A stretch of DNA of 59,275 nucleotides from an uncultured Candidatus Saccharibacteria bacterium (lineage in GTDB: Bacteria; Patescibacteriota; Saccharimonadia; CAILAD01; GCA-016700035): positions 1-59,275 of the forward strand of contig CAZYFT010000004.1 in NCBI GenBank assembly GCA_964646575.1, written 5' to 3'. This document shows, one piece after another, positions 1 to 59,275 of the stretch. Positions within the stretch are counted from its first letter, which is position 1; each line of letters opens with the position of its first letter. Under the pieces are notes generated by a model. The model was not told where the DNA came from. It searched no databases and saw only the letters and a program-made list of their open reading frames with translations. A program made the translations under genes and the position numbers.

Positions 1-93
1 GTGGAGTTATTGTATAATAGTAGTATTCTGCTGCTGATTGTGGGTTTGAGTGATAGGCGGCAACAAACTCACCCGCATTACCGTTTGCCATAG
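1..93 (+). CDS. C-terminal fragment of a gene cut by the window edge (possible membrane protein; mreD-like position upstream of PBP2)
   Basis: Frame +1 is open from nt 1 to TAG 91-93. The visible peptide VELLYNSSILLLIVGLSDRRQQTHPHYRLP is hydrophobic then basic. It is too short for a family call. Confidence 0.25.
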   Translation: MELLYNSSILLLIVGLSDRRQQTHPHYRLP

Positions 94-161
94 TAAACGT
101 TACATAAGAGGGGTATATCATCGCGCGATCAATTTTTGGAAATCACAGCGCTGGACGAGAT

Positions 162-2096
162 ATGAAATTATCTCGTAAAGAACAGAAAGTTACCGATAGC
201 GAAGCTTGGTCGGTGGCAATTCTTCCTGGTAGCGGTGAAAACCGTTCGGGGTCCGAAATGGGCTTTAGTCACCTGAAATGGTTTGTCATCGTGGCTGGTA
301 TCGTAAGTGCGGTTCTTTTGGGGCAGCTATTCAATCTGCAGGTGGTACAAGGGGCGCGTAACCAGTCTCTGGCTGACGGTAACCGCATTCGGCAAAATGT
401 CATTCGAGCCCCTCGTGGTGCAATTTACGATAGTCGTGGTGAGCTTTTAGCACGTAATGTGGCGAATTTTGATTTGGTTGCGATAGCGGCGCGCATGCCG
501 AAGAAGACTGAAGAGCGACAGCAAGTCTACGATAGGCTGAGTAAAATTACTGGGCAATCTGTGGAAGAGATTAAGCAGAAAGTTGAAAAGGACGGCCCAG
601 CTTCTCCTCTACCAACGTTGATTCAGGAGAGTGTTCCGCGCGAAATTGCCTTGGTGGTTGAGGAGCAAAAGAATGAACTTCCAGGTGTTGATCTGGATAC
701 TAACCCAATTAGAGAATATCTGGATGGTGGTCAGCTTGCGCATTTCCTAGGTTACACGGGGCGCGTTTCGGCTGATGATTTGAAGGAAGAAAAGGAATAT
801 CGACCAACCGACTATATTGGTAAGGTTGGCATTGAGCGTGCTTACGAGAAGGATTTACGAGGTGAGGCCGGTGCCGAGCAATCTGAAGTTGATGCTACCG
901 GAAAGCCAATTAAGGTTCTCGCCGCAAAAGATCCTACTGCTGGTAACTCGCTGAAACTGACAGTGAATTTTGGGCTGCAAAAAGTTATGAGTGAGGCCTT
1001 GGCTCGCGAAGCCACTGCCGCTGGCTCCGGTCGAGGTGCGGCGGTTGCCTTGGATCCCCGCAACGGACAAATTTTGGCGGCTGTAAATTACCCAAGCTAT
1101 GATAACAACTTATTTGCCCAGGGTATTAAGCAGGACGTGTATCAAAGCCTCTTGAATGACCCCAATCGACCATTGTTCAATAAGGTTTCGGGCGGTACGT
1201 ATCCGGTTGGCTCGGTAATTAAGCCATTTGTTTCCGCGGCGGCTTTTCAGGAGAATATTATTAATGCCTCGACTGTCATCAAGGACGACGGTGAACTTTT
1301 GGTGCCGAATCAGTATGATCCTTCGATAGTGTATGAGTTTTCGAGCTGGAAGCCCGAAGGCTTGGGCATGGTTGATGTGTATCGTGCGCTGGCGATGAGT
1401 TCGGACGTGTTTTACTACATGGTTGGCGGTGGTTATCAAAACTTTAAAGGGCTTGGTGCAACTAAATTGCTGGATTATTACAAAAAGTTTGGGTTTGGTT
1501 CCAAAACCGGGTTAGATATTGGTGACGAAACGGCTGGATTCTTACCGACTCCAGAGACCAAAAAGAAAAATACCGGCGAAGATTGGTATGTAGGTGATAC
1601 CTACAATATCTCGATTGGTCAGGGGAATTTTATGGCCAGCCCCCTGCAGCTTGCAACAGCTCTTTCCTCTGTTGCGAATGGTGGCACGCTGTATAAGCCG
1701 TATTTGGTGAAGGAAGTGGTGGATGAAAATGGAAAAACCGTGCGTACGGTGGATTCACAGAAGGTTCGTTCTGATTTTATTAAGCCAGAGTATTTAAGTA
1801 TGGTGCAGAAAGGTATGCGCGATGTGATTACGTCTGGAACAGGCTGTTGTTCAACGAATCGTGAGGTGCCTGTAGCGGTAGCTGGTAAGACCGGAACGGC
1901 CGAGACAAGCTCAGAGGGCTTTGATGGTAAAAACCGGCGTACCAAGCCTCACGCTTGGTTTGAGGCCTATGCTCCGTATGAAAACCCTGAAATTGTTATT
2001 GTGGCGCTGGTCGAAAACTCTGGCGAAGGCGCTGAATTCGCGCTACCAGTAGTACGAGACTCCCTTAAGTGGTATTTCACCGAAGGAAAGAAATAG
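162..2096 (+). CDS. mrdA: Penicillin-binding protein 2 / class B peptidoglycan transpeptidase
   Basis: 644-aa ORF with an N-terminal anchor (FVIVAGIVSAVLLGQLF), a PBP dimerisation-type region (RAPRGAIYDSRGELLARN) and transpeptidase motifs SxxK (GSVIKPF) and KTG (AGKTGTAE). Confidence 0.9.
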   Translation: MKLSRKEQKVTDSEAWSVAILPGSGENRSGSEMGFSHLKWFVIVAGIVSAVLLGQLFNLQVVQGARNQSLADGNRIRQNVIRAPRGAIYDSRGELLARNVANFDLVAIAARMPKKTEERQQVYDRLSKITGQSVEEIKQKVEKDGPASPLPTLIQESVPREIALVVEEQKNELPGVDLDTNPIREYLDGGQLAHFLGYTGRVSADDLKEEKEYRPTDYIGKVGIERAYEKDLRGEAGAEQSEVDATGKPIKVLAAKDPTAGNSLKLTVNFGLQKVMSEALAREATAAGSGRGAAVALDPRNGQILAAVNYPSYDNNLFAQGIKQDVYQSLLNDPNRPLFNKVSGGTYPVGSVIKPFVSAAAFQENIINASTVIKDDGELLVPNQYDPSIVYEFSSWKPEGLGMVDVYRALAMSSDVFYYMVGGGYQNFKGLGATKLLDYYKKFGFGSKTGLDIGDETAGFLPTPETKKKNTGEDWYVGDTYNISIGQGNFMASPLQLATALSSVANGGTLYKPYLVKEVVDENGKTVRTVDSQKVRSDFIKPEYLSMVQKGMRDVITSGTGCCSTNREVPVAVAGKTGTAETSSEGFDGKNRRTKPHAWFEAYAPYENPEIVIVALVENSGEGAEFALPVVRDSLKWYFTEGKK

Positions 2097-2111
2097 TTTC
2101 TAAAAAATCGC

Positions 2112-2141
2112 TTGACGAGCTAAGATACGCCGTGCAATAAT
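2112..2141 (+). promoter_or_regulatory. Candidate sigma-70 promoter for greA
   Basis: TTGACG at 2112-2117, an 18-nt spacer, and TGcAATAAT (extended -10) ending at 2141. It lies ~110 nt upstream of the greA ATG. Confidence 0.4.
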
Positions 2142-2184
2142 ACGTTCCGACAAGGATTAAAACCTGGTGGAGCACGTCTGGCAA

Positions 2185-2208
2185 GGCTCAGGATTGAGGC
2201 CTTTTTTT
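2185..2208 (+). terminator. Hairpin plus T7 run between the PBP2 stop and the greA start (PBP2 terminator and/or greA leader attenuator)
   Basis: GGCTCA (2185-2190) pairs with TGAGgCC (2195-2201) with a 1-nt bulge and loop GGAT, followed by TTTTTTT at 2202-2208. Confidence 0.45.
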
Positions 2209-2250
2209 CTTAGAAATGTTTCCACTACTAGGAGGGTGCAAGGAGTTATT

Positions 2251-2712
2251 ATGAATAAGAAAGCAATCTATGTTACCAGTGAAGGAATCGAGAAATTGCG
2301 CGCAGAGCTCGATGATTTGGTTAATGTACAGCGTAAAAAAATTGCTGCAGCTTTAAAAGAAGCTAAAGAATTTGGTGACCTGTCCGAAAACGCGAGCTGG
2401 GATGATGCTAAAGAGCGACAGGCGTTTATTGAAGGACGTATCGCCGAGATAGAAAATATCCTCAAAAACGTAGTCGCTATTGAAAAAGGGAGTGCCGACA
2501 AAGTGGATGTTGGTTCTACTGTGCACGTTGAACTCGAAGGTGGTACACAGGAGTTTGAGATTGTAGGTTCGACAGAAGCCGATCCGGCAACTGGTAAGAT
2601 TTCCAATGAAAGCCCAATCGGTAAGGCACTGCTTGGCAAAAAACCCGGGGACGAGGTGGAAATTGAAGTTCCGGCCGGCGTGATAGTCTATAAGATCAAT
2701 AAGATTAGCTAG
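2251..2712 (+). CDS. greA: Transcription elongation factor GreA
   Basis: ATG 2251 is preceded by AGGAG (2241-2245). It has an N-terminal coiled coil with an acidic tip (DLSENASWDDAKERQAFIEGRIAEIE) and a C-terminal globular domain (PIGKALLGKKPGDEVE). The track ORF start at 2167 is an upstream in-frame extension. Confidence 0.93.
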   Translation: MNKKAIYVTSEGIEKLRAELDDLVNVQRKKIAAALKEAKEFGDLSENASWDDAKERQAFIEGRIAEIENILKNVVAIEKGSADKVDVGSTVHVELEGGTQEFEIVGSTEADPATGKISNESPIGKALLGKKPGDEVEIEVPAGVIVYKINKIS

Positions 2713-2730
2713 CATAAGCAGCCAAAGCTT

Positions 2731-2771
2731 CATAAGAAAAACCACCTCGTAGACAGGTGGTTTTTCTTATG
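2731..2771. terminator. Perfect 17-bp inverted repeat, bidirectional intrinsic terminator after greA
   Basis: CATAAGAAAAACCACCT (2731-2747), loop CGTAGAC, then AGGTGGTTTTTCTTATG (2755-2771). There is an A-run upstream and a T-run downstream. Confidence 0.8.
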
Positions 2772-2804
2772 AAGAGATAAAAACTGGTAAAATAGGAAAA
2801 GCAT

Positions 2805-4361
2805 ATGACTGAACATACATCAAAATACTGGCTCAACGCGCTACTAGACGAAATTGAAGCCCGCAAGCAGGGCGGAAGGATTTTGGTAGCTTCGGGTATT
2901 ACGCCATCGGGCCCATATCACGTTGGGCATGCTCGCGAGATTTTGACAGCCGAAGCTGTGCGCCGTGGGCTGGAGGTGCGAGGTCGAGAGGCGCTGCATA
3001 TTCATAATGTTGACGACTCTGATGCACTGCGTAAACGTTACCCATATTTACCGGAAAAATTTGAGGCCCAAGTCGGTAAGCCAGTATATTTGGTGTCAGC
3101 TCCAGATGAAAGTGGTCGTAGTTATGCTGATTATTATTTTTCAGAGTATGCGGCAGCTGCAAAAAAGCTGGAAATACCCATGGAGATTTGGCGGTCGCAT
3201 CAAGAATATCAACGGGGAGTTTTTGCCGACGCAATTATTACTGCCCTCACTCGGCGCGACGAAATTGCCCGTATTCTTGCAAAAGTCTCGCAGCGTGAGG
3301 TGCCAGCCGATTGGCAGCCCATCCAGATCCTGGACGCTACCACCAAAAGCCTACGAACGGCTGAGTATCTGGGATTTGATGCGAATACCTACATAGTTGA
3401 ATATCGTGCAGCCGATGGAGTTGTACATCAAGCGGATGTGCGTGCTGGTGAAATTAAGCTTGATTGGCGTGTAGATTGGCCGGCTCGTTGGGCAATCTTG
3501 GGCGTTGATGTCGAGGGCTTTGGCAAAGAGCACGCTACAAAAGGCGGAAGTTACGAAACTGGCGCTGCAATTGTGCGAGAGATTTTTGATGCTGAACCTC
3601 CAATCGCGGTGCCATTTAACCCCATTAATCTTAAGGGTGATAATCAAAAAATGAGTTCTTCACTGGGTAATTTGGTCACGATTGCGGATGCGCTGGAGGT
3701 AATCCCGCCAGATATCTTGCGCTACTTTGTGTTTAAGAGTCTGCCTCAGAAGGTTTTGGCTTTTGATCCGGGTATTGGCATGGGGCAGCTCATTGATGAG
3801 TACGCAGCTACAGAAGCGGCAGTGCGTAACGGTGAAACAACGCCATTTAAGGATGCCTGGGCAGTCTCGGTACTAGATCAAGAGCACGCTACGGTTTCGA
3901 CTGTGCCGTTTACTCATCTGGCCACGGTGTATCAAACTGCTCGCGGTGATAGTGAGCGAGTTTTGGAGTTACTCACCAAGACTGGACATGCTCAAGCTGT
4001 GCGTGAAGACGCCAGCGTAATTCTGCGTGAGCTTACCTATGTTGCGGCCTGGCTCGAGCGGTTTGCTCCTGAAGCCTTGAAATTTTCGATTTTAGATGAA
4101 GTCCCTCAACTCCAGCTTGATGCTCTTCAGCAGTCCTTTCTAGACTCACTGCACCAAAACTTGCGAGAAGCTGCCTGGGAGGGTGAGAGTTTACAGGCAG
4201 TTATCTTTTCTACGGCTCAAGCTGTTGAGTTGCAACCTAAAGATGCGTTTAAGCTTCTCTATGAATTGCTGATTGGTAAGACGGCAGGTCCAAAGCTGGG
4301 TCCATTTTTGGCAAGTTTGGAGCGTGACTTTGTCCTTGAACGCCTCAAGGCCTTTCTTTAG
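2805..4361 (+). CDS. lysK: Class I lysyl-tRNA synthetase
   Basis: 518 aa with a HIGH-type motif (PSGPYHVGHAREI) and a KMSKS-type motif (KMSSSLGN). The overall layout is that of class I LysRS, and no class II signature is present. Confidence 0.88.
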   Translation: MTEHTSKYWLNALLDEIEARKQGGRILVASGITPSGPYHVGHAREILTAEAVRRGLEVRGREALHIHNVDDSDALRKRYPYLPEKFEAQVGKPVYLVSAPDESGRSYADYYFSEYAAAAKKLEIPMEIWRSHQEYQRGVFADAIITALTRRDEIARILAKVSQREVPADWQPIQILDATTKSLRTAEYLGFDANTYIVEYRAADGVVHQADVRAGEIKLDWRVDWPARWAILGVDVEGFGKEHATKGGSYETGAAIVREIFDAEPPIAVPFNPINLKGDNQKMSSSLGNLVTIADALEVIPPDILRYFVFKSLPQKVLAFDPGIGMGQLIDEYAATEAAVRNGETTPFKDAWAVSVLDQEHATVSTVPFTHLATVYQTARGDSERVLELLTKTGHAQAVREDASVILRELTYVAAWLERFAPEALKFSILDEVPQLQLDALQQSFLDSLHQNLREAAWEGESLQAVIFSTAQAVELQPKDAFKLLYELLIGKTAGPKLGPFLASLERDFVLERLKAFL

Positions 4362-4364
4362 AGG

Positions 4365-4373
4365 TGGTATAAT
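4365..4373 (+). promoter_or_regulatory. Extended -10 box (TGgTATAAT) 6 nt upstream of the serS ATG; probable leaderless transcript
   Basis: TG at 4365-4366, TATAAT at 4368-4373, ATG at 4380. No Shine-Dalgarno fits in the 6-nt gap. Confidence 0.45.
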
Positions 4374-4379
4374 AAGGGT

Positions 4380-5606
4380 ATGTTAACGCCGGCATATATT
4401 CGAGAAAATACTGATGAAGTGCGCGCTTCGATTGCTCGTCGCAATATGTCGGTGGATCTTGATCGATGGCTGAAGCTCGACATGCGCCGTTCAGAGCTTA
4501 TCCCTTTGGTTGAGGTTGCGCGCTCCAAACTGAAACTTGCCGACAAGCCTACTGAGGAGCAGCTAGTGCAACTGCAAAAAGATAAGCAAGAGTTGGCGCG
4601 CCATGAAGAAGAGCTAAAGTACGTTGAGGCAGAGTGGCAGCGACTGTTGGAGGATATTCCTAATCTTATTGCAGAGGGTACTCCCGAAGGTGGAGAAGAT
4701 GCAAGTGAGGAGGTGCGAGTTGGTGGCACTAAGCCAGAATTCGGCTTTGAGCCGAAAGACCATTTGGCGTTGAATGAGACGCTCAATTTTATTGATTTTG
4801 AGGCTGGTGCCAAAGTGGCTGGTAGTCGTTTTTACTACCTGCGCGATCGAGGCGTACGACTGTGGGACGCCGTGCAGGCGTTAGCAAAAGCAGAATTACG
4901 TCGACGCGGCTTTGAGTTTTTGTATGTGCCAAACATGGTTAATTCTCGGGTTGCCGCAGGTACTGGGTTTTTGCCTCGAGGTGAAGAGAGGCAGATTTAT
5001 AAGGCCGAGGGCGAAGATCTGAACATGATAGCAACTGCCGAGCTACCTCTCACAGGGTTTGCGATGGATGAAGTTATTGATGTAGAAAAGCCGATCCTGC
5101 TCGCGGCATCTTCACCATGTTACCGACTTGAGGCTGGGGCCTATGGTAAATTCTCCAAAGGTTTGTATCGCGTGCATCAGTTTGAGAAGCTGGAAATGTA
5201 CATATATGCTCAGCCAGATCAAAGTGAGGATTTGCTCGAAGAAATACTGGCTATAGAGGAGTCGATTTGCGAACAGTTAGAAATTCCATATCACGTTATC
5301 CGTATTGCCGATGGTGACCTCTCAGCACCTGCATACAAGAAATACGATCTAGAGTATTGGAGCCCAGTTGACGGTAGTTATCGAGAGCTCACCAGCTGTA
5401 GTGATTGCACGGCTTATCAGGCACGTCGTCTGAATATCCGTTATCGAACAGCTGACGGAGCTTTAGCGCATCCGCATACGCTCAATGGTACGGCCGTAAC
5501 ATCGAGCCGCACGCTCATCGCCATACTAGAAAATCACCAAACTGAGGATGGCCGAGTGCGTTTGCCTGCGGCACTGGCGAAATATTATGGGGAGGAATAT
5601 CTATGA
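4380..5606 (+). CDS. serS: Seryl-tRNA synthetase
   Basis: 408 aa with an N-terminal coiled-coil tRNA-binding arm, a class II core (CYRLEAGAYG, RVHQFEKLEMY) and a C-terminal GTAVTSSRTLIAILEN. Confidence 0.95.
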   Translation: MLTPAYIRENTDEVRASIARRNMSVDLDRWLKLDMRRSELIPLVEVARSKLKLADKPTEEQLVQLQKDKQELARHEEELKYVEAEWQRLLEDIPNLIAEGTPEGGEDASEEVRVGGTKPEFGFEPKDHLALNETLNFIDFEAGAKVAGSRFYYLRDRGVRLWDAVQALAKAELRRRGFEFLYVPNMVNSRVAAGTGFLPRGEERQIYKAEGEDLNMIATAELPLTGFAMDEVIDVEKPILLAASSPCYRLEAGAYGKFSKGLYRVHQFEKLEMYIYAQPDQSEDLLEEILAIEESICEQLEIPYHVIRIADGDLSAPAYKKYDLEYWSPVDGSYRELTSCSDCTAYQARRLNIRYRTADGALAHPHTLNGTAVTSSRTLIAILENHQTEDGRVRLPAALAKYYGEEYL

Positions 5607-5956
5607 TGAAATACACTGTTTCAGCACGCAAATTAGAAGTTGATCGTGAGCTGACAAACTATATTGAGCGCAAAATCGCCAAACTGGATCGGTATTTTCC
5701 ACGCTCTCACCGTCCAGTTGGTGTTCGAGTAGAATTACATCGTGATGAAGCAGCAGCGCCCGACAAACGTTATGTTGCCTCGGCGCATATTGAGGTGCAG
5801 GGACCAGATTTGCATGCCGAAACCGCCACCATGAATCCGCACAGTGCAGTGGATATATTGGAAGCCAAGCTAAAGGAACAAATTCGCAAGTATAAAGAAA
5901 AGCACGCTCCTAAGCGGTTCACTCTCAAGCGTAATACTTCGGTAGAAACGGCCTAA
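5603..5956 (+). CDS. hpf: Ribosome hibernation promoting factor (short HPF/RaiA, S30AE family)
   Basis: 117 aa. MKYTVSARKLEVDRELTNYIERKIAKLDRYF is a typical S30AE N-terminus. It overlaps the serS stop (ATGATGA). Confidence 0.85.
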   Translation: MMKYTVSARKLEVDRELTNYIERKIAKLDRYFPRSHRPVGVRVELHRDEAAAPDKRYVASAHIEVQGPDLHAETATMNPHSAVDILEAKLKEQIRKYKEKHAPKRFTLKRNTSVETA

Positions 5957-6015
5957 TCTTCATATGTTTTTAAGGGGGCTCACAGGTTGCAGGTGGTACA
6001 ATAGGAAGGTTAGTT

Positions 6016-8628
6016 ATGGCTATTAATTTAAAAACATTCTTTGGTGATCCGAACGCGCGTGAAATTAAGAAGGCGCGTTCTCGTGTGGAGCGTATCAACT
6101 CATTGGAAGCTGAAATCCAGAAGCTGTCCGATAAAGAGCTTCGCGCTCAAACCGATACGTTTCGCAAGCAGCTCAAAGACGGCAAGAAGCTCGATGATAT
6201 TTTAGAGCGAGCCTATGCTGTGGCGCGCGAGGCCAGCAAGCGCGTTATTGGGCAGCGACACTTCGATGTTCAGCTCATCGGCGGCATCGTATTACACGAA
6301 GGTAAGATTGCCGAAATGAAAACCGGTGAAGGTAAGACATTGGTTGCCACCCTGCCACTCTACCTGAATGCCCTCGAGGGCGAAGGCGCACACCTCGTTA
6401 CGGTAAATGATTATTTGGCTCGCATCGGTGCTGGCTGGATGGGCCAAATCTACCATTTTCTTGGTCTTACTACGGCGGTCATTATGCACGATTCAAGTTT
6501 TGTGTACGACCCAGAATACACCGATGAAGCGCACTCGGATGAGCGTCTCCGTCATTTGCGTCCTGTGACTCGTAAGGAGGCTTATGCGGCGGATATTACC
6601 TACGCTACTAATAACGAGCTAGGCTTTGATTATTTACGTGACAATATGGTGCAACACCTCGATCAGATGACGCAGCGCGGATTGCATTTTGCGATTGTGG
6701 ACGAAGTTGACTCAATTTTAATCGACGAAGCTCGCACGCCTCTGATCATTTCTCAGGCTAATGCGAAATCCACCGACCGCTACTACATGTTTGCTAAGAT
6801 CGCGAAGACTCTCGTTCGTGACGAACACTATTCTCTCGACGAAAAGCAGCGAGCAGTAAGTCTTACAGATGAGGGAATTGCCAAAATCGAAAAAGCTCTA
6901 GGTGTTGATAATGTGTATGAAGCTGGTCGTATTGAAGACGTTCATCACATTGAATCCGCCCTAAAAGCCGAAGCTATCTTTCAGAAAGACAAAGATTATG
7001 TTGTTACGCCAGATGGTGAAATTGTTATTGTTGATGAGTTCACCGGTCGTTTACTCCCCGGACGTCGTTATAGCGAAGGGCTGCATCAGGCCATTGAAGC
7101 TAAAGAGGGTGTAACTATCCAGCAGGAGAGCCAAACGCTGGCAACAATTTCATTCCAGAATCTTTTCCGTCTGTATGGCAAACTAGCCGGTATGACGGGT
7201 ACGGCGGCAACTGAAGCCGAAGAATTTGGCAAAATCTATAAGCTCGAAGTAACAACGATCCCTACTCATAGACCGATGGTACGCCAGGATTTGCCGGATA
7301 GAATCTACAAAACGCTGCCGGCTAAGTTTGGTGCTGTAGCTGACGAGGTGAAAGAGCGCCACGAGAAGGGTCAGCCAGTTCTTTTGGGTACTGTCTCGAT
7401 CGAAAAGAACGAACTGCTCAGCCGTATGCTCACCAAAGTTGGCGTTCCACACCGAGTATTGAATGCCAAAAATAACGAAGCCGAAGCAGAGATTGTGTCT
7501 GCCGCTGGTCAGCGCGGCGCAGTAACACTTGCCACCAATATTGCGGGTCGTGGTACGGATATTGTGCTGGGTGAAGGTGTTAATGAGCTGGGTGGTTTAC
7601 ATGTAATTGGTACCGAGCGACATGAATCACGACGCATTGATAACCAGTTGCGCGGTCGTGCTGGTCGTCAGGGCGATGCTGGTTCAAGCCAGTTTTATGT
7701 GTCACTTGAGGACGATTTGATGCGTATTTTTGGGAGCGACAAGCTTTCTTCGATGATGGATGCGCTGGGGCTTCCTGAGGATACGCCAATTGAGAATCGC
7801 ATGGTCTCCCGCTCGCTAGAATCGGCTCAGAAAAAGGTGGAAGGTCACAACTTTGATACCCGTAAGCACTTGGTTGATTACGATGATGTGATGAACCAGC
7901 ATCGCGAGATAATCTATGCGCGCCGGCGCCGGGTTTTAAAGCAAGATTCTCTCAAGGAAGACTTACTGCCGATTTTTGAGTCCGAGTTTCATGCGCTTAT
8001 TGAGGCGCATACTGATACGCAGACAGAAATTTTAGATATTGAGAAGTTAGCCGAGGCCGTTCGAGATATTATTCCTTTACCAAAAGACTGGGAAAAGTCT
8101 GTCGAGCGTCGAGATAAAGAGGCTTTGGTCGAAGAATTTATGAAAATTACCAAAGATATGTATCGCTCTCGTGAAATGGAGTTTGGCGATGAAGGTGTTA
8201 TGGTGATTGAGCGTCTCGTCAGTCTCAAAACGATTGATACGGCCTGGCTTGAGCATTTAGAGGCGATGGATCATTTGCGCGATGGTATTGGTTTGCGTGG
8301 TTACGGACAGCGCGATCCGCTCGTAGAATATAAAGCTGAAGCATATCGTATGTTCGGCATGTTAACTCATCGGATCGATTCTGAGATTGTTCACACGCTC
8401 TTCAAGGTGCGCGTGGATATTGCGAATAAGCCTGAAGACGAAGCGATTGAAACAGAAATCACCCAGGCGGCAAAAAAAGCGGTTACCTCGGGGCCGACTG
8501 AGTCCGTTCAGCCCACAAAGCAAAAAGCCTTGAAGGAATCTGAACGTTCTGGTAGAGAATCCGGCCCCATCCGCCGAACTGCTTCAACTCCAAAGAAAAA
8601 GTCAAAAAAGAAGAAGAAGCGTCGCTAA
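6016..8628 (+). CDS. secA: Preprotein translocase ATPase SecA
   Basis: 870 aa with Walker A MKTGEGKTLVATLP, DEVD box VDEVDSILIDEARTPLIIS, TNIAGRGTDI, and a Lys-rich C-terminal tail. An AGGAAGG ribosome-binding site sits upstream. Confidence 0.97.
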   Translation: MAINLKTFFGDPNAREIKKARSRVERINSLEAEIQKLSDKELRAQTDTFRKQLKDGKKLDDILERAYAVAREASKRVIGQRHFDVQLIGGIVLHEGKIAEMKTGEGKTLVATLPLYLNALEGEGAHLVTVNDYLARIGAGWMGQIYHFLGLTTAVIMHDSSFVYDPEYTDEAHSDERLRHLRPVTRKEAYAADITYATNNELGFDYLRDNMVQHLDQMTQRGLHFAIVDEVDSILIDEARTPLIISQANAKSTDRYYMFAKIAKTLVRDEHYSLDEKQRAVSLTDEGIAKIEKALGVDNVYEAGRIEDVHHIESALKAEAIFQKDKDYVVTPDGEIVIVDEFTGRLLPGRRYSEGLHQAIEAKEGVTIQQESQTLATISFQNLFRLYGKLAGMTGTAATEAEEFGKIYKLEVTTIPTHRPMVRQDLPDRIYKTLPAKFGAVADEVKERHEKGQPVLLGTVSIEKNELLSRMLTKVGVPHRVLNAKNNEAEAEIVSAAGQRGAVTLATNIAGRGTDIVLGEGVNELGGLHVIGTERHESRRIDNQLRGRAGRQGDAGSSQFYVSLEDDLMRIFGSDKLSSMMDALGLPEDTPIENRMVSRSLESAQKKVEGHNFDTRKHLVDYDDVMNQHREIIYARRRRVLKQDSLKEDLLPIFESEFHALIEAHTDTQTEILDIEKLAEAVRDIIPLPKDWEKSVERRDKEALVEEFMKITKDMYRSREMEFGDEGVMVIERLVSLKTIDTAWLEHLEAMDHLRDGIGLRGYGQRDPLVEYKAEAYRMFGMLTHRIDSEIVHTLFKVRVDIANKPEDEAIETEITQAAKKAVTSGPTESVQPTKQKALKESERSGRESGPIRRTASTPKKKSKKKKKRR

Positions 8629-8632
8629 TCTC

Positions 8633-8661
8633 AAAAAAGTCCCCCACCCAAGGGCTTTTTT
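8633..8661 (+). terminator. Intrinsic terminator after secA
   Basis: AAAAAAGTCC pairs with GGGCTTTTTT (one G-U pair) around a 9-nt loop, directly after the secA stop. Confidence 0.55.
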
Positions 8662-8669
8662 GTTATCAT
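8661..8669 (+). promoter_or_regulatory. Extended -10 box (TGtTATCAT) 7 nt upstream of ATG 8677; probable leaderless start
   Basis: TG at 8661-8662, TATCAT at 8664-8669, ATG at 8677, no SD. Confidence 0.35.
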
Positions 8670-8676
8670 AAGAGCA

Positions 8677-11600
8677 ATGGGCGATAAATCACATGATGTT
8701 ATGCATGGCTTTGACGAGTTAGATCCAAGCCGGTTTGGTGGCTCTGAATTTCGAGGGGTTGAATTGGCCAGCGAGTTATCGCAGGCGCACACCGATGACG
8801 TCGAAGTAGAACCAACTCCTAAAGATTCGCGTAGAGCGCCCACCTTTGGAGATGTGGCAGCTCAATTACCAGTAGTAGAGCGAGAAATTGCTCAAGCCGA
8901 GAGTAGATTAGCCGCGTTAGGCGAATCTGGTGATGCTGAGGAGTTGGGAAGAGTCTCGAGCTATCTTGCATCCTTGCAGGGTGAGCGCACCGAAATTCAG
9001 CAAGCTATGGAGAAACTCACGATTAAGCTTGATAATCCTGTGCTGATTGAAGACGCGCCACAAGCCAATCACACGGAGCTCTCAAAAGCGAATGATCCTT
9101 ACAGATACTTTGACCGACCCTTGGGTGATATTAAGAGAGAGCTACGTAAAATTCGAGGCTGGGATGGAGTACGGGCTCGGATTAATCGTCGACATGGTGA
9201 TTCATTAGGTGGCGATAAGGAGCCGGCTGAGATTTTACTTGATAATCTCGCACATGAAGTGAAAGCTGGTATGCGTCCAGTAACAAAAGCAATTTGGTCA
9301 GAATTTTATGATCGCTACAATCCGGATGGAAGCATGAAGAATACATCGAGCGACAAACCTAAAAAGCCATCTACTGATAAGCAACAGCCCCAGGGGAATG
9401 CACGTCAAAGAAAGCAAGTAAAGCAAGCTGAAGATTCACGGCGCATTCGTGAAGCGCGATATTTTGATAGTAATGATTATGATAAGGACGATGAGCATGA
9501 GCTGCGTCTTCCTCCAGATGAATGGGTACGAAAAAATCGGCAAAATGACTTGCCAGACGAGAACCAAACCGGTTATGATGACGAGGATAAACGAAACAGG
9601 AGTGGTGCAATGCCAGCACAGCCAGAGCGGATAAGTGATGAAGATGTTAACCAAAAGTTTGGTAGCGAACTTGGCGACGATTTAAAGCAAATACTTGCTG
9701 AGAATGATACGGAAGCGTTTTATGGCGCTCCAGCGAGTCCGTTGAGTGCTGAAAGTAGCGGCGGTCAGTCTCAACCCATTCCAACAGAGTCATCACGTCC
9801 TGTTCAAACAAATTTTGACAGGGCCACTCCGTCGAATCCTGCTCAATCTGGAGAAGCCCAGCTTCAACCCATGACGCGCGTTGAGCGACAAGAGTCGATC
9901 GAGAACGATTATCAGTTTGAAATTGGTGGCGTTACCTTCAAAAATGGCGAAATGGTCACTTATACAGAAGCGGATGGCGATAAAGCTCCACACATGATTA
10001 TTCAAAAAGTTGGTGAGAATCCGGCTCGATTGCGTTTATTGAATCTAGAAAGCGGCACTGAGTTTGCAATTGATGAAGATAGTATTTCGCGTATCGAAAA
10101 ACTTCAAGATGGCGAAGGCGGAGGGGGTACTCCAGAGGACGATGATGACCCGATTGATCGAGAAGGGGGCGAGCCGTTTGAAAAGGGCAGCTACCTAGAT
10201 GGAGTGCCAAAAATACCGTCAGCTGAAGAGATCTTGGCATTAGCTGAAGGTGCGCGCTTAAATGTTGATGCTCAAATACAAGCTGTGGCGCAAGCAAAAG
10301 AGCAGCGGGAAAAGTTCTTTGGGCGCACGAAGCGTGATCAGACTGCACTAGAGCAGGCAAATCAGGGTCTTGAGTCGGCATATTCTCAATACATGGATAA
10401 TTGGGCGGCAGTTTTAGCTGACTATCGTGAGGTTGAAACCGATATCAATGAATATAAGGCTGACATGCAAGAGAAGATTACCGTACTTGACGAGTCGATT
10501 GCTCGCCTTGAGGCAGATACGCAATTGCCGCCGGCACTCCGTCAGTCTCGGATTGATCGACGCAAGGAGCGCATTTTAGAGGCTCGCGAGGCTATCCAGA
10601 AATGTGATGAGCAATTAGAGAACTTGCGGCAGGGCGTTGAAGAAGTGACTCGTCGCGTTGAGGTTGAGATGATTATTGAGATGGCTCAGACTCGCTCGAA
10701 AATTGAAGCGGCGCAGTGTGCACTAAAGGTAGGTACAAGATCTGAAAAGTTCCGTACTTTCTGGCGATCTAAAAATGGTCGACGTGCCCGTTTGGCAGTT
10801 GGTGCGGCTCTTGGTATAGCTGGCGCTGCAATTGCTATGACTGGCGTTGGTGCTGGTGTGGGTAGTGCGATGGTGGCGGGTGCTGGTGCGGTCATGCGTG
10901 GCACAGGTGGATTTATGGCCACTGAGGCCGGGTGGAATACGCTACACACTAGACGCGCTAATAAGAATGATTTACAGGGTCGTACTGAAGCGTGGGGAGC
11001 TCAGTCAGCAAGTACACAGATCGAGGCAGGGCGAGATATGGAGTATATCTCTACTAACTCAGAGGGGCTTGGGGCTGAAAACATGACGGAGCAAGAGATC
11101 GCAGCGTTTCTAGAGGCCAATGCTGGTGCCCTGTATAGCGATCGAGTGTTGCGAGGCGCGTTAGCTGGTAACTCGGAGGCTTCTGCAACCGCTGCAAGTT
11201 TACTTTTAAAGGCACAGCTTGACCGAGTTAATAGCGATGCAAGATCTAATCGCCACGCAAAGCGAGCTGGCGCCGTTGTTGGAGTAGCAGCTGCAGCTGC
11301 ACCTTTCGTTCTGAGACACTTCTTGAGCGGGCCACCTGAAAAGCCGCCCGTGGCAGAACCGAGCCCGCCAGTGCCACCAACAGAGGCAGTTAATCTCGAT
11401 GAATATCAGTGGTATGGTTTGGCTAGTCGTGATCCGCAACATGCTGCTGAGAACTTTACTCGTATGATAGCTAATGCTACACAAGAACAGATTGCTCGTG
11501 GCGATGCATTAAATGCCGTAATTCGTGGGGCTCGCGATTCCTTGGCGCACACTATGACCACTTCTCAGCAGCAGGAGTTTGCAAGTATTATTGGTTTGGC

Positions 11601-11724
11601 TGCAACTGAGAAGCCTGGTGAAGAAATTCTGCGCGTGTTGCCTGCTATTGCTCGAAACGTAACGAGCGGTATGTCCCCAGATCAGATCTATAATCTTTAC
11701 GGTATTACGCCACCGGCAGTATAA
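8677..11724 (+). CDS. Large (1015 aa) hypothetical protein: acidic/disordered N-half, long coiled coils, a glycine-zipper membrane segment and a Pro-rich linker
   Basis: Long uninterrupted ORF. It has coiled-coil-like heptad stretches (~10.2-10.7 kb) and a Gly/Ala-rich hydrophobic block (GAALGIAGAAIAMTGVGAGVGSAMVAGAGAVM). No catalytic motif was recognised. Confidence 0.75.
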   Translation: MGDKSHDVMHGFDELDPSRFGGSEFRGVELASELSQAHTDDVEVEPTPKDSRRAPTFGDVAAQLPVVEREIAQAESRLAALGESGDAEELGRVSSYLASLQGERTEIQQAMEKLTIKLDNPVLIEDAPQANHTELSKANDPYRYFDRPLGDIKRELRKIRGWDGVRARINRRHGDSLGGDKEPAEILLDNLAHEVKAGMRPVTKAIWSEFYDRYNPDGSMKNTSSDKPKKPSTDKQQPQGNARQRKQVKQAEDSRRIREARYFDSNDYDKDDEHELRLPPDEWVRKNRQNDLPDENQTGYDDEDKRNRSGAMPAQPERISDEDVNQKFGSELGDDLKQILAENDTEAFYGAPASPLSAESSGGQSQPIPTESSRPVQTNFDRATPSNPAQSGEAQLQPMTRVERQESIENDYQFEIGGVTFKNGEMVTYTEADGDKAPHMIIQKVGENPARLRLLNLESGTEFAIDEDSISRIEKLQDGEGGGGTPEDDDDPIDREGGEPFEKGSYLDGVPKIPSAEEILALAEGARLNVDAQIQAVAQAKEQREKFFGRTKRDQTALEQANQGLESAYSQYMDNWAAVLADYREVETDINEYKADMQEKITVLDESIARLEADTQLPPALRQSRIDRRKERILEAREAIQKCDEQLENLRQGVEEVTRRVEVEMIIEMAQTRSKIEAAQCALKVGTRSEKFRTFWRSKNGRRARLAVGAALGIAGAAIAMTGVGAGVGSAMVAGAGAVMRGTGGFMATEAGWNTLHTRRANKNDLQGRTEAWGAQSASTQIEAGRDMEYISTNSEGLGAENMTEQEIAAFLEANAGALYSDRVLRGALAGNSEASATAASLLLKAQLDRVNSDARSNRHAKRAGAVVGVAAAAAPFVLRHFLSGPPEKPPVAEPSPPVPPTEAVNLDEYQWYGLASRDPQHAAENFTRMIANATQEQIARGDALNAVIRGARDSLAHTMTTSQQQEFASIIGLAATEKPGEEILRVLPAIARNVTSGMSPDQIYNLYGITPPAV

Positions 11725-11741
11725 GTAATAAGGAGTACGAT

Positions 11742-12080
11742 ATGAATCCAAATCAACCCAATCAACCAGATATTTTCACCAGACTCGGTATGGCTTCGGC
11801 TAGTGATGAGCAAAAACAGCAGCTCGCCGAGCAGCTCGCTGACCTCACGATGACTCGCGTGCTCAGCAAAGTTTCAGATCAGATTACTGAAGAACAGATG
11901 AATGAACTTGAACGGCTGATCGATACTGGTGGAGATCAGGTTGATGATCGACTGCGGCAGCTCGTACCGAACTATGATGAGTTGATTGCGTCTACCGCTC
12001 AGGAAGTTGGGGATCAGCTTGTTGCTGATCAACAGGCTGTACTTGCTAAAATGCGCGAAAAAGCCGCTCAGCAACACTAA
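11742..12080 (+). CDS. Small acidic helical hypothetical protein (112 aa)
   Basis: ORF 17 nt after the previous stop, preceded by AAGGAG. The sequence is rich in E/D/Q with helical repeats. No family was confidently recognised. Confidence 0.7.
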   Translation: MNPNQPNQPDIFTRLGMASASDEQKQQLAEQLADLTMTRVLSKVSDQITEEQMNELERLIDTGGDQVDDRLRQLVPNYDELIASTAQEVGDQLVADQQAVLAKMREKAAQQH

Positions 12081-12101
12081 GAATAATCAATAAAAACATT
12101 G

Positions 12102-12132
12102 ACCATACTATATATTTATGGTATGGTTTTTG
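12102..12132 (+). terminator. AT-rich hairpin plus T-run after the 112-aa gene (overlaps a possible TTGACC-N17-TATGGT promoter)
   Basis: ACCATAC (12102-12108) pairs with GTATGGT (12121-12127) around a 12-nt loop, followed by TTTTT. Confidence 0.5.
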
Positions 12133-12178
12133 TGTTATTCGCACCTGACAATTTGTCCCGAGAAAAATGAGGCACAGC

Positions 12179-13753
12179 ATGCGTGACGACAAGCCCGGAA
12201 TGAGCTTGGACGAATTCGCCGAGCTCGACCCAGAAGAAGTTGCCGCCCAGTGTGGTGGCGCAACCCCGGCCGAAGATGGCCCCAACCCCGGCATTGCCGG
12301 AGAACAGGAGGCCGTCATGGCCGATACCGAAGAGACCACCGATCCCGCTCCGTCCGAGGAGCCTGCCGGGCGCAGAGGTGCACAGCGCGCCTCAGATCTC
12401 CTCCCGATCTTGCGCCAGGCCGATCCGTCACTGGATGACGCATCGGCTCTCGAGCTGCTTCAGGAGATCTTGAACGAAGACCGTGATGCAGGCAAGCTGC
12501 CGCGTGTCATCAAGAGCTCCTCGGAGTACGTTCCGGCCGCGCTCGAGCCGAAGGTTCGAGCGTTCGTTGCCGCGAACGGCACCGACGATTCAGGCGCAGA
12601 CAATCCGGCCCAGCCGGCTGTCGCTGATGGCACTGACTCGCCGCCCTTCGATCAGGACGCTCCTGGTGCTTCGGCGCCCGATGGCGATCCGGTCGACAGC
12701 GGCGAGACGCCTCCAGCTTCGGAGCCCGAAGCCACTTCGGTGGAGTCGGCGGTCGAAGCGAGCGGTGAGAGTCGGCTTGACTCCTACCGCCAGGCTTTGC
12801 GACCGTTGCTCGAAGCATCTGTCGCAGCTCGCGAAAACGGCACGCGCGACGAAGCAGATGCTGCCGTCTGGAGGCTCGCTGAGGCCATCTTCGATCAGGG
12901 GTTCACTCTATATCGAGAGCTGAGGCAGTCGGATGAAGAGGCCGAGAAGCGTCTGTTCCAGCTTCGTATCGAAGAAGGGCAGACCGTACCGCTTTCGGTC
13001 ACCAGGGATGAGATCGCAGCCAATCCCGATTTGCGTGAGCAGGTCTGGTACTACCGGACAGCGGTTCGGTCCACCCTGCGAGTCTTTGAAGGCCACGAGA
13101 CCATCCAGGAGCTTCTGGAGGATTTCACCTGGCCCTCGGAGTCTCACTTCCGACGTCAGCAGAGTGCGCGTTCTCGCAACCACTCACGGAGTGCCACGCG
13201 CACAGCGGTTCCGGGGCTTCCACCTCGACCCGCATCCGAGGAGCCGGCGAGCAGCTCGACGGACGACACACCCCCTTCCGAGCCCGTGACGGGTGTCGCA
13301 AACACCGGTGCCCCGAAGGAGCTCGAGGGCCCTCCCACTCAGGAGGTTCCCGTTGTTCGGACGAGTGAGGGGCGTCGTACGGTCAGCAGCAGTGATGCTC
13401 CCGAGCCGGAGCGCCATGTGGTGCGGGGTGGTGGCCGAGCAGCCATGCGCCCCTCATCGAAGGCACCAGCTGCGGCGCGTCAATCCAGCGATCCGGTCGA
13501 AGAGCCGGACGCTCAGCAGCCTCAGGCCGATGGACCAGCCGACAGTGCAGATCGTGATGCGAGTCGCGGTAAGCGGAAGTCGGACGAGTCCTTCTTGGTC
13601 GAACTGCCGGATGAGGTTTTCGAGGCTGCCGTCAAGGCGGTGATCGAGGATCCTGATCCGGAGCAGTGCTGGGCATTCCGCTCGGCAGACGCAGTTCGTG
13701 CTGAGGCGGAGCGGCGCATCCTTGTGGAGTCGGGTCGGCTGAGCGCCGTCTGA
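12179..13753 (+). CDS. High-G+C island gene 1: acidic, Pro/Ala/Ser-rich, largely disordered hypothetical protein (524 aa from ATG 12179)
   Basis: Strong G/C bias at codon position 3 in this frame. GAGG (12169-12172) sits 6 nt before ATG 12179; the track start at 12167 is also possible. No domain was recognised. Confidence 0.7.
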   Translation: MRDDKPGMSLDEFAELDPEEVAAQCGGATPAEDGPNPGIAGEQEAVMADTEETTDPAPSEEPAGRRGAQRASDLLPILRQADPSLDDASALELLQEILNEDRDAGKLPRVIKSSSEYVPAALEPKVRAFVAANGTDDSGADNPAQPAVADGTDSPPFDQDAPGASAPDGDPVDSGETPPASEPEATSVESAVEASGESRLDSYRQALRPLLEASVAARENGTRDEADAAVWRLAEAIFDQGFTLYRELRQSDEEAEKRLFQLRIEEGQTVPLSVTRDEIAANPDLREQVWYYRTAVRSTLRVFEGHETIQELLEDFTWPSESHFRRQQSARSRNHSRSATRTAVPGLPPRPASEEPASSSTDDTPPSEPVTGVANTGAPKELEGPPTQEVPVVRTSEGRRTVSSSDAPEPERHVVRGGGRAAMRPSSKAPAAARQSSDPVEEPDAQQPQADGPADSADRDASRGKRKSDESFLVELPDEVFEAAVKAVIEDPDPEQCWAFRSADAVRAEAERRILVESGRLSAV

Positions 13754-13762
13754 TTTCACTTC

Positions 13763-13799
13763 GGGCGATCTGGGTAACTCCAGGTCGCCCTATTTTTTT
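13763..13799 (+). terminator. GC-rich intrinsic terminator of island gene 1
   Basis: GGGCGAtCTGG (13763-13773) pairs with CCAGgTCGCCC (13780-13790) with one mismatch, followed by TATTTTTTT. Confidence 0.75.
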
Positions 13800-13843
13800 G
13801 TTAACTTTCTTTGGCATAAGCATATTGACTTTACAAAAAACTA

Positions 13844-13872
13844 TTGCAAAATTATGCATTTTATGCTATTAT
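13844..13872 (+). promoter_or_regulatory. Sigma-70 promoter TTGCAA-N17-TATTAT in a ~25% G+C spacer, driving island gene 2
   Basis: -35 TTGCAA at 13844-13849 and -10 TATTAT at 13867-13872, preceded by an A-rich UP-like stretch. It is followed by a ~60-nt GC-rich leader with a GGGAGGGG SD before ATG 13939. Confidence 0.6.
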
Positions 13873-13938
13873 GCAACGGTATTCGTACCTCAACCCGGGT
13901 GTTGAAAAACCCCGGCACAACACACCCCGGGAGGGGAC

Positions 13939-14676
13939 ATGGCAAACCGAACCCAACGAACCGCACACGCGGAGGTGCTGCTCGCGCAGCGTCACCGTGC
14001 CGAGCACGACGACATCACTCGCCGCCTCGGCGAGGCGGAGGGCAAGCTGCAGCGTCTCGACGCTGCCGTCCAGGACCGTGAGGCCCAGCTCGATGCCGCC
14101 ACCAGCGAGTGGCTCAAGGGCATCGTGCGCGAAGAGCTCGCGGAGCTCAATCGCGAACGTGAAGACGTCAGGGGCCAGGTCTCCGGCTTCCGGCAGGAAC
14201 TCCAGCAGTTCGGCGAGCGGCTCGGAACCGTCGAGAACAACGTTCTTGGCCTCGGCAGTCGCATCGAAGGGCTGCAGGTCCACTCGGAGGCCCACGCCAC
14301 CGCGATCTCGCGGCTGGAGGCGGCCAACGGCTGGATCCCGCTCATCGGTGGGGTCATCACCGCGCTCGTCGTCTACTTCTTCATCGAAGGAGTGGAGTGG
14401 GTGCGAGGTGATCGCTTCACCACACAGAACCAGTGGTTCTGGGCAGTGCTCATCGGTGCCATCGTCGGCATCGTGCTGACCTGTCTGCCCGGTAACGGGC
14501 GCAGCATCATCACGCGTTCCACCGCCTCGGCGGGCGGAAACGTGGTGGTGGCACCGCAGCCTCCGGCAGATCAGCCGGCACCAGCTGCGGGCGTCACGCC
14601 TCCGCCACCCCCTCCTGCCGGGAGCCAGTTCTCGACTGTGCAGGCTGCAGCCGTAGCCAGTGCGTCGACGAACTGA
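13939..14676 (+). CDS. High-G+C island gene 2: coiled-coil protein with two TM helices and a poly-proline tail (245 aa)
   Basis: Almost every codon ends in G/C. It has N-terminal heptad-like repeats, TM segments WIPLIGGVITALVVYFFI and FWAVLIGAIVGIVLTCL, and a C-terminal PPPPPPAG. No domain was recognised. Confidence 0.8.
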   Translation: MANRTQRTAHAEVLLAQRHRAEHDDITRRLGEAEGKLQRLDAAVQDREAQLDAATSEWLKGIVREELAELNREREDVRGQVSGFRQELQQFGERLGTVENNVLGLGSRIEGLQVHSEAHATAISRLEAANGWIPLIGGVITALVVYFFIEGVEWVRGDRFTTQNQWFWAVLIGAIVGIVLTCLPGNGRSIITRSTASAGGNVVVAPQPPADQPAPAAGVTPPPPPPAGSQFSTVQAAAVASASTN

Positions 14677-14683
14677 CCCCGCG

Positions 14684-14728
14684 CTTCCTGGGGTCTTCGG
14701 ACCCCAGGAAGACACACTTTTGGTTTTA
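14684..14728 (+). terminator. Perfect 12-bp GC-rich hairpin terminator of island gene 2
   Basis: CTTCCTGGGGTC (14684-14695), loop TTCG, GACCCCAGGAAG (14700-14711), then ACACACTTTTGGTTTTA. Confidence 0.75.
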
Positions 14729-14844
14729 TTCTGGCCTTGAACGTGAACCTCTTGTAAAACAGAGATGAACGCTTGAAGTCAGAACCAGAACCTGAACATC
14801 CATCAAGAGTCGCATTCGCGACACCGACCACAAGGAGGTGCGCG

Positions 14845-15888
14845 ATGAGCGCTCCCAACTCTGCCCAGCAGAGGTTCTTCTTCAGCATCATCGGCGCTGC
14901 TGCGCTGTTGTTGTTGCTCTTCCCGGTCATCAAGGTGATCGCCGGCCCGCCCGACGCGGGTGCCGACGACGACCCGCCTGCGACCACGGCTCCAGCCGGC
15001 ACGTGCGGCGTGAACCAGGTGTTCTTCGCTCGTGAGACGGAGGGCAACCAGTTCGGCCCGGCCGCTCCGGAGGACCCCGCCAACGTGGCGGCAACGCAGG
15101 CGGACTTCGCCTCGCGGCGCTGCTCTGATGCGGCACTCCTCACAGGCGACTCTGAGTACCTCTTCAACGAGTTCTCGGACCCCGCCACCCGCGTGCAGAA
15201 GACCGTCGACCTCATGTCGAACCCGGACGCCTGGGCCCTCACCGAGATGCGCTTCCAGGCGCGCCTCAACGAGGCTACCAAGGTGGAGATCGTCGAGATG
15301 AGCGGCGCGTACCAGACCATGGACATGGAGGACAAGGGGAGGATCATCCCCGAGGTCTACCAGGTTCCGGTCGAAGCCGCGCCGTTCAAGGTGATCCGCT
15401 TCACGTTCCCGGACGGGACCGTGAAGCAGTTCAAGCTCAATTGCGGGTACCAGCCCGTGGAGCAGAACTTCCCGCCTTCGGTTCCCGGCAAGGGCGCTCC
15501 GCCTGCGCCAAACCAGCCCTCGCGGCCGGTGACGCCAGGCAAGCCCGGACGGCCGACCACGCCCGTGACAACGCCCGAGGCTCCCACTACCACTTGGAAG
15601 TGCCAGCAGGCAGTCGCGAACGGCCAGACGTGCGGTTCGGGTGGCAACAACCATCCTTCCCACGTGGACACCGAGCCGCTTCCGCCCACTCTGGACTACG
15701 TTCCGGGGAACGCTGAGGACTCGGCGGCGGATCCGGCTGACGGGGTGATCATCCCGCCGGGCGGCAACATGAGCCCGGGCGACACCAACGGGACGACCGG
15801 TGGCAACACCGGCTTCGACAACCCGGAACCGACCGAGGCCACGCCTCAGCCGGTCAACGAGCCCGGAGACCCTGGGGCGCCGGCCTAG
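14845..15888 (+). CDS. High-G+C island gene 3: membrane-anchored or secreted protein with a Cys-containing central domain and a Pro/Thr/Gly-rich tail (347 aa)
   Basis: AAGGAGG (14832-14838) lies 6 nt before ATG 14845. The N-terminus is QQRFFFSIIGAAALLLLLFPVIKVIAG (anchor/signal) and the tail is PSRPVTPGKPGRPTTPVTTPEAPTTT. The track ORF start at 14773 (TTG) lacks an SD. Confidence 0.75.
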   Translation: MSAPNSAQQRFFFSIIGAAALLLLLFPVIKVIAGPPDAGADDDPPATTAPAGTCGVNQVFFARETEGNQFGPAAPEDPANVAATQADFASRRCSDAALLTGDSEYLFNEFSDPATRVQKTVDLMSNPDAWALTEMRFQARLNEATKVEIVEMSGAYQTMDMEDKGRIIPEVYQVPVEAAPFKVIRFTFPDGTVKQFKLNCGYQPVEQNFPPSVPGKGAPPAPNQPSRPVTPGKPGRPTTPVTTPEAPTTTWKCQQAVANGQTCGSGGNNHPSHVDTEPLPPTLDYVPGNAEDSAADPADGVIIPPGGNMSPGDTNGTTGGNTGFDNPEPTEATPQPVNEPGDPGAPA

Positions 15889-15921
15889 CCGGTAGTTCCC
15901 AAAGGGTGTTCAGGTTCATCA

Positions 15922-15960
15922 GGGGCGGACGTGCAAGCGTCCGCCCCTTCAACTTTTATT
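15922..15960 (+). terminator. GC-rich intrinsic terminator of island gene 3 (right edge of the island)
   Basis: GGGGCGGACG (15922-15931), loop TGCAAG, CGTCCGCCCC (15938-15947), then TTCAACTTTTATT. Confidence 0.7.
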
Positions 15961-16004
15961 GAGTCAAATCTGTTGAAACCAGCATATTTAGCTGACAAAA
16001 ACTA

Positions 16005-16033
16005 TTGACAAAAAAGCTTAAGTATGATAATAT
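16005..16033 (+). promoter_or_regulatory. Consensus-like sigma-70 promoter TTGACA-N17-TAATAT upstream of the LPXTG gene
   Basis: -35 TTGACA at 16005-16010 and -10 TAATAT at 16028-16033. The upstream A-rich module resembles the one at 13818-13851. Confidence 0.65.
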
Positions 16034-16181
16034 TTACAGGTAATTGTTCACCTTTGCGGACAATAAACCTTTACAACTACAGGAAAAATACTGCAATTAT
16101 TACAGAGATTGACCACACGCATAAATGTTAAATAACCATAAGCGCTTTCCGACATTACGTCGCGAAAGAAAGGAGTCTCAT

Positions 16182-17372
16182 ATGATGACTGTGCTTTCTA
16201 AGTTGCGCTATGTAGCCTTCGCTGCATTGCTCAGCCTTCTGCCATTGGCAGCTCACGCCACGAGCCAGGTGCGCCTTGAATCAAAACTTGGTGTTGCTAA
16301 CGCGAGTGCCGGTGAGAATACGTACAAGCCAAGTACCAGTGCAAAAACCGACGAAACCGTTCAAGTTCAGCTTTGGTACCACAACATGGAAAATGCCGAT
16401 AGCGGCAAAGTAGCCAATAATGTAAAAGCAAAACTTCAGTTGCCAACCGCAGCTGGAAAAACCCAGAAAATCAACGGTACAATCTCTGCAGACAATGCCA
16501 ACACGGTAAACTCAAGCGCAAATGTAAACCTTGCACTTGATAACAGCCGTCTCGAGTATGTTCCAGGAACTGCAGTTTGGCGCCACAACAAGGGCACCAA
16601 CGAGCAGCCTAACTGGGTAACTGACACACTTACCGCAGCTCAGGAGCAACAGCTTTTGACTACGGGTGTAGTACTCGAAAATGGTAAGCCATGCTTCAAC
16701 TTCGAAGCTAGCGTATCTGTAAAATTGCGTGTTAAGACCGATATGGTTTCTATAACCAAACAAGTTCGTGTTCTTGGTGAAAAAGAATGGAAGAGTGAAA
16801 ACACTGCAAAAGCTGGTGACACACTTGAATACCTCATCACCTTTAAGAACGAAGGAAATACTGTTTTGAAGGATCTTGCAATTGCTGACAACATGCCAGC
16901 TTCTGTAACCTACGTAAACGGTACTACTCAACTTAAAAACATGAACAACCCGAACGGCATTAAGATTACCTCTGATAAAGTCACAAGTGGCGGAATCAAT
17001 GTAGGTAGTTATGCCCCAGGTTCTGTTGGTTATGTATGGTTCCAAGCGAAGATTGATCCTAATCTTAAGCCTGGCTCATATACCATGAAGAACGTTGCTG
17101 GCGTAAAAGCTGGTAACATCATGCGTGAAAACTATGCAGTCACTAAGGTTACAGTTGCAGGTAAGCCCACGCCTACCCCAACCACACCTCCTGTATCTCC
17201 AACTCCAACTCCTACCACTCCGGTAACTCCTGAGCAGCCAACCCTGCCTCAGACTGGTATCGAAACTGGTGTTGCTGGTCTGTTGGGAACCGGTGGTCTC
17301 ACCTACGCTGGTTATTTCTACCGAAAGAGCCGCAAAGGTTTGAGCGCTGCGTTGAAAAACGTTGTAAAGTAA
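16182..17372 (+). CDS. Sortase-anchored (LPXTG-type) cell-surface protein with repeated beta-rich domains
   Basis: AAAGGAG SD before ATG 16182 and signal peptide MMTVLSKLRYVAFAALLSLLPLAAHA. The C-terminal sorting signal is LPQTG (nt 17244-17258), a hydrophobic stretch and a basic tail (RKSRKG), with a PT-rich stalk before it. Confidence 0.85.
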   Translation: MMTVLSKLRYVAFAALLSLLPLAAHATSQVRLESKLGVANASAGENTYKPSTSAKTDETVQVQLWYHNMENADSGKVANNVKAKLQLPTAAGKTQKINGTISADNANTVNSSANVNLALDNSRLEYVPGTAVWRHNKGTNEQPNWVTDTLTAAQEQQLLTTGVVLENGKPCFNFEASVSVKLRVKTDMVSITKQVRVLGEKEWKSENTAKAGDTLEYLITFKNEGNTVLKDLAIADNMPASVTYVNGTTQLKNMNNPNGIKITSDKVTSGGINVGSYAPGSVGYVWFQAKIDPNLKPGSYTMKNVAGVKAGNIMRENYAVTKVTVAGKPTPTPTTPPVSPTPTPTTPVTPEQPTLPQTGIETGVAGLLGTGGLTYAGYFYRKSRKGLSAALKNVVK

Positions 17373-17462
17373 CATCCTGCAGTTTGTAGGTATACGCCAA
17401 GCTCCCTCGAAGTGAAATTTTCACTGACGGGGAGTTTTGGTTTATATGGTGCTAGAAACAGG

Positions 17463-17468
17463 TATAAT
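17463..17468 (+). promoter_or_regulatory. -10 box TATAAT 9 nt upstream of the prfB ATG (very short or no leader)
   Basis: TATAAT at 17463-17468, ATG at 17478, no SD in between. Confidence 0.4.
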
Positions 17469-17477
17469 ACTACCGAT

Positions 17478-18572
17478 ATGAAACCAATTATTGATCGACT
17501 CACTAAGCTGTTAGATGAAGTGCAAGGTGCAATTCATCAGCTTAATCTAGAAAGTGAAGAAAAGGTGCTTGCTGAGCTCGAAGCTCGCATGAATGCGCCT
17601 GATTTTTGGTCTGATCAAGGCGAAGCTCAAAAGGTCAGTCAAGAAGCTGCTCTGCTACGCAAGTTTATCGAGAGCTGGCAAACGATGGAAGAGTCGATTA
17701 AGACAATGCTCGAGCTCGCAGAAATGTCGGATGAGTCCTTATTAGATGCCATGGAGGAGTCTACGGCAAGCATCGAAGAGTCAGTACGCCAGATGATGAT
17801 TACCGTAAAGCTGGCGGGTGATTATGATAAAAACACGGCAATTGTGCAAATTTCGGCTGGTGCTGGCGGCACCGATGCTCAAGATTGGGCGGAAATGCTC
17901 CTAACTATGTACACCAAAGCCGCAGAAAAACTTGAGTTAACTGCTAAATTGATTGATATTTCTCGCGGCGAGGAAGCTGGCATAAAATCTGCCACGCTGG
18001 AAATTGAAGGTCCGTTTGCCTTTGGAAAGCTGAAAAGCGAAAAGGGTGTCCATCGTTTAGTGAGGCTTTCACCTTTTAATAGCGATAGCTTGCGCCAAAC
18101 CAGTTTTGCGCTGGTTGATGTAATTCCGGAAATTCCGATGGAGCAGATAGAGCTCGATGAAAAAGACTTACGCATTGATGTGTTTCGAGCTGGTGGGCAT
18201 GGTGGCCAGAGCGTAAATACCACCGATTCGGCGGTGCGCATCACTCACATTCCAACCGGCATTGTGGTTTCAATTCAAAATGAACGTTCGCAGCTCAAGA
18301 ATAAAAATAAAGCCCTGTCGATTTTGGCGGCAAAGCTTGCTGAATTGGCGCGTGAGCAGCATTTAGATTCTGTGGCCGAGTTGCGTGGGAAAGTCCAGTC
18401 AGCCGACTGGGGTCAGCAAATTCGTAGCTATGTATTGCATCCGTACAAAAAAGTAAAAGATCATCGCACAGATTATGAAACTAGCGACACAGATGCGGTT
18501 CTGGGTGGTGAAATCGAGCCATTTATCGAAGCCTATTTGACTCAGAACCTATCTGATGAACAGAAAAATTAG
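17478..18572 (+). CDS. prfB: Peptide chain release factor 2, encoded in a single frame
   Basis: SPF tripeptide (RLSPFNS) and GGQ motif (GGHGGQSVNTTDSAVRITHIPTG). The ORF is continuous from ATG 17478, with no internal in-frame TGA or +1 shift site. Confidence 0.93.
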   Translation: MKPIIDRLTKLLDEVQGAIHQLNLESEEKVLAELEARMNAPDFWSDQGEAQKVSQEAALLRKFIESWQTMEESIKTMLELAEMSDESLLDAMEESTASIEESVRQMMITVKLAGDYDKNTAIVQISAGAGGTDAQDWAEMLLTMYTKAAEKLELTAKLIDISRGEEAGIKSATLEIEGPFAFGKLKSEKGVHRLVRLSPFNSDSLRQTSFALVDVIPEIPMEQIELDEKDLRIDVFRAGGHGGQSVNTTDSAVRITHIPTGIVVSIQNERSQLKNKNKALSILAAKLAELAREQHLDSVAELRGKVQSADWGQQIRSYVLHPYKKVKDHRTDYETSDTDAVLGGEIEPFIEAYLTQNLSDEQKN

Positions 18573-19822
18573 TTAATGCGCTGTAGTTGGGCGCCGAGAG
18601 CCTGCAGGCGCTCCTCAATACGTTCATAGCCGCGGTCGATGTGTTCGATGCGGTCAATCGTAGTTTTGCCCTGCGCGATAAGGGCGGCAATGAGTATGGT
18701 GGCGCCCGCGCGGATGTCGAAACTGACCAGATCCGCCCCAGCGAGTGGTGTTGGGCCGGTGATGAGGCCTGTGTGGGTGTCGCGGATGGCTACAGCTGCT
18801 CCCATGCGCTGCAGCTCAAAGAGATATTGCAGACGGCCTTCGTAGAGAGTTTCGAAAATTTCTGAGGTACCAGCACACTGAGTTAGCAGGACAGCCAAAG
18901 GGGCCTGCAAGTCACTCGGGAAGTTTGGGTATGGCTGGGTGCGTACATTGACGGCCTGGTAGTCGCCGCCGGGCAGAATATGGATTGTTTTGGAGTTTGG
19001 CAGTTGATATTGTACGCCGATTTGATCGAATAGCGTGAGAAGTACGTCGTGTTCATCACGAATAAAATCATGAATAATTACATCGCCGCGCGAGGCTGCC
19101 GCCGCAATCGCAATGGTGCCGCTCTCTAGCTGGTCGGGCGGTACTCGAAAAAGTGTACCATTGAGTATTTCGACGCCATGAATGGTGAGGTTGTGGGTGC
19201 CAACGCCCTCGATTTTAGCGCCCATTTGTTGCAACATCAGGCAGAGGTCAACTACATGAGGCTCGAGTGCTACCATCCTCAGTTCGGTTGTGCCGGTAGC
19301 AAGGACGGCCGCCATAATTGCGTTTTCGGCACCAGTTACGGTTAGCTCACCGAGTACCACGCGTCCGCCCTGGGGTTTGCCGGATACAGTAATGTGGCCT
19401 TGCTCGCGAATAACTGATAGCCCCATCGCCTGAAAAGCTTTGAGGTGTGATGCAAGTGGGCGAGCGCCAATGATGTCGCCGCCAGGTTGAGCTGCCGTGA
19501 TACTACCAAGTCGGCCAACTGCCGCTCCCAAAATAAGCACCGAAGCGCGCATTTTTGCTGTGAGCTCGTCGGGAATTGTAGCGGTAGTTAGATTGCCTGC
19601 CTCAACCGTAACAGTATGGCCTTCGCGCCAGATTTTCGCCCCAAGTGAGGCCAAGATTTCTAGCATTACGTCAACGTCTGAAATGCGCGGCACATTTTCG
19701 AGCGTTACTTTTTCTTTAGTTAAGAGGCAAGCAGCCAGCATTGGTAGCACGGCGTTTTTAGAGCCAGCAGTGAACCATTCGCCTTGCAGGCGGGTTGGGC
19801 CAGTAATTACAAGCTTTGTCAT
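18569..19822 (-). CDS. murA: UDP-N-acetylglucosamine 1-carboxyvinyltransferase MurA (active-site Asp variant)
   Basis: 417 aa from ATG at 19822: MTKLVITGPTRLQGEWFTAGSKNAVLPMLAA. The active-site loop is QPGGDIIGARP, where E. coli has PGGCAIGARP. The track ORF extends spuriously to 20029. Confidence 0.93.
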   Translation of the reverse strand: MTKLVITGPTRLQGEWFTAGSKNAVLPMLAACLLTKEKVTLENVPRISDVDVMLEILASLGAKIWREGHTVTVEAGNLTTATIPDELTAKMRASVLILGAAVGRLGSITAAQPGGDIIGARPLASHLKAFQAMGLSVIREQGHITVSGKPQGGRVVLGELTVTGAENAIMAAVLATGTTELRMVALEPHVVDLCLMLQQMGAKIEGVGTHNLTIHGVEILNGTLFRVPPDQLESGTIAIAAAASRGDVIIHDFIRDEHDVLLTLFDQIGVQYQLPNSKTIHILPGGDYQAVNVRTQPYPNFPSDLQAPLAVLLTQCAGTSEIFETLYEGRLQYLFELQRMGAAVAIRDTHTGLITGPTPLAGADLVSFDIRAGATILIAALIAQGKTTIDRIEHIDRGYERIEERLQALGAQLQRIN

Positions 19823-19889
19823 ACTGCTTATTGTAGCAGGCTTTATTTGCACCATGCAGTCGTGCACAAGCTCAAGCGCATATGCTAAA

Positions 19890-20582
19890 ATGAATGCATA
19901 CGTGATTTTACTTGATCGAGTTTCAGTGATGTATCCAAATAAGACGGTCGCTTTGTCGGGCGTCAGTTTGCATATACAGCCAAAAGAGTTTGTAACAGTG
20001 GTGGGTTCATCTGGTGCTGGTAAGTCCACACTTATTCGTCTTCTTATTAAAGAGGAGGTTCCGACGAGCGGAAAAATTATTGTTGGATCGATTGACTACG
20101 ACACGATTGGTAAAACCAGTATTCCTCACTTGCGTCGCCGTATCGGCGTGGTTTTTCAGGATTTTAAGCTGCTGCCTAATCTTACAGTGTATGAGAATGT
20201 AGCTTTTGCGCTCGAAGCCAGCGGGGTTCGCACCTCAGAAATTAAGCGCGCGGTGCCAAAAATTTTGCAGTTGGTTGGTTTGGCAGAAAAGGCCAATAAC
20301 TATCCTAAAGAAATCTCTGGCGGCGAAAAACAGCGCGTGGCCATTGCGCGGGCCTTGGTGCGAAATCCAAAAATTCTGATTGCCGATGAGCCGACCGGTA
20401 ACTTAGACCCGAAAAATTCATGGGACATTATTGAGCTGCTTTTGAAGATTAACAAGTTTGGTACAACTGTGCTTCTGACCACCCACAATAAAGAAATTGT
20501 GAATGCTCTGAAGCGTCGTGTAATTACGATTCAGAATGGGCGTATTTTGAAAGACGAAAAAGTAGGACGTTACGTTCTATAA
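19890..20582 (+). CDS. ftsE: Cell-division ABC ATPase FtsE
   Basis: Walker A GSSGAGKST, signature ISGGEKQRVAIARAL and Walker B ILIADEPTGNLD. The start is ATG 19890 (GTG 19902 also possible). The first 131 codons of the track ORF are antisense to murA. Confidence 0.92.
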   Translation: MNAYVILLDRVSVMYPNKTVALSGVSLHIQPKEFVTVVGSSGAGKSTLIRLLIKEEVPTSGKIIVGSIDYDTIGKTSIPHLRRRIGVVFQDFKLLPNLTVYENVAFALEASGVRTSEIKRAVPKILQLVGLAEKANNYPKEISGGEKQRVAIARALVRNPKILIADEPTGNLDPKNSWDIIELLLKINKFGTTVLLTTHNKEIVNALKRRVITIQNGRILKDEKVGRYVL

Positions 20583-20610
20583 CGGATTGGATTAGGAGGG
20601 TAAGACGATA

Positions 20611-21522
20611 ATGATTACGCTGTGGCGCATGTTTAAGACTGGTTTTCGGAACTTGTTCCGGAACGCATGGCTTTCGATAGCAGCTACCGCAATTATGGTA
20701 GTCACCTTGGTGATTGTAGCGTTCTTTGCCTTCTCTGCACTCTTCTTGCAGAACCAGTTGGCGGCAGTTCGAGAGAAAATTGACCTCACGGTCTTCTTAA
20801 AAGATGAAGCTACGCCAGACCAGGTAAAGCAGCTGCAGGCTAACATTCAGACGTTTGATAACGTAGCCGAGGTGCGCTACGTATCTAAGACTGATGCCTT
20901 GGAGCGATTGCGTACTAGCTCAAAAGATGGTGAGCAGCTTGCCAAGACCGCTACAGAGATCGGCAATCCATTACCGGCATCACTAGAGGTGCGCACTGAA
21001 ACGCTTGAGAACCTTGATTCACTCAACAGTCAGATTAAGGATGATAGTGGGGCGATAATTGTAGCGAGTACGAGTAATGATGACAGTGACGTTCGGCGTA
21101 AAGTTGTTGATCGCATTGTGTCGATTTCTAGCGGTGTTTCAAAGGTGGGTACGGTGATTTCTGTCGCCTTCCTCTTAATTAGCTTGATGATTATCTTTAA
21201 TACTATCCGCATGGCAATCTTTACGCGCCGTGAGGAAATCGAGATTATGAAGCTGGTTGGAGCTACTAACTGGTATATTCGTGGCCCGTTTCTTATTGAA
21301 GGTGCGATGTATGGCATTATTGGCGCGACAATTGCTATGGCAATTACCTTACCTTTGATAAATGTGGCCCGGCCGCTCTTTACGAGTTATTTCAACGCCA
21401 GCGATGTTGTGACTTTTGTGACTGATCGTATTTTTTTGGTGACGCTTGCGATGTATACTTTGGGAATTGTCATTGGCACACTTTCGAGCTTTCTTGCGAT
21501 CTCTCGTCATTTGAAGCTTTAG
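20611..21522 (+). CDS. ftsX: Cell-division permease-like protein FtsX
   Basis: 303 aa with an AGGAGGG SD. It has TM1, a large extracytoplasmic loop and three C-terminal TMs, and lies immediately downstream of ftsE. Confidence 0.88.
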   Translation: MITLWRMFKTGFRNLFRNAWLSIAATAIMVVTLVIVAFFAFSALFLQNQLAAVREKIDLTVFLKDEATPDQVKQLQANIQTFDNVAEVRYVSKTDALERLRTSSKDGEQLAKTATEIGNPLPASLEVRTETLENLDSLNSQIKDDSGAIIVASTSNDDSDVRRKVVDRIVSISSGVSKVGTVISVAFLLISLMIIFNTIRMAIFTRREEIEIMKLVGATNWYIRGPFLIEGAMYGIIGATIAMAITLPLINVARPLFTSYFNASDVVTFVTDRIFLVTLAMYTLGIVIGTLSSFLAISRHLKL

Positions 21523-21595
21523 CATATTCTGTGATAGACTAACGGTAATGCTTACTGCTTCAAAATACAGATGGGGGTAGAAGCAAAAAAGGAGG

Positions 21596-22711
21596 GTGAT
21601 GATCTTGATTCGACACCAAAATACTACAAAAAAACACCAACGATTCACTAGAATACTGGTTGTTCTAGCGGTTATTGGTGTGCTTGGCGTCTTGGCGCCG
21701 ACTGCTTTTGCGGTTGATTATGATGCACAAATTAATGCGTTGCGTAATCAGATTAATCAGAACAAGAACTCTGCCAATCAAAAGCGCGCTGAAGGAGATA
21801 CTTTGCAAGCTAAGGTTGCGGCCCTCAACGCCGAAATCTCTGCTGCGCAGAGTGCTCTCAATCTAACTCGTACCGAAATTACAAAGACCACTGAAGAGCT
21901 GGATCGCCAGAATGCCGAACTTGCCAAACAGGTAGATAACCTCAAGCAAAATCTCAAGACCATGTATAAAGATCGTGATGTTACGCCGATTGAGGTTTTG
22001 GCATCGAGCGAAAATCTCTCAGATTTTGTTGGTAAGCAACAATATATGGATGACTTGAAGGATAAGATTGAGTCGAATATTTCTGAAATCAATCGGCTCA
22101 AAGCAGAGCTTGAACAGAAGAAAACTACTTTGACCGAAAAAGCTGCAGATGAGAAGGCTCAAGTAGCTAATATCGCCGCTAAGCGATCCGAGCAGCAAGC
22201 TCTCTTAACTCAGACGCGGGGTGAAGAAGCCGCCTATCAGGGGATTGTTAAGCAGAACGAGTCACAACTTGCCGCTGTATTCGCAGCACGTGCTGAAGAA
22301 ATTCGACGTAATGCTGCAGCTGGTGGAAGCTTTAGGGCTGGTGGTCAGTGTGGTGGCGGTTATCCGGATGTTTGGTGTAGGGCCGCGCAAGATAGTTTGG
22401 TTGATGACTATGGATATTACAATCGAGAATGTGTCAGCTACGCTGCTTGGAAACGTGCTAGTATTGGGCGCATGGTGCCGCGCTACTGGGGGAATGCTAA
22501 TCAGTGGTGGCCTCGAGGCAGCGCTAGTGCAACCCCTGCATATGGGGATATTGTAGCTTGGCCGGATGGCCCGTGGGGACACGTGGCAATTGTTGAGTCA
22601 AATAACGGTAACTCGATTACGGTGAGTGAGTATAACTACAGTCCACGCGGCGGCTACTCTGTACGAACTATACCGATGAGCCAGTTGGGGAATGCCAGGT
22701 TTATTAAATAG
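21596..22711 (+). CDS. PcsB-like peptidoglycan hydrolase: signal peptide, long coiled coil, C-terminal CHAP domain (paralog 1)
   Basis: CHAP Cys (YYNRECVSYAAWKRAS) and His (WGHVAIVES), with a heptad-rich N-half. The start could be GTG 21596, ATG 21599 or TTG 21605, just after GGAGGG. Confidence 0.85.
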   Translation: MMILIRHQNTTKKHQRFTRILVVLAVIGVLGVLAPTAFAVDYDAQINALRNQINQNKNSANQKRAEGDTLQAKVAALNAEISAAQSALNLTRTEITKTTEELDRQNAELAKQVDNLKQNLKTMYKDRDVTPIEVLASSENLSDFVGKQQYMDDLKDKIESNISEINRLKAELEQKKTTLTEKAADEKAQVANIAAKRSEQQALLTQTRGEEAAYQGIVKQNESQLAAVFAARAEEIRRNAAAGGSFRAGGQCGGGYPDVWCRAAQDSLVDDYGYYNRECVSYAAWKRASIGRMVPRYWGNANQWWPRGSASATPAYGDIVAWPDGPWGHVAIVESNNGNSITVSEYNYSPRGGYSVRTIPMSQLGNARFIK

Positions 22712-22731
22712 TCACCAGTAATTTCTAAAAA

Positions 22732-23859
22732 ATGGCTACCAAAAATAAAAAAACTGCAGGAAATGCTTTTCGAATCACATTCGCTGGGCTTTTCCTGTTT
22801 GTTTTTGTAGTTTCGGTCTCGGTGTGGTATCAGGCTCGTCCGGCGCATGCAGATGACTTGCAGCCGCTCATAGATGCAGTAACGAAGCAAATCCAGGATA
22901 ACCAAGCGGTTGTAAATCAAAAACAAGCCGAAGGTGATACGCTGCAAAATCGATTAACGGCTATTCAGGCGGAGTTATCGGCGGCGCGGTCAAACCTTGA
23001 ACTTACACGTTTGCGCATTGAGCAGACCAAGCTTGATCGAAAAAATACGGAGGCCGACCTTAAAAAAAATACAGAGCTGTTGCGTCAGAATATTGCTGCC
23101 GCCTATAAGCAGGGCGATGTTACGCCAATGGAGGTGTTTGCTTCCAGTGAGAACTTGTCCGACTTTGTTGGGCGGCAAGAATACTACGACTCTCTGCGCA
23201 ATAAGATTATGGATAATGTGGACAGCATAAAGAATGCTAAAAAACAGCTCGAAGAATTTTCTCGACAGCTGCGCATAAAAGAAGAACAAGAAGGATTAGA
23301 AGAAAAAGCCATTGCTGCTAAGGAGGCTGAACAGGCCGAACTTCTGGCAAAAACTCGGGGTGACGAAGCTGCCTATCGGGCTCTTGTCGAGATTGATACC
23401 ATGCGACTCGAGACATTGCGGGCTCAACAGACAGCTGCGATTGCCGCACAAAGCTTAGGTCGCGATTTTACGATGGCTACTGATTACCCTTGGGCGGCAG
23501 TGGAGCCATTTCCGAGTCGTGGCGTAGATCCATGGGGTTTTTATTATCGTCAGTGCACGAGCTATGCTGCCTGGAAGCGTGCAAGCATCGGCCGACCGCT
23601 ACCTGCTTGGGGATTTTTAGGGCCAGCGAATGCGAAACAGTGGCCAGATTGGGCCGGGAAGTTTGGTATGCGCGTTGATACCACTCCAGAAGTGGGGGCT
23701 GCAGCAGTCTATCCAGTTGGTGAGTATGGGCATGTCATGATTGTTGAGGGGATTGTCTCGAACGGTGCACAGGTGTTGGTTTCTGAATTTAACGCCGATT
23801 GGGGTGGTCGGTATTCTCAATCCGTTTGGCCGGTGAGTTCGCTGGTGTTTATACATTAG
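22732..23859 (+). CDS. PcsB-like peptidoglycan hydrolase: coiled coil plus CHAP domain (paralog 2)
   Basis: CHAP Cys (FYYRQCTSYAAWKRAS) and His (YGHVMIVEG). It shares blocks with paralog 1 (VTP(I/M)EV(L/F)ASSENLSDFVG). Confidence 0.85.
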   Translation: MATKNKKTAGNAFRITFAGLFLFVFVVSVSVWYQARPAHADDLQPLIDAVTKQIQDNQAVVNQKQAEGDTLQNRLTAIQAELSAARSNLELTRLRIEQTKLDRKNTEADLKKNTELLRQNIAAAYKQGDVTPMEVFASSENLSDFVGRQEYYDSLRNKIMDNVDSIKNAKKQLEEFSRQLRIKEEQEGLEEKAIAAKEAEQAELLAKTRGDEAAYRALVEIDTMRLETLRAQQTAAIAAQSLGRDFTMATDYPWAAVEPFPSRGVDPWGFYYRQCTSYAAWKRASIGRPLPAWGFLGPANAKQWPDWAGKFGMRVDTTPEVGAAAVYPVGEYGHVMIVEGIVSNGAQVLVSEFNADWGGRYSQSVWPVSSLVFIH

Positions 23860-23901
23860 CCCTAGCAGATTCTGAGTTGGCTCTGTACAATAGAGAAAAG
23901 C

Positions 23902-25098
23902 ATGGGTGAAAAAGATACACAATCACCGGTTAAGAAACCTGGTGTAAGTTTAACGAGACTGCAGATAGCTGGCTGGGTTGCAGCGCTTGTTGTCATTGGC
24001 GGTGTAATAGGTGTATTTGGCTATAAGGCAGTCGTTACTCGCACTAATACAGCGGCAGCTACTTCGGAGCAGTTTCGTGAAATTCGGTCTATCCTGGAGT
24101 CGAGTTTTAACGGTGACCTAAACGATGAGAAGCAAGCTGAAGGGGCACTACGCGGGTATGTTGCGAGTCTTGGTGATCCGTATACGGTTTACCTTAACGC
24201 GAGTGAGGCAGAGGAGCTCTCTAATGATTTAGCTGGTCAACTCTCGGGAATTGGCGTTGAAGTTGGCCTCAAGAATGATCGATTAACGGTTATCGCCCCA
24301 ATCGATGAAACTCCAGCTGCGAAAGCAGGCATTCGCGCTGGTGATGTTATTGCGACAATAGATGGACAGAGCACCAGCGAGTTAAGTCTTGATGAGGCCG
24401 TCAAAAAAATCCGTGGCGAAAAAGGTACAGAGGTAAAGCTGACTGTAGTGCGTGAGGGCGAAGAGCCAAAAGAGCTTGCGATAACTCGCGATCAAATTCA
24501 GGTTTCTAGCGTCAAGTATGAGGTAAAAGATGGGGGTGTGGGCTACATTCGCGTGCGTCGTTTTGGCGACGATACAGATACGGCTATTCGTAATGCGGCA
24601 GCTGACTTAGCTAAGCAAGGGATTACTAAAATTGTGCTCGATCTTCGTGATAATCCCGGCGGATATCTCAATAGTGCAGTTACTGTCTCTTCTGAATTTT
24701 TGGCTGATGGCGTAGTTGTGGAGGAGCGTGGCCGTCATATGGAATCTAAGCAGCTGGTAGCAAATCCGGGCGGTAACTTAACGAATGCCAAGCTTGTGAT
24801 TCTCATTAATGAAGGATCTGCCTCGGCTTCTGAAATAACGGCTGGTGCGTTGAAGGATAACGGCCGTGCAATCTTGGTTGGTGAGAAGACGTACGGAAAA
24901 GGCAGCGTCCAAGAAGTTAAACAGCTTTCGAATGGCGCCCAGTTGAAGGTAACCGTAGCTGGTTGGTTTACACCTAAGGGTGTGAATATTTCCAAAGAAG
25001 GTATTAAGCCCGATGTTGAGGTAAAACTCACGCCTGAGGATTCGAATGCCGGTCGAGACCCGCAGCTTGAGAAGGCTCTCGAAGCTGTGCGTCAATAG
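23902..25098 (+). CDS. Carboxy-terminal processing protease (S41 family) with PDZ domain
   Basis: 398 aa with an N-terminal TM, a PDZ-like segment (GIGVEVG...AGIRAGDVIATIDG), catalytic Ser (NEGSASASEI) and Lys (TYGKGSVQ). Confidence 0.9.
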   Translation: MGEKDTQSPVKKPGVSLTRLQIAGWVAALVVIGGVIGVFGYKAVVTRTNTAAATSEQFREIRSILESSFNGDLNDEKQAEGALRGYVASLGDPYTVYLNASEAEELSNDLAGQLSGIGVEVGLKNDRLTVIAPIDETPAAKAGIRAGDVIATIDGQSTSELSLDEAVKKIRGEKGTEVKLTVVREGEEPKELAITRDQIQVSSVKYEVKDGGVGYIRVRRFGDDTDTAIRNAAADLAKQGITKIVLDLRDNPGGYLNSAVTVSSEFLADGVVVEERGRHMESKQLVANPGGNLTNAKLVILINEGSASASEITAGALKDNGRAILVGEKTYGKGSVQEVKQLSNGAQLKVTVAGWFTPKGVNISKEGIKPDVEVKLTPEDSNAGRDPQLEKALEAVRQ

Positions 25099-25147
25099 CT
25101 CTTGTGCTTAGGGGGTAAGCCAGCTACACTGGTAAAAACGGAGGGGA

Positions 25148-26803
25148 GTGAGCGTGGTAAAAACACCAAAATATATTTTTGTTACTGGAGGCGTTGTTTC
25201 GGGCTCCGGTAAAGGGATCACCGCAGCGTCAATCGGCGCTATTTTAAAAGCCAGAGGATTACGGGTCAACATTCAAAAAATGGACCCGTATTTTAATTTT
25301 GACGCCGGAACGCTCAATCCAGCAGAACATGGTGAAGTTTTTGTAACGGCTGATGGCGGTGAGACAGATTTAGATCTGGGGCACTATGAGCGCTTTATTG
25401 GCATTAGTTTAACGCGAAGTAGTTCTGTTATGAGCGGACAAGTATATGCGAAAGTGTTCGCCGATGAGCGCGATGGTGTCTTTTTAGGGAAAACAGTGCA
25501 AGTCATCCCGCACATTACCGATGAATACCAGCGTCGCATTATTGAAGCAGCCCGTGGCTTTGACGTGCTCATATGCGAGGTAGGTGGAACTATTGGTGAT
25601 TATGAGTCTTTGGCAGTCATAGAGGCGTTACGTCAATTTAAGCGCCACGTAGGGGCCGGAAACGTTCTGTACACACACGTGGTCTTTTTGCCATATCTCG
25701 CTGCCAGTAAGGAGATCAAAACCAAGCCGGCTCAGAATTCTGTGCGGGACCTCAGGGAGGCTGGTATTCAGCCGGATATCTTGGCTGTTCGCACCGATCA
25801 TGAATTAAAAGCCTCGGTATTTGAAAAGCTTTCTATGTACTGCGATGTAGATAAAGAAGCCATTGTTGGCTTGCCAACGCTGAAGAGTGTCTATGAAGTG
25901 CCGCTACGGATGGAGGAATCGGGCATAGGCAATTACATTATCGAACGATTAGGTTTGCGGGTTGCCGAGCCACAACTAGCCGACTGGTATGAACTAGCCG
26001 ATATTGTGAGTTCCAAGAAGCCTGAAGTCAGTATTGGCGTTGTCGCTAAGTATCTAGATCATGAAGATACTTATATGTCGGTTGTAGAAGCACTGAAGGC
26101 AGCCGGCTGGAAGCACGGGCGAGCCATTAAGGTAGTTTGGGTTAATGCCGAAAAACTGGTCGATTCGGTGAAACTGCTTGAGGGGCTAGATGGCATTTTG
26201 GTGCCGGGAGGTTTTGGCGAGCGGGGTGTAGCTGGTAAGATTGTTGCCGCGAAATTTGCTCGCGAAAACAAAGTGCCGTATCTAGGAATTTGCCTTGGTT
26301 TACAGATTGCGGTCATTGAAGCAGCGCGCAATTTGGTTGGCTTAGAGACCGCGCATTCACTCGAATTTGATCGTGACACCGAACATCATGTTGTGAGTTT
26401 AATGGAAGATCAACAGGGGGTGCGGCTAGGCGGCTCAATGCGATTGGGCGATTATCCAACCGCAGTCAAGAAGGGTACATTGGCGCATCGGCTGTATGGA
26501 GGGGACCTTATTCATGAACGTCATCGTCATCGTTATGAAGTAAATAATAGCTATCGTGATCGTTTAGAGGCCTCAGGAATGGTATTTTCAGGCCTTTCAC
26601 CAGATGGGAATTTGGTGGAAATGATTGAGTACCGAGATCATCCATTTTTCATCGCTAGCCAGTTCCATCCGGAGTTTACCTCGCGCCCGATGACGCCGAA
26701 TCCACTGTTTGATGGTTTTGTGGCAGCTGCCTCTCAGATTTTGCATTCCGAGACCGAGAAGTCTACAATAGACGTAACAACTATGCAGAGGAGGAAAGTC
26801 TAG
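25148..26803 (+). CDS. pyrG: CTP synthase
   Basis: YIFVTGGVVSGSGKGI, GATase nucleophile GICLGLQ and HRHRYEVN. The start is GTG 25148 or GTG 25154, after GGAGGGGAG. Confidence 0.96.
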   Translation: MSVVKTPKYIFVTGGVVSGSGKGITAASIGAILKARGLRVNIQKMDPYFNFDAGTLNPAEHGEVFVTADGGETDLDLGHYERFIGISLTRSSSVMSGQVYAKVFADERDGVFLGKTVQVIPHITDEYQRRIIEAARGFDVLICEVGGTIGDYESLAVIEALRQFKRHVGAGNVLYTHVVFLPYLAASKEIKTKPAQNSVRDLREAGIQPDILAVRTDHELKASVFEKLSMYCDVDKEAIVGLPTLKSVYEVPLRMEESGIGNYIIERLGLRVAEPQLADWYELADIVSSKKPEVSIGVVAKYLDHEDTYMSVVEALKAAGWKHGRAIKVVWVNAEKLVDSVKLLEGLDGILVPGGFGERGVAGKIVAAKFARENKVPYLGICLGLQIAVIEAARNLVGLETAHSLEFDRDTEHHVVSLMEDQQGVRLGGSMRLGDYPTAVKKGTLAHRLYGGDLIHERHRHRYEVNNSYRDRLEASGMVFSGLSPDGNLVEMIEYRDHPFFIASQFHPEFTSRPMTPNPLFDGFVAAASQILHSETEKSTIDVTTMQRRKV

Positions 26804-26807
26804 CAGT

Positions 26808-27239
26808 ATGACAGATAAGACACCAACCATTTTACTTGTAGAAGATGATGCAGAGCTCGCGAGCGTATACCGTGCTCGCTTTGAGGCTGAAGGCTTTAAT
26901 ACGGCCTGGGCAGAGAATGGCGAGAATGCATTAGCTCGAGTGGTTGAGTCAAAGCCCGACTTGATTTTGCTGGATGTCATGATGCCACGTGTATCAGGTT
27001 TTGATGTGCTTGATATCTTGCGAAATACACCGCAAACACAGCATGCCAAAATTATTATGATGTCCGCGCTGTCTAGTGATAAAGATATTGCTAAGGCTAA
27101 AGCACTCGGCGTTGATGATTACTTAGTAAAAAGTCAGGTGGCGATGGCAGATGTGGTGCACATCGTGCGTAAGCATCTTGGCATGGTAAAAGGAGCCGAT
27201 TCTTCATCAGCATCTACAGATCAGAAACCTGCAGCCTAG
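26808..27239 (+). CDS. Stand-alone response-regulator receiver domain protein
   Basis: 143 aa with ILLVEDD, the phospho-acceptor context LILLDVMMP and the conserved Lys context DDYLVKS. It has no output domain and no kinase is present in the window. Confidence 0.85.
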   Translation: MTDKTPTILLVEDDAELASVYRARFEAEGFNTAWAENGENALARVVESKPDLILLDVMMPRVSGFDVLDILRNTPQTQHAKIIMMSALSSDKDIAKAKALGVDDYLVKSQVAMADVVHIVRKHLGMVKGADSSSASTDQKPAA

Positions 27240-27256
27240 GGCTTTTAAAATGTACT

Positions 27257-27283
27257 AAAAAATCCCCGGTTAGGGGATTTTTT
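27257..27283. terminator. Bidirectional intrinsic terminator between the receiver gene (+) and rpmA (-)
   Basis: AAAAAATCCCC (27257-27267), loop GGTTA, GGGGATTTTTT (27273-27283). Confidence 0.8.
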
Positions 27284-27298
27284 AGTATGAGGTGTTCT

Positions 27299-27583
27299 CT
27301 ATGCTTCGGTTGGAGTTACAAAAACGACAGTTTTACGGCGTTTAGCACCAGAAAACAAGGTTTTGCGAGTTTGGCGGAAGCTTACTTGACCTTCTGTAGC
27401 GGCATGAATGGTGTAGTCCTTACCAAGAAAGGTGTTTTCTCCAGCTTCGTACTTATTGCCGCGCTGGCGTACGATAATGTCACCCGTAGTGACTTCTTGG
27501 CCACCAAAAAGCTTAACGCCGAGGCGTTTTGAACGTGAATCGCGACCGTTTTTAGTAGAGCCGCCGGCTTTAGTCTTTGACAT
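27299..27583 (-). CDS. rpmA: 50S ribosomal protein L27
   Basis: [29 protein letters not shown] is the canonical L27 N-terminus. Confidence 0.95.
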
Positions 27584-27593
27584 ACTGCTTGAT

Positions 27594-28772
27594 CTATCCT
27601 TTCCTAAGCTTGATAATTGCGCGCCCGACGGTTTGGTGTGGTCGTCGATAAATCAGCGTAGTGGCTGAATCTGGCGCAAACTGTTCAACAGTATACCCCA
27701 TATCTGGTAAATCGTCAAGGATTGGTAGGTAGATTGGTTGTTGTGAGTTTGAGGAGAACCAAACCGGTAGGGCAAAGACGATGGTGAGCGGCCCAGGAAA
27801 TTGTGATAGATTTGAAAAAAAGCTGCGATAGAGCGGTAAGAGATTATGGGCTTCTTCTCGTAGCCGTTTTTCGCTGACATCTCGAAGATCTGGGTTACCG
27901 AGGTAGCCCTCACTTACAATATGGCTTGTTTGCCCGGGAAGCTGGACAGTTTGTGCGTCAGCCTGGAAGATTTCAGTGAGTTTTTTCTGAGCACCAATCT
28001 GGTTCTGCATCCAGTCGACATTTTCCAGTGCGGCCCGAACCATATCGGGCGCAGCATCACTACCTGATATATCGGCACCCTTCAAGAGAGCTTCAGTTAA
28101 GATAACACCCGTACCGCAGAAAGGATCATGTACATGGCTTTGTGGAGTTACGTTTGCTAAATTAAGCATGCTTTGGGCAAGTTTCGGGGGAAGCATCCCG
28201 ACTCGAGCATCACGAGCTGGTCGTTCTCGATCTCGTTTGGTATAAGACCGAATGTCTTGCTGCCAATGGGTTACTCCAGCTAGCCAGCTGCCATTGTGGT
28301 GCAGCACCAAAATTTCATGATTTGGTGGAGTAAGTAGGCGGCTTCCCTGCAGGTGGCCGGCGTTCAAGAACGTTCCACTTTGCGGGAATACTATGCGAGG
28401 CCGTTTGCCTTTTTGAGATGCGTATTCTTCTTTGAGGGATTTGCCGAAACTTTTTATGTCACGAGGTGAAAGTGATGGACTTGAAAGTCCGAGGCTTACC
28501 TTGCCGGTTCGTGGAGGGGCAGGAAGTGATGTTGTGAGTGTGGTGATGAGCTCTGGTTTACTGGCGGCTTCAGCTATGATGGCGCCAGCTCGAACTGCGC
28601 CTCCAAGGGTGTCCCAGTTTGGCGGTGTCGCCGTGCCAATTGCGACAGAGTCAACAAACACCACGGCATCTGGCGAAGTTACAGTGGTTAGTTCGGCACG
28701 AACAACTGCTTTTTCGCGTCCTAATAATACAAACCATTTCATGTAGTTCATCATAGCATTACTGGAGTACAT
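27594..28772 (-). CDS. SAM-dependent methyltransferase with an N-terminal RNA-binding-like domain (Trm11/UPF0020-like, probable RNA guanine-N2 or adenine-N6 MTase)
   Basis: Motif [16 protein letters not shown] and a variant motif IV, SEGYLG. The likely true start is Met11 (nt 28742, MKWFVLLG). Confidence 0.65.
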
Positions 28773-28812
28773 TGCAGTCGCAAAATTGAACCAAACCCCG
28801 TAGTATAGAGGT

Positions 28813-29829
28813 ATGAAGTTACGTCATTTTGCGTTTTTCGTGGCGTTAGTACTCTTGGGGCTGCTGTTTTTACGTAATGCAGGGCAGCTCCAGCAATTTA
28901 TTTCCCTCATGAAAGAGCTCAATATCTGGGTGCTGCTTTTGGTGCTTCCCGTGCGCTTCGGCTATTATTGGGCGAGTACACGGTTTTATGACCATTTCTT
29001 TAGCGGACTCTACAAGAAGCGCATCCCGTTTTGGCGCTTGTTTGAGGGGGTGGTGAGTATGAATTTTGTAAACACGGTTGTGCCCACGGGTGGTGTTTCT
29101 GGAGCAGCTTACTTTGCTCAGATTTTTCGGTCTAAGATTTCTCAGAAGCAATCGTTTATTGCGCAATTCTTTTGGTATATTGCAACGTTTTTGAGTTTGG
29201 TAGTAGTTTTGGCAGTAAGTTTTCTCGTGTTGTTTTTCTCGCAATCAATTATCCAGGTGAGTTATCGCTTGATACTTATTGTAGTAAGTCTGTTATTGTT
29301 TGTGGCTTTCTGTGTTATCGCCATGACGCTGAATCCACATTTGTTTGAGCGGGTGCTTTTTTATGCTACTCGGCCTATTAATTGGGTACTGAAGCTACTG
29401 CGCAAAGGTAAAATTGGCGAGCGTCAAACCACTCAGTTTGTAGGGGGTTACCGTACCTTGATTGAGCTTTTCGCTAAGGACCCGCGGCGGGCTTTGCGGC
29501 CGTTAAGCGATGCGCTGCTCTGTATTATGTTTGAGGTCTTGAGTATCTTTATTGTGTTCTTAGCATTCGGACAGGTGGTGAATCCAGGCATGGTTGGTGC
29601 TGCGTATGTCTTCGCACTATTAATGTCGTCCCTGTCATTCTTCACATCTGGAGTAGGCATGTATGAAGCTACAATGGTGGCCGTCGAAGTTGCCCTGGGT
29701 ATACCGTTTGGCTTGGCGTTCTCAGTGACAACTATTTACCGCTTGATGGCGCTGTGGCTGTTTATCCCGGTGGGCTTGTGGTTTTATAAACGCCAGGTTC
29801 TCGATGACGAGGAAAAGACGAATGTCTGA
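28813..29829 (+). CDS. Polytopic membrane protein, flippase-like / lysylphosphatidylglycerol-synthase-TM-region family (tentative)
   Basis: 338 aa with about 8 predicted TM helices. The N-terminus (MKLRHFAFFVALVLLGLLFL...) and size resemble UPF0104-type proteins. No catalytic motif is present. Confidence 0.55.
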   Translation: MKLRHFAFFVALVLLGLLFLRNAGQLQQFISLMKELNIWVLLLVLPVRFGYYWASTRFYDHFFSGLYKKRIPFWRLFEGVVSMNFVNTVVPTGGVSGAAYFAQIFRSKISQKQSFIAQFFWYIATFLSLVVVLAVSFLVLFFSQSIIQVSYRLILIVVSLLLFVAFCVIAMTLNPHLFERVLFYATRPINWVLKLLRKGKIGERQTTQFVGGYRTLIELFAKDPRRALRPLSDALLCIMFEVLSIFIVFLAFGQVVNPGMVGAAYVFALLMSSLSFFTSGVGMYEATMVAVEVALGIPFGLAFSVTTIYRLMALWLFIPVGLWFYKRQVLDDEEKTNV

Positions 29830-31027
29830 AGAAGTCCTCTCGGTTACCGAGTTACGCGAATTTGTGAATCAAACCTTGAGCTACGCTTATCCGCTGGTGG
29901 TGGTTGAGGGTGAAATTTCTGGTTTTCGAATCAATCAGGGTAAATGGGTGTTCTTTGACCTCAAAGACAGCGAGACAACAATCAGCTGTTTTATGACCAA
30001 ATATCAGCTTAAAACGGTGCTCGAAGATGGCATGCTTGTGCGGGTTGCGGCAACACCAAATCTTACAAAATGGGGTAAGTTTTCTCTCACTGTGAAAGAG
30101 GTTGAGCTAGCTGGTGAGGGTGAAGTTATGCGGGCATATGAGCTACTTAAGGCGCAATTTGAAAAAGAAGGGTTGTTTGATGTTGCGCGCAAGCGAAGTT
30201 TGCCGGAGTATCCGCAAAAAATTGGCCTTATCACAAGCCGAGATGCCGCTGCTTACAATGATTTCATCACCATCGCTGAAGATCGCTGGCCATTAGCGGA
30301 GGTTGAACATATACATGTGCATGTTCAGGGGATGCAGGCGCCAACCGATGTTGTGCGGGCACTGCGGCAATTCAATGACGAACGACCGGACCTGGAGGCA
30401 ATTGTCTTGATCCGCGGTGGGGGCAGCGCTGAAGACTTGCAGGCCTTCCATCATGAAGATGTTGTGCGGGCTGTATACGCCAGTCATATCCCAGTTATCG
30501 TTGGGATTGGCCATGAGGATGATGTAAGTCTGGCTGAATTGGCAGCTGATGTGCGGGCTTCTACCCCAACCGATGCGGCTCGGCGACTTTTACCCGACAA
30601 GCGAGAGGTTGCCAGTCATATTGACCGACTTGCTGGGCGTAATGCCGCCGGCGTTCGGTTTCACTTTGAGCGAGTAGAGCGAATTATCACCGTGTTTGGC
30701 CACCAGCAGTCTAGGCTGACGGCTCAACTCGCAGATAAAATTGAACGAGCAGAAGAGCGTATGCGACGGTCGCTCGATCGGTGCCTGGATACACTCGGTC
30801 ATCGTTTGGCTTTGGCGCAACGAACGCTTGCTGGTGTGAACCCAGAGCGTATTTTGGCTCGAGGCTACGCAATTGTGCGGCAAGATACAAAAGTCTTGCA
30901 TGCGCCAGCCGGCGTACTGCCGAATGTGCCGATTCTGGTACAATTACATAAAGGCACTTTAGAAGTGGTGCTTCGAGGAAAGGAGGATATGGATGACGAA
31001 ACCCAAACCAGTCTCGAGTTTTCGTGA
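29822..31027 (+). CDS. xseA: Exodeoxyribonuclease VII large subunit
   Basis: N-terminal OB fold (LSVTELREFVNQTL...VVVEGEISGFR), IRGGGSAEDL and a C-terminal helical tail. ATG 29822 overlaps the previous stop (ATGTCTGA). Confidence 0.9.
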   Translation: MSEEVLSVTELREFVNQTLSYAYPLVVVEGEISGFRINQGKWVFFDLKDSETTISCFMTKYQLKTVLEDGMLVRVAATPNLTKWGKFSLTVKEVELAGEGEVMRAYELLKAQFEKEGLFDVARKRSLPEYPQKIGLITSRDAAAYNDFITIAEDRWPLAEVEHIHVHVQGMQAPTDVVRALRQFNDERPDLEAIVLIRGGGSAEDLQAFHHEDVVRAVYASHIPVIVGIGHEDDVSLAELAADVRASTPTDAARRLLPDKREVASHIDRLAGRNAAGVRFHFERVERIITVFGHQQSRLTAQLADKIERAEERMRRSLDRCLDTLGHRLALAQRTLAGVNPERILARGYAIVRQDTKVLHAPAGVLPNVPILVQLHKGTLEVVLRGKEDMDDETQTSLEFS

Positions 31028-31220
31028 AGATCTCGCTGAGCTAGAGGGAATTACTCAGTCGCTGGAGAGCGATGGAGTGGATTTAGAAGAAGCGCTACGT
31101 TCGTTTGAGCGGGGTAGTGAGTTAGTTACAAAGCTTAAAAGTCAGTTGGAAGTGGCTCAGTTGCGAGTCAAGGAGATTCAGGCCAGCGCCAATACTGAAG
31201 ACACCGATAAAAGAGACTAG
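30993..31220 (+). CDS. xseB: Exodeoxyribonuclease VII small subunit
   Basis: 75 aa (FREDLAELEGITQSLESDGVDLEEALRSFERGSELVTKLKSQL), with an AGGAGGA SD at 30981-30987. Confidence 0.87.
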   Translation: MTKPKPVSSFREDLAELEGITQSLESDGVDLEEALRSFERGSELVTKLKSQLEVAQLRVKEIQASANTEDTDKRD

Positions 31221-31248
31221 ACAAAAAATTATAAATATGGTATAGTTC

Positions 31249-31668
31249 GTGATTATGCATCACGATTACGCCACAATTCTATTAAAACAACATGCTAATG
31301 TAGCTTCTGAGAGCACAGCGGCTCACGCTATGAAAGTCCTTGACCGACATGTGCTCGAGCTTTTTGGTACAGATTCGCGTGAATTCGCTCAACAGCTCTT
31401 ACCAGGTATGACCCGTCGTCGGCTTGGCAACCGCTTCGGTCTGCATCGGCCAGTTCCTAAGGGTGATGCTGTGTCATATACGACTTTTCTTGAAAAGATA
31501 CGGAAAGACCTGGGATTAACTGACGACAGCGAAGCTGAAATGTACTTTGATGCCTATATGCAGAGCCACATGAGCTTGATGACAACGAGCGCTCGCCTCG
31601 AGTTTGCCACTATTTGTGAAGGTGATGTCTTGCGGGCGTATTTGCGCGCGGTTGACGCACTCGTTTAA
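31249..31668 (+). CDS. Hypothetical protein (139 aa, helical; faint resemblance to DUF2267-type proteins)
   Basis: ORF with native composition. No motif was recognised with confidence. Confidence 0.55.
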   Translation: MIMHHDYATILLKQHANVASESTAAHAMKVLDRHVLELFGTDSREFAQQLLPGMTRRRLGNRFGLHRPVPKGDAVSYTTFLEKIRKDLGLTDDSEAEMYFDAYMQSHMSLMTTSARLEFATICEGDVLRAYLRAVDALV

Positions 31669-31689
31669 TTCTTACTAAATAGGAGGGAT

Positions 31690-32520
31690 ATGTCGCATAT
31701 TTTGCAGCTAGATAAGCTAGAAGATGATTCTGCTCTATTCGCTCTAGCTCTCGGTCCGGCAACCCGTACGAGTATCGCGCTCTGTGGCGGTAGTCCACGT
31801 GGATTTGCTGACATTTCGCTGCTTTTTGGTGTCTGGCAGGCTCTTCGTTTACCAATTTCATTGGTTGTACCAGCTGGTGTGGAGCGCTTTTTGCCTGGTG
31901 GGATCCCTCAAGCATCAATGGACGGCGATGTCCGTAAACAGCGTGAGCTCACAGCTTGGCAATTGATCGATAGTGCTGGCTTTGTGGTTGTGGGGCCAAA
32001 CATGCAGCTCACGAGCTCTGAACAGGTGATGTACGCTCGTTTACTACCGAATACTACTGTGCCGGTAATACTGACAGACGAATCTCTCTCGTTGTGGAGT
32101 ATTGATTCGGGCATTCAAGGGAATACTCACATTACTTGGCTTGCAAGTACAGATCGCGTTGAGAAAATGCAGTTTACGCAGGGGCAGAAAATTATTAAGG
32201 CACGGGGAATTTTTGGAGTTGTCGAATTTTTACGAAATCTTCAACTACAACAAGACTTCGTGATGCTATATGATGCGGTGAATCTGTATAGCTACATTCC
32301 TGCTAGCGACATATTGATACATACCCCACTACAAGGATCACAAAAACAGGCTCGGAATTTGGTGCTAGCTCTCTTGCCGGTTACAGTTTTTGCTCGTTCT
32401 CGTGGGGTAGCATTACAGGAGCGACTGAGGGTATTGCACTATCTTTTTAGTAGTATCGGAGAAGATACTATAGGCGATCCAGCTGTGTGGCCCGCACAGA
32501 TAAAGCGGGCATTGTCTTAG
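31690..32520 (+). CDS. Hypothetical protein (276 aa)
   Basis: AGGAGGG SD before ATG 31690. It has a Rossmann-like alternation of strands and helices but no diagnostic motif. Confidence 0.6.
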   Translation: MSHILQLDKLEDDSALFALALGPATRTSIALCGGSPRGFADISLLFGVWQALRLPISLVVPAGVERFLPGGIPQASMDGDVRKQRELTAWQLIDSAGFVVVGPNMQLTSSEQVMYARLLPNTTVPVILTDESLSLWSIDSGIQGNTHITWLASTDRVEKMQFTQGQKIIKARGIFGVVEFLRNLQLQQDFVMLYDAVNLYSYIPASDILIHTPLQGSQKQARNLVLALLPVTVFARSRGVALQERLRVLHYLFSSIGEDTIGDPAVWPAQIKRALS

Positions 32521-33803
32521 ACGGCTTCAGGGAGATAGTTTCGGGCCGGTGTCTGCGAGGGGTTTGGTGTAGGGGCTGTGCTTCTCGTAGCTTCATCTCC
32601 TCCCATACCGATAAAACGAAGGATTTGATCAAAGAATGATGGTGCATTGCCAGGCAGTGCGGCGTCATTTGTGTTATCGGCAGCAGCAATTTGGGGCTGT
32701 TGTTCGGGGCGAGTCGGAGAAGGCTCAATTTGGTTGGCGGTGATGATGAGTCGTTTCCAGCTCGTTCCGGGAGGAGTACAGGTGATAAGAGTGAGAATGG
32801 GGTCGGTAGTAGGTTGCAATACGGAGATCTCGGTCGGGGCGACGATTTTCTTGCCAGCTACCTGATACACGTAGCGTTTTTTCTGATAGTTCACTTGGAT
32901 TTGATCGCCAGGTTCGAGCTTTTCAAGCAGTGCAAAGACAAACTTATAATTACCCGGCTCCCACCAGTCGTTTGAAGAGTGTCCAACAATAACTGAATTA
33001 CTAGGCTCTCCTGGTAGGGCCGTGCCGGCGTAGTGTACAACACCATTGCGTAGCGCATTTTGGATTGATTCTTCGGCAATAGATGGTTCAAAAATGATCG
33101 GTGCGTTTACATTGAGCTTAGGGATAATGATCACATCTGGCGAATCAACAGGTTGGGCGGCATTTGTGGAGGCAACGGGTGAAACGGTCGGTGTAGCAAC
33201 AGGTGCGGTGGCTGTTTGAGGTGGGGTGGCGCTAAAGACATTGCAGATAGCATCAATTTTTGTTTGGTAGCAGAGTTGTACGCCAATAGTGCCAAAATTA
33301 AAGACAAACATAAAGACCGCAAATGAGACTAGGCCCACTCCGGCATAGCGAAGATTTTTGCCAGAGAATATCGAGCCCAGTTTTAGCTTGAGGGCAATCT
33401 TGCCAAGTAGCGTGGTGGCTTTGGTTTTTTCTTTTTCTACCTGTAAGCCGTGGGCGGTGAAAGTGTCAAAATTAGGTGAGAGATTGAAGCGAATTTTTGG
33501 CAGTGCTGCTGGGGCCTGTGGAGCCGCCGGCAGAGGGGCTTCAACCGGGGCGCCAATTTCGGCTAAATCGACCCTATGGGCGTTGCCTTGCGGGTTGCGA
33601 AATACGGGTATCTCCGGGCTGGCCTGAGCGGTTGAGGGTTTACTGACGGGCTTATCTGGTAGGGTTGGCGTTGCAGCTTCCGAAAAACTCATCGACTTTG
33701 GTGCCGGGGTGGAGTTGGAAAGATCACTAAAATTCAGCGTTCCGTGCTGCTTGGCCGGATCCGCCGATTGATCTTTTTTGTCATTAGGGTATGGTGTAGA
33801 CAT
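32517..33803 (-). CDS. Sortase-family transpeptidase with a long Pro-rich N-terminal region and a TM anchor
   Basis: Catalytic His context VIVGHSS, Cys context LTLITCTPPG and TM YAGVGLVSFAVFMFVFNF. This gives a sortase fold at the C-terminus. Confidence 0.85.
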   Translation of the reverse strand: MSTPYPNDKKDQSADPAKQHGTLNFSDLSNSTPAPKSMSFSEAATPTLPDKPVSKPSTAQASPEIPVFRNPQGNAHRVDLAEIGAPVEAPLPAAPQAPAALPKIRFNLSPNFDTFTAHGLQVEKEKTKATTLLGKIALKLKLGSIFSGKNLRYAGVGLVSFAVFMFVFNFGTIGVQLCYQTKIDAICNVFSATPPQTATAPVATPTVSPVASTNAAQPVDSPDVIIIPKLNVNAPIIFEPSIAEESIQNALRNGVVHYAGTALPGEPSNSVIVGHSSNDWWEPGNYKFVFALLEKLEPGDQIQVNYQKKRYVYQVAGKKIVAPTEISVLQPTTDPILTLITCTPPGTSWKRLIITANQIEPSPTRPEQQPQIAAADNTNDAALPGNAPSFFDQILRFIGMGGDEATRSTAPTPNPSQTPARNYLPEAV

Positions 33804-33848
33804 AGTCTATCGTATTATAATACATCCGCACCCTTTCTAACAGATTGA

Positions 33849-33935
33849 GCCAGAGTGGTGGAACTGGTAGACACGCACGACTCAAAATCGTGTGCGGGCA
33901 ACTGCGTGTGGGTTCGAGTCCCACCTCTGGCACCA
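33849..33935 (+). tRNA. tRNA-Leu (anticodon CAA), class II with long variable arm, CCA encoded
   Basis: Acceptor GCCAGAG/CTCTGGC, anticodon arm CACGA-CTCAAAA-TCGTG (anticodon CAA), variable arm TGCGGGCAACTGCGT, T arm GTGGG-TTCGAGT-CCCAC, discriminator A and CCA at 33933-33935. Confidence 0.93.
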
Positions 33936-33966
33936 AAAAACGTCTTCTTATGCGAGAGGGCGTTTT

Positions 33967-35436
33967 TTATTCGGAGAATTTTTCGGGATCAATGTACGAC
34001 TGAGTAAAGAGTAATTTGGTATCTTGGGTGGTGATATTGAGTAATGTTTTGTTTTCTGAGAATAAAATTGGCGAGCTGGGCATGAGTGAGTCGGCGACGA
34101 GCTCGCTATTTTGGCCGTCGTAGTCAACAAGCTTAAGGCTTGTTCCCAGCTTGAGCGCGAGGTGTTGGTCGTTCATCCAAGCCCAGTCGGCCAGCCCTTC
34201 TAAAGAGGTGTTGGCCCGATAGCGTTTAAAGCGTTCAAAGTCCAGCGTCACCATTTGGTCGCTGGCATTGTGGGTGAGAAACCGATTGTTTGGACTGGCG
34301 GTTATGGCACTTACATTGCGGCCAATGGCGCTTGCAGTGCGGTTGCCTGGATTGCGCAAAATTCCGGTGTAAAGGGTGAGGATTTTTGTATCCTTGTTGA
34401 GGAGTGCGATATAGTCGCGATCCAGCGCTCGGATGTAGCGAGTGTCGAACGACTGACCGTTGAGTGGTAGTGTAGCTATTTCGTTATTGGTACTTGCATC
34501 GATTGGTCGAATAAAGAGTTTTTGCGTGGTTGTAGCTGGCTGATTTGCGGTTACTTGAGAGCTTACAAATACGAGCCATTCTTCGGACCAGCGGGCCGAG
34601 ACTACATTTTCGGCAAGCGCTTCTGAGATGTTTTTCTCACGGATTTGGGCACGTCGGAGGGTGCCTTTTTCGATGTAGGAAATTTCATTATTACCTCGTG
34701 GCACCCAGCTGATCCAGGTTGGGTTGAAGAGGAGAGTTTGTGTAAGGTTGGTGATGGTTGGTTGGCTCGCTGGTGCAGCCCCGGCTGTTAGCCACGCGAC
34801 ACTCCCGCTTTCGGTGCTAACCCGAAATACTATCTGACTTGCATCATCTGAGAACTGTATGTTGTCTAGCTGCGTAACGGGACCTCCGGCCGCCGCCGAG
34901 AGTTGGCTATTGGTGAGAAGTATTACTGGCGGACGCTTAAGATCGGTTGATGTGTAGAGCGAGGGGCTGCTTGGTTGGGTACTATCAACCAAGATGAAAC
35001 GCTTACGATCTTCTGTTTGGTAAGCCTGAGAAATCTGTAGGCTTTCGTAGCGATTTCTTTGCGGAATGTCGTTTGGAATCAGCCAAGCATGGTCCGAGAA
35101 GGTCACTTGGCCGGCTTGCACTGAAGTGGCACTTGTCCAGGGGCGGAATTGATCTTTCTCGTATCGAATTGTGTATTCTCCAACTGGAGCAGAAGAATAG
35201 CGGTAATTGGTTTTTTGGCGCAGAACTTTGTCATTGAGGGTTATTGTGGCGCCGTTTGGCTCACTTCCCATAAGAATCAGGCCAGTTTCAGTGATTTCGC
35301 CAGTAACAATGTTGTACTGCCAGCCATTAGCGATAGCTACAAGTAAAAGGGTACCAGCAACAACAACGGTACCTCCAATTAAATATGCGAGAATATCACG
35401 GGTTTTTTTTGAAATCTTCATAGGGCGTAGGGGCAT
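33967..35436 (-). CDS. Membrane-anchored protein with a PEGA-like domain followed by a probable beta-propeller region
   Basis: N-terminal TM (ILAYLIGGTVVVAGTLLLVAI), a PEGA-like segment (GSEPNGATITLNDKVLRQKTNYRYSSAPVGEYTIRYEKDQFRPW), then ~350 aa of beta-rich repeats. Confidence 0.65.
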   Translation of the reverse strand: MPLRPMKISKKTRDILAYLIGGTVVVAGTLLLVAIANGWQYNIVTGEITETGLILMGSEPNGATITLNDKVLRQKTNYRYSSAPVGEYTIRYEKDQFRPWTSATSVQAGQVTFSDHAWLIPNDIPQRNRYESLQISQAYQTEDRKRFILVDSTQPSSPSLYTSTDLKRPPVILLTNSQLSAAAGGPVTQLDNIQFSDDASQIVFRVSTESGSVAWLTAGAAPASQPTITNLTQTLLFNPTWISWVPRGNNEISYIEKGTLRRAQIREKNISEALAENVVSARWSEEWLVFVSSQVTANQPATTTQKLFIRPIDASTNNEIATLPLNGQSFDTRYIRALDRDYIALLNKDTKILTLYTGILRNPGNRTASAIGRNVSAITASPNNRFLTHNASDQMVTLDFERFKRYRANTSLEGLADWAWMNDQHLALKLGTSLKLVDYDGQNSELVADSLMPSSPILFSENKTLLNITTQDTKLLFTQSYIDPEKFSE

Positions 35437-35519
35437 CTGCCTCAGTGGCCTAAATTATAGCAGAAAAGCCTTGCCAACAAGCTGTTTTTTGCTATCTGGA
35501 GTGAAGCGATGTTTTTCTA

Positions 35520-35525
35520 TACAAT
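35520..35525 (+). promoter_or_regulatory. -10 box TACAAT 7 nt upstream of the mreB ATG (probable leaderless start)
   Basis: TACAAT at 35520-35525, ATG at 35533, no SD. Confidence 0.4.
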
Positions 35526-35532
35526 GGTAGCT

Positions 35533-36540
35533 ATGATTAAACGTCGAATTGCCATTGATCTTGGTACAGCCAACACCTTGGTATATGTACCAAAGAAGGG
35601 CATTGTTGCTAACGAGCCGAGCGTGGTGGCGGTATCGGTTGATGACAATCGCATTGTCGCTATCGGTAACGAAGCCAAAGAGATGTTGGGTCGCACGCCA
35701 GATGTCATTACTGCGAGTCGACCATTGCGTGATGGTGTGATTGCTGATTATCGCATTACTCAAGCCATGCTTAAGCACTTTATTGACCGAGTTTCGGGTA
35801 CGATTCGCTTGAGTCGCCCAGAGCTGATGATTTCTGTACCCGCTGGAGTAACTTCTACCGAACGCCGCGCTGTGATTGACGCGGCTTTGGCGGCGGGTGC
35901 TAAAAAAGCCCATATTATTCGTGAGCCTGTGGCAGCCGCGATCGGCGCGGGAGTGCCTATTGCCGCACCGGCTGGAAATCTTATTGTAGATATTGGTGGC
36001 GGTACTACTGAGGTGGCGATTCTTTCATTGGGTGGAATTGTAGCCCAAAACTCCATTCGTATCGGTGGCAATAAGCTTGATATGGCGATTGCCGATTATA
36101 TTCGTCGTAAATATGGTCTGATTATCGGTGATCAAACAGCTGAAGATATAAAAAAAGAAATTGGCTCGGCTCTACCGTTAGAAGTTCCGCTCACGATGCA
36201 GATCCGTGGTCGCGATATGATTGCCGGCTTGCCAAAGACTATTAAGTTAGACTCCGATGAGGTGACGCAAGCGATGAGCGATGAATTAGAGGGAATTATT
36301 GGCGCGGTGAAATCTGTACTCGAGCAAACTCCACCAGAGCTTTCGAGTGATATCATCGACCGCGGAATGGTTATGACCGGCGGCGGTTCCAAGCTGCGCA
36401 ATATTGATAAGATGATGACGAAAGTAACTGGCGTACCCGCCTACGTTGCTGATGAGCCGATGCTCTGTGTGGCGCGTGGTACAGGGATTGCCCTGGAGAA
36501 TTTGGACGACTATATACGCAGCGTAATTTCGAATCGATAG
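35533..36540 (+). CDS. mreB: Rod-shape-determining actin homologue MreB
   Basis: IAIDLGTANTLVY, DIGGGTTEVA and MTGGGSKLRNID. ATG 35533 gives the canonical N-terminus MIKRRIAIDLG. Confidence 0.95.
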   Translation: MIKRRIAIDLGTANTLVYVPKKGIVANEPSVVAVSVDDNRIVAIGNEAKEMLGRTPDVITASRPLRDGVIADYRITQAMLKHFIDRVSGTIRLSRPELMISVPAGVTSTERRAVIDAALAAGAKKAHIIREPVAAAIGAGVPIAAPAGNLIVDIGGGTTEVAILSLGGIVAQNSIRIGGNKLDMAIADYIRRKYGLIIGDQTAEDIKKEIGSALPLEVPLTMQIRGRDMIAGLPKTIKLDSDEVTQAMSDELEGIIGAVKSVLEQTPPELSSDIIDRGMVMTGGGSKLRNIDKMMTKVTGVPAYVADEPMLCVARGTGIALENLDDYIRSVISNR

Positions 36541-36542
36541 CA

Positions 36543-37868
36543 ATGCATAAAATCTTTCAGCATGTACATTCCGAAAATCTCAAACGACTTGGGGGTGTAT
36601 TAACGCTGGTTTTGCTGGCGCTGGTGCCGTTTCACGCCTTATTTACCGTTTGGGGCGGTACGCTCATTGGCAAGCGTGAGCTGGTCGCTATCTGGAAAGA
36701 AGTGCTCATTCTGCTCATTGTGGGGCTAGCGTTAGCAGTGAGTTTGCCGAGTGTTTTTCGTAACGGTTGGCGTGAAGTGCTTCGACAGCCGGCAGTAGTT
36801 TTAGTTGGACTGATCATCTTAGCCGGGCTGCTTGCAAACATGCTGAATGCAAATTATGGTATGGCTTTTTTTGTTGGTGTTAAGACAACCGTAGTGCCTT
36901 TGCTGCTTTTTCTTGCAGTGCAGCCGTTTGCGCATACTATTTCAGAACGACGGCTGGCTCGAGTGGTATTGGCATCAGCTTGCGTGGTGGCAATATTGGC
37001 AATCTTGCAGTTTCTATTTGTGCCTACGTCGTTTTTGGCGAGTTTGGGTTATGGGCCTTCCACAATTTTACCTTTTCAAGGTGTGCACCCAGATTTTCCG
37101 TTTAGTCGCTCATTTTCCACGCTGGGTGGACCAAATCAACTTGGTACCTATCTAATAATTCCATTTGGAGTATCTTTAGCGCTTGCAGTGAAGGCTCGTA
37201 CCAGAAAAGTTCGCTACATTGGCGCCACATTAGTCGGTCTATTCGTACTGGCAGCAATTACGACCTTTTCGCGCAGTGCTTTGATAGGTTTTGGCGTTAC
37301 GACTGCTCTGGTTGTTTTGCTAGCCGTGCCAAAAAAATATCGGCTTGTAACTGGCTTGATGTTTGTGGCAGCAGCTTTGGTTGCGGGGCTTGTTATGTGG
37401 GGCGTTTTAACAAATGAAAACTCAACAATTCTAGATCGTTTTTTAGTTCGAGGTGAGCTTACGCCAAGTGGTATTTTAGGGGGCGATGAAGGTCATATCG
37501 CTGCAATCGAGAAGGGTTATGCGGCAATTGTGGCTTATCCGGGAGGACTTGGGCTTGGTGCGGCCGGCCCGGCAAGTTTCTATGCCGCCAGAGCGCTGTT
37601 AACTGAAAATTGGTACCTGCAAATCGCTATCGAGGTTGGAGTAATTGGCCTAGGACTGATGCTATTGCTCTTGGCCCACATCGTTCGTCGGGTGCGACAG
37701 CACGCCACGCATGATCCGGTGCGTATCGGGTTCGTGTCTGCAGCTTTGGGCGTGATGGTGTCGGCGCTTTTCTTGCATTCTTTGGCAGATTCCACGCTGG
37801 CAATCTTGCTTTTTGGCATGGCTGGCTTGCTGTATGCATCACGACCACAGAAAGGTAGCCCTTTATGA
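36543..37868 (+). CDS. O-antigen ligase / polymerase-like (Wzy_C family) polytopic membrane protein
   Basis: 441 aa with at least 10 TM helices and a characteristic loop with TTFSRSALIG. Confidence 0.8.
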   Translation: MHKIFQHVHSENLKRLGGVLTLVLLALVPFHALFTVWGGTLIGKRELVAIWKEVLILLIVGLALAVSLPSVFRNGWREVLRQPAVVLVGLIILAGLLANMLNANYGMAFFVGVKTTVVPLLLFLAVQPFAHTISERRLARVVLASACVVAILAILQFLFVPTSFLASLGYGPSTILPFQGVHPDFPFSRSFSTLGGPNQLGTYLIIPFGVSLALAVKARTRKVRYIGATLVGLFVLAAITTFSRSALIGFGVTTALVVLLAVPKKYRLVTGLMFVAAALVAGLVMWGVLTNENSTILDRFLVRGELTPSGILGGDEGHIAAIEKGYAAIVAYPGGLGLGAAGPASFYAARALLTENWYLQIAIEVGVIGLGLMLLLLAHIVRRVRQHATHDPVRIGFVSAALGVMVSALFLHSLADSTLAILLFGMAGLLYASRPQKGSPL

Positions 37869-38971
37869 GTAACAGAAATCAAAAAATACTCATTGTGCAC
37901 GATTGGCTCAATATGAAAGATGGTGGCGCCGAGCAGGTATTGTATGAGCTTTTAGTTATGTATCCGCAGGCCGATCTCACTACATTGGTCTACAACAAAG
38001 ATAAGTTTGGCGCCAAAATTGGTAACCGGCGGGTGCGAACAACATTTTTACAGTATTTTCCTGCTCGTATGCGTGAAAACCCAGAGCTGCTCTTGCCATT
38101 TGTAAAACGGGCTGTGCAGTCGATCAATACTACAGGGTACGACGTAGTGATAGCTTCTTCTTCGGCATGGGTAAAAAATGTTCGTTTGTCGGGTGCTACC
38201 AAAATGCTGATCTACTGCTACTCGCCAGCCCGAATGCTGTGGGATTATTGGCCGCGGGCTTTGCACGAGAGAACTACAAATCCCTTTGTACGCAGCTTTG
38301 TCACTCGCTTAGTATCCAAGCTTCGACTGTGGGATTTTTATGTCAGTCAAGAAGCGCGTCGAGAATTCGTAGCTATTAGTGCTACTATCGCGCGCCGCAT
38401 TCACAAATTTTATGGCCGAAAGGCGCAAGTGATTTATCCACCAGTTCATATTCCGCCGGTAGCGGCTACCGACCGCACCGATGATTACGTAATGGTGTCA
38501 GTGCTGGCTGCATACAAAAATGTAGATCTGGCAATTAGGGCGTTTAAGAGTACAAAGAGAAAGTTAATTATTGCTGGCGATGGTCCTGAGCGCGAAAATC
38601 TCGAAAAGCTCGCTGGTAGTGCGACGAATATACGTTTCTTGGGCCGTGTAAGTCAAACCGATAAGCTCAAGCTTCTGTCTACGGCCCGGGGATTTGTATT
38701 TTGCAATGTTGAGGATTTTGGCATTACGCCAGTGGAGGCAATAGCTAGCGGAGCCCCGGTTATTGCACTGCGAGCCGGTGGAGTCGCTGAAACTATGATT
38801 GAGCACATTACGGCTGAGTTTTTTGACGAGCCAAACGAGGCACAACTACGGGAGGCCTTAGTGCGAGTGGAATCTCATAGTTGGGATGTTGCCAGGATGC
38901 ATAGAAGAGCTTCTCAGTTTAGTTACGAAAAATTTCGGTCGAGCTTGCAACAGGCTGTGGAGCAACTTTAG
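37865..38971 (+). CDS. Glycosyltransferase, GT4 (GT-B fold)
   Basis: KILIVHDWLNMKDGGAEQVL N-terminus and an E-x7-E motif (EDFGITPVEAIASG). It overlaps neighbours by 4 nt and 1 nt. Confidence 0.85.
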   Translation: MSNRNQKILIVHDWLNMKDGGAEQVLYELLVMYPQADLTTLVYNKDKFGAKIGNRRVRTTFLQYFPARMRENPELLLPFVKRAVQSINTTGYDVVIASSSAWVKNVRLSGATKMLIYCYSPARMLWDYWPRALHERTTNPFVRSFVTRLVSKLRLWDFYVSQEARREFVAISATIARRIHKFYGRKAQVIYPPVHIPPVAATDRTDDYVMVSVLAAYKNVDLAIRAFKSTKRKLIIAGDGPERENLEKLAGSATNIRFLGRVSQTDKLKLLSTARGFVFCNVEDFGITPVEAIASGAPVIALRAGGVAETMIEHITAEFFDEPNEAQLREALVRVESHSWDVARMHRRASQFSYEKFRSSLQQAVEQL

Positions 38972-39792
38972 TGAAACATGAAGGTCATACGCGAGTTGAT
39001 GTCGCCGGTATTGGGTTTGACCCAATCACTCAGGATCAACTACTGGGAGATATTGGCAAGCATCTAGATGGGCAAAGTAGTCATCCTTTCGTAGTCTATA
39101 AGCCTTATGTAGAGTTTTTTACAAGTGCTTGGGAGGATGCTGGGCTTATGAGACTTTTACATCGTGCCGATAGGGTAGTGGCTGACGGGGTTGCGGTTCA
39201 GTGGGCAGCAAGCTATTTAGCCGGGCCCAGAGGGTTTTGGCACTGGGCTAAGTCGTTGTGTATTGATATTCAAAAGCCTCAGTGGCGGGCACGAATTATC
39301 CCAGAACGTGGCGCTGGAGTTGATGCGACACAGCAATTATTGAAGCAAGCCACACAGGAAGGTTGGATTGTCGGTATTTTTGGTGGCCCACGAGACACAA
39401 AGCGTACGTCGAAAGCCATTAAGCGTTTGTTTCCGGGTGTCAAATTGGTTGGTGTTTGGAGTGGTTTTTATGATGAGCGGGGAGAACAAGAAATAATTTC
39501 TGAAATTAAGCATGCCTATCCAGATATCTTGTTTGTTGCCCAGGGGTTTCCTCGACAAGAAAGGCTTATTGATACATATAAAAACTCTAAGCTGGCACGA
39601 GTTTTGATTGGGGAGGGCGGTACATTTGATTTTGACTCGATGGGCGGAGAGCTAAAGCGCGCTCCGAAATGGATGCGTAAGCTTGGGCTTGAATGGCTAT
39701 GGCGTTTGGTGTTGCAGCCAAGTCGATGGCGGCGGCAGCTCTCATTACCGCGGTTTATGTGGCGGATATACAAGATTGGTCAACAAAAGTAG
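38971..39792 (+). CDS. tagA: WecB/TagA/CpsF-family glycosyltransferase (ManNAc transferase of wall-glycopolymer linkage unit)
   Basis: VADGVAVQWAA, LFVAQGFPRQERLI and LGLEWLWRLVLQPSRW are typical of the family. Confidence 0.82.
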   Translation: MKHEGHTRVDVAGIGFDPITQDQLLGDIGKHLDGQSSHPFVVYKPYVEFFTSAWEDAGLMRLLHRADRVVADGVAVQWAASYLAGPRGFWHWAKSLCIDIQKPQWRARIIPERGAGVDATQQLLKQATQEGWIVGIFGGPRDTKRTSKAIKRLFPGVKLVGVWSGFYDERGEQEIISEIKHAYPDILFVAQGFPRQERLIDTYKNSKLARVLIGEGGTFDFDSMGGELKRAPKWMRKLGLEWLWRLVLQPSRWRRQLSLPRFMWRIYKIGQQK

Positions 39793-39864
39793 GGTATTCC
39801 TCTTTACGCTTATGGTATAAGAAGGCATAATAAGGGTTAAGCTTATAGTTAACTCGAGGGGTTT

Positions 39865-41169
39865 ATGCGTCAGTGCCCAGATTGTGAAGAAAAAGATCGC
39901 GTCGTAATTGCCGGCAAGGTTTTTTGTGCTAACTGCGGCACACCCTGGCAGCCTACTGACGCCACAGAAGAAGCGGCATACAAGCAAAAGATTGGTATGG
40001 ATGCTCCGTCAGCAGGAGCCACCGCCCCAACTCCAGCCCCGCCTGCTAGTTCGGTTCCGCCAACTCCAGCTCCAACTCCAGCTCCAGCTCCGACACCACC
40101 TCAGGTTACCCCAGCTCCAGCCCCTGCATCACCCCCCGCGGTTGCACCTGCCCCTGCGTCTGCTCCAGCATCGCAGCCTCAGGCGGTAACTCAGGCATCA
40201 GCTGTTGCACCTCCGACACCACCTCAGGTTACCCCAACTCCTGCCCCTGCAGCGGCGCCTAGTCCGGTAGTGCCAGTAGTTGCGCCATCAGCCGACAAGC
40301 CACTTGCGGACCTGCAGTCGCAGATCGGTTCCGAGATACCAAACTTAGACGCCAAGGAAGAATCAGTTCTCTCAGACTCACAGATGAAGGAAATGGCATC
40401 TGTGCCCGTAGCGCCACCACAGCCAGCACCAGTTGTCGAGACTACTCCAGCCGTGGCTCCGGTCACTGCGCCAGCTCAACAGCCTGCGGCTCAAGTATCG
40501 GTACCTCCTGCATCTACCTCACCGACTCCGGCTTCCCAACAGGCAAGTAAGGTGCTGAATGATATTGTTGCGCCGACACCTAACGTGACGCCAGCCTCAT
40601 CACCGTCAACACCAGCAGGAAGTACCACCACGGTGGCTGGAGTTACTATGAGTCGCGAAGATGCCCTCAAGCTAGCGCTTGGCGAAGACGCTGCTCCACA
40701 AGCTGCAACAAAAGCTGGTCCAGCCCGTCCGACGGCTGTGGTTATGACCGTAATCGGTTTGGCGCTTCTGGGAGCTTTTCTTTGGCAGGTAAACGCTACA
40801 GATATTCAGGTAAAGTTAGCGTCGTTGCGAGCTGGCCTAACTGCCTCCGTGCCGGGCTTTGTACCTGGTGGTTGGAGCAAAGCCCAGTCGCTCAAAGCAA
40901 GTGAAGGCGGCGTGAGTTATGAGCTCGTGAAAGATGGTAAATCTCTAAAAGTTGAGCAACAAAAATCTGACTGGGATAGTCAGGCGGTGCTTGAGCAGTA
41001 CGTTTTAAGGCGCTCTACGGATTACCTAGCCCTCCAGTCACAGGGACTTACTATATATATGTACGGAGATAATCAGGCGGCGTGGGTTAATCAGGGGACT
41101 TTCTATACACTCTCCGGCGACCACGGCATTGAGCAAGACGACATCATCCGAATGGCGACGAGTTTATGA
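39865..41169 (+). CDS. Zinc-ribbon / Pro-Ala-rich / single-TM protein with a globular C-terminal domain (hypothetical)
   Basis: CPDC...CANC at the N-terminus, ~270 aa of P/A/T/V low complexity, TM AVVMTVIGLALLGAFLW, and a ~120-aa C-terminal domain. Confidence 0.72.
   Translation: MRQCPDCEEKDRVVIAGKVFCANCGTPWQPTDATEEAAYKQKIGMDAPSAGATAPTPAPPASSVPPTPAPTPAPAPTPPQVTPAPAPASPPAVAPAPASAPASQPQAVTQASAVAPPTPPQVTPTPAPAAAPSPVVPVVAPSADKPLADLQSQIGSEIPNLDAKEESVLSDSQMKEMASVPVAPPQPAPVVETTPAVAPVTAPAQQPAAQVSVPPASTSPTPASQQASKVLNDIVAPTPNVTPASSPSTPAGSTTTVAGVTMSREDALKLALGEDAAPQAATKAGPARPTAVVMTVIGLALLGAFLWQVNATDIQVKLASLRAGLTASVPGFVPGGWSKAQSLKASEGGVSYELVKDGKSLKVEQQKSDWDSQAVLEQYVLRRSTDYLALQSQGLTIYMYGDNQAAWVNQGTFYTLSGDHGIEQDDIIRMATSL
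40088..40236 (+). repeat. Perfect 26-nt direct repeat (two copies, 123 nt apart) inside the Pro/Ala-rich region
   Basis: CTCCGACACCACCTCAGGTTACCCCA occurs at 40088-40113 and again at 40211-40236. The copies are in phase (41 codons apart) and encode PTPPQVTP. Confidence 0.9.
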
Positions 41170-41498
41170 GCGACCAAGCTTGGGAGCAACTTGTAGATTT
41201 AATTGATCAGAAATACGGCATTGATCACCACAAAAAGCACAAGGAACAGCTAGAGGGTAAGCAAAAGCTCGAAAAATTTCATGATGAAATTGTCTTTGAG
41301 AAAGACGGCAATATCTTTAAGGTTGACCGTATTACTTCACCGGCTGTGGCAAATACTCGAACGCATTATGCGCATCGTGGAACTGCCCAGCGGGTTGAGC
41401 ACGAATACGATCCAGCTGAACTTGTACATAGAGTTGAATTTTATAAAAAGTCTGGCTCTGGTGATTGGCACGAGATCTCACCAGAAGACTTAATGTAG
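41166..41498 (+). CDS. Hypothetical protein (110 aa)
   Basis: ORF overlapping the previous stop by 4 nt (ATGA). No motif was recognised. Confidence 0.6.
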   Translation: MSDQAWEQLVDLIDQKYGIDHHKKHKEQLEGKQKLEKFHDEIVFEKDGNIFKVDRITSPAVANTRTHYAHRGTAQRVEHEYDPAELVHRVEFYKKSGSGDWHEISPEDLM

Positions 41499-41499
41499 T

Positions 41500-41916
41500 T
41501 TAGGCTTCGGCTTTACCAACTTTTGCGCTGAGGATTACGCTACGGGTTTCTCCGCCCTGATCAACTATTTTTGTTTGCTGGGTTTGGTTGTAATAGAGAA
41601 CCAAATGCTGTGAGAGGATGTCTTGAATGTCGCGGAGCTTTAAGCGGTAATCGTCTAGATCGGCAGCAATTGCTTGATAGTCTTTATCTTCCTGAAGGGC
41701 TCGCTTGGCTTCTGAGCGTTTTTTGGTAAGTTCTTTAATTTCATCGGCGAGGGCTCGATATTCTTCGTTTTGCTCCATCACATCCTTTAACTGATCGCGC
41801 AAGGCACCAACTTTTTCGCGAGTTTCGGCGGCATCTTGCATAAGTCTGTGGATTGACTCTAGGGTTGCACCAGTTTCATTTTCGGTACTAGGTGATGTGC
41901 TGGTTGTTTCGTCCAT
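41500..41916 (-). CDS. Hypothetical coiled-coil protein (138 aa)
   Basis: Heptad-rich acidic and basic helices (REKVGALRDQLKDVMEQNEEYRALADEIKELTKKRSEAKRALQ). No family was recognised. Confidence 0.62.
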   Translation of the reverse strand: MDETTSTSPSTENETGATLESIHRLMQDAAETREKVGALRDQLKDVMEQNEEYRALADEIKELTKKRSEAKRALQEDKDYQAIAADLDDYRLKLRDIQDILSQHLVLYYNQTQQTKIVDQGGETRSVILSAKVGKAEA

Positions 41917-41987
41917 GTTTCCTCTTTTATTAAAGCTTAGAGCTGTTGAAACATTTTACCATGCTGCCTTGGTGAAAAGGAAACTTA

Positions 41988-42905
41988 TTACGCTAAACGT
42001 AATATGAACACTGTACTCAGTATAGAGAGGGTAGTTGATATGAGTATGGTTCCTGCCGCGAGCTTACTATCAAGTTTGTATTTTTCCGCCAAGACAAAAG
42101 CAGTAACTGCAGTTGGCGTGGCTGCCATCAGGATGGTGAGTTGGGAAAAATCTTTGGCGGTTGGGAAGATGTTGAGTGCGGCGATAAAAATTATTGGCAG
42201 TATCGCGAGCTTGAGAGTTGATGCGATAGCGATAGTTGGTAAATCGTGTTTCTGTAGTGTGTGGTGGGCGAGAAAACCACCAAGAGCAAAAAGTGCTAAT
42301 GGTGAGGCGGTTTGCGCGATAAGTTGCAGCGGCGTCTCTACAAAGTCATGTAGGGTTTTGGGTATTGGGATGGCGGCAAGTATCAGGCCGAGGATGAGTG
42401 AGATGATAATTGGATTGGTTTGCAAGCTGTGCAGAAGGTGGTTACCACTTTTGGCATTTTTCATCCAAATCTCCAGAATAAAGAGCGTACTTACGAGTGC
42501 CGATGTAAAGAAGACTATCGAGAGGGTGGTAGTAATCGTTGGCGATATTGAGGGTGTGAGGGCACCTGCCAGAGGAATACCTAAAAAGATCGTGTTGCCG
42601 AGTGTGGCGGTGACGAAAATGGTACGTTGAGTTTTTTTGTTGAAGGGTAGTACACAGGCAATTACTGCAAAGATAATGGAACATACAATAGACATCAGGG
42701 CGCTCAATATTATTGCTGCCTGCACTTTTGTTGAGGTGAGGTCGAGACTCATAAGGCTTAAAATTGTGAGAGCTGGCAGGGCGATGTAATAGACAAAATT
42801 ATTGAGTGGGCTCACCCAGCGATTTTGTGCTACACGGAGGCGCGTTAGGATGTAGCCCGCAGCAATGATGAGAAAGATGGGAAGTGTTGAGAAAAGTGAT
42901 TGCAT
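41988..42905 (-). CDS. AEC (auxin efflux carrier) family transporter
   Basis: 305 aa with ~10 TM helices and N-terminus MQSLFSTLPIFLIIAAGYILTRLRV, typical of the family. Confidence 0.82.
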   Translation of the reverse strand: MQSLFSTLPIFLIIAAGYILTRLRVAQNRWVSPLNNFVYYIALPALTILSLMSLDLTSTKVQAAIILSALMSIVCSIIFAVIACVLPFNKKTQRTIFVTATLGNTIFLGIPLAGALTPSISPTITTTLSIVFFTSALVSTLFILEIWMKNAKSGNHLLHSLQTNPIIISLILGLILAAIPIPKTLHDFVETPLQLIAQTASPLALFALGGFLAHHTLQKHDLPTIAIASTLKLAILPIIFIAALNIFPTAKDFSQLTILMAATPTAVTAFVLAEKYKLDSKLAAGTILISTTLSILSTVFILRLA

Positions 42906-42986
42906 ACCTGTTATGTTTCATCATATACAAAATGGGGCTGTTTTTATAGCGCAGCTTTCTCGCGAGAACGGGAATGAATCTCTATA

Positions 42987-43853
42987 ATGATGATTATGGT
43001 TCTTCCGGAATGGCTTCATCGTACATTGCGTATTCCATATCTGCTTAAGGTTACAAAGACTGGAAGCGGCCGACCGATTGTTTTTTTACATGGCCTAGCT
43101 TCGTTTAAGGAAATTTGGTCACCAGTTACCGAGGTTTTATCTCGAGATAATTGCTGCATAAGTCTCGATCTTTTGGGGCACGGACGAAGTCCGAAGCCTA
43201 CTCATATTCAGTACACACCCCATGATCATCTGCGATCAATTCGCTGGACGCTTTTTTGGCACGGTGTGTGGAGACGCCCAATTGTGGTTGGTCATTCGAT
43301 GGGCGCGCTCCTTGCGACTCATTGGTCAGTAGTGTATCCGCATGAAGTTGCGCGGCTGGTACTGGTTGCAATGCCAATTTATTCTGCACGAACTGCTGCG
43401 TCTGGCAAAAAGCGTCTTGAGGGCTTAGTTGATGCCGGGTATTTAATGTTTTACCGAGCACTTCGTGCTACGCCGCGGCGTTGGGCCATTCGATCAGCTA
43501 AGGCACTTATGCGAAGATCGCCGAGTTTGGTCGGTCAGGCCTCTCTCGATGAGTCAACTTGGTACCCCGTGGTAAGTTCCTTGCAGAATACTGTCGAGCT
43601 GCAAACTGCCAGTGCCGATATCACTGCGCTTGATGAGAAGTTGCCAGTAACCGTCCTTTATGGCACGCTCGATCAATTAGTCTTGGCGAACAATCTGAAA
43701 AAAGCCTTTTTGGGTCGTCCGCACACACGGGTTATGCGAGTATTGGTGCCACATGAGCTAACTCCTCGCTATTGTCGGGCTATTGTACGAGCGATTAGAA
43801 CCAAGGAAGACCCGTGGTATACGACTCAGAAAATGAAAACGAGTGTGCAGTGA
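42987..43853 (+). CDS. Alpha/beta-fold hydrolase
   Basis: Oxyanion-hole region IVFLHGLASF and nucleophile elbow VGHSMGALLA. A His lies near the C-terminus (LVPHELTP). Confidence 0.8.
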   Translation: MMIMVLPEWLHRTLRIPYLLKVTKTGSGRPIVFLHGLASFKEIWSPVTEVLSRDNCCISLDLLGHGRSPKPTHIQYTPHDHLRSIRWTLFWHGVWRRPIVVGHSMGALLATHWSVVYPHEVARLVLVAMPIYSARTAASGKKRLEGLVDAGYLMFYRALRATPRRWAIRSAKALMRRSPSLVGQASLDESTWYPVVSSLQNTVELQTASADITALDEKLPVTVLYGTLDQLVLANNLKKAFLGRPHTRVMRVLVPHELTPRYCRAIVRAIRTKEDPWYTTQKMKTSVQ

Positions 43854-44317
43854 GGCCGACTGACAAAAAACTGCGGGAACGTAGTCTGATCGAGCAATTT
43901 CTTGAACTTACTCCACAGTTTCGAGGTTATAGTTTTGGTTTTTATGATGAAAACCCAGATTTAGTCTATCAGCGGGCGGGGGATCAATTGGGTTTTGAAA
44001 GCATTTTGGTCATCCCTTCAGAGGGGAGCCACTGTAAGCTCGATGCCGAAACTTGTCAGTTGTGGTTGCCGTTGCAGTCTGTGGCTCACCAGAACCTTGT
44101 TTCTGTGCAGGCAGAGTTGGCCCGTACGTTATTTGAGCATTTGCGTCACTATAAGCTGCCGACAGTGATTGTTTTTTCGTTACAGGCACCCAGCGTCCAA
44201 CTAGAGCAGGTGGCGGCACATTTTGCATTGCCGGAAGTGGCCGAACACAATATTCGAGATTATTTCATAACTGATGGAGTGCGGGCTCTGCAGCTCACTG
44301 AAACGCGGCGACTCTAA
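43850..44317 (+). CDS. Hypothetical protein (155 aa from GTG 43850)
   Basis: GTG overlaps the hydrolase stop (GTGA), suggesting coupling. The track start at 43814 is an alternative. No motif was recognised. Confidence 0.5.
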   Translation: MRPTDKKLRERSLIEQFLELTPQFRGYSFGFYDENPDLVYQRAGDQLGFESILVIPSEGSHCKLDAETCQLWLPLQSVAHQNLVSVQAELARTLFEHLRHYKLPTVIVFSLQAPSVQLEQVAAHFALPEVAEHNIRDYFITDGVRALQLTETRRL

Positions 44318-45013
44318 CTAGTGACGGACTTGGCAGTATTTAGCGCACTCAATAACTAAGTCTAGATCGTCGGTAATGGTAAAGAGACCAAGGTCTGCCT
44401 CCGAAATGTAACCATCGGGGTTGAGCATGTAATGCTCCATCAGCCTTCGCAGTGGTTGCCAGTAACTGGTGCCGATGCAGAATATCGGAATGCGTTCAAT
44501 CTTACGTGTTTGCACAAGTGTTATAAGCTCAAAAAATTCATCCATCGTTCCATACCCGCCTGGGAAAAAGATATACATGGAGGCGGCGAAACTCAGAGCC
44601 ATCTTGCGGGCGAAGAAGTAATGAAAACGCAGCGACTGATTCATATATTCATTGATAGCTTCACCCGTAGAAAGCTCGATTGTGAGACCCGCAGAAACTC
44701 CACCTGCTTCAAGCGCGCCTCGGTTGGCTGCCTCCATAATGCCCGGTCCGCCCCCGGTTACAATTGCAAAATCTTTCTCGGTCACAAACCTCGCTGCTAG
44801 CGTGCGAGCCCGTTGGTATTCTTGAGAGCTAGGAAGCGCTCGGGTTGAGCCAAAAATAGATACGCTATCTGGGAGCTTACTCAAGAAATCGAAAGCTTGT
44901 CGAAATTCAGTCTCGATACGATCAAGTCTTTGTGTGGTCTCATTAGCCGTTGATTGAGTTTTGTGAGCATGATCTCGATACTCTTGTAATGTGCGTAAAT
45001 CTCGGCTGTGCAT
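44318..45013 (-). CDS. LOG-family (TIGR00730) nucleotide phosphoribohydrolase
   Basis: GGGPGIMEAANRGA and PGGYGTMDEFFE motifs. The start is ATG at 45013. Confidence 0.88.
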   Translation of the reverse strand: MHSRDLRTLQEYRDHAHKTQSTANETTQRLDRIETEFRQAFDFLSKLPDSVSIFGSTRALPSSQEYQRARTLAARFVTEKDFAIVTGGGPGIMEAANRGALEAGGVSAGLTIELSTGEAINEYMNQSLRFHYFFARKMALSFAASMYIFFPGGYGTMDEFFELITLVQTRKIERIPIFCIGTSYWQPLRRLMEHYMLNPDGYISEADLGLFTITDDLDLVIECAKYCQVRH

Positions 45014-45070
45014 ATAGACATTGTAGCAAAACATAAGCAGTAATGTTTGTGGGGTGGGCGAGTGAAACGG

Positions 45071-45076
45071 TACAAT
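45071..45076 (+). promoter_or_regulatory. -10 box TACAAT 6 nt upstream of ATG 45083 (probable leaderless start)
   Basis: TACAAT at 45071-45076, ATG at 45083, no SD. Confidence 0.4.
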
Positions 45077-45082
45077 GGTGAT

Positions 45083-46066
45083 ATGAAAGCTTTGAAGCGC
45101 CTCTTAACGACACTGTTATCGCTTACTATCACAAGTCTTATTGCGGTTTGGAGTATTTTAGCCATAGTTGGGTCTGCTACGGCTATTAATAAACTTGTTG
45201 TGGCGAGTGGTGGCTATGAGACAGCAGCCACTCAAACGAGAACGGCGATGCTGTCGAGTGCAAATATCCCTGAACAATATCGATCTATAATTACGCAGGC
45301 ATTTGAAAACAGCATAACAGCACAGCAAATGGAGACGATTGTGCAGCCACTGCTGGTAGATATTGTCGGTTGGCTTGATCAGCCAGCTGGTACGCCGGCT
45401 CCACAGCTTGTGGTCAATTTGAGTCCTCTTAAGCAGCGACTAGAAACCGAGTTGGCTCAAGCACAGATCTCAGAAATCGAAAAAACTGCCCTTGTGGCTC
45501 AGGTTGGCAAACAGATACCTGATCAGCTCGATCTAGCGCGGGCTCAGGGCTTGGCCACCCAGCAAGGTGTTGAGGCACAGGCTACTCCCCCGGCATCTGA
45601 GGCAGTTACGGTGCTCGGAACATTTAAGGGTGTGTATGCAGCTTTACAGACTTTTTCTCTAGTTGGTTTGGCTGCCATGCTTGCCCTACTGGCTGGGGTA
45701 ATTGTTCTGAGCCGGCGCGACGGTCGAGCCATGCTTCGACGGCCAGCTTGGGCGTTTATTTCTGCTGGGCTACTTGCAACTATCATATGGATTGTGAGTC
45801 GGGTCGTGCAAGTTGACCAAGCTCAGCCGACATTGGTAATTGCTTTGAGTGTAGCTCGCGAAATATCAGGTATTGTGGTTTGGTATAGTTTGGCCTCCAT
45901 AGTTTTTGGGGCGGCACTCTACGGGTTGTCGTTTTTATTAAGGTCAGCCGCGGTAACATCAGGTGCTACTCCGATTGCAGTACCGCCGACCACTAATATA
46001 CCGGTGCCGACCACAGTCCCTGGTAGCTCCCAACAAAATGGAGTCAAGGAGAATAATCTAAGCTAA
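45083..46066 (+). CDS. Hypothetical membrane protein (N-terminal TM, extracytoplasmic helical domain, three C-terminal TMs, Pro-rich tail)
   Basis: MKALKRLLTTLLSLTITSLIAVWSILAIVG, plus hydrophobic blocks at ~45.65-45.95 kb. Confidence 0.7.
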   Translation: MKALKRLLTTLLSLTITSLIAVWSILAIVGSATAINKLVVASGGYETAATQTRTAMLSSANIPEQYRSIITQAFENSITAQQMETIVQPLLVDIVGWLDQPAGTPAPQLVVNLSPLKQRLETELAQAQISEIEKTALVAQVGKQIPDQLDLARAQGLATQQGVEAQATPPASEAVTVLGTFKGVYAALQTFSLVGLAAMLALLAGVIVLSRRDGRAMLRRPAWAFISAGLLATIIWIVSRVVQVDQAQPTLVIALSVAREISGIVVWYSLASIVFGAALYGLSFLLRSAAVTSGATPIAVPPTTNIPVPTTVPGSSQQNGVKENNLS

Positions 46067-48111
46067 ACGATTCCGGTGCGATTTTTCCAGCGTGGTTTAC
46101 GTAACTCGTACTGAATAAGTGACGCAAACAGCATAATCATAATGGCAATATTGGTTATGGGTGCTGTTATTTGTAGCAGGAGGTCTTGTTTGGCCTCCAG
46201 GGCAATGAGTATACGTGTGAGCATGGCAGCACCTAGGGCAATTGCGATCGAGATGAGGTGTACTTGCGTGCCAACTATAAGACTGTATATAAGTACAATT
46301 ACTGGCGTTGAGAATACAAACGTACCGGCCAGTACCAGGAAAATTGTGAGCGGAAAATGAAAACGCAGGGCTGGATAAAAGCGTTGAAGATTATCGTCAA
46401 TAATCCCCCTGAGTCCAAGGTGGTTTTGACTGGTCGCTAGATCGCTGGCTCGAAACAATTGTGCATGTAAGCCTTTATGACGAGCGCGATGGAAGAGCTC
46501 CTGATCTTCTAGCGGGCTTGCCCTTACGTCTTCAAAGCCACCAAATCTACGTATTTTTGCGCTATCGAAAGCAATAATGGAGCCATGAGCAGTCGAACGT
46601 TCAGGCGCATGCTCTTGCAGGAATCCGCTGGGGTACGCCGCCAGCATGAGATATTGGTTGTGGCTGAGGATAGTTTTTTGAGCCAACGATTTGTTTTGGT
46701 CGGCAGAAAGTAGAGACAGCACATCGAGCTTTTCTTGTTCCAGGAGCATGGCAATTTGAGCAAGTGTATTGGGTAGGAGAACGGTGTCAGCGGAGATGAG
46801 CACCGCGTATTCCCCGGTAGCTTGCTTTAAGAGCTGGTCGGCTGCCCAGGCATCTACACCCCAGCCAGGTTCAATCGGATCAATGGTAATGATACGCAGC
46901 CGTTTATCGGTGAAATTCTCGGCAATTTTGCGCGTGTTGTCTTCACTACCGAGATCTGTGAAGAGCACTTCAAAATCGGGATAATTTTGTCCTAGTGCAG
47001 CTAGAAGTGTAGAGGAAATATTTTCGGCCTGATTATAGGCGTGCGTCATGATAGTAATACGCGGCCATTCATCGAGCCGCTGTGTTTTAGGACGACGAAA
47101 AACCACGAAATTATGCGCAATCAGTAGAATTTGAGCAATAGAGAATAGGGTGCAGAACGTGAGTATGTAGTCGATGCGTCCGGGGCCCAAATTAAATGGA
47201 TCGGCCAGATAGAGAATGAGCTGGGTGAGCCAAAACCCAACTACGCCGTTGAGCCACATAAAGTTGGTCCAGGCTCGTCTAAACTGCTTCGATTGCGCAT
47301 CTGATGAATATTTAAGAAACATGGCAGCATTTAACGCGTAAATCCCCACTAAGAGTCCAGCCATGAGTGAAGATGGAAGATACACTATGCCCGCTAGTAT
47401 GGCGCTTGCAATATACAGCCAGAAGGCAAAGCGAATGGTACGGCGTGCTCCCCACTGCGTGGCGATTGAGCGAATATTGGCAGCTCGGTCCGGAATAATA
47501 TCTTGAATGGCACCGAGTGCGTGGGAGGCCATCCCCCAGAGGAAGAAAGCTATCGTGGGAAGCCAAGCGATTGTTGCTTGGGGGCTCACTATAAAGCCAA
47601 AAACGGCCGGTAGTACAAAGTGCAAGGATGAGTTTATTGAGTCAAGCACCGGGATTTCTTTAAAACGCAGTCCCTTAAGTGAGTAGGTTACCGCCAGGAT
47701 TACGGTAAGGGCAAGCACGATTTTTCCGTTTTGGCCGATGAGCGAACCTAGCCATACGAGACTGACGATGTTTGTTGCAATGATTGCTCCCCACAAGGCG
47801 CCTCGGGCTTGCGGGGCAACGATCGACCCCTCCAGGCTGCCTTTGCGTGGGTTTTTGAGGTCGGACTCGTAATCATAAATATCGTTTACGCCATATACCA
47901 ATAAGTTGTAGGGCAGTAAGAAATACACCAGGCCGGCCCAAAATGATTGATCGAGCTGGCCGCCCGAGAGTAAAAAGGCGATAGCAAATGGGAAAGCGGT
48001 ATTAACCCAGCTAATTGGCCTTGATGCGGCGAGTATTTGGCTGAGTTTTTTTAGAGCCGGCGTTTGGCTTGTGGCCGGTTTTTTGTGATGCTGGTGATTT
48101 GCTTGTGTCAT
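46063..48111 (-). CDS. crtEb: Fusion protein: UbiA-type carotenoid prenyltransferase (lycopene elongase CrtEb/LyeJ-like), GT2 glycosyltransferase and C-terminal TM helices
   Basis: N-half: SRPISWVNTAFPF and VNDIYDYESDLKNPRKGSLEG (NDxxDxxxD), as in lycopene elongases. C-half from ~47.06 kb: ITIMTHAYNQAENISSTLLAALGQNYPDFEVLFTDLGSEDNT (GT2 fold). The start is ATG 48111 or 48150. Confidence 0.78.
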   Translation of the reverse strand: MTQANHQHHKKPATSQTPALKKLSQILAASRPISWVNTAFPFAIAFLLSGGQLDQSFWAGLVYFLLPYNLLVYGVNDIYDYESDLKNPRKGSLEGSIVAPQARGALWGAIIATNIVSLVWLGSLIGQNGKIVLALTVILAVTYSLKGLRFKEIPVLDSINSSLHFVLPAVFGFIVSPQATIAWLPTIAFFLWGMASHALGAIQDIIPDRAANIRSIATQWGARRTIRFAFWLYIASAILAGIVYLPSSLMAGLLVGIYALNAAMFLKYSSDAQSKQFRRAWTNFMWLNGVVGFWLTQLILYLADPFNLGPGRIDYILTFCTLFSIAQILLIAHNFVVFRRPKTQRLDEWPRITIMTHAYNQAENISSTLLAALGQNYPDFEVLFTDLGSEDNTRKIAENFTDKRLRIITIDPIEPGWGVDAWAADQLLKQATGEYAVLISADTVLLPNTLAQIAMLLEQEKLDVLSLLSADQNKSLAQKTILSHNQYLMLAAYPSGFLQEHAPERSTAHGSIIAFDSAKIRRFGGFEDVRASPLEDQELFHRARHKGLHAQLFRASDLATSQNHLGLRGIIDDNLQRFYPALRFHFPLTIFLVLAGTFVFSTPVIVLIYSLIVGTQVHLISIAIALGAAMLTRILIALEAKQDLLLQITAPITNIAIMIMLFASLIQYELRKPRWKNRTGIV

Positions 48112-48406
48112 GGCGAGAGTAAAAATAGTTCCACAGTGTGGGTCCTGCATACAATGCTACCACCAAGTAGGCCAAATCTTCTATCGGCCAGCTGACTATT
48201 TTAAATCCGAGCACCTTTGCCCAATCATACCGTACGATCGCGAGGCTCGTGAGATAGGTGTTAAACACTACCATCATGAGATATAAGGTAATTCCGGCAA
48301 GCAATAGATGTTTTCTGGGTTTTGGGTTGGGATCTAAGCGTTGCACAACAAGAGCTGCGATTAAAATAAAAACACCGTTTAGCAGAATATAGGTTAGCTT
48401 TTCCAT
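48011..48406 (-). CDS. crtYf: Lycopene-cyclase-domain small membrane subunit (CrtYf-like)
   Basis: 131 aa with ~3 TM helices and a PxE(E/D) motif (WPIEDLAYLVV). The start overlaps the upstream stop (TAATG). The last ~33 codons overlap the crtEb frame. Confidence 0.72.
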   Translation of the reverse strand: MEKLTYILLNGVFILIAALVVQRLDPNPKPRKHLLLAGITLYLMMVVFNTYLTSLAIVRYDWAKVLGFKIVSWPIEDLAYLVVALYAGPTLWNYFYSRHDTSKSPASQKTGHKPNAGSKKTQPNTRRIKAN

Positions 48407-48750
48407 TATTTGTACCTCGAAACGTAATAGCGTTTGCTGGCCGCATCAATAATGAGCACGGAGTACACAAGTAACACAAGAAAGAAAATTTCTTCGATTG
48501 GGAGGTTTGGTGTACCAAGGTTTATACCTAGGGTATAGTGTGGATTTGTATAGAAGATGCCCAACAGTATTCCGGCAATATCCCAGACAAGGAAAAAACC
48601 TACCAACGTGGCGATGGTGGCGAGTGTTGCTTTTTTTGCTCTCGCATTCTTCCAGGCTACAAGTTTCCAGCGTATATCGCAGAGGATAAGCCCTGCGATG
48701 CTTACCAGCAAGATGACGGCATACGTCCATTGGGTCTCGAGTAGTTGCAT
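48406..48750 (-). CDS. crtYe: Lycopene-cyclase-domain small membrane subunit (CrtYe-like)
   Basis: 114 aa with 3 TM helices and a PxEE motif (LPIEEIFFLVLL). Confidence 0.8.
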   Translation of the reverse strand: MQLLETQWTYAVILLVSIAGLILCDIRWKLVAWKNARAKKATLATIATLVGFFLVWDIAGILLGIFYTNPHYTLGINLGTPNLPIEEIFFLVLLVYSVLIIDAASKRYYVSRYK

Positions 48751-48760
48751 ACATCTATAG

Positions 48761-48766
48761 TATACT
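48761..48766 (+). promoter_or_regulatory. -10 box TATACT (overlapping TATAGT) 8 nt upstream of the crtI ATG, in the divergent crtY/crtI spacer
   Basis: TATAGT at 48756-48761, TATACT at 48761-48766, ATG at 48775. Confidence 0.35.
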
Positions 48767-48774
48767 GCTTTCTA

Positions 48775-50298
48775 ATGAAAAAGCAGACGAAGAAAAAGAC
48801 TCAGCGCACTGCAATTGTGGTTGGCGCCGGTATTGGCGGGTTATCGGCCGCTGCTCGCCTGGCTAAAGATGGTTGGAAGGTCACCATACTTGAGAAAGAG
48901 GCGTTGATTGGTGGTCGAGCTCACCGTATCGATCAAGATGGCTACCGGTTTGATACGGGCCCGACAATCTTGATGATGACTGATGTTCTCTACGATACCT
49001 TTGCCTATTGTGGTAAGAATTTTGACGACTACATCGACCTTCAGCAGCTTGAGCCAAATTATCAGGTTTTCTTCCCCGATGGACAGACAATCGAGGTAAG
49101 CTCAAATTTGCCACGGTTTGCCAAGGAATTAGCAAAAATTGACGAGAAAGCTCCGGAGCAGTTTTACCGTTATTTTGCTGACGTGGCAAAAATCTATCGC
49201 CTAGCTCGCAGCCAGTTTATTGATAAAAACTTCGACAAACTCACGGACTTTATTAATGTAAAGGCTGGTCTTCAGCTGGCTAAGGGTCGCGGCCTGTATA
49301 GGCTCTATAATTTTGTATCGCGTTATTTTACCGACCCACGTTTGCGTCAGCTTTTTTCATTCCAGTCTATGTATCTTGGTGTGACACCCTATGAAGCTCC
49401 GGCTGTGTATTCTGTGGTGAGCTATATGGAGACTGGACTGGGCATTTGGTACCCCAAGGGCGGTATGCATGCGCTTCCGCGGGCCTTCGGTAGGCTTTGT
49501 GAGGATTTGGGTATTGAGATTCGCACGAAAACGCCAATTGACGAGATCCTTGTTGAAAACAAACAGGCGGTTGGGGTGAGGTTATCTGATGGAACGCGCC
49601 TCGATGCGGATATTGTTGTTTCAAATGCTGATCTCACCTATACCTACAAGAAGTTACTAGCACCCGAGCATCGCAAGCGCTATCCGGATCAAAAAGTCGA
49701 TAAACTCAAGCAAGCTTCTAGCGCGATGTTGTTTTACTGGGGAGTTGATCATGATCTCGATGGACTTTTGCATCACAATGTGTACTTTTCCGAAGATTTT
49801 AAGCATAATCTCGAAGAAATTTTCCATGAGAAGATTCTGCCAGACGATCCGGCTTTCTATTTGTATATTCCAACCAAGACTGACCCAAGTTTGGCGCCAA
49901 AAGGTAAGAACGTTCTCTATGTTCTGGTACCGGTGCCAAATCTTACGGGAGATGTTGATTGGGATAAAGGCGTCGAAAAGATTCGCAAGCGTGTCTTGGA
50001 GCGCATGAAGACTGTTTTAGGTCAGGATGTAGAAAAGCATATCGAGACTGAGGCAATATTTACTCCGGAGGATTTCTTGACGCGATTCAATCTCACAGAT
50101 GGTTCGGCTTTTGGTTTGAGTCACCACTTTTTTCAGTCGGGTTATTTCCGGCCACATAACGTGAGTCGCGAAGTGAAGGGATTGTATTTTGTTGGTGCCT
50201 CGACCTATCCCGGTAGTGGTGTACCAATGGTTACCTTATCTGGTAAGCTAGTTGCAGAACGGATTGAAACAGATGTCAAAAGTGGAAAAATCACCTGA
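48775..50298 (+). CDS. crtI: Phytoene desaturase
   Basis: FAD-binding fold AIVVGAGIGGLSAAARLAKDGWKVTILEK and C-terminal YFVGASTYPGSGVP. About 507 aa from ATG 48775. Confidence 0.9.
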   Translation: MKKQTKKKTQRTAIVVGAGIGGLSAAARLAKDGWKVTILEKEALIGGRAHRIDQDGYRFDTGPTILMMTDVLYDTFAYCGKNFDDYIDLQQLEPNYQVFFPDGQTIEVSSNLPRFAKELAKIDEKAPEQFYRYFADVAKIYRLARSQFIDKNFDKLTDFINVKAGLQLAKGRGLYRLYNFVSRYFTDPRLRQLFSFQSMYLGVTPYEAPAVYSVVSYMETGLGIWYPKGGMHALPRAFGRLCEDLGIEIRTKTPIDEILVENKQAVGVRLSDGTRLDADIVVSNADLTYTYKKLLAPEHRKRYPDQKVDKLKQASSAMLFYWGVDHDLDGLLHHNVYFSEDFKHNLEEIFHEKILPDDPAFYLYIPTKTDPSLAPKGKNVLYVLVPVPNLTGDVDWDKGVEKIRKRVLERMKTVLGQDVEKHIETEAIFTPEDFLTRFNLTDGSAFGLSHHFFQSGYFRPHNVSREVKGLYFVGASTYPGSGVPMVTLSGKLVAERIETDVKSGKIT

Positions 50299-51361
50299 AC
50301 TAGCTGCTGCCATTGCCCATGTAAAGGGGTTGACCGATCGCGAGTTGGCAATTTTCTTTGACTTGCGTGCTTCCGAAGCTGGTAAATATGATGCGCAATA
50401 CAAACGTTTGCTCTTAGAGATGAAAAAATTCTCATTGCGTGGTGGTAAGCGTTTGCGTCCATTTATGACCTATCTCGGCTATAAGCTGGGTGGCGGTAAA
50501 AATGATGAGGCTTTTGCACGGCTGGCACTAGCCTGGGAGGTATATCACCTCGGAGCCCTCATTCATGACGATATTATGGATCAGGATGATCGCCGTCATG
50601 GTGGACTCAACGTTGCAGGGGTGTATGAAAAGCAGCTCAAGCGCAAGTTTTCGGATGAAGTTGCCCATAAGCACTCACTCAATGCTGCCTTAATGGCCGG
50701 CGATGCTGCACTTTTAATGGCTGTGGAGCTCATTACGACCATTCCGACCGAACCGGAGACTCGCGACCGATTACTATCTGACTTCTTAAAGATGCATTTT
50801 AGATTGGTGGGGGGACAGTTTGTGGAAGATTTTGCAGCTTTAGAGCCCAAGCTGACCCCGCAGCAAATTCGTAAGATATATGTAAATAAGTCCGGTAATT
50901 ATTCTATGGTGGCTCCGCTGCGATCAGGCGCAGTATTAGCGGGTGCGAACGATACGATTCTTTCAATACTCGAGCGCTATGGTCTTCATGCAGGTGTAGC
51001 ATTTCAGATTACTGATGATCTGTTGGGGATGTTTGGATCGGCGAAAGAAATTGGGAAGCCAACAATTACAGACCTTCGTGAAGGTAAGCGCACGCTACTT
51101 ATGCACTATGGTGAAAAGTTCTCAAATGAGGCCGATCGAGCAGTGTTGGCAGCAAAATTTGGCAATCCAAATGTAAATACTCAAGACTTAAAGTTAGTAC
51201 GAAAGCTTTTGACTGACAATGGAGCGAAGGCCAAGACGATTTTTACTGCACAGGCTGAGGCAGACGCTGCGCGCAAAGCAATTTCAAAATTGGCATTGCC
51301 TGGAGAACTGCCAAAATTATTTGATGATCTAACGCAGTATCTCACTGGAAGGAGCAAGTAG
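50273..51361 (+). CDS. crtE: Polyprenyl (geranylgeranyl) diphosphate synthase
   Basis: First Asp-rich motif LIHDDIMDQDDRRHG and second motif FQITDDLLGMFGSAKEIGKP. The start is ATG 50273 or GTG 50282, overlapping the crtI end. Confidence 0.88.
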   Translation: MSKVEKSPELAAAIAHVKGLTDRELAIFFDLRASEAGKYDAQYKRLLLEMKKFSLRGGKRLRPFMTYLGYKLGGGKNDEAFARLALAWEVYHLGALIHDDIMDQDDRRHGGLNVAGVYEKQLKRKFSDEVAHKHSLNAALMAGDAALLMAVELITTIPTEPETRDRLLSDFLKMHFRLVGGQFVEDFAALEPKLTPQQIRKIYVNKSGNYSMVAPLRSGAVLAGANDTILSILERYGLHAGVAFQITDDLLGMFGSAKEIGKPTITDLREGKRTLLMHYGEKFSNEADRAVLAAKFGNPNVNTQDLKLVRKLLTDNGAKAKTIFTAQAEADAARKAISKLALPGELPKLFDDLTQYLTGRSK

Positions 51362-51366
51362 ACTAC

Positions 51367-52212
51367 GTGGAGGGCAGCTTGAAACAGAGTTATCAAGCGT
51401 GTCGCCGTATCACCGCTCAAGCCAGTTCTACATTTTATTTAGCCTCGCTATTATTTGAGGGCGCCACTCGCCGAGATATCCAGGCCCTCTACGCATTTTG
51501 TCGTGTTGCCGATGATATTGCTGATTCTACAACCTTATCGTCGAGTGAAAAGCGTAGCAAGATTTCGGCAATGCGAAACGCAATCATACAGCGCAAGACC
51601 CCAGATGTGGAGCCAGCAATTTGGGCGGCAGTTTGGCATGTGAGTGATGAGTATGTGTTGCCGCAAGCTGAATTGCTTGAGGTTTTGGATGGCGTTGAGT
51701 CGGACATATCGTTCAGTCAACCAAAGACACTCCGCGATTTAGACACCTACAGTTACTATGTAGCGGGGGTGGTGGGCATTTTAAGTGCCCGTATTCTGGG
51801 GGCGACAAGCAAGCGTGGCTTTGAAGCTGCCAAAAATCTCGGCATCGCCATGCAGTACACGAATATTATTCGCGATGTGGCGAGCGATACTTCTCTTAAG
51901 CGCACGTATATTCCACTGAGCTTAGTTAAGAAATATAAGCTAAACAGTCGTGACGCCACACAGAGTGATCAGCTTCATCTTGCAATCGCTGAACTTTCAA
52001 ACCGTGCTCAAAGCTTTTATGACTTAGCGGCGCCCGGTATCACCGATATTCCTACTCGACACCGTAAGCCTGTCCAGGTTGCTTTTGAGTTGTACCATGG
52101 CATCCTCGAACGAGTGAAGCAAAAGCAGTATAATGTGAGTATCGGTCGTGTTCGCCTTAACCGCTTGAGCAAACTACAGGTTGTGTGGCGGGTGTACACC
52201 GGCCAATCATAA
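51367..52212 (+). CDS. crtB: Phytoene synthase
   Basis: FCRVADDIADS and YTNIIRDVASD motifs of the squalene/phytoene synthase family. GTG start 6 nt after the crtE stop. Confidence 0.9.
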   Translation: MEGSLKQSYQACRRITAQASSTFYLASLLFEGATRRDIQALYAFCRVADDIADSTTLSSSEKRSKISAMRNAIIQRKTPDVEPAIWAAVWHVSDEYVLPQAELLEVLDGVESDISFSQPKTLRDLDTYSYYVAGVVGILSARILGATSKRGFEAAKNLGIAMQYTNIIRDVASDTSLKRTYIPLSLVKKYKLNSRDATQSDQLHLAIAELSNRAQSFYDLAAPGITDIPTRHRKPVQVAFELYHGILERVKQKQYNVSIGRVRLNRLSKLQVVWRVYTGQS

Positions 52213-52216
52213 ATTT

Positions 52217-53632
52217 ATGCCGAGTCAGAATTCATCTCCAAGTTCACAGAGCCCTCGCGCCAAGCGCATGGTGACAGTTGACGGTGTCCGTTATTCGCTC
52301 AATACCGGCGATAAGCTTGGGCCAGCAGTTGCGCGACGCGTAGAGGTAACGACTAGGCCACCGTCTGCGTCACGGCGTGCCGCCAGAGTGGGCGATAAAC
52401 CGCTACCAAAAGCCGTTCGAGTAACTGGCCACCAGCAGGCCGTCATGCATCCCGACCCTAAGTTGGCTGCGGCTCGCGTATTGCACCCTCATGGCGTCAC
52501 ACATCCAGCCCTTCCGGTTTCGCATCAGATACAAAGCCAGCAGAAACAGGGTTTGTGGAGGAGTGTAATCGCGCCATCGCTTTCTGAAGGGCGTACTAAA
52601 AAAGGCATACTGGCAAGTCTTGGTATAGTTTTACTTTCACCAGTCACCTGGCTCTATGTGCTATTGCCAGCACTCGTGTTTACTCTGGCCGAGTTGCAGC
52701 AGCAGCCAATTGCCGAGCTGTATGGGTCGACGGTGCGACAGCTGCAGGCAACCAATCCAGCCACGGCATTTTGGGTAGTTTTTGGGGCGGCAATATTTCT
52801 GGCAATTTTATGGTTTGCACGTCACTTATGTTTGATCGTAGCGTATGGTATTTCGGCTCGCAAAATTGATCATCGCGCAACCAGTGCACGACATTTATGG
52901 CTGCAAGCTGCCGGAAAAATTTGGCGCTTTGTAGGCATAGCTATTTTTGATTTTCTGTTTGTCGCCGCCGCGCTGGTTGCTTCAGGGTTGGTAATAAGCT
53001 ATGCCTATGGTGGCCGGATCGATTTGGATGCTAGCTGGAGCTTGATTTTTAATCTTGGTCTCATGGTTGCTCTCATGCTAAGTTGGCTTGTCGCGACACA
53101 TCGACCAATTACTCGAGTAATGTTAGCCCTGACAAACCGTCCGGCCAGCTTTATTATTGTTCGTTCGTTTGGGCTTATTTTTCGCAATTGGGTACGCTCT
53201 TTAGCCCTAGGCTTTTTCTGGCTTTTTATGGCAGGAATCACAGCTGCCCTTGTGGCTGGAATAAGCTGGGCGACGGTGGTATATGGGTTGCTGCAAATTA
53301 CCACCACTACTGGTAGGGCTGTATTATTTGTGTTCGCGGCCAGCTTAGTGCTGTTTGTGCTCTCGCTCTTTACTATTTGGTCGGTGAGTTATTGGCCGCG
53401 AGCCTATCACTGGCTGGCTCGAAGGGCCTATCCAAAGCAAGTCTCCCAGATGATGAGTGACGCTCAGCACCAAAAAACGCGTAAGCGAGTGATTGGTGAA
53501 GTGGTGATTTTGCTCACCCTATTTGCGGTTCTGATGTCGATTATATTCTTTGTTGGTAAGCCGTGGTTCGTGGGATTGTATGAGCGTAACGTACAATCTT
53601 TGCCTTCTTCTGCGTTGGAGCTGATTAAGTGA
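52217..53632 (+). CDS. Hypothetical polytopic membrane protein with a basic N-terminal region, 5 nt downstream of crtB
   Basis: ATG 52217, ~140 aa of basic or low-complexity sequence, then at least 7 TM helices. No motif was recognised. Confidence 0.7.
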   Translation: MPSQNSSPSSQSPRAKRMVTVDGVRYSLNTGDKLGPAVARRVEVTTRPPSASRRAARVGDKPLPKAVRVTGHQQAVMHPDPKLAAARVLHPHGVTHPALPVSHQIQSQQKQGLWRSVIAPSLSEGRTKKGILASLGIVLLSPVTWLYVLLPALVFTLAELQQQPIAELYGSTVRQLQATNPATAFWVVFGAAIFLAILWFARHLCLIVAYGISARKIDHRATSARHLWLQAAGKIWRFVGIAIFDFLFVAAALVASGLVISYAYGGRIDLDASWSLIFNLGLMVALMLSWLVATHRPITRVMLALTNRPASFIIVRSFGLIFRNWVRSLALGFFWLFMAGITAALVAGISWATVVYGLLQITTTTGRAVLFVFAASLVLFVLSLFTIWSVSYWPRAYHWLARRAYPKQVSQMMSDAQHQKTRKRVIGEVVILLTLFAVLMSIIFFVGKPWFVGLYERNVQSLPSSALELIK

Positions 53633-53753
53633 TGTTTCTGGCGGCTGTTTTTGTACGCAAGGGATTGACTTATACAGATAAAATAGGTAGAGTAGTAAGG
53701 CAAAGCCCCGGCGGCTTTTTTAAGTTGCAAGCAAGTTTTGAAAAGTTGATAGT

Positions 53754-53939
53754 ATGAAGAAAATTACTCGCTATATCAAGAGTTCGATTGACGAGCTGAA
53801 GCGCGTCATCTGGCCGACACGCAAGCAGGCAACCATTCTTACGGTTGTAGTGCTTGGGTTTACAGCAGCAGTTGCGCTGTACTTGGCATTTTTCGACTAC
53901 ATCTTTCGACTCGGACTTGAGCGCCTCATCAGTCGATAA
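53754..53939 (+). CDS. secE: Preprotein translocase subunit SecE
   Basis: 61 aa: ELKRVIWPTRKQATILTVVVLGFTAAVALYLAFFD, with a single TM, immediately upstream of nusG. Confidence 0.87.
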   Translation: MKKITRYIKSSIDELKRVIWPTRKQATILTVVVLGFTAAVALYLAFFDYIFRLGLERLISR

Positions 53940-53953
53940 TAAGGATTTATTAC

Positions 53954-54493
53954 ATGAAAAACACGCCTCCAGGATCACATTGGTACGTTATTCATACCTA
54001 TTCAGGGTATGAAGATCAGGTTGCGCAAAATCTTAAGCACCGCATTGATACACTCGGCCTGAAGGATAAAGTGTTTGACGTGATTGTGCCAAAAGAAAAC
54101 CAGATTGAAATTAAGAATGGTAAGCGTCGCATTGTTGAACGCAAAATTTTTCCTGGTTACATTTTGGTTAATATGGTCGTTACCGAAGATTCTTGGTACA
54201 TCGTGCGCAATACCCCTAACGTAACTGGTTTTGTTGGTACTGGCACTACGCCAAGCCCAATGAGTGAAGATGAAATTAAGGTAATTCAGAAGCGCATGGG
54301 TGTAGAAGAGCCAAAATTCAACATCGACTACACTGTCGGAGAGCTCGTGAACATTACCGACGGCCCATTTAAGGGTTTTGATGGGCAAATTGCCGAAATC
54401 GACGAATCAAAAGGAAAAATTAAGGTATTGGTCTCAATGTTTGGTCGTGAAACGCCAGTTGAGCTCGATAGCTTGCAAGTAAAACGCGTATAA
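53954..54493 (+). CDS. nusG: Transcription termination/antitermination factor NusG
   Basis: NGN domain (WYVIHTYSGYEDQV, FPGYILV) and KOW motif (GELVNITDGPFKGFDGQIAEID). Confidence 0.95.
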   Translation: MKNTPPGSHWYVIHTYSGYEDQVAQNLKHRIDTLGLKDKVFDVIVPKENQIEIKNGKRRIVERKIFPGYILVNMVVTEDSWYIVRNTPNVTGFVGTGTTPSPMSEDEIKVIQKRMGVEEPKFNIDYTVGELVNITDGPFKGFDGQIAEIDESKGKIKVLVSMFGRETPVELDSLQVKRV

Positions 54494-54498
54494 GTAAC

Positions 54499-54532
54499 CT
54501 GTGGGAGACTCTTGGTAGTCGTTCGCACCACG
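54499..54532 (+). promoter_or_regulatory. Candidate L1-binding (23S L1-stalk mimic) mRNA structure in the rplK leader
   Basis: GTGG-GAG-[GACT cttggt AGTC]-gttcGCA-CCAC immediately upstream of the AAAGGAG SD. It has the same architecture as the element at 54988-55026. Confidence 0.4.
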
Positions 54533-54547
54533 TAAAGGAGTAAGATA

Positions 54548-54982
54548 ATGGCAGAAAAGAAGAAAATCAGCGCAAGCCTCAAGATGGTTATCCCAGCGGG
54601 CGGTGCATCACCAGCCCCTCCAGTTGGCTCATCGTTGGGTCAGCACGGTGTAAACATGATGGATTTCATTAATGCGTTTAATGAAAAGACTAAGGATATG
54701 AAGGGCGCTCAGTGTCCAACTAAGATCTACATATACGAAGATAAAACTTTCGATTTTGTAGTAAAAGGTACTCCAGCAAAGGTGCTAATTAAGCAGGCAC
54801 TTGGCTTACAAAAAGCCAGTGGCGTTCCAAATAAGGAAAAAGTTGGCAAGCTTACTCAGGCTCAACTCACCGAAATTGCTGAGAAGAAAATGGGCGATCT
54901 AAACGCAAACGATATTGAAGCTGCGAAAAAAGTTATTGCTGGAACCGCTCGCTCGATGGGCGTTGAGGTAGAAGCAGAATAA
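54548..54982 (+). CDS. rplK: 50S ribosomal protein L11
   Basis: PAGGASPAPPVGSSLGQHGVNMMDFINAFN is the canonical L11 N-domain. Confidence 0.96.
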   Translation: MAEKKKISASLKMVIPAGGASPAPPVGSSLGQHGVNMMDFINAFNEKTKDMKGAQCPTKIYIYEDKTFDFVVKGTPAKVLIKQALGLQKASGVPNKEKVGKLTQAQLTEIAEKKMGDLNANDIEAAKKVIAGTARSMGVEVEAE

Positions 54983-54987
54983 TCTAA

Positions 54988-55026
54988 CCGTGGGAGGCCG
55001 AAAAATTATCGGCCGCTGGCACCACA
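54988..55026 (+). promoter_or_regulatory. Second candidate L1-binding mRNA structure, in the rplK-rplA spacer
   Basis: GTGG-GAG-[GGCCGA aaaatta TCGGCC]-gctgGCA-CCAC followed by the AAGGAG SD of rplA. Confidence 0.4.
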
Positions 55027-55038
55027 AGGAGAAACATT

Positions 55039-55989
55039 ATGGCAAAGAAAACTGAAGAAACCCCAGAAATTACCCCCGAAGAACAGGCGATTGTTGAGGA
55101 AGTAATTGAAGAAATTGTAGAAGATGAAGTAGTAGCTGAAGATGCTACAGAGAAGAAGGCTACTGCTAAGGCTGGTAAGCGCAGCGCGAAAGCCGTGAAA
55201 GAAGCCGAAGAAGAGGCCGAAAAAGAAGCTCGTAAAGCCGAGGCAGCCGAGAAGGAAGACGCTCCAAAGCCAAAGCAGAAGCCACGCGTAAAGAAATACT
55301 CGAAAAATCAGAAGGCTATGCGCGAAGCGATTGATTTTAACAAGCTTTATTCTTCAGAAGAAGCAGTAGCGCTTGTAAAAGAAATCAGTCAGGCTAAGTT
55401 TGACCCAACTCTAGAAGTGCATGTACGCTTAGATATTGATCCGCGTCAGGCTGATCAGATGTTGCGCGCTTCGACTGTGTTACCAGCTGGAACCGGTAAG
55501 GCTGTTCGCGTTGCTGTACTTACGAGCGACGAGAAGAAAGCTGCCGCTGCCAAGGAAGCCGGTGCTGAAATGACAAATTCTGAAGATTTGCTCGCAGCTA
55601 TCGGTAAGGGTACGTTTGAGTTTGACGTACTGGTTGCAACTCCAGACATGATGCCGCAACTCGGTCGCCATGCTAAGGCGCTCGGTCCAAAAGGCCTCAT
55701 GCCATCTCCAAAGAGCGGTACTGTTTCGGCCGATCCAGCTAATGCTGTTGGTGAAATTAAAAAAGGCCGTTTGGAAATTAAAAACGACGCGAATGGGATT
55801 GTTCATGCTGCAGTTGGTAAGCTGTCTTTCAAAGACGAAGATCTTTTGGTCAACCTAAAGGCCGTACTAAATTGCGTGCAGGCCAATCGTCCAAGTGGCG
55901 TGAAGGGCACATACGTAAAAAGTATTTCCGTATCTGCCACTATGACTCCTGGTATTAAGCTCGATACTGCAGAGCTTGCAAAGAAGTAA
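55039..55989 (+). CDS. rplA: 50S ribosomal protein L1 with an ~83-aa Glu/Lys/Ala-rich N-terminal extension
   Basis: The canonical L1 core starts near KKYSKNQKAMREAIDF...VHVRLDIDPRQADQMLRASTVLPAGTGK. AAGGAG lies 7 nt before ATG 55039, supporting the long form (316 aa). Confidence 0.92.
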   Translation: MAKKTEETPEITPEEQAIVEEVIEEIVEDEVVAEDATEKKATAKAGKRSAKAVKEAEEEAEKEARKAEAAEKEDAPKPKQKPRVKKYSKNQKAMREAIDFNKLYSSEEAVALVKEISQAKFDPTLEVHVRLDIDPRQADQMLRASTVLPAGTGKAVRVAVLTSDEKKAAAAKEAGAEMTNSEDLLAAIGKGTFEFDVLVATPDMMPQLGRHAKALGPKGLMPSPKSGTVSADPANAVGEIKKGRLEIKNDANGIVHAAVGKLSFKDEDLLVNLKAVLNCVQANRPSGVKGTYVKSISVSATMTPGIKLDTAELAKK

Positions 55990-56012
55990 AATCTTTAGCA
56001 GTTAATTTTTAG

Positions 56013-56046
56013 AAAAACACTCGCGTCTACCTGCGAGTGTTTTTCT
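56013..56046 (+). terminator. Intrinsic terminator after rplA
   Basis: AAAAACACTCGC (56013-56024), loop GTCTACCT, GCGAGTGTTTTT (56033-56044). Confidence 0.8.
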
Positions 56047-56116
56047 TATGCTTGGTGGAGTACTTGCTAAACAGATACACTAGAAAGGTATTTGTACCTC
56101 AAAGTCAGGAGACAAG

Positions 56117-56941
56117 ATGGCTGCCGAGAAGCCATTGAAGATGCACGACATTCGTGAGTTGTGGCAAAAGCTTCAGCGATTTGTACCAAGCGAAGTTTTC
56201 TCCAACTGGAGTACTCGTAACTGGTGGTGGAACGTGCTGCATGAACTGTTGCGACGTCCTCGGGGTGTACTCTCTGATGAGGAGATTCGTGTTGCTCAGG
56301 AGCGTGGTGATGTTGTCATCGAGCCGTTTATTGAGAGTCAGCTCAACACGGCCAGCTATGACATCCGTCTCGGCGAGTGGTATTACCTGTGTGAGGCGAT
56401 GCCGTTTGAGAGTGACTTCAATCCATGGGACCCAGAAGATGTTGAGCGCTACTACAAGGGGCCTTTGCGGGCGATGACGAATCGAGAATGGTGCGATAGG
56501 TATCGCCAGGGGCGCCTTTGGCGCGAGATCCCTGCAGATGCTTTGATCATCGTGCTTCGGCCAGGTGAGTGTATCTTGGGCCACACCCAGGAATTCATCG
56601 GCTCGCGCCGCGATGTGGTCACCATGATGCACGCCCGCTCTTCGATTGGTCGTGTAAACATCTCAACCTGCGATGATGCAGGCTGGGGCGACATCGGCTA
56701 CATCAATCGCTGGACGATGGAAATTCGCAATAAGAATAATGCAGTTGTTCCACTGGTGGTTGGTGAACGTATGGGTCAGATCATCTTTTTTGCAGCCGGT
56801 CCAACCGATCGAAGTTATGGCAACGAAGGGCATTACCAGTCGTCTCGCAACCTGGATGAGCTCCGTCAGAACTGGAAGCCGGCAGACATGTTGCCGCGCT
56901 TGCAGCTCGATACGGATGGGCTAGGAGTGAACCATGGATGA
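56117..56941 (+). CDS. dCTP deaminase / dUTPase-superfamily protein with N- and C-terminal extensions
   Basis: VVIEPFIESQLNTASYDIRLG, SSIGRVNISTCDDAGWGDIGYINRWTMEIRN (Glu of the LE(F/I) motif conserved) and GERMGQIIFF. 274 aa versus the ~190 typical of Dcd. CAGGAG SD. Confidence 0.72.
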   Translation: MAAEKPLKMHDIRELWQKLQRFVPSEVFSNWSTRNWWWNVLHELLRRPRGVLSDEEIRVAQERGDVVIEPFIESQLNTASYDIRLGEWYYLCEAMPFESDFNPWDPEDVERYYKGPLRAMTNREWCDRYRQGRLWREIPADALIIVLRPGECILGHTQEFIGSRRDVVTMMHARSSIGRVNISTCDDAGWGDIGYINRWTMEIRNKNNAVVPLVVGERMGQIIFFAAGPTDRSYGNEGHYQSSRNLDELRQNWKPADMLPRLQLDTDGLGVNHG

Positions 56942-57605
56942 CATTTTCTATGATAGTAAATTCTGGCATGGGCCACCGCGGTTTATCGCCGTCGAGGGTC
57001 CAGATGGTGCTGGCAAGTCTACGTTGGTGACAGGCCTGGTGACCTGGATGCGCGAGGAGCTTGGGCTTGAGGTTGAGCAACTTTTGGAGCCTGGTAGTGG
57101 TCGATTGGCTAGCGAGCTTCGGGCAATTCTCTTGATGGGCGAGATGGACATCAGTACATACGAAGAGATCATGCTCATGACCGCCGCGAGAGTGGATACT
57201 CGTCTTCGCCATGTTCAGCCGGCGCTTACAACTGGTAAGTGGGTGATCTGCGATCGAGCCGAACTTTCCACCATCGTATACCAAGGGTTTGCTCGTGATG
57301 AAGGGGCGATGCTGTTTGCAAAGCAGCAACAGGATATGATTCGAGCCCAGGTAAGACGGGCTGATTTATATCTAGTGCTACAGCTCGCATATGATAAAGC
57401 GCAGCTGCGCCTATTGGGGACTGGCAAGCTACCGGATCGCTTTGAGAGTGCTGATGTGCGCTTTCGGCAGCGAGTCAGTTTGGGTTTTGAGCTAATCGAC
57501 AATCTTGTTCCTGGAGAATACCGGATGGCTCACATTGATGCCAGTGTAACCCCCGAGGAGCTGGTCCAGCTTGCCATCCTGGCTATTCAGGCTGAGTGCT
57601 CCTAA
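56934..57605 (+). CDS. tmk: Thymidylate (dTMP) kinase family protein
   Basis: P-loop FIAVEGPDGAGKST, LEPGSGRLASELRAILL and ICDRAELSTIVYQG. It overlaps the dcd-like stop by 8 nt (ATGGATGA). Confidence 0.85.
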   Translation: MDDIFYDSKFWHGPPRFIAVEGPDGAGKSTLVTGLVTWMREELGLEVEQLLEPGSGRLASELRAILLMGEMDISTYEEIMLMTAARVDTRLRHVQPALTTGKWVICDRAELSTIVYQGFARDEGAMLFAKQQQDMIRAQVRRADLYLVLQLAYDKAQLRLLGTGKLPDRFESADVRFRQRVSLGFELIDNLVPGEYRMAHIDASVTPEELVQLAILAIQAECS

Positions 57606-57612
57606 TTCATTC

Positions 57613-57639
57613 ATCCCAGTTGAAAGGCTGGGATTTTTA
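57613..57639 (+). terminator. Intrinsic terminator after tmk
   Basis: ATCCCAG / CTGGGAT stem with loop TTGAAAGG, followed by TTTTT. Confidence 0.7.
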
Positions 57640-57653
57640 TTGTGCCAAATCTA

Positions 57654-57662
57654 TGCTATAAT
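57654..57662 (+). promoter_or_regulatory. Extended -10 promoter (TGcTATAAT) of the ThyX-like gene
   Basis: TG at 57654-57655, TATAAT at 57657-57662, AAGGAG SD at 57686-57691, ATG at 57701. Confidence 0.5.
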
Positions 57663-57700
57663 GCCGTGGATCTTGCACCTAAAAGAAGGAGAAGAGCTAC

Positions 57701-58858
57701 ATGGGCTACGGATGCCGTACATTGGCAGATTCGCTTTGTCATAATCGGGCTGGTGAGTTTCGCCTCACCACCTTCGAGATAACGTTGCCGAGGATGGTCT
57801 TGGCTGAGTTCAACACCCACACCATTCTTTCGCGCAACAGCGCCAGCTCGCGCGCGATTCCGGTGAAGAAGCAACTGCGTCGTGTGCTTGATGACCCGTA
57901 TGTCCCTTTTTATTGGGGGAAGAATGTGCCGGGCATGCAGGCACCGGAGCCGATTCCCGAGGATCGCATTCCTGAGGCTTCGCGAATCTGGCTGCTAGGT
58001 CGGAATCGAGCTATCATTACCACCCTCGCTGAACTGCTGGGTGAAGTCAAGCTCGATTGGGCCTGTCGGGAGACTATCGACTGCGATCAGCATGACATCA
58101 CGCGGTTGTCGGATGAAGTGCAGGAGCAAGCCCTCCGCCAATTGGTAGATCTGGCAAGCGAACTCCTTGACGATGAGTCTGAGGCTGATCTTATTCTCAA
58201 TGTTCACAAGCAGCTTGCCAATCGGCTGCTCGAGCCCTTCATGTGGCACACCATTATCACGACCGCAACTGAATGGCGGAATTTCTTTGCGCTGCGTTCA
58301 CACAATGATGCTCAGCCTGAGATCCGTGTCATCGCTGAGATGATGCGAGATGTCTATGGCATGGAGCTCCCAGGTGACGCTTATAATGATAAGATGCGCT
58401 ACCAGCCATATCGTGAATGGTCCGAAGCTGGTTATACGGCCTCAGAGCCAGTTGAGCTGGCGGCCGATGAGTGGCATACGCCGCTTCTGACTCGTGATCA
58501 GATGAATAGATATGGCATCGATTGGGATGTGGCGCGCGATGTCTCGGTTGGACGCTGTGCTCGAGTAAGTTATCTGACTCACGATGGGCGAGAAGATTGG
58601 GAAGAGGATGTTTTTCTGGCTCGTGAACGCTTGCAGCCCAGCGGGCATATGTCACCATTCCAGCATGTTGGCCGACCGATGCGTGATGATGAACTCAAGC
58701 CGGTTGTCTATTTCTACGAAGAGGCTGGTGATATGCAGATCGGTTGGGACGGCGAATATAGCGCTTGGTCTGGCAATTTTCAGGGTTTCATGCAGTACCG
58801 CAAGATGTTGCCGCATGAGTTCGATTTCTCAGAAGTTCTGGTACAGAATCACACATAA
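57701..58858 (+). CDS. Divergent ThyX (flavin-dependent thymidylate synthase)-fold protein, 385 aa, with RHR motif replaced by THT
   Basis: [22 protein letters not shown] aligns with ThyX [36 protein letters not shown] aligns with NFLNLRADSHAQWEI. ARVSY...GHMSPFQHV, normally N-terminal in ThyX, lies near the C-terminus. Confidence 0.72.
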   Translation: [385 protein letters not shown]

Positions 58859-58866
58859 GCACTCGG

Positions 58867-58896
58867 CCCCACCTTACTAGGTGGGGTATTTTTTTA
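58867..58896 (+). terminator. Intrinsic terminator after the ThyX-like gene
   Basis: CCCCACCT (58867-58874), loop TACT, AGGTGGGG (58879-58886), then TATTTTTTTAT. Confidence 0.8.
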
Positions 58897-59275
58897 TTGA
58901 TGATGCTAAATTTATGAATAATTACCTTTATTCCCCCTCATACCCCTTGTGCTAGAACTATCACCAAGCCTATAATAGACCCTATAGTTTTTGATGAGGG
59001 TAGTAATGAACACTGCAGTAGGTAGTGAGTAGTACTTGGTTGTAAGGTATGAATAAAGTCAGAAACACAGACCCCACCAAGTCAACCAATTCAAATCTGA
59101 GGCGCATCCATGACATCCGTCATCCCCAGTCCTCAGACCAACCAACTAACCGACCCCGCCGTGTCGGTCGTCTGTTATCATGGCGACTCCCAAACCGTCG
59201 AGTCCTCCGAGCTCGTCTAGTTACCATTACAAACAAATGGACCATCACTACAGCCCGTCTGCGCCAGTTGGCACT

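Follow-up and report, generated by a model that had tools for sequence, protein, structure and literature searches.

The AT-rich spacer between the first two genes of a GC-rich cluster in an uncultured Candidatus Saccharibacteria genome (positions 13754–13938) is probably the native control region of gene 2, within an old, Saccharibacteria-specific envelope cluster. Its likeness to the promoter of a neighbouring LPXTG surface-protein gene would come from a shared strong-promoter pattern and not from a captured copy. Comparisons among related genomes demonstrate the conservation of this region, covariation in its hairpins, the generic nature of its core motif, and the age of the cluster. In the arrangement that we propose, a GC-rich hairpin followed by a T run would terminate gene 1, an A/T-rich upstream element would precede the gene 2 promoter, and a housekeeping (sigma-70-type) promoter (TTGCAA, 17 nt, TG-n-TATTAT) would drive gene 2. 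The transcript would begin with a leader of ~60 nt, in which a small stem-loop is followed by a strong ribosome-binding site. The spacer would be AT-rich because of the needs of promoter recognition and of the terminator U-run, and the flanking coding sequences would be held at high GC3 by a separate, long-lasting force. The likeness to the LPXTG promoter would follow from both being near-consensus strong promoters, with an A tract, (C/G)TATTGACAAA, and a TG-extended -10 box.

The GC-rich cluster and its neighbours

The window (the whole stretch of DNA analysed, 59,275 nt) is contig C4 of a 763 kb genome in 47 contigs, with 47–49% G+C. Over ~12150–15900 its G+C climbs to 63–66%, and the list of open reading frames (ORFs) places three same-strand ORFs inside this region. 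Gene 1 (12167–13753, + strand; GC 0.64, GC3 0.67) encodes an acidic protein of 528 aa that is probably disordered, judging from its sequence, and has syntenic orthologues. Gene 2 (13939–14676, + strand; GC3 0.785), with mosaic alleles among species, encodes 245 aa with a predicted coiled coil, two membrane helices, and a Pro-rich tail. The product of gene 3 (14845–15888, + strand; 347 aa, GC3 0.86) has an N-terminal membrane helix, an alpha/beta domain, and a Pro/Thr-rich tail. The cluster genes have a G+C of 0.64–0.67, and their GC3 values (0.67, 0.785, and 0.86) compare with 0.40–0.53 in the neighbouring genes and with a genome mean of 0.475 (sd 0.08), so that both the composition and the codon usage of the cluster are atypical.

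Native genes lie on both sides: secA, the gene of a 1015-aa coiled-coil protein, and a DUF5663 gene 5′ of the cluster, and an LPXTG/DUF11 surface-protein gene (16182–17372, + strand; native GC3 of 0.43), prfB, murA, and ftsEX 3′ of it. The surface-protein gene was assigned by a Pfam DUF11 match (1.4e-6) and a weak match to the LPXTG anchor; NCBIfam was searched as well. Genes 1–3 matched no Pfam or NCBIfam family, and an AlphaFold model of the gene 3 product (mean pLDDT 59.5) had no fold match in the PDB. Their position beside secA, a sortase substrate, and ftsEX–CHAP genes suggests that all three encode envelope proteins.

Parts of the gene 1–gene 2 spacer

The low G+C content noted for this spacer in the initial annotation is borne out, with 15 of 60 nt at 13801–13860 and 25% over 13791–13878, against 63–66% in the flanking coding sequence. 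The predicted intrinsic terminator of gene 1 (13763–13799, + strand) consists of a 12-bp GC-rich hairpin (13763–13790) and a T run, and its pairing is kept in relatives. The upstream promoter region of gene 2 (13814–13843, + strand) reads GGCATAAGCATATTGAC, followed by the A tract ACAAAAAACTA, and resembles an UP element. Within GGCATAAGCATATTGAC lies a -35-like TTGACT (13825–13830), 19 nt upstream of TTGCAA.

The near-consensus promoter TTGCAA-N17-TATTAT that had been proposed was recovered by the promoter scan at 13844–13872 (+ strand), with 9 of 12 matches. Its -35 box (TTGCAA, 13844–13849) agrees with TTGACA at four of six positions, a 17-nt spacer separates it from the -10 box (TATTAT, 13867–13872), and TG precedes the latter at 13864–13865. 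This site combines the hexamer likeness and spacing of a sigma-70-type promoter with orthologous conservation. The scanned region holds 11 promoter-like sites, versus 1.7 expected from shuffled sequences. From the position of the -10 box, transcription would start near 13879, resulting in a predicted 5′ leader of 60 nt (13879–13938, + strand) with a stem-loop at 13895–13915 and the Shine-Dalgarno sequence GGGAGGGG at 13929–13936. Both the activity of the promoter and the role of the leader are putative, being read from the sequence.

Conservation of terminator, promoter, and leader

The source genome (G000) was compared with three congeners (G002, G005, and G004, the last being a one-contig genome of 916 kb) and with G010, which belongs to another genus. 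Identity to G002, G005, G004, and G010, respectively, is 69, 85, 72, and 30% at the end of gene 1; 88, 85, 75, and 60% over the gene 1 terminator; 99, 92, 85, and 65% over the promoter (13800–13878); 98, 100, 80, and 37% over the leader (13879–13938); and 55, 90, 56, and 5% at the start of gene 2. Taken together, promoter and leader have identities of 99%, 96%, and 83% in the three congeners, versus 55–90% in the adjoining coding sequence, and when identity is binned by 100 nt, conservation peaks locally at the spacer in all four genome comparisons. Among eight orthologous spacers, most positions are invariant from the T run through GGCATAAGCATATTGAC, AAAACTATTGCAAAAT, and TGCTAT; TTGCA and TGCTAT are invariant, and the -35, TG, and -10 elements are invariant or nearly so. 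The core promoter is also kept in the other genus.

Both hairpins are preserved by pairing, as counted in five to eight sequences. For the gene 1 terminator, 93% of cells are paired in five genomes, with both-side changes at 4 of 12 pairs, and 91% in eight sequences, with both-side changes at 2–4 of 12 pairs overall. For the leader stem-loop (eight sequences), 83% of cells are paired and two of the nine pairs have changed on both sides, from G-C to A-U in one sequence and from U-A to C-G in three. Such compensatory changes support the earlier suggestion that the GC-rich hairpins of the locus are real terminators.

The folding energy of the leader is ordinary (z=0.06), which rules out an unusually stable fold. 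A long-range pairing of 13894–13902 with 13922–13930 was also considered; it is not kept in G004, and the local hairpin at 13895–13915 is therefore preferred. No Rfam family matched the spacer or leader at E<=5, the sole Rfam match being a chance miRNA match on the gene-3 terminator. Given the mosaic pattern of the locus, recent recombination, and not constraint alone, could partly explain why the leader is nearly identical in three species. Our literature search found no mapped promoters, work on GC3-rich genes, or transcriptome paper for Saccharibacteria.

Likeness to the LPXTG promoter

The promoter of the LPXTG/DUF11 gene (15980–16033, + strand) has AGCATATTTAGCTGACAAAAACTA upstream, a -35 box TTGACA at 16005–16010, and a -10 box TAATAT at 16028–16033. 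As previously described, its boxes form a TTGACA-N17-TAATAT promoter (16005–16033), with 10 of 12 matches and a TG. The two promoters are 2.1 kb apart. The close resemblance reported between their modules is real: an alignment of 13818–13851 with 15980–16014 has 28 of 36 columns identical, and a whole-genome search for AGCATATT plus ACAAAAACTATTG(A/C)CAAAA found only these two places in 763 kb. When anchored on the -10 box, an alignment over 90 nt matches at 61 of 94 columns (about 65%).

How unusual this resemblance is depends on the background. The gene 2–LPXTG pair has a local alignment score of 22.5, with a background mean of 8.7 and sd of 2.0 (27,495 pairs from 235 promoter-like sites), and the LPXTG promoter is the best partner of the gene 2 spacer among 234 promoter-like sites. 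The LPXTG promoter is closer to unrelated promoters, namely C7:1042(-) with 26.0 and C9:4879(-) with 24.5, and is the commonest best partner in the whole set. In a genome-wide nhmmer search, the spacer retrieves the LPXTG promoter only at E=89; the reciprocal search, starting from the LPXTG promoter, does not place the spacer within its best 15 matches.

The 3′ half of the shared stretch is the strong-promoter consensus of the genome and of the class. The consensus of 82 strong promoter-like sites reads aaaA.taTTGACAAa, with which the gene 2 promoter agrees in its A tract and in the 'TA' that precedes its -35 box. Similar cores precede unrelated genes (C7:1052, C9:4889, C14:10533, C20:3592, and C6:28934), AAAA(C/G)TATTGACAAA recurs before cluster and surface-protein genes in many related genomes, and conservation of the LPXTG promoter's -35 to -10 core extends across genera and families.

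Of the shared stretch, the AGCATATT half alone is mildly unusual (p ~0.008), and it is limited to the LPXTG promoter allele of two genomes. Over the 17 nt upstream of the generic core, 11 positions are identical, as is the case in 0.8% of unrelated promoter pairs (empirical p ~0.008). The upstream AGCATATTTAGCTGAC is confined to the LPXTG allele of G000 and, with two changes, of G005; six other genomes have another allele, with AAAAGCATAA(G/C)CAAAACC upstream. The spacer scores 8.5–17 against that other allele, versus 22.5 against G000 and 18.5 against G005. The 11/17 match is compatible with a distal UP-type subsite in both promoters, with a small conversion, or with a shared protein site. 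The initial annotation had asked whether the motif might be a generic promoter feature of the genome: the core is, the upstream 8-mer only partly. It had also proposed promoter duplication or capture, which finds no support on several counts. Each family genome has a single copy of the gene 2 spacer promoter, whose age is about that of the cluster; the shared 3′ half is generic; and the extended likeness is limited to the G000/G005 allele.

Downstream of the LPXTG promoter, the leader of ~150 nt (16034–16181) exists in two unrelated allelic forms. Each opens with its own small hairpin immediately downstream of the predicted start: in G000/G005 this is ATTGTTC...GGACAAT, elsewhere TCACAC-CAG-GTGTGA.

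Age and origin of the cluster

The cluster is old and Saccharibacteria-specific, and not a recent import. Its DNA is 81% identical in G002, 82–83% in G005, and 70% in both G004 and G010. These four genomes have in common the gene order (coiled-coil protein, DUF5663, genes 1–3, surface protein), a prfB-sized ORF after the surface protein, and blocks of 60–70% G+C with AT-rich dips. In four metagenomic relatives, the arrangement matches that of the source genome. A recent island would be expected to be absent or elsewhere in relatives; the locus is alike in four species of two genera and four metagenomic relatives. Across genera and families, its site is constant, between DUF5663 and the LPXTG/prfB/ftsEX genes. 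The argument against mis-assembly made in the initial annotation is upheld, since four other species, one of them with a one-contig genome, have the identical order of genes, again GC-rich and separated by AT-rich spacers. An assembly chimera can likewise be dismissed: native sequence lies on both sides within one contig, and the arrangement is present in the one-contig relative.

Homologues of gene 3 point to the same group. A word-index search returned 18 homologues, of which the named one is from Saccharibacteria. Beside three remote homologues, the surface protein is found in all three, prfB–ftsEX–CHAP hydrolase genes in two, and DUF5663 upstream in one. A profile search returned 250 cluster representatives, and among 301 scanned genomes of the class, 41, from 23 genera, have the family. 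At nearly all fetched loci, the homologue regions have 55–74% G+C, versus 35–50% in their flanks. Three more remote matches lie on contigs of 36–57% G+C with typical small-genome neighbours. Among the homologue contexts sampled, none is actinobacterial, and all come from small genomes of low or intermediate G+C, with neighbouring genes of the Saccharibacteria type. The donor lineage outside the group that a recent island calls for was absent from these sampled contexts.

Synonymous divergence is also that of resident genes. Compared with G004 and G010, the proportion of synonymous third positions that differ is 38–49% for genes 2 and 3 and 54–60% for gene 1; the native DUF5663 and LPXTG genes, at 33–49%, differ about as much as genes 2 and 3. 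Despite this divergence, the GC3 of genes 2 and 3 is 0.77–0.86 in all five genomes. Polarised sites, which could reveal ongoing amelioration, are few, and in gene 3 they give 2 W->S versus 8–9 S->W changes. There are no mobility ORFs at 8000–22000, no flanking insertion or direct repeats, and no tRNA gene in 1–30000. The shared synteny, the retained GC3, and the lack of mobility traces together indicate no recent import of the cluster and no recent capture of its promoters. The initial description of the genes as foreign ORFs is not supported, given the conserved synteny, the class-wide family, the Saccharibacteria-type contexts, and a native-like synonymous divergence with high GC3.

In the genome as a whole, ~5% of genes have a GC3 > 0.62 (up to 0.88), many of them encoding small membrane or secreted proteins (e.g. 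C20:1632-2171, C2:9154-10923, C2:2597-3502, C11:12199-12579, and C36:323-2536). Several of these genes lie directly downstream of near-consensus promoters, so the layout of a GC-rich ORF behind an AT-rich strong promoter is not specific to the cluster. Strong promoters and GC3-rich genes show a weak trend in this direction, in small numbers (14–21% versus 6% of genes).

A recombining locus

Gene 2 of the source genome has ~90% DNA identity to G002, and ~50% DNA and 43% protein identity to G005. The reverse is seen for the LPXTG gene with its promoter and leader and for the gene 3 tail, which are 90–99% identical to G005 and 50–65% to G002. The proteins encoded by gene 2 combine segments of two or three allelic types in a patchwork, and gene 3 occurs with either of two C-terminal forms. 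This mosaic pattern indicates recombination of the locus between species, in which spacers and gene ends form the conserved stretches. A speculative reading, to which we give a low but appreciable probability, is that the highly conserved AT-rich spacers and gene ends serve as homology anchors by which naturally transformable Saccharibacteria swap variable, GC3-rich envelope segments between species, and that frequent recombination here, by GC-biased conversion, keeps GC3 at ~0.8 in a 47% G+C genome. The mosaic structure supports this reading without proving it.

Alternative explanations

The native control region that we favour has to be weighed against three other accounts. The first is that the three ORFs came recently from a high-GC donor and were placed behind captured or duplicated recipient promoters, one of them copied from the LPXTG promoter. 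Such an import would explain the strong compositional contrast, the native-type promoters within the spacers, and the 28 identical columns of 36 between the modules. It is very improbable, and conserved synteny largely refutes it: across genera and families, one and the same locus has the cluster together with its spacers and its elevated G+C. Moreover, the sampled homologues occur only in Saccharibacteria-type contexts, synonymous divergence is native-like without loss of GC3, mobility genes, flanking repeats, and tRNA genes are all absent, and the likeness between the modules is not significant genome-wide (E=89).

The other two accounts concern the promoters themselves. A local conversion in the lineage of the G000/G005 LPXTG allele may have moved ~20–35 nt (AGCATATT...AC AAAAACTATTG) between promoters that are otherwise independent and old. 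That the collinear 34-nt likeness is found only in G000 (22.5) and more weakly in G005 (18.5), with 8.5–17 in other LPXTG orthologues, would fit such an event, as would the upstream 11/17 match (empirical p 0.008) and the location of both sites on the same strand, 2.1 kb apart, in a recombination mosaic. We nevertheless regard it as unlikely. The match is short and imperfect and contains an indel, the diagnostic 8-mer is already different in G005 (GACATATT), the comparison was picked after the sequence was seen, and nhmmer gives E=89. In addition, both upstream sequences fit a distal plus proximal UP-element pattern, so that convergence suffices for the likeness. More doubtful still is a shared operator, a box of the AGCATA/GCATAAGC type on the 5′ side of the -35 hexamer, through which one regulator would co-regulate gene 2 and the surface-protein gene. 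Here, the candidate words are indeed recurrent: GGCATAAG is invariant in all gene-2 promoters, AGCATAA(G/C)CA stands upstream of the -35 box in the other LPXTG allele and AGCATAT in allele A (G000/G005), AGCATA is found 13 times versus 2.6 expected upstream of promoter-like sites (~five-fold), and AGCATAAG 48 times versus ~23 expected genome-wide, mostly between genes. The word is nonetheless present at many unrelated intergenic loci at variable distances to the -35 box. Such a spread fits a specific regulon less well than a feature of promoters in general, or than the reverse complement of TATGCT, a common extended -10. The enrichment of AGCATAAG/AGCATA is partly this reverse complement; that of AGCATA could also mark a regulator site instead of a passive UP element.

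Examples of AGCATAAG are found at C2:4653, C8:12529, C31:2488, and C14:10559, often inside or beside promoter-like sites.

Comparison with known systems

Strong housekeeping (sigma-70/sigma-A) promoters with an UP element and an extended -10 box include Escherichia coli rrnB P1 and the sigma-A promoters of Bacillus subtilis. The gene 2 promoter resembles these in its 17-nt hexamer spacing, a TG one base before the -10 box, and an A/T-rich stretch at about -40 to -60, as well as in its conservation across species and its position directly after a terminator. It differs from them in its -35 box TTGCAA (4/6) and in a second TTGACT 19 nt upstream, and its start and activity are predicted. The lineage consensus adds a 'TA' directly before the -35 box and an 'AAA' after it. 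Small 5′-proximal stem-loops stabilise Gram-positive mRNAs, as in the aprE and ermC leaders of B. subtilis. The gene 2 leader is similar in that its small, conserved GC hairpin falls inside the initial ~40 nt of the predicted transcript, before a strong Shine-Dalgarno sequence. Its stem of 5–9 bp differs in having an ordinary folding energy and covariation at two pairs in eight sequences, and a stabilising role would be putative here.

Compositional genomic islands and their amelioration were reportedly described by Lawrence and Ochman in 1997. The cluster shares with such islands a sharp GC and GC3 contrast to the host and the presence of genes without an assigned function beside surface-protein genes. 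Unlike them, it is syntenic across genera and families, confined to Saccharibacteria, and devoid of mobility genes, repeats, and tRNA, and, contrary to the amelioration model, its GC3 has been kept through near-saturating synonymous change. Near-identical promoter segments that precede unrelated genes, so-called mobile or propagated promoters, are said to have been reported by Matus-Garcia, Nijveen and van Passel in 2012. A similar upstream sequence before two unrelated neighbouring genes is what we see as well; it differs in having ~65% identity over 90 nt, two sites only, an E-value of 89, and a shared part that is the generic consensus.

Implications

The AT-rich spacer is, in our reading, an ordinary and very well conserved promoter–terminator unit, and the 'duplicated module' is largely lineage consensus. 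Saccharibacteria are episymbionts whose hosts are high-GC actinobacteria. For genome annotation, a sharp GC contrast with AT-rich spacers in this group should not be taken for a fresh import from these hosts; the long-kept GC3 of ~0.8 in a native envelope cluster belongs to the coding regions and not to the spacer analysed here. The analysis also provides a usable strong-promoter consensus for a poorly studied group (A tract, (C/G)TATTGACAAA, 17 nt, TG-extended -10), and a defined promoter–leader fragment could serve for expression in the few cultivable relatives.

Other boundaries of the cluster

The initial annotation described native-type promoter modules as interleaved with the cluster genes. 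This applies to two of the three genes: no sigma-70-like promoter was found in the gene 2–gene 3 spacer, which leaves gene 3 without such a module. The intrinsic terminator of gene 2 (14684–14729, + strand) has the arms CTTCCTGGGGTC-TTCG-GACCCCAGGAAG, followed by a T-rich run, and its arms have compensating changes in the five-genome alignment. Between this terminator and the ribosome-binding site of gene 3 lies a 24-nt element, GTCAGAACCAGAACCTGAACATCC (14778–14801), with tandem AGAACC/GAAC repeats. Five genomes from two genera have this element almost unchanged, and a response regulator or another sigma factor may recognise it.

Upstream of gene 1, the promoter and terminator scans place a TG-extended promoter, TTGACC-N17-TATGGT, at 12099–12127 (+ strand), which is conserved in five genomes. 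Its boxes TTGACC and TATGGT sit in opposite arms of the DUF5663 terminator hairpin (12099–12128), and the same bases serve as DUF5663 terminator and as gene 1 promoter. In G010, both hairpin arms are altered together (CTTTACC/GGTAAAG), with the promoter boxes retained.

Follow-up and report, generated by a model that had tools for sequence, protein, structure and literature searches.

A divergent Saccharibacteria gene cluster with a predicted role in glycosylated cyclic C50 carotenoid synthesis

Genes and features of the locus

The DNA analyzed here (hereafter, the window) is a stretch of 59,275 nucleotides from an uncultured Candidatus Saccharibacteria bacterium. Inspection of the sequence had led to the prediction that six carotenoid functions reside in one divergent locus of this stretch. 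Pfam and NCBIfam profile searches confirm all six at the ORF positions originally given: a pair of small lycopene-cyclase subunits, a UbiA elongase, CrtI, and two enzymes resembling a GGPP synthase and a phytoene synthase. However, the prediction missed the fusion of the elongase to a GT2 glycosyltransferase. The features are as follows.

46063..48150, minus strand: UbiA-GT2 fusion protein, ORF of 695 aa (AlphaFold2 mean pLDDT 91.1, pTM 0.89)
46075..47103, minus strand: membrane-anchored GT2 glycosyltransferase domain of the fusion, residues ~350-692 (Pfam Glycos_transf_2, 56.6 bits)
47203..48081, minus strand: CrtEb-type lycopene elongase (UbiA) domain of the fusion, residues ~24-316 (match to NF009608)
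48011..48406, minus strand: cyclase subunit 2 (CrtYf-like), 131 aa, PIED (Pfam Lycopene_cyc, 32.4 bits; TIGR03462, 34.7 bits, below the cut-off of 39.4)
48406..48750, minus strand: cyclase subunit 1 (CrtYe-like), 114 aa, PIEE (Pfam Lycopene_cyc, 28.7 bits, GA 27; TIGR03462, 52.5 bits, cut-off 39.4)
48751..48774, between the strands' genes: divergent spacer, 24 bp, containing the palindrome AGTATACT
48775..50298, plus strand: phytoene desaturase CrtI, 507 aa (TIGR02734 crtI_fam, 544.5 bits, cut-off 238; Pfam Amino_oxidase, 135.9 bits)
50273..51361, plus strand: short-chain trans-prenyl diphosphate synthase (IdsA/CrtE-like), 362 aa (Pfam polyprenyl_synt, 139.9 bits)
51367..52212, plus strand: phytoene-synthase-like enzyme (SQS_PSY family), 277-281 aa (Pfam SQS_PSY, 213.7 bits)
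52217..53632, plus strand: polytopic membrane protein, 471 aa, starting 5 nt after crtB
53702..53718, plus strand: terminator-like hairpin and T-run between the membrane-protein gene and secE (consensus scan only)

The minus-strand operon opens with the 114-aa cyclase gene, which is kept upstream of the elongase in loci of Saccharibacteria, Actinomycetota and Chloroflexia. The PxEE and PxED motifs predicted for the two subunits can be read as PIEE and PIED, and the predicted TAATG overlap, in which the start codon of the 131-aa cyclase uses the A of the preceding stop codon, was located at 48406. The 131-aa cyclase gene in turn overlaps the fusion gene out of frame by 101-140 nt, and the overlap encodes a basic C-terminal tail. 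Homologues of this subunit are present in loci L004 and L005. Public gene calls on loci L001 and L002 lack the 131-aa gene.

On the plus strand, the most likely start of crtI is 48775, so that the divergent genes are just 24 bp apart; the gene calls on L001 also give a CrtI of 507 aa. In NCBIfam profile searches, the prenyl synthase reaches no equivalog cut-off, and the SQS_PSY enzyme remains below the cut-offs of its matches (HpnD, 194 bits; CrtB models, 121-137 bits). GGPP and phytoene are therefore assigned by family, genomic context and a chain-length rule. The closest solved relative of the prenyl synthase is the Corynebacterium glutamicum GGPP synthase 3LK5 (117 bits), whose DDLLGVFG matches the DDLLGMFG motif that had been described as an actinobacterial variant. 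Small residues (Ala, Gly) occupy positions -4/-5 relative to the first Asp-rich motif; FPP synthase 8F8F carries Trp there. The prenyl synthase is thus probably GGPP-forming, and family and context lead us to call the SQS_PSY enzyme a putative CrtB.

Within the spacer, a TATACT hexamer is found on either strand, ending 8 nt before the ATG, and reading of the sequence revealed no Shine-Dalgarno sequence on either strand of these 24 bp. Hexamers resembling -10 elements lie ~3-10 nt ahead of both start codons in L004, L005 and L006, and that of L005 is palindromic (ATTATAAT). The spacer and these analogous loci suggest a promoter-like function, in which the two operons would be transcribed divergently from the 24 bp, probably as leaderless mRNAs.

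The membrane-protein gene is probably the last of the plus-strand operon, a membership that had been suggested, albeit for a protein of 472 aa rather than the actual 471. Profile searches returned no Pfam or NCBIfam match, its AlphaFold2 model (pLDDT 73.8) has no fold match at E <= 0.001, and its only homologues are 17 close ones. The gene is syntenic in L004, L005 and L007.

The elongase-glycosyltransferase fusion

The "elongase" is a CrtEb-type prenyltransferase joined to a membrane-anchored GT2 glycosyltransferase within a single ORF, and the 695 aa match both UbiA (82.8 bits) and Glycos_transf_2 in Pfam. Its start is probably M14, at 48111, which we favor because fusion homologues are ~670 aa long. 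The UbiA domain scores 315 bits with the NCBIfam prenyltransferase equivalog NF009608 (cut-off 217). This model is also passed, with 417-475 bits, by the Glutamicibacter and Clavibacter elongases found in crtE-crtB-crtI-cyc-cyc-UbiA operons. The LyeJ-type model NF009516 gives 148.6 bits, below its cut-off of 205. The Asp-rich motifs of the domain are N89-D90..D93..D97 and D217..D221, and their columns are nearly invariant in an alignment of 76 fusion proteins. One member of the fused family (P0110) bears the JGI name 'flavuxanthin-forming', and another, the metagenomic P0112, combines cyclase, UbiA and GT2 domains in a single protein.

The GT2 domain lies between a linker transmembrane helix (residues 324-350) and three C-terminal helices. 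Among the 76 fusion proteins, D399 is nearly invariant, and D455 (followed by T456) and S545, which belongs to an SPLED segment, are invariant. The best NCBIfam match is HpnB, which aligns over the full length with 103 bits (cut-off 379), and CrtQ/CruG-type enzymes are weaker matches, the CruG model giving 49 bits (cut-off 600). Because these named relatives are weak, the acceptor proposed for the GT2 domain is taken from the fusion alone.

One confident AlphaFold2 model covers both halves of the protein. In Foldseek searches, the UbiA half resembles DMAPP-bound AfUbiA (4TQ4, TM 0.68), and the top match of the GT2 half is PcManGT (6YV7, E 4e-9), a membrane GT2 mannosyltransferase. The predicted model has a tenth transmembrane helix after the UbiA fold and then a basic RRPK stretch, which, in combination with the known topology of UbiA, suggests a cytoplasmic orientation for both active sites. 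PcManGT, HpnB and CruG resemble the window's domain in their GT-A fold, in the membrane helices at their C-termini and in acting at the membrane surface on a lipid-type acceptor, which for the window's domain is predicted. However, a prenyltransferase fusion is seen in none of them, and the window's domain scores far under the HpnB and CruG cut-offs.

Host and lineage

The host is a member of Saccharibacteria. The fusion protein is 83% identical in a Saccharibacteria MAG, and the fused-type arrangement recurs in relatives down to ~48% identity, always adjoining secE-nusG; one copy is on a Saccharibacteria contig of 797,647 bp. The G+C content of the cluster is 0.478, versus 0.484 for the remaining window with a GC island excluded, and cluster and flanks also agree at the four further Saccharibacteria loci of the fused type that were compared. 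Among unfused-type loci (n=6), the difference is 0 to 7 points. All six genes exhibit pN of 0.07-0.38 versus saturated pS of 0.65-0.88. Nonsynonymous change is thus far below saturated synonymous change, and the gene set is selectively maintained. Composition, synteny and the pN/pS comparison bear out the earlier view that the cluster is native in composition and that any transfer is old.

The UbiA-domain and CrtI trees were built by neighbor joining only, and the deep order of their clades is poorly resolved. In both trees, the window's clade groups with fused genes of the Chloroflexota/Dormibacterota type, and is split from Actinomycetota together with a second, unfused Saccharibacteria group in 97.5% (UbiA domain) and 100% (CrtI) of bootstraps. 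The unfused, collinear operon is found in Actinomycetota and this second group, and the order cyc-cyc-[UbiA-GT2] beside crtI and crtB in Saccharibacteria and Chloroflexia. The fusion also occurs, at the protein level, in sequences named Dormibacterota. Identity of CrtB to its actinobacterial counterparts is 22-25%. The description of the cluster as actinobacterial in style therefore suits the pathway, but not the lineage, given the trees and a gene order that differs from the actinobacterial operon.

Proposed pathway and alternatives

By homology, the genes make up a full cyclic C50 pathway, so that a tiny-genome CPR bacterium carries what a ring-bearing C50 pigment is predicted to need. Beyond the observed family assignments, conservation of catalytic motifs, architecture, synteny, distribution and purifying selection, we consider it likely that the cluster is native to Saccharibacteria, has long resided there and serves to make a glycosylated cyclic C50 carotenoid. 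As we infer the pathway, including substrates, C50 product, ring type, sugar and order of the last steps, the prenyl synthase would supply GGPP, the SQS_PSY enzyme would condense two GGPP into phytoene, and CrtI would desaturate phytoene to lycopene. The UbiA domain would then add a DMAPP-derived C5 unit with hydroxylation to each end of lycopene, as CrtEb does in forming flavuxanthin, a heterodimer of the two small subunits would close the rings, and the fused GT2 domain would transfer sugar from a nucleotide sugar to the new terminal hydroxyl(s). Because the chain-extending enzyme is fused to a sugar transferase, glycosylation of the pigment is probable.

The window has no genes of an IPP/DMAPP pathway, and freshwater Saccharimonadia are reported to encode the C10-C20 module only (PMC9166423). 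A suggested link to rhodopsin and retinal found no support. A C50 pathway uses up lycopene and makes no beta-carotene; neither blh nor a rhodopsin is among the scanned window ORFs of at least 150 aa. The product is likely to be neither bacterioruberin nor a retinal precursor. Calling pigment synthesis unexpected in host-dependent organisms was fair, although C50-type genes had already been noted in a Saccharibacteria MAG (PMC9948471).

Several other readings were weighed. The locus might stop at a C40 carotenoid (lycopene, or a bicyclic product of a CrtYc/CrtYd-like heterodimer), with UbiA-GT2 serving, for example, prenyl-phosphate or cell-envelope glycolipid synthesis. C40 cyclases are also built from small subunits of the Lycopene_cyc family, and sequence by itself does not tell whether a cyclase is of the C50 type or a heterodimeric C40 lycopene cyclase. 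The JGI family names are generic ('4-hydroxybenzoate polyprenyltransferase / glycosyltransferase involved in cell wall biosynthesis'), and the nearest solved GT2 fold uses lipid-phosphate-type acceptors. However, the UbiA domain passes the equivalog model of elongases in actinobacterial C50 operons, its gene is linked to a cyclase gene pair in Saccharibacteria, Actinomycetota and Chloroflexia, and P0112 and 405-aa Paenarthrobacter proteins join UbiA and a cyclase domain in one chain; we regard C40 synthesis as unlikely. A C30 (CrtM/CrtN/CrtQ-like) or squalene/hopanoid-related (HpnC/D/E/B-like) locus is very improbable. HpnD and HpnB are the best NCBIfam matches of two components, and staphylococcal C30 pathways use a GT2 enzyme, CrtQ. 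Those two scores are far under the cut-offs (278 and 379), HpnE gives 48 bits versus 544 for crtI_fam, the scanned ORFs include neither an HpnC second synthase nor a squalene-hopene cyclase, the residues at -4/-5 of the prenyl synthase resemble GGPP synthase, not FPP synthase, and an elongase and cyclases are present.

Bacterioruberin synthesis by LyeJ-CrtD-CruF in haloarchaea and Arthrobacter likewise employs a UbiA-family enzyme to extend lycopene to C50, and such an acyclic pathway has been proposed for Baikal Saccharibacteria and Patescibacteria. Matches to lyeJ, crtD and cruF were reported in a Saccharibacteria MAG (PMC9948471), and the window's CrtI scores 337-450 bits on CrtD-type NCBIfam models, all below cut-offs. 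That system nevertheless has an elongase of another subgroup (NF009516), lacks cyclase subunits, requires CruF and yields an acyclic product. LyeJ proteins named by JGI as bacterioruberin-type pass NF009516 with 224-251 bits, whereas the window's domain fails it and passes NF009608; two cyclase subunits are present, and no CruF-like family is among the scanned window ORFs, making this pathway quite improbable here. Mis-binning of the contig, or its recent acquisition from a carotenogenic actinobacterial host, might be imagined, in that Actinomycetota serve as hosts of Saccharibacteria and many of them produce C50 carotenoids (general knowledge; PMC9296517), and actinobacterial elongases share 41-50% identity with the UbiA domain. 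This idea is barely credible and already contradicted: G+C is 0.48 versus 0.70-0.72 in actinobacterial clusters, which accords with the earlier judgment that a co-binned actinobacterium was unlikely; the neighboring housekeeping genes secE, nusG, rplK and rplA are syntenic with Saccharibacteria contigs up to 797 kb; the trees never nest the window's clade within Actinomycetota; and CrtI is just 32-35% identical to actinobacterial CrtI.

The preferred reading, a native cluster for a glycosylated cyclic C50 carotenoid, can be compared with characterized systems. For decaprenoxanthin in C. glutamicum, crtB, crtI, crtEb and crtYeYf suffice, the natural product is glucosylated, and the operon order is crtE-cg0722-crtB-crtI-crtYe-crtYf-crtEb (PMC3598387). 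That operon has the identical six enzyme functions, a small cyclase gene pair directly upstream of the elongase and an uncharacterized membrane-protein gene, and the window's elongase belongs to the NCBIfam equivalog group of actinobacterial operon elongases. In contrast, the sampled actinobacterial clusters are single collinear operons with an unfused elongase of ~290 aa, whereas the window has two divergent operons and a GT2-fused elongase, and its membrane protein has no detectable relation to any known family. In the actinobacterial loci sampled, nearby GT2 genes match the window's GT2 profile weakly (26-54 bits), in the nucleotide-binding part only. The Micrococcus luteus sarcinaxanthin cluster, reportedly described by Netzer et al. 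in 2010, similarly combines a C50 elongase, a heterodimeric cyclase and a dedicated carotenoid glycosyltransferase, but there the glycosyltransferase is a separate gene, crtX.

The uncharacterized UbiA-GT2 fusions of Chloroflexota and Dormibacterota (L009, L012, L013 and L020; P0103, P0113 and P0119) have the two-domain architecture in common with the window's protein, and their GT2 domains are homologous over the full length (300-347 bits to the window profile). Overall identity is 30-34%. The Chloroflexia loci also have cyclase genes upstream of the fusion and adjacent crtI and crtB but, unlike the window, are collinear (cyc-cyc-fusion-crtI-crtB) and have ~74% G+C. Cyclase-elongase fusions of the LbtBC type are known from Dietzia sp. 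CQ4. Together with the 405-aa Paenarthrobacter proteins, they set a precedent for fusing a C50 elongase to a partner from the same pathway; their partner is an N-terminal cyclase subunit, whereas that in the window is a C-terminal GT2 domain, and P0112 has both.

Gene content of the carotenoid cluster

The locus at 46063-53632 is most readily understood as a gene cluster native to Saccharibacteria, with a glycosylated cyclic C50 carotenoid as its predicted product. It includes an uncharacterised fusion of a lycopene elongase to a GT2 glycosyltransferase. All ORFs of the original prediction are present, and its lycopene-cyclase, UbiA, SQS_PSY and CrtI family assignments hold in HMM searches. 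Its observation is confirmed, and its interpretation is partly supported. The features are as follows.

Features of the cluster, with profile scores
48750..48406, minus strand: cyclase subunit 1, 114 aa; PIEE motif; PF18916 28.7 bits (GA 27); TIGR03462 52.5 bits (passes cut-off of 39.4)
48406..48011, minus strand: cyclase subunit 2, 131 aa; PIED motif; PF18916 32.4 bits (GA 27); TIGR03462 34.7 bits (below 39.4)
48150..46063, minus strand: UbiA-GT2 fusion, 695 aa; profile matches to both domains
48775..50298, plus strand: CrtI; crtI_fam 544 bits
50273..51361, plus strand: polyprenyl synthase; Pfam family
51367..52212, plus strand: SQS_PSY enzyme; Pfam family
52217..53632, plus strand: membrane protein, 471 aa; starts 5 nt past the SQS_PSY gene
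53702-53718: terminator-like hairpin past the membrane-protein gene, followed by secE, nusG, rplK and rplA

Two small lycopene-cyclase-domain subunits, each with a PxE(E/D) motif, are thus encoded beside the elongase, and their ORFs are joined by a TAATG stop/start overlap. The second cyclase gene also overlaps the fusion gene in a different frame (101-140 nt within 48011-48150). This overlap holds A6 and A7 runs and encodes basic low-complexity tails in both frames. The possibility that a sequence error (a frameshift or misassembly) links cyclase 2 with the elongase was rejected because the two-frame layout is kept in three independent assemblies and in L004, a related Saccharibacteria locus whose cyclase 2 is 59% and whose fusion is 84% identical to those of the window. 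The overlap is therefore treated as real; in another relative, L005, it spans only ~14 nt. Public gene calls on two further related loci (L001 and L002) lack the second cyclase gene. Since the subunit is skipped in this lineage, automated reconstruction would score the pathway as incomplete.

Among the genes for lycopene supply, CrtI clearly belongs to its family, and the prenyl synthase and SQS_PSY protein fall in the right Pfam families and below every NCBIfam equivalog cut-off. The best solved relatives of the prenyl synthase are the GGPP synthase of C. glutamicum (3LK5) and 8F8F, an FPP synthase that is also actinobacterial. A DDLLGVFG-type motif is present in each, which supports the original remark that the second Asp-rich motif of the window enzyme is of a variant common in actinobacterial enzymes. 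Chain length in such enzymes follows an established rule for the residues ahead of the first Asp-rich motif. At -4 and -5 of this motif, the window enzyme has Ala and Gly and 3LK5 has Ala and Cys, and 8F8F has Trp at -5; the sequence favours a product of C20 or longer.

The SQS_PSY protein is assigned as a putative phytoene synthase from its family and context. Its top NCBIfam match is HpnD (194 bits, cut-off 278), and CrtB models score 121-137 bits. Matches of this kind, to HpnD and HpnB, suggested that the locus might instead make hopanoids or squalene. However, all these scores are far under their cut-offs, the CrtI protein scores only 48 bits on HpnE versus 544 on its own family, and the window ORFs scanned include no HpnC and no squalene-hopene cyclase. 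The hopanoid reading was rejected on these grounds. Within the window-like clusters, the SQS_PSY gene is far more divergent than its neighbours (42-45 bits on the related loci L006-L008, versus 738-767 bits for CrtI), and gene replacement inside the cluster may be the cause. Compared with actinobacterial, unfused Saccharibacteria/Patescibacteria and Chloroflexi proteins, the window CrtI is 32-35% and the window CrtB 22-29% identical.

The membrane-protein gene was correctly predicted to start 5 nt after crtB, and its product has 471 aa rather than 472. The gene is syntenic in L004, L005 and L007. Its protein matches no Pfam or NCBIfam family and has only 17 homologues, all close. The AlphaFold2 model is of moderate confidence (pLDDT 73.8), and a Foldseek search of the PDB with it returned nothing at E <= 0.001, the best matches being a CysZ-like protein and a PNS1-like transporter (TM 0.25-0.56).

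The elongase-glycosyltransferase fusion and the predicted product

The original prediction had taken the minus-strand UbiA protein for a plain elongase and overlooked its fusion to a GT2 domain. The UbiA prenyltransferase domain (residues ~24-316) passes NF009608, a prenyltransferase equivalog also matched by elongases of actinobacterial crt operons (315 bits, cut-off 217). In an alignment of 76 fusions, the two Asp-rich motifs of a CrtEb-group elongase (N89/D90/D93/D97 and D217/D221) vary little or not at all. In the GT2 domain (residues ~350-692; PF00535 56.6 bits), the same alignment shows D455 to be invariant and D399 nearly so, with D455-T456 and S545 also in these categories. The Pfam match, the motif residues and matches to GT2 structures identify a GT-A domain with acidic residues for nucleotide-sugar/metal binding. 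This domain passes neither of the two curated carotenoid/hopanoid equivalogs tested in NCBIfam: HpnB, its best named relative, aligns over nearly the whole model at 103 bits (cut-off 379), and CruG scores 49 bits (cut-off 600).

AlphaFold2 yields one confident model of the whole fusion (pLDDT 91.1, pTM 0.89). In Foldseek searches, the UbiA half resembles the DMAPP-bound archaeal UbiA 4TQ4 (TM 0.68), and the GT2 half resembles the membrane GT2 mannosyltransferase PcManGT (6YV7, E 4e-9). A phmmer search of PDB sequences with the UbiA domain gave no match, and kinship to solved UbiA structures is thus seen by fold alone. Past the nine-helix UbiA fold, the model has a tenth membrane helix (residues 324-350) and then a basic RRPK stretch. 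When these features are oriented by the known topology of UbiA proteins, the chain would re-enter the cytoplasm, placing the two catalytic sites on one side of the membrane.

Searches detect 217 relatives of the fusion, and almost all of the best 120 of these have the two-domain architecture. Relatives with taxonomic names are from Candidatus Saccharibacteria, followed by Dormibacterota and Chloroflexota at 30-37% identity. An identical protein with the same neighbours occurs in three further public assemblies, and one member of the fused family carries the JGI name 'flavuxanthin-forming'. The UbiA-GT2 fusion, found in at least about 200 proteins with named members from Saccharibacteria, Chloroflexota and Dormibacterota, is an uncharacterised candidate C50-carotenoid glycosyltransferase that is directly coupled to its elongase. 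Other architectures were also seen: a 735-aa protein (P0112) is a cyclase-UbiA-GT2 triple fusion, a 405-aa Paenarthrobacter protein is a cyclase-UbiA fusion, and elongase-family proteins of ~515 and ~852 aa have a C-terminal UbiA domain (P0123, P0192 and P0227 are among the odd architectures).

Bacterioruberin was earlier suggested for Baikal Saccharibacteria (PMC9948471), which is the only previous reading of such genes in this group. This reading does not fit the present type of cluster and is here corrected for it. The window elongase scores 148.6 bits on NF009516, the LyeJ-type (bacterioruberin) equivalog, below the cut-off of 205, whereas proteins that JGI names bacterioruberin-type lycopene elongases pass with 224-251 bits. 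Moreover, a scan of the window ORFs that reach 150 aa found no member of the CruF hydratase family. Given this absence and the two cyclase subunits, the cluster follows the CrtEb/CrtYe/CrtYf logic, as does decaprenoxanthin synthesis in Corynebacterium glutamicum. In that organism, crtB, crtI, crtEb and crtYeYf suffice for decaprenoxanthin, and the natural product is glucosylated by genes that were still unknown in 2012 (PMC3598387). Beyond PMC9948471, we found nothing in the literature on an elongase-glycosyltransferase fusion or on C50 carotenoids in Chloroflexota or CPR bacteria.

Gene order, phylogeny and host

For comparison, we mapped the window proteins onto 83 loci.

Organization of homologous loci
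Type A (window and L001-L008): two divergent operons, [crtI > ids > crtB > membrane protein] and [cyc1 > cyc2 > UbiA-GT2]; elongase fused to GT2
Type B (eight Saccharibacteria/Patescibacteria loci: L015, L017, L022, L032, L036, L041, L059 and L070): collinear, with the actinobacterial layout; elongase unfused
Chloroflexia loci: collinear cyc-cyc-[UbiA-GT2]-crtI-crtB; elongase fused to GT2
Actinomycetota (63 loci from Micrococcales, Propionibacteriales and others): collinear ids-crtB-crtI-cyc-cyc-UbiA where the contig reaches far enough; elongase unfused, ~290 aa

The actinobacterial crt operon is thus collinear with an unfused elongase, whereas the window genes are split between divergent operons and the elongase is part of a 695-aa fusion. 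Type A clusters always adjoin secE-nusG, including in relatives whose fusions are as little as ~48% identical. A profile of the window GT2 domain scores 300-347 bits on Chloroflexi fusions, versus 26-54 bits, over the N-terminal part only, on separate GT2 genes beside some Actinomycetota crt genes. Such genes lie next to C50 operons at L039 8854-10236 and L073 9385-10188; others are downstream of the elongase (L043, L044 and L066) or upstream of ids (L019, L021, L037 and L074). They are candidate unfused carotenoid glycosyltransferases, weakly similar to the fused domain.

Phylogenies were neighbour-joining trees with bootstraps only, and the elongase tree was oriented by a LyeJ-type outgroup, for which two sequences with JGI LyeJ-type names were enough. 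Rooted in this way, the tree recovers the fused clade of the window as monophyletic with 86% support; the Chloroflexi-type fused clade receives 100% and type B 79%. Without rooting, a split of type A plus Chloroflexi-type from type B plus Actinomycetota receives 97.5% for UbiA and 100% for CrtI. The order of deeper clades is not resolved by these trees, but the window clade is never nested within Actinomycetota. The cluster is best assigned to a lineage that also includes Chloroflexota and Dormibacterota clusters rather than to the operon type of Actinomycetota. The earlier label "actinobacterial-style" is apt for the pathway logic; gene order and placement outside the actinobacterial clade contradict it for lineage and architecture.

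A contig from a co-binned actinobacterium, which the original prediction had named as a refuting case, and a recent actinobacterial transfer were both rejected on composition, synteny and trees. Among one-genome-per-species GTDB representatives, the closest copy is L004, from a Saccharibacteria MAG (fusion 83% identical), and the L006 copy sits within a Saccharibacteria contig of 797,647 bp that shares the secE-nusG synteny. Apart from the cluster, the window encodes housekeeping proteins: PBP2, GreA, class I LysRS, SerRS, SecA, RF2, MurA, FtsEX, CTP synthase, MreB and a sortase. Because relatives of the cluster reside in Saccharibacteria genomes with shared neighbours and the window carries such housekeeping genes, mis-binning is excluded for practical purposes. 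The window has no rRNA gene; its Candidatus Saccharibacteria origin is indicated by these relatives and neighbours and by native G+C. The class I lysyl-tRNA synthetase and sortase genes of this housekeeping context are at 2805-4361 and 32517-33803.

The G+C content of the cluster is 0.478 versus 0.484 for the window background, and a comparison of four further type A loci from Saccharibacteria likewise shows cluster and flanks to agree (0.38-0.49 with the window included). Clusters of Actinomycetota and Chloroflexia have a G+C of 0.70-0.74. Between the window and L004 or L005, all six genes have saturated synonymous differences (pS 0.65-0.88) and non-synonymous differences of 0.07-0.38. Native composition, saturated synonymous sites and low non-synonymous change imply that the acquisition is old and that the genes are under purifying selection, in agreement with the original remark that any transfer would be old. 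In six type B loci, cluster and flank G+C differ by 0 to 7 points. The L070 and L022 clusters are 3-8 points above their flanks, which hints at more recent acquisition.

Putative expression signals and possible biologic role

The divergent start codons are 24 bp apart, and the spacer (48751-48774) contains a palindrome, AGTATACT. A TATACT hexamer on each strand ends 8 nt ahead of the ATG, and there is no Shine-Dalgarno sequence. Similar spacers occur in L004 (3671-3696), L005 (7281-7304, the palindromic ATTATAAT) and L006 (7329-7381). In all four loci, a -10-like hexamer lies ~3-10 nt ahead of the ATG on each strand with no Shine-Dalgarno sequence, and the pattern is kept in relatives with fusion proteins down to ~48% identical. 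Hexamers so near the ATG, combined with the missing Shine-Dalgarno sequence, suggest that the divergent mRNAs would be leaderless.

A seven-gene pigment pathway that is vertically inherited under purifying selection is a costly trait for a minimal genome (~0.8-1 Mb) thought to depend on its host for lipids and precursors. The scanned window ORFs (150 aa and longer) include no gene for isoprenoid precursors, and only a C10-C20 isoprenoid module was reported for freshwater Saccharimonadia (PMC9166423). The cluster sharpens the question of where C5 units come from. We can offer a joint reading of these observations only tentatively, and it may well prove wrong. An episymbiotic Saccharibacteria clade would itself synthesise a cyclic C50 carotenoid and glycosylate it, using one polypeptide as both elongase and glycosyltransferase. 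Since the class apparently has no C5 isoprenoid pathway, host-derived IPP/DMAPP or prenyl diphosphates would be needed. The pigment would span the membrane and serve as a stabiliser or photoprotectant for a cell unable to make its own lipids, and the fusion family, with Chloroflexota and Dormibacterota, would represent a non-actinobacterial, possibly older, C50 branch.

The suggested connection to rhodopsin and retinal is unsupported, as neither rhodopsin nor blh turned up when window ORFs of 150 aa or more were scanned, and a C50 pathway supplies no beta-carotene from which to make a link to retinal. The rhodopsin-bearing Saccharibacteria of Jaffe et al. are without blh (PMC9296517).

Elsewhere in the window, a G+C-rich island at 11900-16000 (0.60-0.65 versus ~0.48 elsewhere) contains ORFs at 12167-13753, 13939-14676 and 14773-15888 that encode Pro/Ala/acidic-rich proteins without a family. 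The island lacks Pfam matches and tandem repeats, and blastn searches of plasmid and phage collections gave no match. Its neighbours encode a DUF11 surface protein and a 1015-aa protein without a family. A high-GC donor may have contributed this stretch as foreign DNA, or it may be a set of compositionally odd surface-protein genes.

Follow-up and report, generated by a model that had tools for sequence, protein, structure and literature searches.

A ThyX-like protein of rearranged block order from Candidatus Saccharibacteria belongs to a large family found in bacteria and bacteriophages

The window, i.e. the whole stretch of DNA that was analysed, is 59,275 nucleotides in length and comes from a Candidatus Saccharibacteria genome. 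It carries an open reading frame for a ThyX-like protein, and nusG, rplK, rplA, dcd and tmk lie upstream on the same strand. The genes and signals at the locus are:

56117..56941, + strand: dCTP deaminase gene (dcd); Pfam DCD match with an E-value of 1.1e-32, and a TIGR02274 score of 91.3 bits (cut-off 92.8)
56934..57605, + strand: dTMP kinase gene (tmk); Pfam Thymidylate_kin match, and a TIGR00041 score of 98.5 bits, which exceeds the cut-off (83.25)
57613..57634, + strand: terminator-like hairpin and T-run 3′ of tmk, from a hairpin scan of the window
57654..57662, + strand: extended -10 promoter-like element TGcTATAAT (TG at 57654–57655, TATAAT at 57657–57662), read from the sequence
57686..57691, + strand: Shine-Dalgarno sequence AAGGAG, 9 nt 5′ of the ATG, read from the sequence
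57701..58858, + strand: ThyX-like flavin-dependent thymidylate synthase gene with rearranged block order, an open reading frame of 385 amino acids; Pfam Thy1 match with an E-value of 1.2e-12, phrog_85 ‘thymidylate synthase’ match with an E-value of 1.7e-59, AF2 model with a mean pLDDT of 95.3
58866..58887, + strand: terminator-like hairpin and T-run 3′ of the thyX-like gene, from the hairpin scan

The reading frame exists as the original prediction described it, and the extended -10 element, Shine-Dalgarno sequence and terminator that were assigned to it are all seen; a consensus scan detected no -35/-10 pair at the 57654..57662 element. The start and the full length are common to hundreds of relatives, which begin MAYxAKILADS. 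Both the thyX-like gene and tmk are nucleotide-identical to contig JAXLZV010000001.1 of MAG STL-PAT11, and comparison of the thyX-like gene with a 97%-identical orthologue reveals purifying selection (36 synonymous versus 10 non-synonymous codon differences). The only Rfam match in the window is a tRNA-Leu.

Residues 13–218 of the protein match the Pfam family Thy1 (PF02511) with 48.5 bits, above the gathering threshold of 24.8 bits. The match encompasses HMM positions 49–184 of 191 only, and the first 48 positions are missing at the N-terminus. Canonical ThyX has an N-terminal AARVSF...GHxxPxEH segment, which is followed by RHR...SxR and then by NFxxLR. Relative to this, the blocks of the protein described here are in the order 2-3-1, and the two are not collinear. 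The blocks are:

57791..57856, + strand: ThyX-motif block, residues 31–52, equivalent to Thermotoga maritima ThyX residues 70–91, with R31, E36, R45, S49 (equivalent to S88) and R51 (R90); from PDB ThyX alignments and conservation in 266–407 relatives
58205..58324, + strand: C-terminal ThyX blocks with R175 (equivalent to T. maritima R147) and R199 (R174); from alignments, R175 and R199 being invariant or nearly so
58532..58669, + strand: relocated block, residues 278–323 including GHMSPFQHV, equivalent to T. maritima residues 19–59, with S290 (equivalent to S30) and H316 (H53); from phmmer and profile searches of the PDB and a re-ordering test

With phmmer, residues 278–323 pair with positions 30–72 of T. 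maritima ThyX in the numbering of a tagged construct (approximately 19–59 in the native protein); in the same construct numbering, residues 24–52 pair with 75–103 and residues 175–219 with 165–206. A family profile built from 121 relatives gives the same non-collinear order against the PDB, with E-values of 1.6e-4 and 0.012 for the stretches. When residues 248–323 are placed in silico before residues 20–247, Thy1 matches as one stretch (HMM positions 11–184) with 55.3 bits instead of 48.5. Re-ordering of a 295-amino acid relative (P0010) likewise joins its two Thy1 stretches (68.3 bits) into a single match of 78.4 bits, and raises its TIGR02170 score from 69.4 to 79.3 bits, in a single stretch over positions 12–200 of 211. 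The appearance of a single collinear match on re-ordering therefore shows that the rearranged order is real, beyond chance. It should be pointed out that the protein, with 45.7 bits, falls below the TIGR02170 equivalog cut-off of 87.9 bits, and that the re-ordered sequences (57.5 and 79.3 bits) do so as well.

The proposal that the AARVSF...GHETPFEH segment had moved toward the C-terminus presupposed a canonical motif order. That order is correct and the segment is indeed at residues 278–323, with the Thy1 alignment becoming collinear only after re-ordering. The NFxxLRxxxxAQxEI block was correctly recognized (residues 194–208), as was GHMSPFQHV at 58643–58669. CARVSY is also present, but its start had been placed one codon late, at 58559; it spans 58556–58573.

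The relocated helical block (α1 and α2, with the equivalents of S30, H53 and E58) has passed, as the alignments show, from the N-terminal region to a position behind the last canonical helix, where it forms the counterpart of T. maritima residues 19–59. The rearrangement may be a strict circular permutation, or it may be the transposition of one block. An N-terminal β-strand (residues 4–15) is a feature of the family; it and the strand preceding the motif make up a hairpin. Constructs with the N-terminal strand ahead of the relocated block give no Pfam match that reaches below HMM position 11–12, and neither this strand nor the EWHxPL segment matches HMM positions 1–10 in any arrangement tried. 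Partial duplication, which had been offered as an alternative to permutation, finds no support in hhalign self-comparisons, which reveal no internal repeat. A ‘1.5-copy’ ThyX was rejected, the N- and C-terminal family sub-alignments having only 5–10 columns in common at a probability of <1%. An origin of GNFxGWxQYRK from a second RHR block is likewise unsupported (hhalign, probability <1%).

The AF2 model is a single domain with a mean pLDDT of 95.3 and a pTM of 0.91. The top Foldseek matches in the PDB are all ThyX (Mycobacterium tuberculosis, T. maritima) or PolB, at a probability of 1.0, and together with the Thy1 score they support the ThyX fold that was first proposed. TM-scores normalized to the query are 0.20–0.33, and such low values are expected because Foldseek aligns in sequence order and covers only part of a rearranged fold. 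A fold search of BFVD found phage thymidylate synthases with moderate TM-scores, the best being 0.62 normalized to the query.

The length of 385 amino acids, compared with approximately 220–250 in canonical ThyX, was also noted at the outset. Three regions bear on it:

58007..58192, + strand: helical region, residues ~103–164, with ~53 residues unique to the clade of the query; from alignment with P0010 and phage proteins (helices 87–164 of the model)
58358..58435, + strand: 26-residue clade-specific insertion, residues 220–245; from alignment with P0010 and phage proteins
58769..58804, + strand: family-specific C-terminal block of the GNFxGWxQYRK type with the invariant R367 (407 of 407 relatives, and kept in phage members); canonical ThyX lacks an equivalent

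The surplus length consists of the clade-specific insertions and the family-wide C-terminal extension. Relative to the 295-amino acid members, the ~53 extra residues fall between W97 and H169, and the C-terminal hairpin is slightly longer in the clade.

Neither the rearranged order nor Thr39 is peculiar to this gene, as both are family-wide. A protein search gave more than 7,976 relatives, all with Pfam Thy1 and most of them 280–340 amino acids long. These come from Saccharimonadia and Solirubrobacterales MAGs and, if named, are called FAD-dependent thymidylate synthase. An exhaustive profile search (E≤1e-30) brought up 4,178 cluster representatives (50% identity). The GTDB species genomes contain 421 confirmed loci, mostly in Solirubrobacterales and Saccharibacteria, and one of the carriers is the cultured Svornostia abyssi J379.

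In addition to their presence in bacteria, full-length relatives annotated as thymidylate synthase are found in 1,034 GenBank phage records. The carriers include ICP1 (gp193), N4-like Erwinia phages, Pakpunavirus, rV5-like and phi92-like coliphages, and phiCbK-like Caulobacter phages. All phage and bacterial relatives are collinear with the query and have the same blocks; coverage is 97–100% against hundreds of relatives, and the phrog_85 match extends over residues 19–375. The PHROG 85 phage proteins (ICP1 gp193, Erwinia Ea9-2 gp47, Pakpunavirus orf115, and those of the rV5-like and phi92-like phages) align over their full length at 25–37% identity by tblastn. They share with the query the T-H-R position, SRNxxSSRAIP, HKQxxNRLLEP, DAQPEI, EWHxP, CAxVSY, HxSPxEH and GNFxGxxQxR. 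Unlike the query, they have R41 and E321, lack both clade insertions and are ~317–321 amino acids in length.

Phage papers call the gene of this family simply thyX. A literature search found no paper that describes a rearranged ThyX order, none that assays a family member, and no published enzymology on the PHROG 85 phage thymidylate synthases; sequence and fold searches of the PDB found no solved structure from the rearranged family. The rearranged ThyX is apparently an undescribed and very widespread topological variant, of which the protein described here is a rare sub-variant with T-H-T and Gln.

ThyX is usually recognized by the signature RHRX7S, and some surveys filter candidates on it. 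The query has T-H-T-X7-S in its place, with H40 and S49 kept and both arginines replaced:

57815..57823, + strand: codons ACC CAC ACC for T39-H40-T41 in place of canonical RHR, read from the sequence; T39 is present in 266 of 266 and in ~398 of 407 relatives, T41 in 8 of 407
58661..58663, + strand: codon for Q321, which is Glu in relatives and in canonical ThyX (E58 of T. maritima, in GHETPFEH) and co-varies with T41

A survey of the 407 relatives shows that the family consensus is T-H-R-X7-S and that RHR is found in only two sequences. The third position is Arg in 369 (~91%), Cys in 11, Lys in 8, Thr in 8, Gly in 4 and Asn in 2. The change from RHR to THT had been regarded as the mark of a special enzyme. 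The change is there, at the codons predicted, but its first Thr is family-wide and its second is a recurrent minority form.

The second Thr does not vary independently. Gln321 is found only with Thr or Asn at position 41 (nine of nine cases) and never with Arg41. The carriers of T41 are the clade of the query, which has six members that are 61–97% identical, together with P0027 and a viral contig (L122); all have Gln321, as does one T-H-N sequence. These proteins thus depart from the subfamily consensus pair, R41 and E321, at both positions. In a neighbour-joining tree built without columns 41 and 321, the clade of the query is monophyletic, and P0027 and L122 are placed separately among R/E sequences. 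Therefore, the T41/Q321 double change arose at least three times, and its recurrence points to two residues that interact, either directly or via the same ligand. Position 41 also tolerates Cys, Lys, Gly and Asn, and therefore Arg is not indispensable there. A compensated pair would describe T41/Q321 better than a new pocket. Q76V, K280D and R298E are further changes that mark the clade.

The gene is likely to be the flavin-dependent thymidylate synthase (ThyX type) of this bacterium and a member of the large subfamily with rearranged order. Canonical ThyX (T. maritima TM0449, PDB 1O26; M. tuberculosis, PDB 2AF6/3GWC) belongs to the same Pfam Thy1 fold family and provides the best structural matches. 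In the alignments, the residues that hold and polarize dUMP in solved ThyX are kept in 406–407 of the 407 relatives, these being S49 and R51 (S88 and R90 of T. maritima), R175 (R147) and R199 (R174); H316 (H53), H40 (H79) and S290 (S30) are conserved as well. Taken singly, S49, R51, K170, R199 and R367 occur in all 407 relatives, and R175, H259, H316 and S290 in 406. Within the rearranged family, over 30 positions do not vary, and the query has every subfamily-invariant residue (E36, T39, R45, S49, R51, K170, R175, R199, H259, R285, R288, S290, H316 and R367).

The changes are concerned with the flavin. In solved ThyX structures the RHR motif mainly hydrogen bonds to the phosphates and ribityl of FAD, and the first Arg alone also contacts the flavin ring and dUMP (PMC6514825). 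It is therefore not accurate to let both arginines contact the phosphate of dUMP, as was assumed earlier. Two FAD-phosphate arginines are lost family-wide, R78 (T39 here) and R165 (T190). In the clade of the query a third, R80, is replaced by T41, always together with replacement of E58 by Q321. Since the first Arg of RHR binds the flavin ring and dUMP in solved enzymes, its loss signifies a family-wide remodelling of the flavin site, and T190 is part of the same remodelling. With three to four canonical FAD-binding residues changed, cofactor binding must differ in detail. The family-invariant basic residues R31, R45, K170, R285, R288 and R367, the last of which is in the extra C-terminal tail, probably replace the lost ligands and take over their phosphate contacts. 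Position 41 and position 321, when occupied by Arg and Glu, would be in contact with one another or would both reach a common part of the flavin cofactor, and the T41/Q321 combination would then be a neutral, compensated swap.

The enzyme would bind FAD, reduced by NAD(P)H, and the methylene of 5,10-methylene-tetrahydrofolate would pass via flavin N5 to C5 of dUMP to form dTMP, as in canonical ThyX. The adjoining Dcd would supply dUTP (or dUMP) from dCTP, and the adjoining Tmk would phosphorylate dTMP. The same metabolic place as that of canonical ThyX is thus expected, between dUMP supply and dTMP kinase, and the dcd-tmk-thyX gene arrangement favours the ordinary synthesis of dTMP. At nine other Saccharibacteria loci dcd, and usually also tmk, adjoins the homologue, in three different gene orders. 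This recurrent linkage in differing orders points to selection for linked steps from dCTP to dUTP/dUMP, dTMP and dTDP. Phage members lie near genes for dCTP deaminase or ribonucleotide reductase. The neighbourhood in Solirubrobacterales provides no functional hint, as Pfam analysis of ten open reading frames at the Svornostia abyssi locus (L011) detected only an AMP-binding enzyme. With approximate sequences of ThyA (E. coli) and ThyX (T. maritima) as queries, tblastn found no second thymidylate synthase in the window or in 84 loci with ±10 kb flanks, a small fraction of each genome.

The original prediction had suggested an altered substrate pocket and, as a possibility, a new enzyme. The family-wide occurrence of the rearranged order and of T39, the pairing of T41 with E321Q and the dcd-tmk context do not sustain this. 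The rearranged order, which it was right to propose, is shared with many other genes and is probably no sign of a new activity.

A changed cofactor mode or a changed substrate has nevertheless to be weighed, and with all its forms taken together it is improbable, though not to be neglected. One form is a neofunctionalized ThyX relative that acts on another pyrimidine nucleotide or transfers another group (UMP, dCMP, hydroxymethylation), either in the THT/Q clade or in the whole family. A shift of specificity in a ThyX paralogue has a precedent in PolB of Streptomyces cacaoi (PDB 4P5A), which methylates UMP as well as dUMP and has a ThyX fold with extra loops. It is among the structural matches of the query and has the highest TM-score of the PDB matches, 0.33 normalized to the query and 0.54 to the target. 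However, PolB is collinear with ThyX and is encoded in an antibiotic gene cluster, whereas the query is rearranged and is encoded with dcd and tmk, i.e. with the steps before and after dTMP synthesis, as is the case in several Saccharibacteria. The occurrence of THT in place of RHR, the changed equivalents of the FAD contacts R78, R80, R165 and E58, the score below the TIGR02170 cut-off and the clade's own insertions might all be expected of such an enzyme. On the other hand, all dUMP-binding and polarizing residues are kept, over 400 species genomes and over 1,000 phages carry the family, and T41/Q321 recurs within otherwise ordinary lineages in a manner that resembles neutral compensation. 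We know of no thymine hypermodification in phages that carry the rearranged family, and known thymine hypermodification pathways start from ThyA-type enzymes. Neofunctionalization is therefore considered unlikely.

A related question is whether the rebuilt flavin site, which is without the equivalents of R78, R165, R80 and E58 and has R45, K170, H259 and R367 as new invariant residues, alters the chemistry or cofactor, be it the flavin, the reductant or a product other than dTMP. From the residues involved this may be so, but there is only a small chance of it. If true, thousands of genes in phages and candidate phyla would bear a label, ‘thymidylate synthase’, that is partly wrong.

The THT/Q clade might also make dTMP and yet bind its flavin differently, as FMN or as a loosely held FAD co-substrate. 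E58 of T. maritima is reportedly a FAD contact, according to the structure paper of 2003. R80 is another such contact (PMC6514825), and the equivalents of both are neutralized together in the clade. The same data fit the replacement of a salt bridge by a hydrogen-bonded pair, and position 41 varies (Cys, Lys, Gly, Asn) in members that keep E321, which makes this a quite unlikely reading.

The loss of two of the three signature residues and the low scores against curated ThyX models could suggest a catalytically dead protein, or a regulatory or structural remnant of ThyX. This is very improbable in view of the more than 30 family-invariant positions, which include every dUMP-site residue, the excess of synonymous over non-synonymous changes, the gene's own promoter-like element, Shine-Dalgarno sequence and terminator, and its retention in a small genome (an identical gene is on a 644-kb contig of a relative). 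Finally, an alignment artefact, a mis-called start or a frameshift is ruled out for practical purposes by the alignment of relatives, hundreds of which have the same start and full length and all of which have an identical block order, by the profile search, by the re-ordering test that restores a single collinear match, and by an AF2 model that is confident over the whole chain.

Ordinary dTMP synthesis by a rearranged ThyX is thus the preferred reading. ThyX is a drug target and a textbook example of thymidylate being made by a second route that is unrelated to the first. One of its branches, which is very large and includes proteins of model phages, Saccharibacteria and Solirubrobacterales, has a different block order and is without the first Arg of the motif. 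Structural and enzymatic work on one member would reveal how an active site built from three subunits survives the rearrangement and which residues replace the flavin-phosphate ligands, and the recurrent R41T/E321Q change can be looked at as a natural experiment on the flavin site. With respect to annotation, the genes of the family probably bear the right name, although the evidence for it is weak and consists only of a partial Pfam match.

Catalytic motifs and other sites critical to function are the typical places of inteins. In several relatives inteins are located exactly inside the T-H-R-x-F|S-R-N motif, which speaks for a working enzyme, and other relatives have an insertion with LAGLIDADG that adjoins the GHxSP block.

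The stretch is a mosaic with respect to two Saccharibacteria assemblies, and the switch in relatedness lies inside the dCTP deaminase gene dcd, at 56056–56700. From approximately 56700 to its end, the window is identical to contig JAXLZV010000001.1 of MAG STL-PAT11 except for two differences near 59000, and there are 0 differences in tmk and thyX, while upstream of approximately 56700 the identity falls to only about 75%. Comparison with the second assembly, L001, shows the reverse pattern, i.e. 97% identity upstream to 56056 and 93% downstream. The mosaic represents either a very recent recombination, with the 3′ end of dcd, tmk and thyX as cargo, or an assembly chimera.

The dCTP deaminase itself (56117–56941) has an N-terminal extension of ~50 residues, and it scores 91.3 bits against TIGR02274, slightly under the 92.8-bit cut-off. 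On the 3′ side of the thyX terminator, a further gene starts at 59049 and runs to the end of the window (59275); it continues in JAXLZV010000001.1 at 11349–17660. Its product of 2103 amino acids has 18 NHL repeats and an fn3 domain, with a HATPase_c (histidine-kinase-type ATPase) domain at the C-terminus.

Several relatives of the 385-aa ThyX-like protein carry insertions (P0153, P0161, P0166, P0172, P0173, P0168, P0185 and P0235). The intein site is precisely between T-H-R-x-F and S-R-N of the family motif, and one intein at this site has an HNH nuclease. A second insertion site is near the relocated GHxSP block, where P0168 has a LAGLIDADG domain. The motif also varies, and reads T-V-R in P0185 and T-H-K in P0168 and P0235. 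The annotation of the rV5-like Escherichia phage vB_EcoM-ECP26 divides its thymidylate synthase homologue between two separate open reading frames, of 245 aa (A0A4Y5TVX3) and 97 aa (A0A4Y5TVY4), both of them hits of the BFVD fold search. The division points to a split gene, a frameshift or some intervening element.

Elsewhere in the window, a carotenoid-type gene cluster is present at 46063–52212 and encodes the following:

fusion protein of a UbiA prenyltransferase and a GT2 glycosyltransferase
two small lycopene-cyclase-domain open reading frames, annotated in L001
phytoene-desaturase-like amine oxidase
polyprenyl synthetase
phytoene synthase

The cluster is similar to the C50-carotenoid clusters of actinobacteria, and its presence in reduced-genome Saccharibacteria is unexpected.

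A 3.7 kb island at 12100–15900 has ~62% G+C, compared with 48% for the genome, and was possibly acquired horizontally. Its products are Ala/Pro/Asp/Glu-rich proteins of 528, 245 and 371 aa, which contain no tandem repeats and have no NCBIfam family assigned; the 245-aa protein shows only weak, far sub-threshold NCBIfam matches to SMC coiled coils.

A secreted protein of 415 aa, encoded at 16125–17372, contains a linker rich in Pro and Thr, and the sequence LPQTG close to its C-terminus is a sortase-type anchor motif. Ribosomal protein L1 (55039–55989) has a Glu-, Lys- and Ala-rich N-terminal extension of 112 residues, and the Pfam L1 domain follows at residues 113–304.
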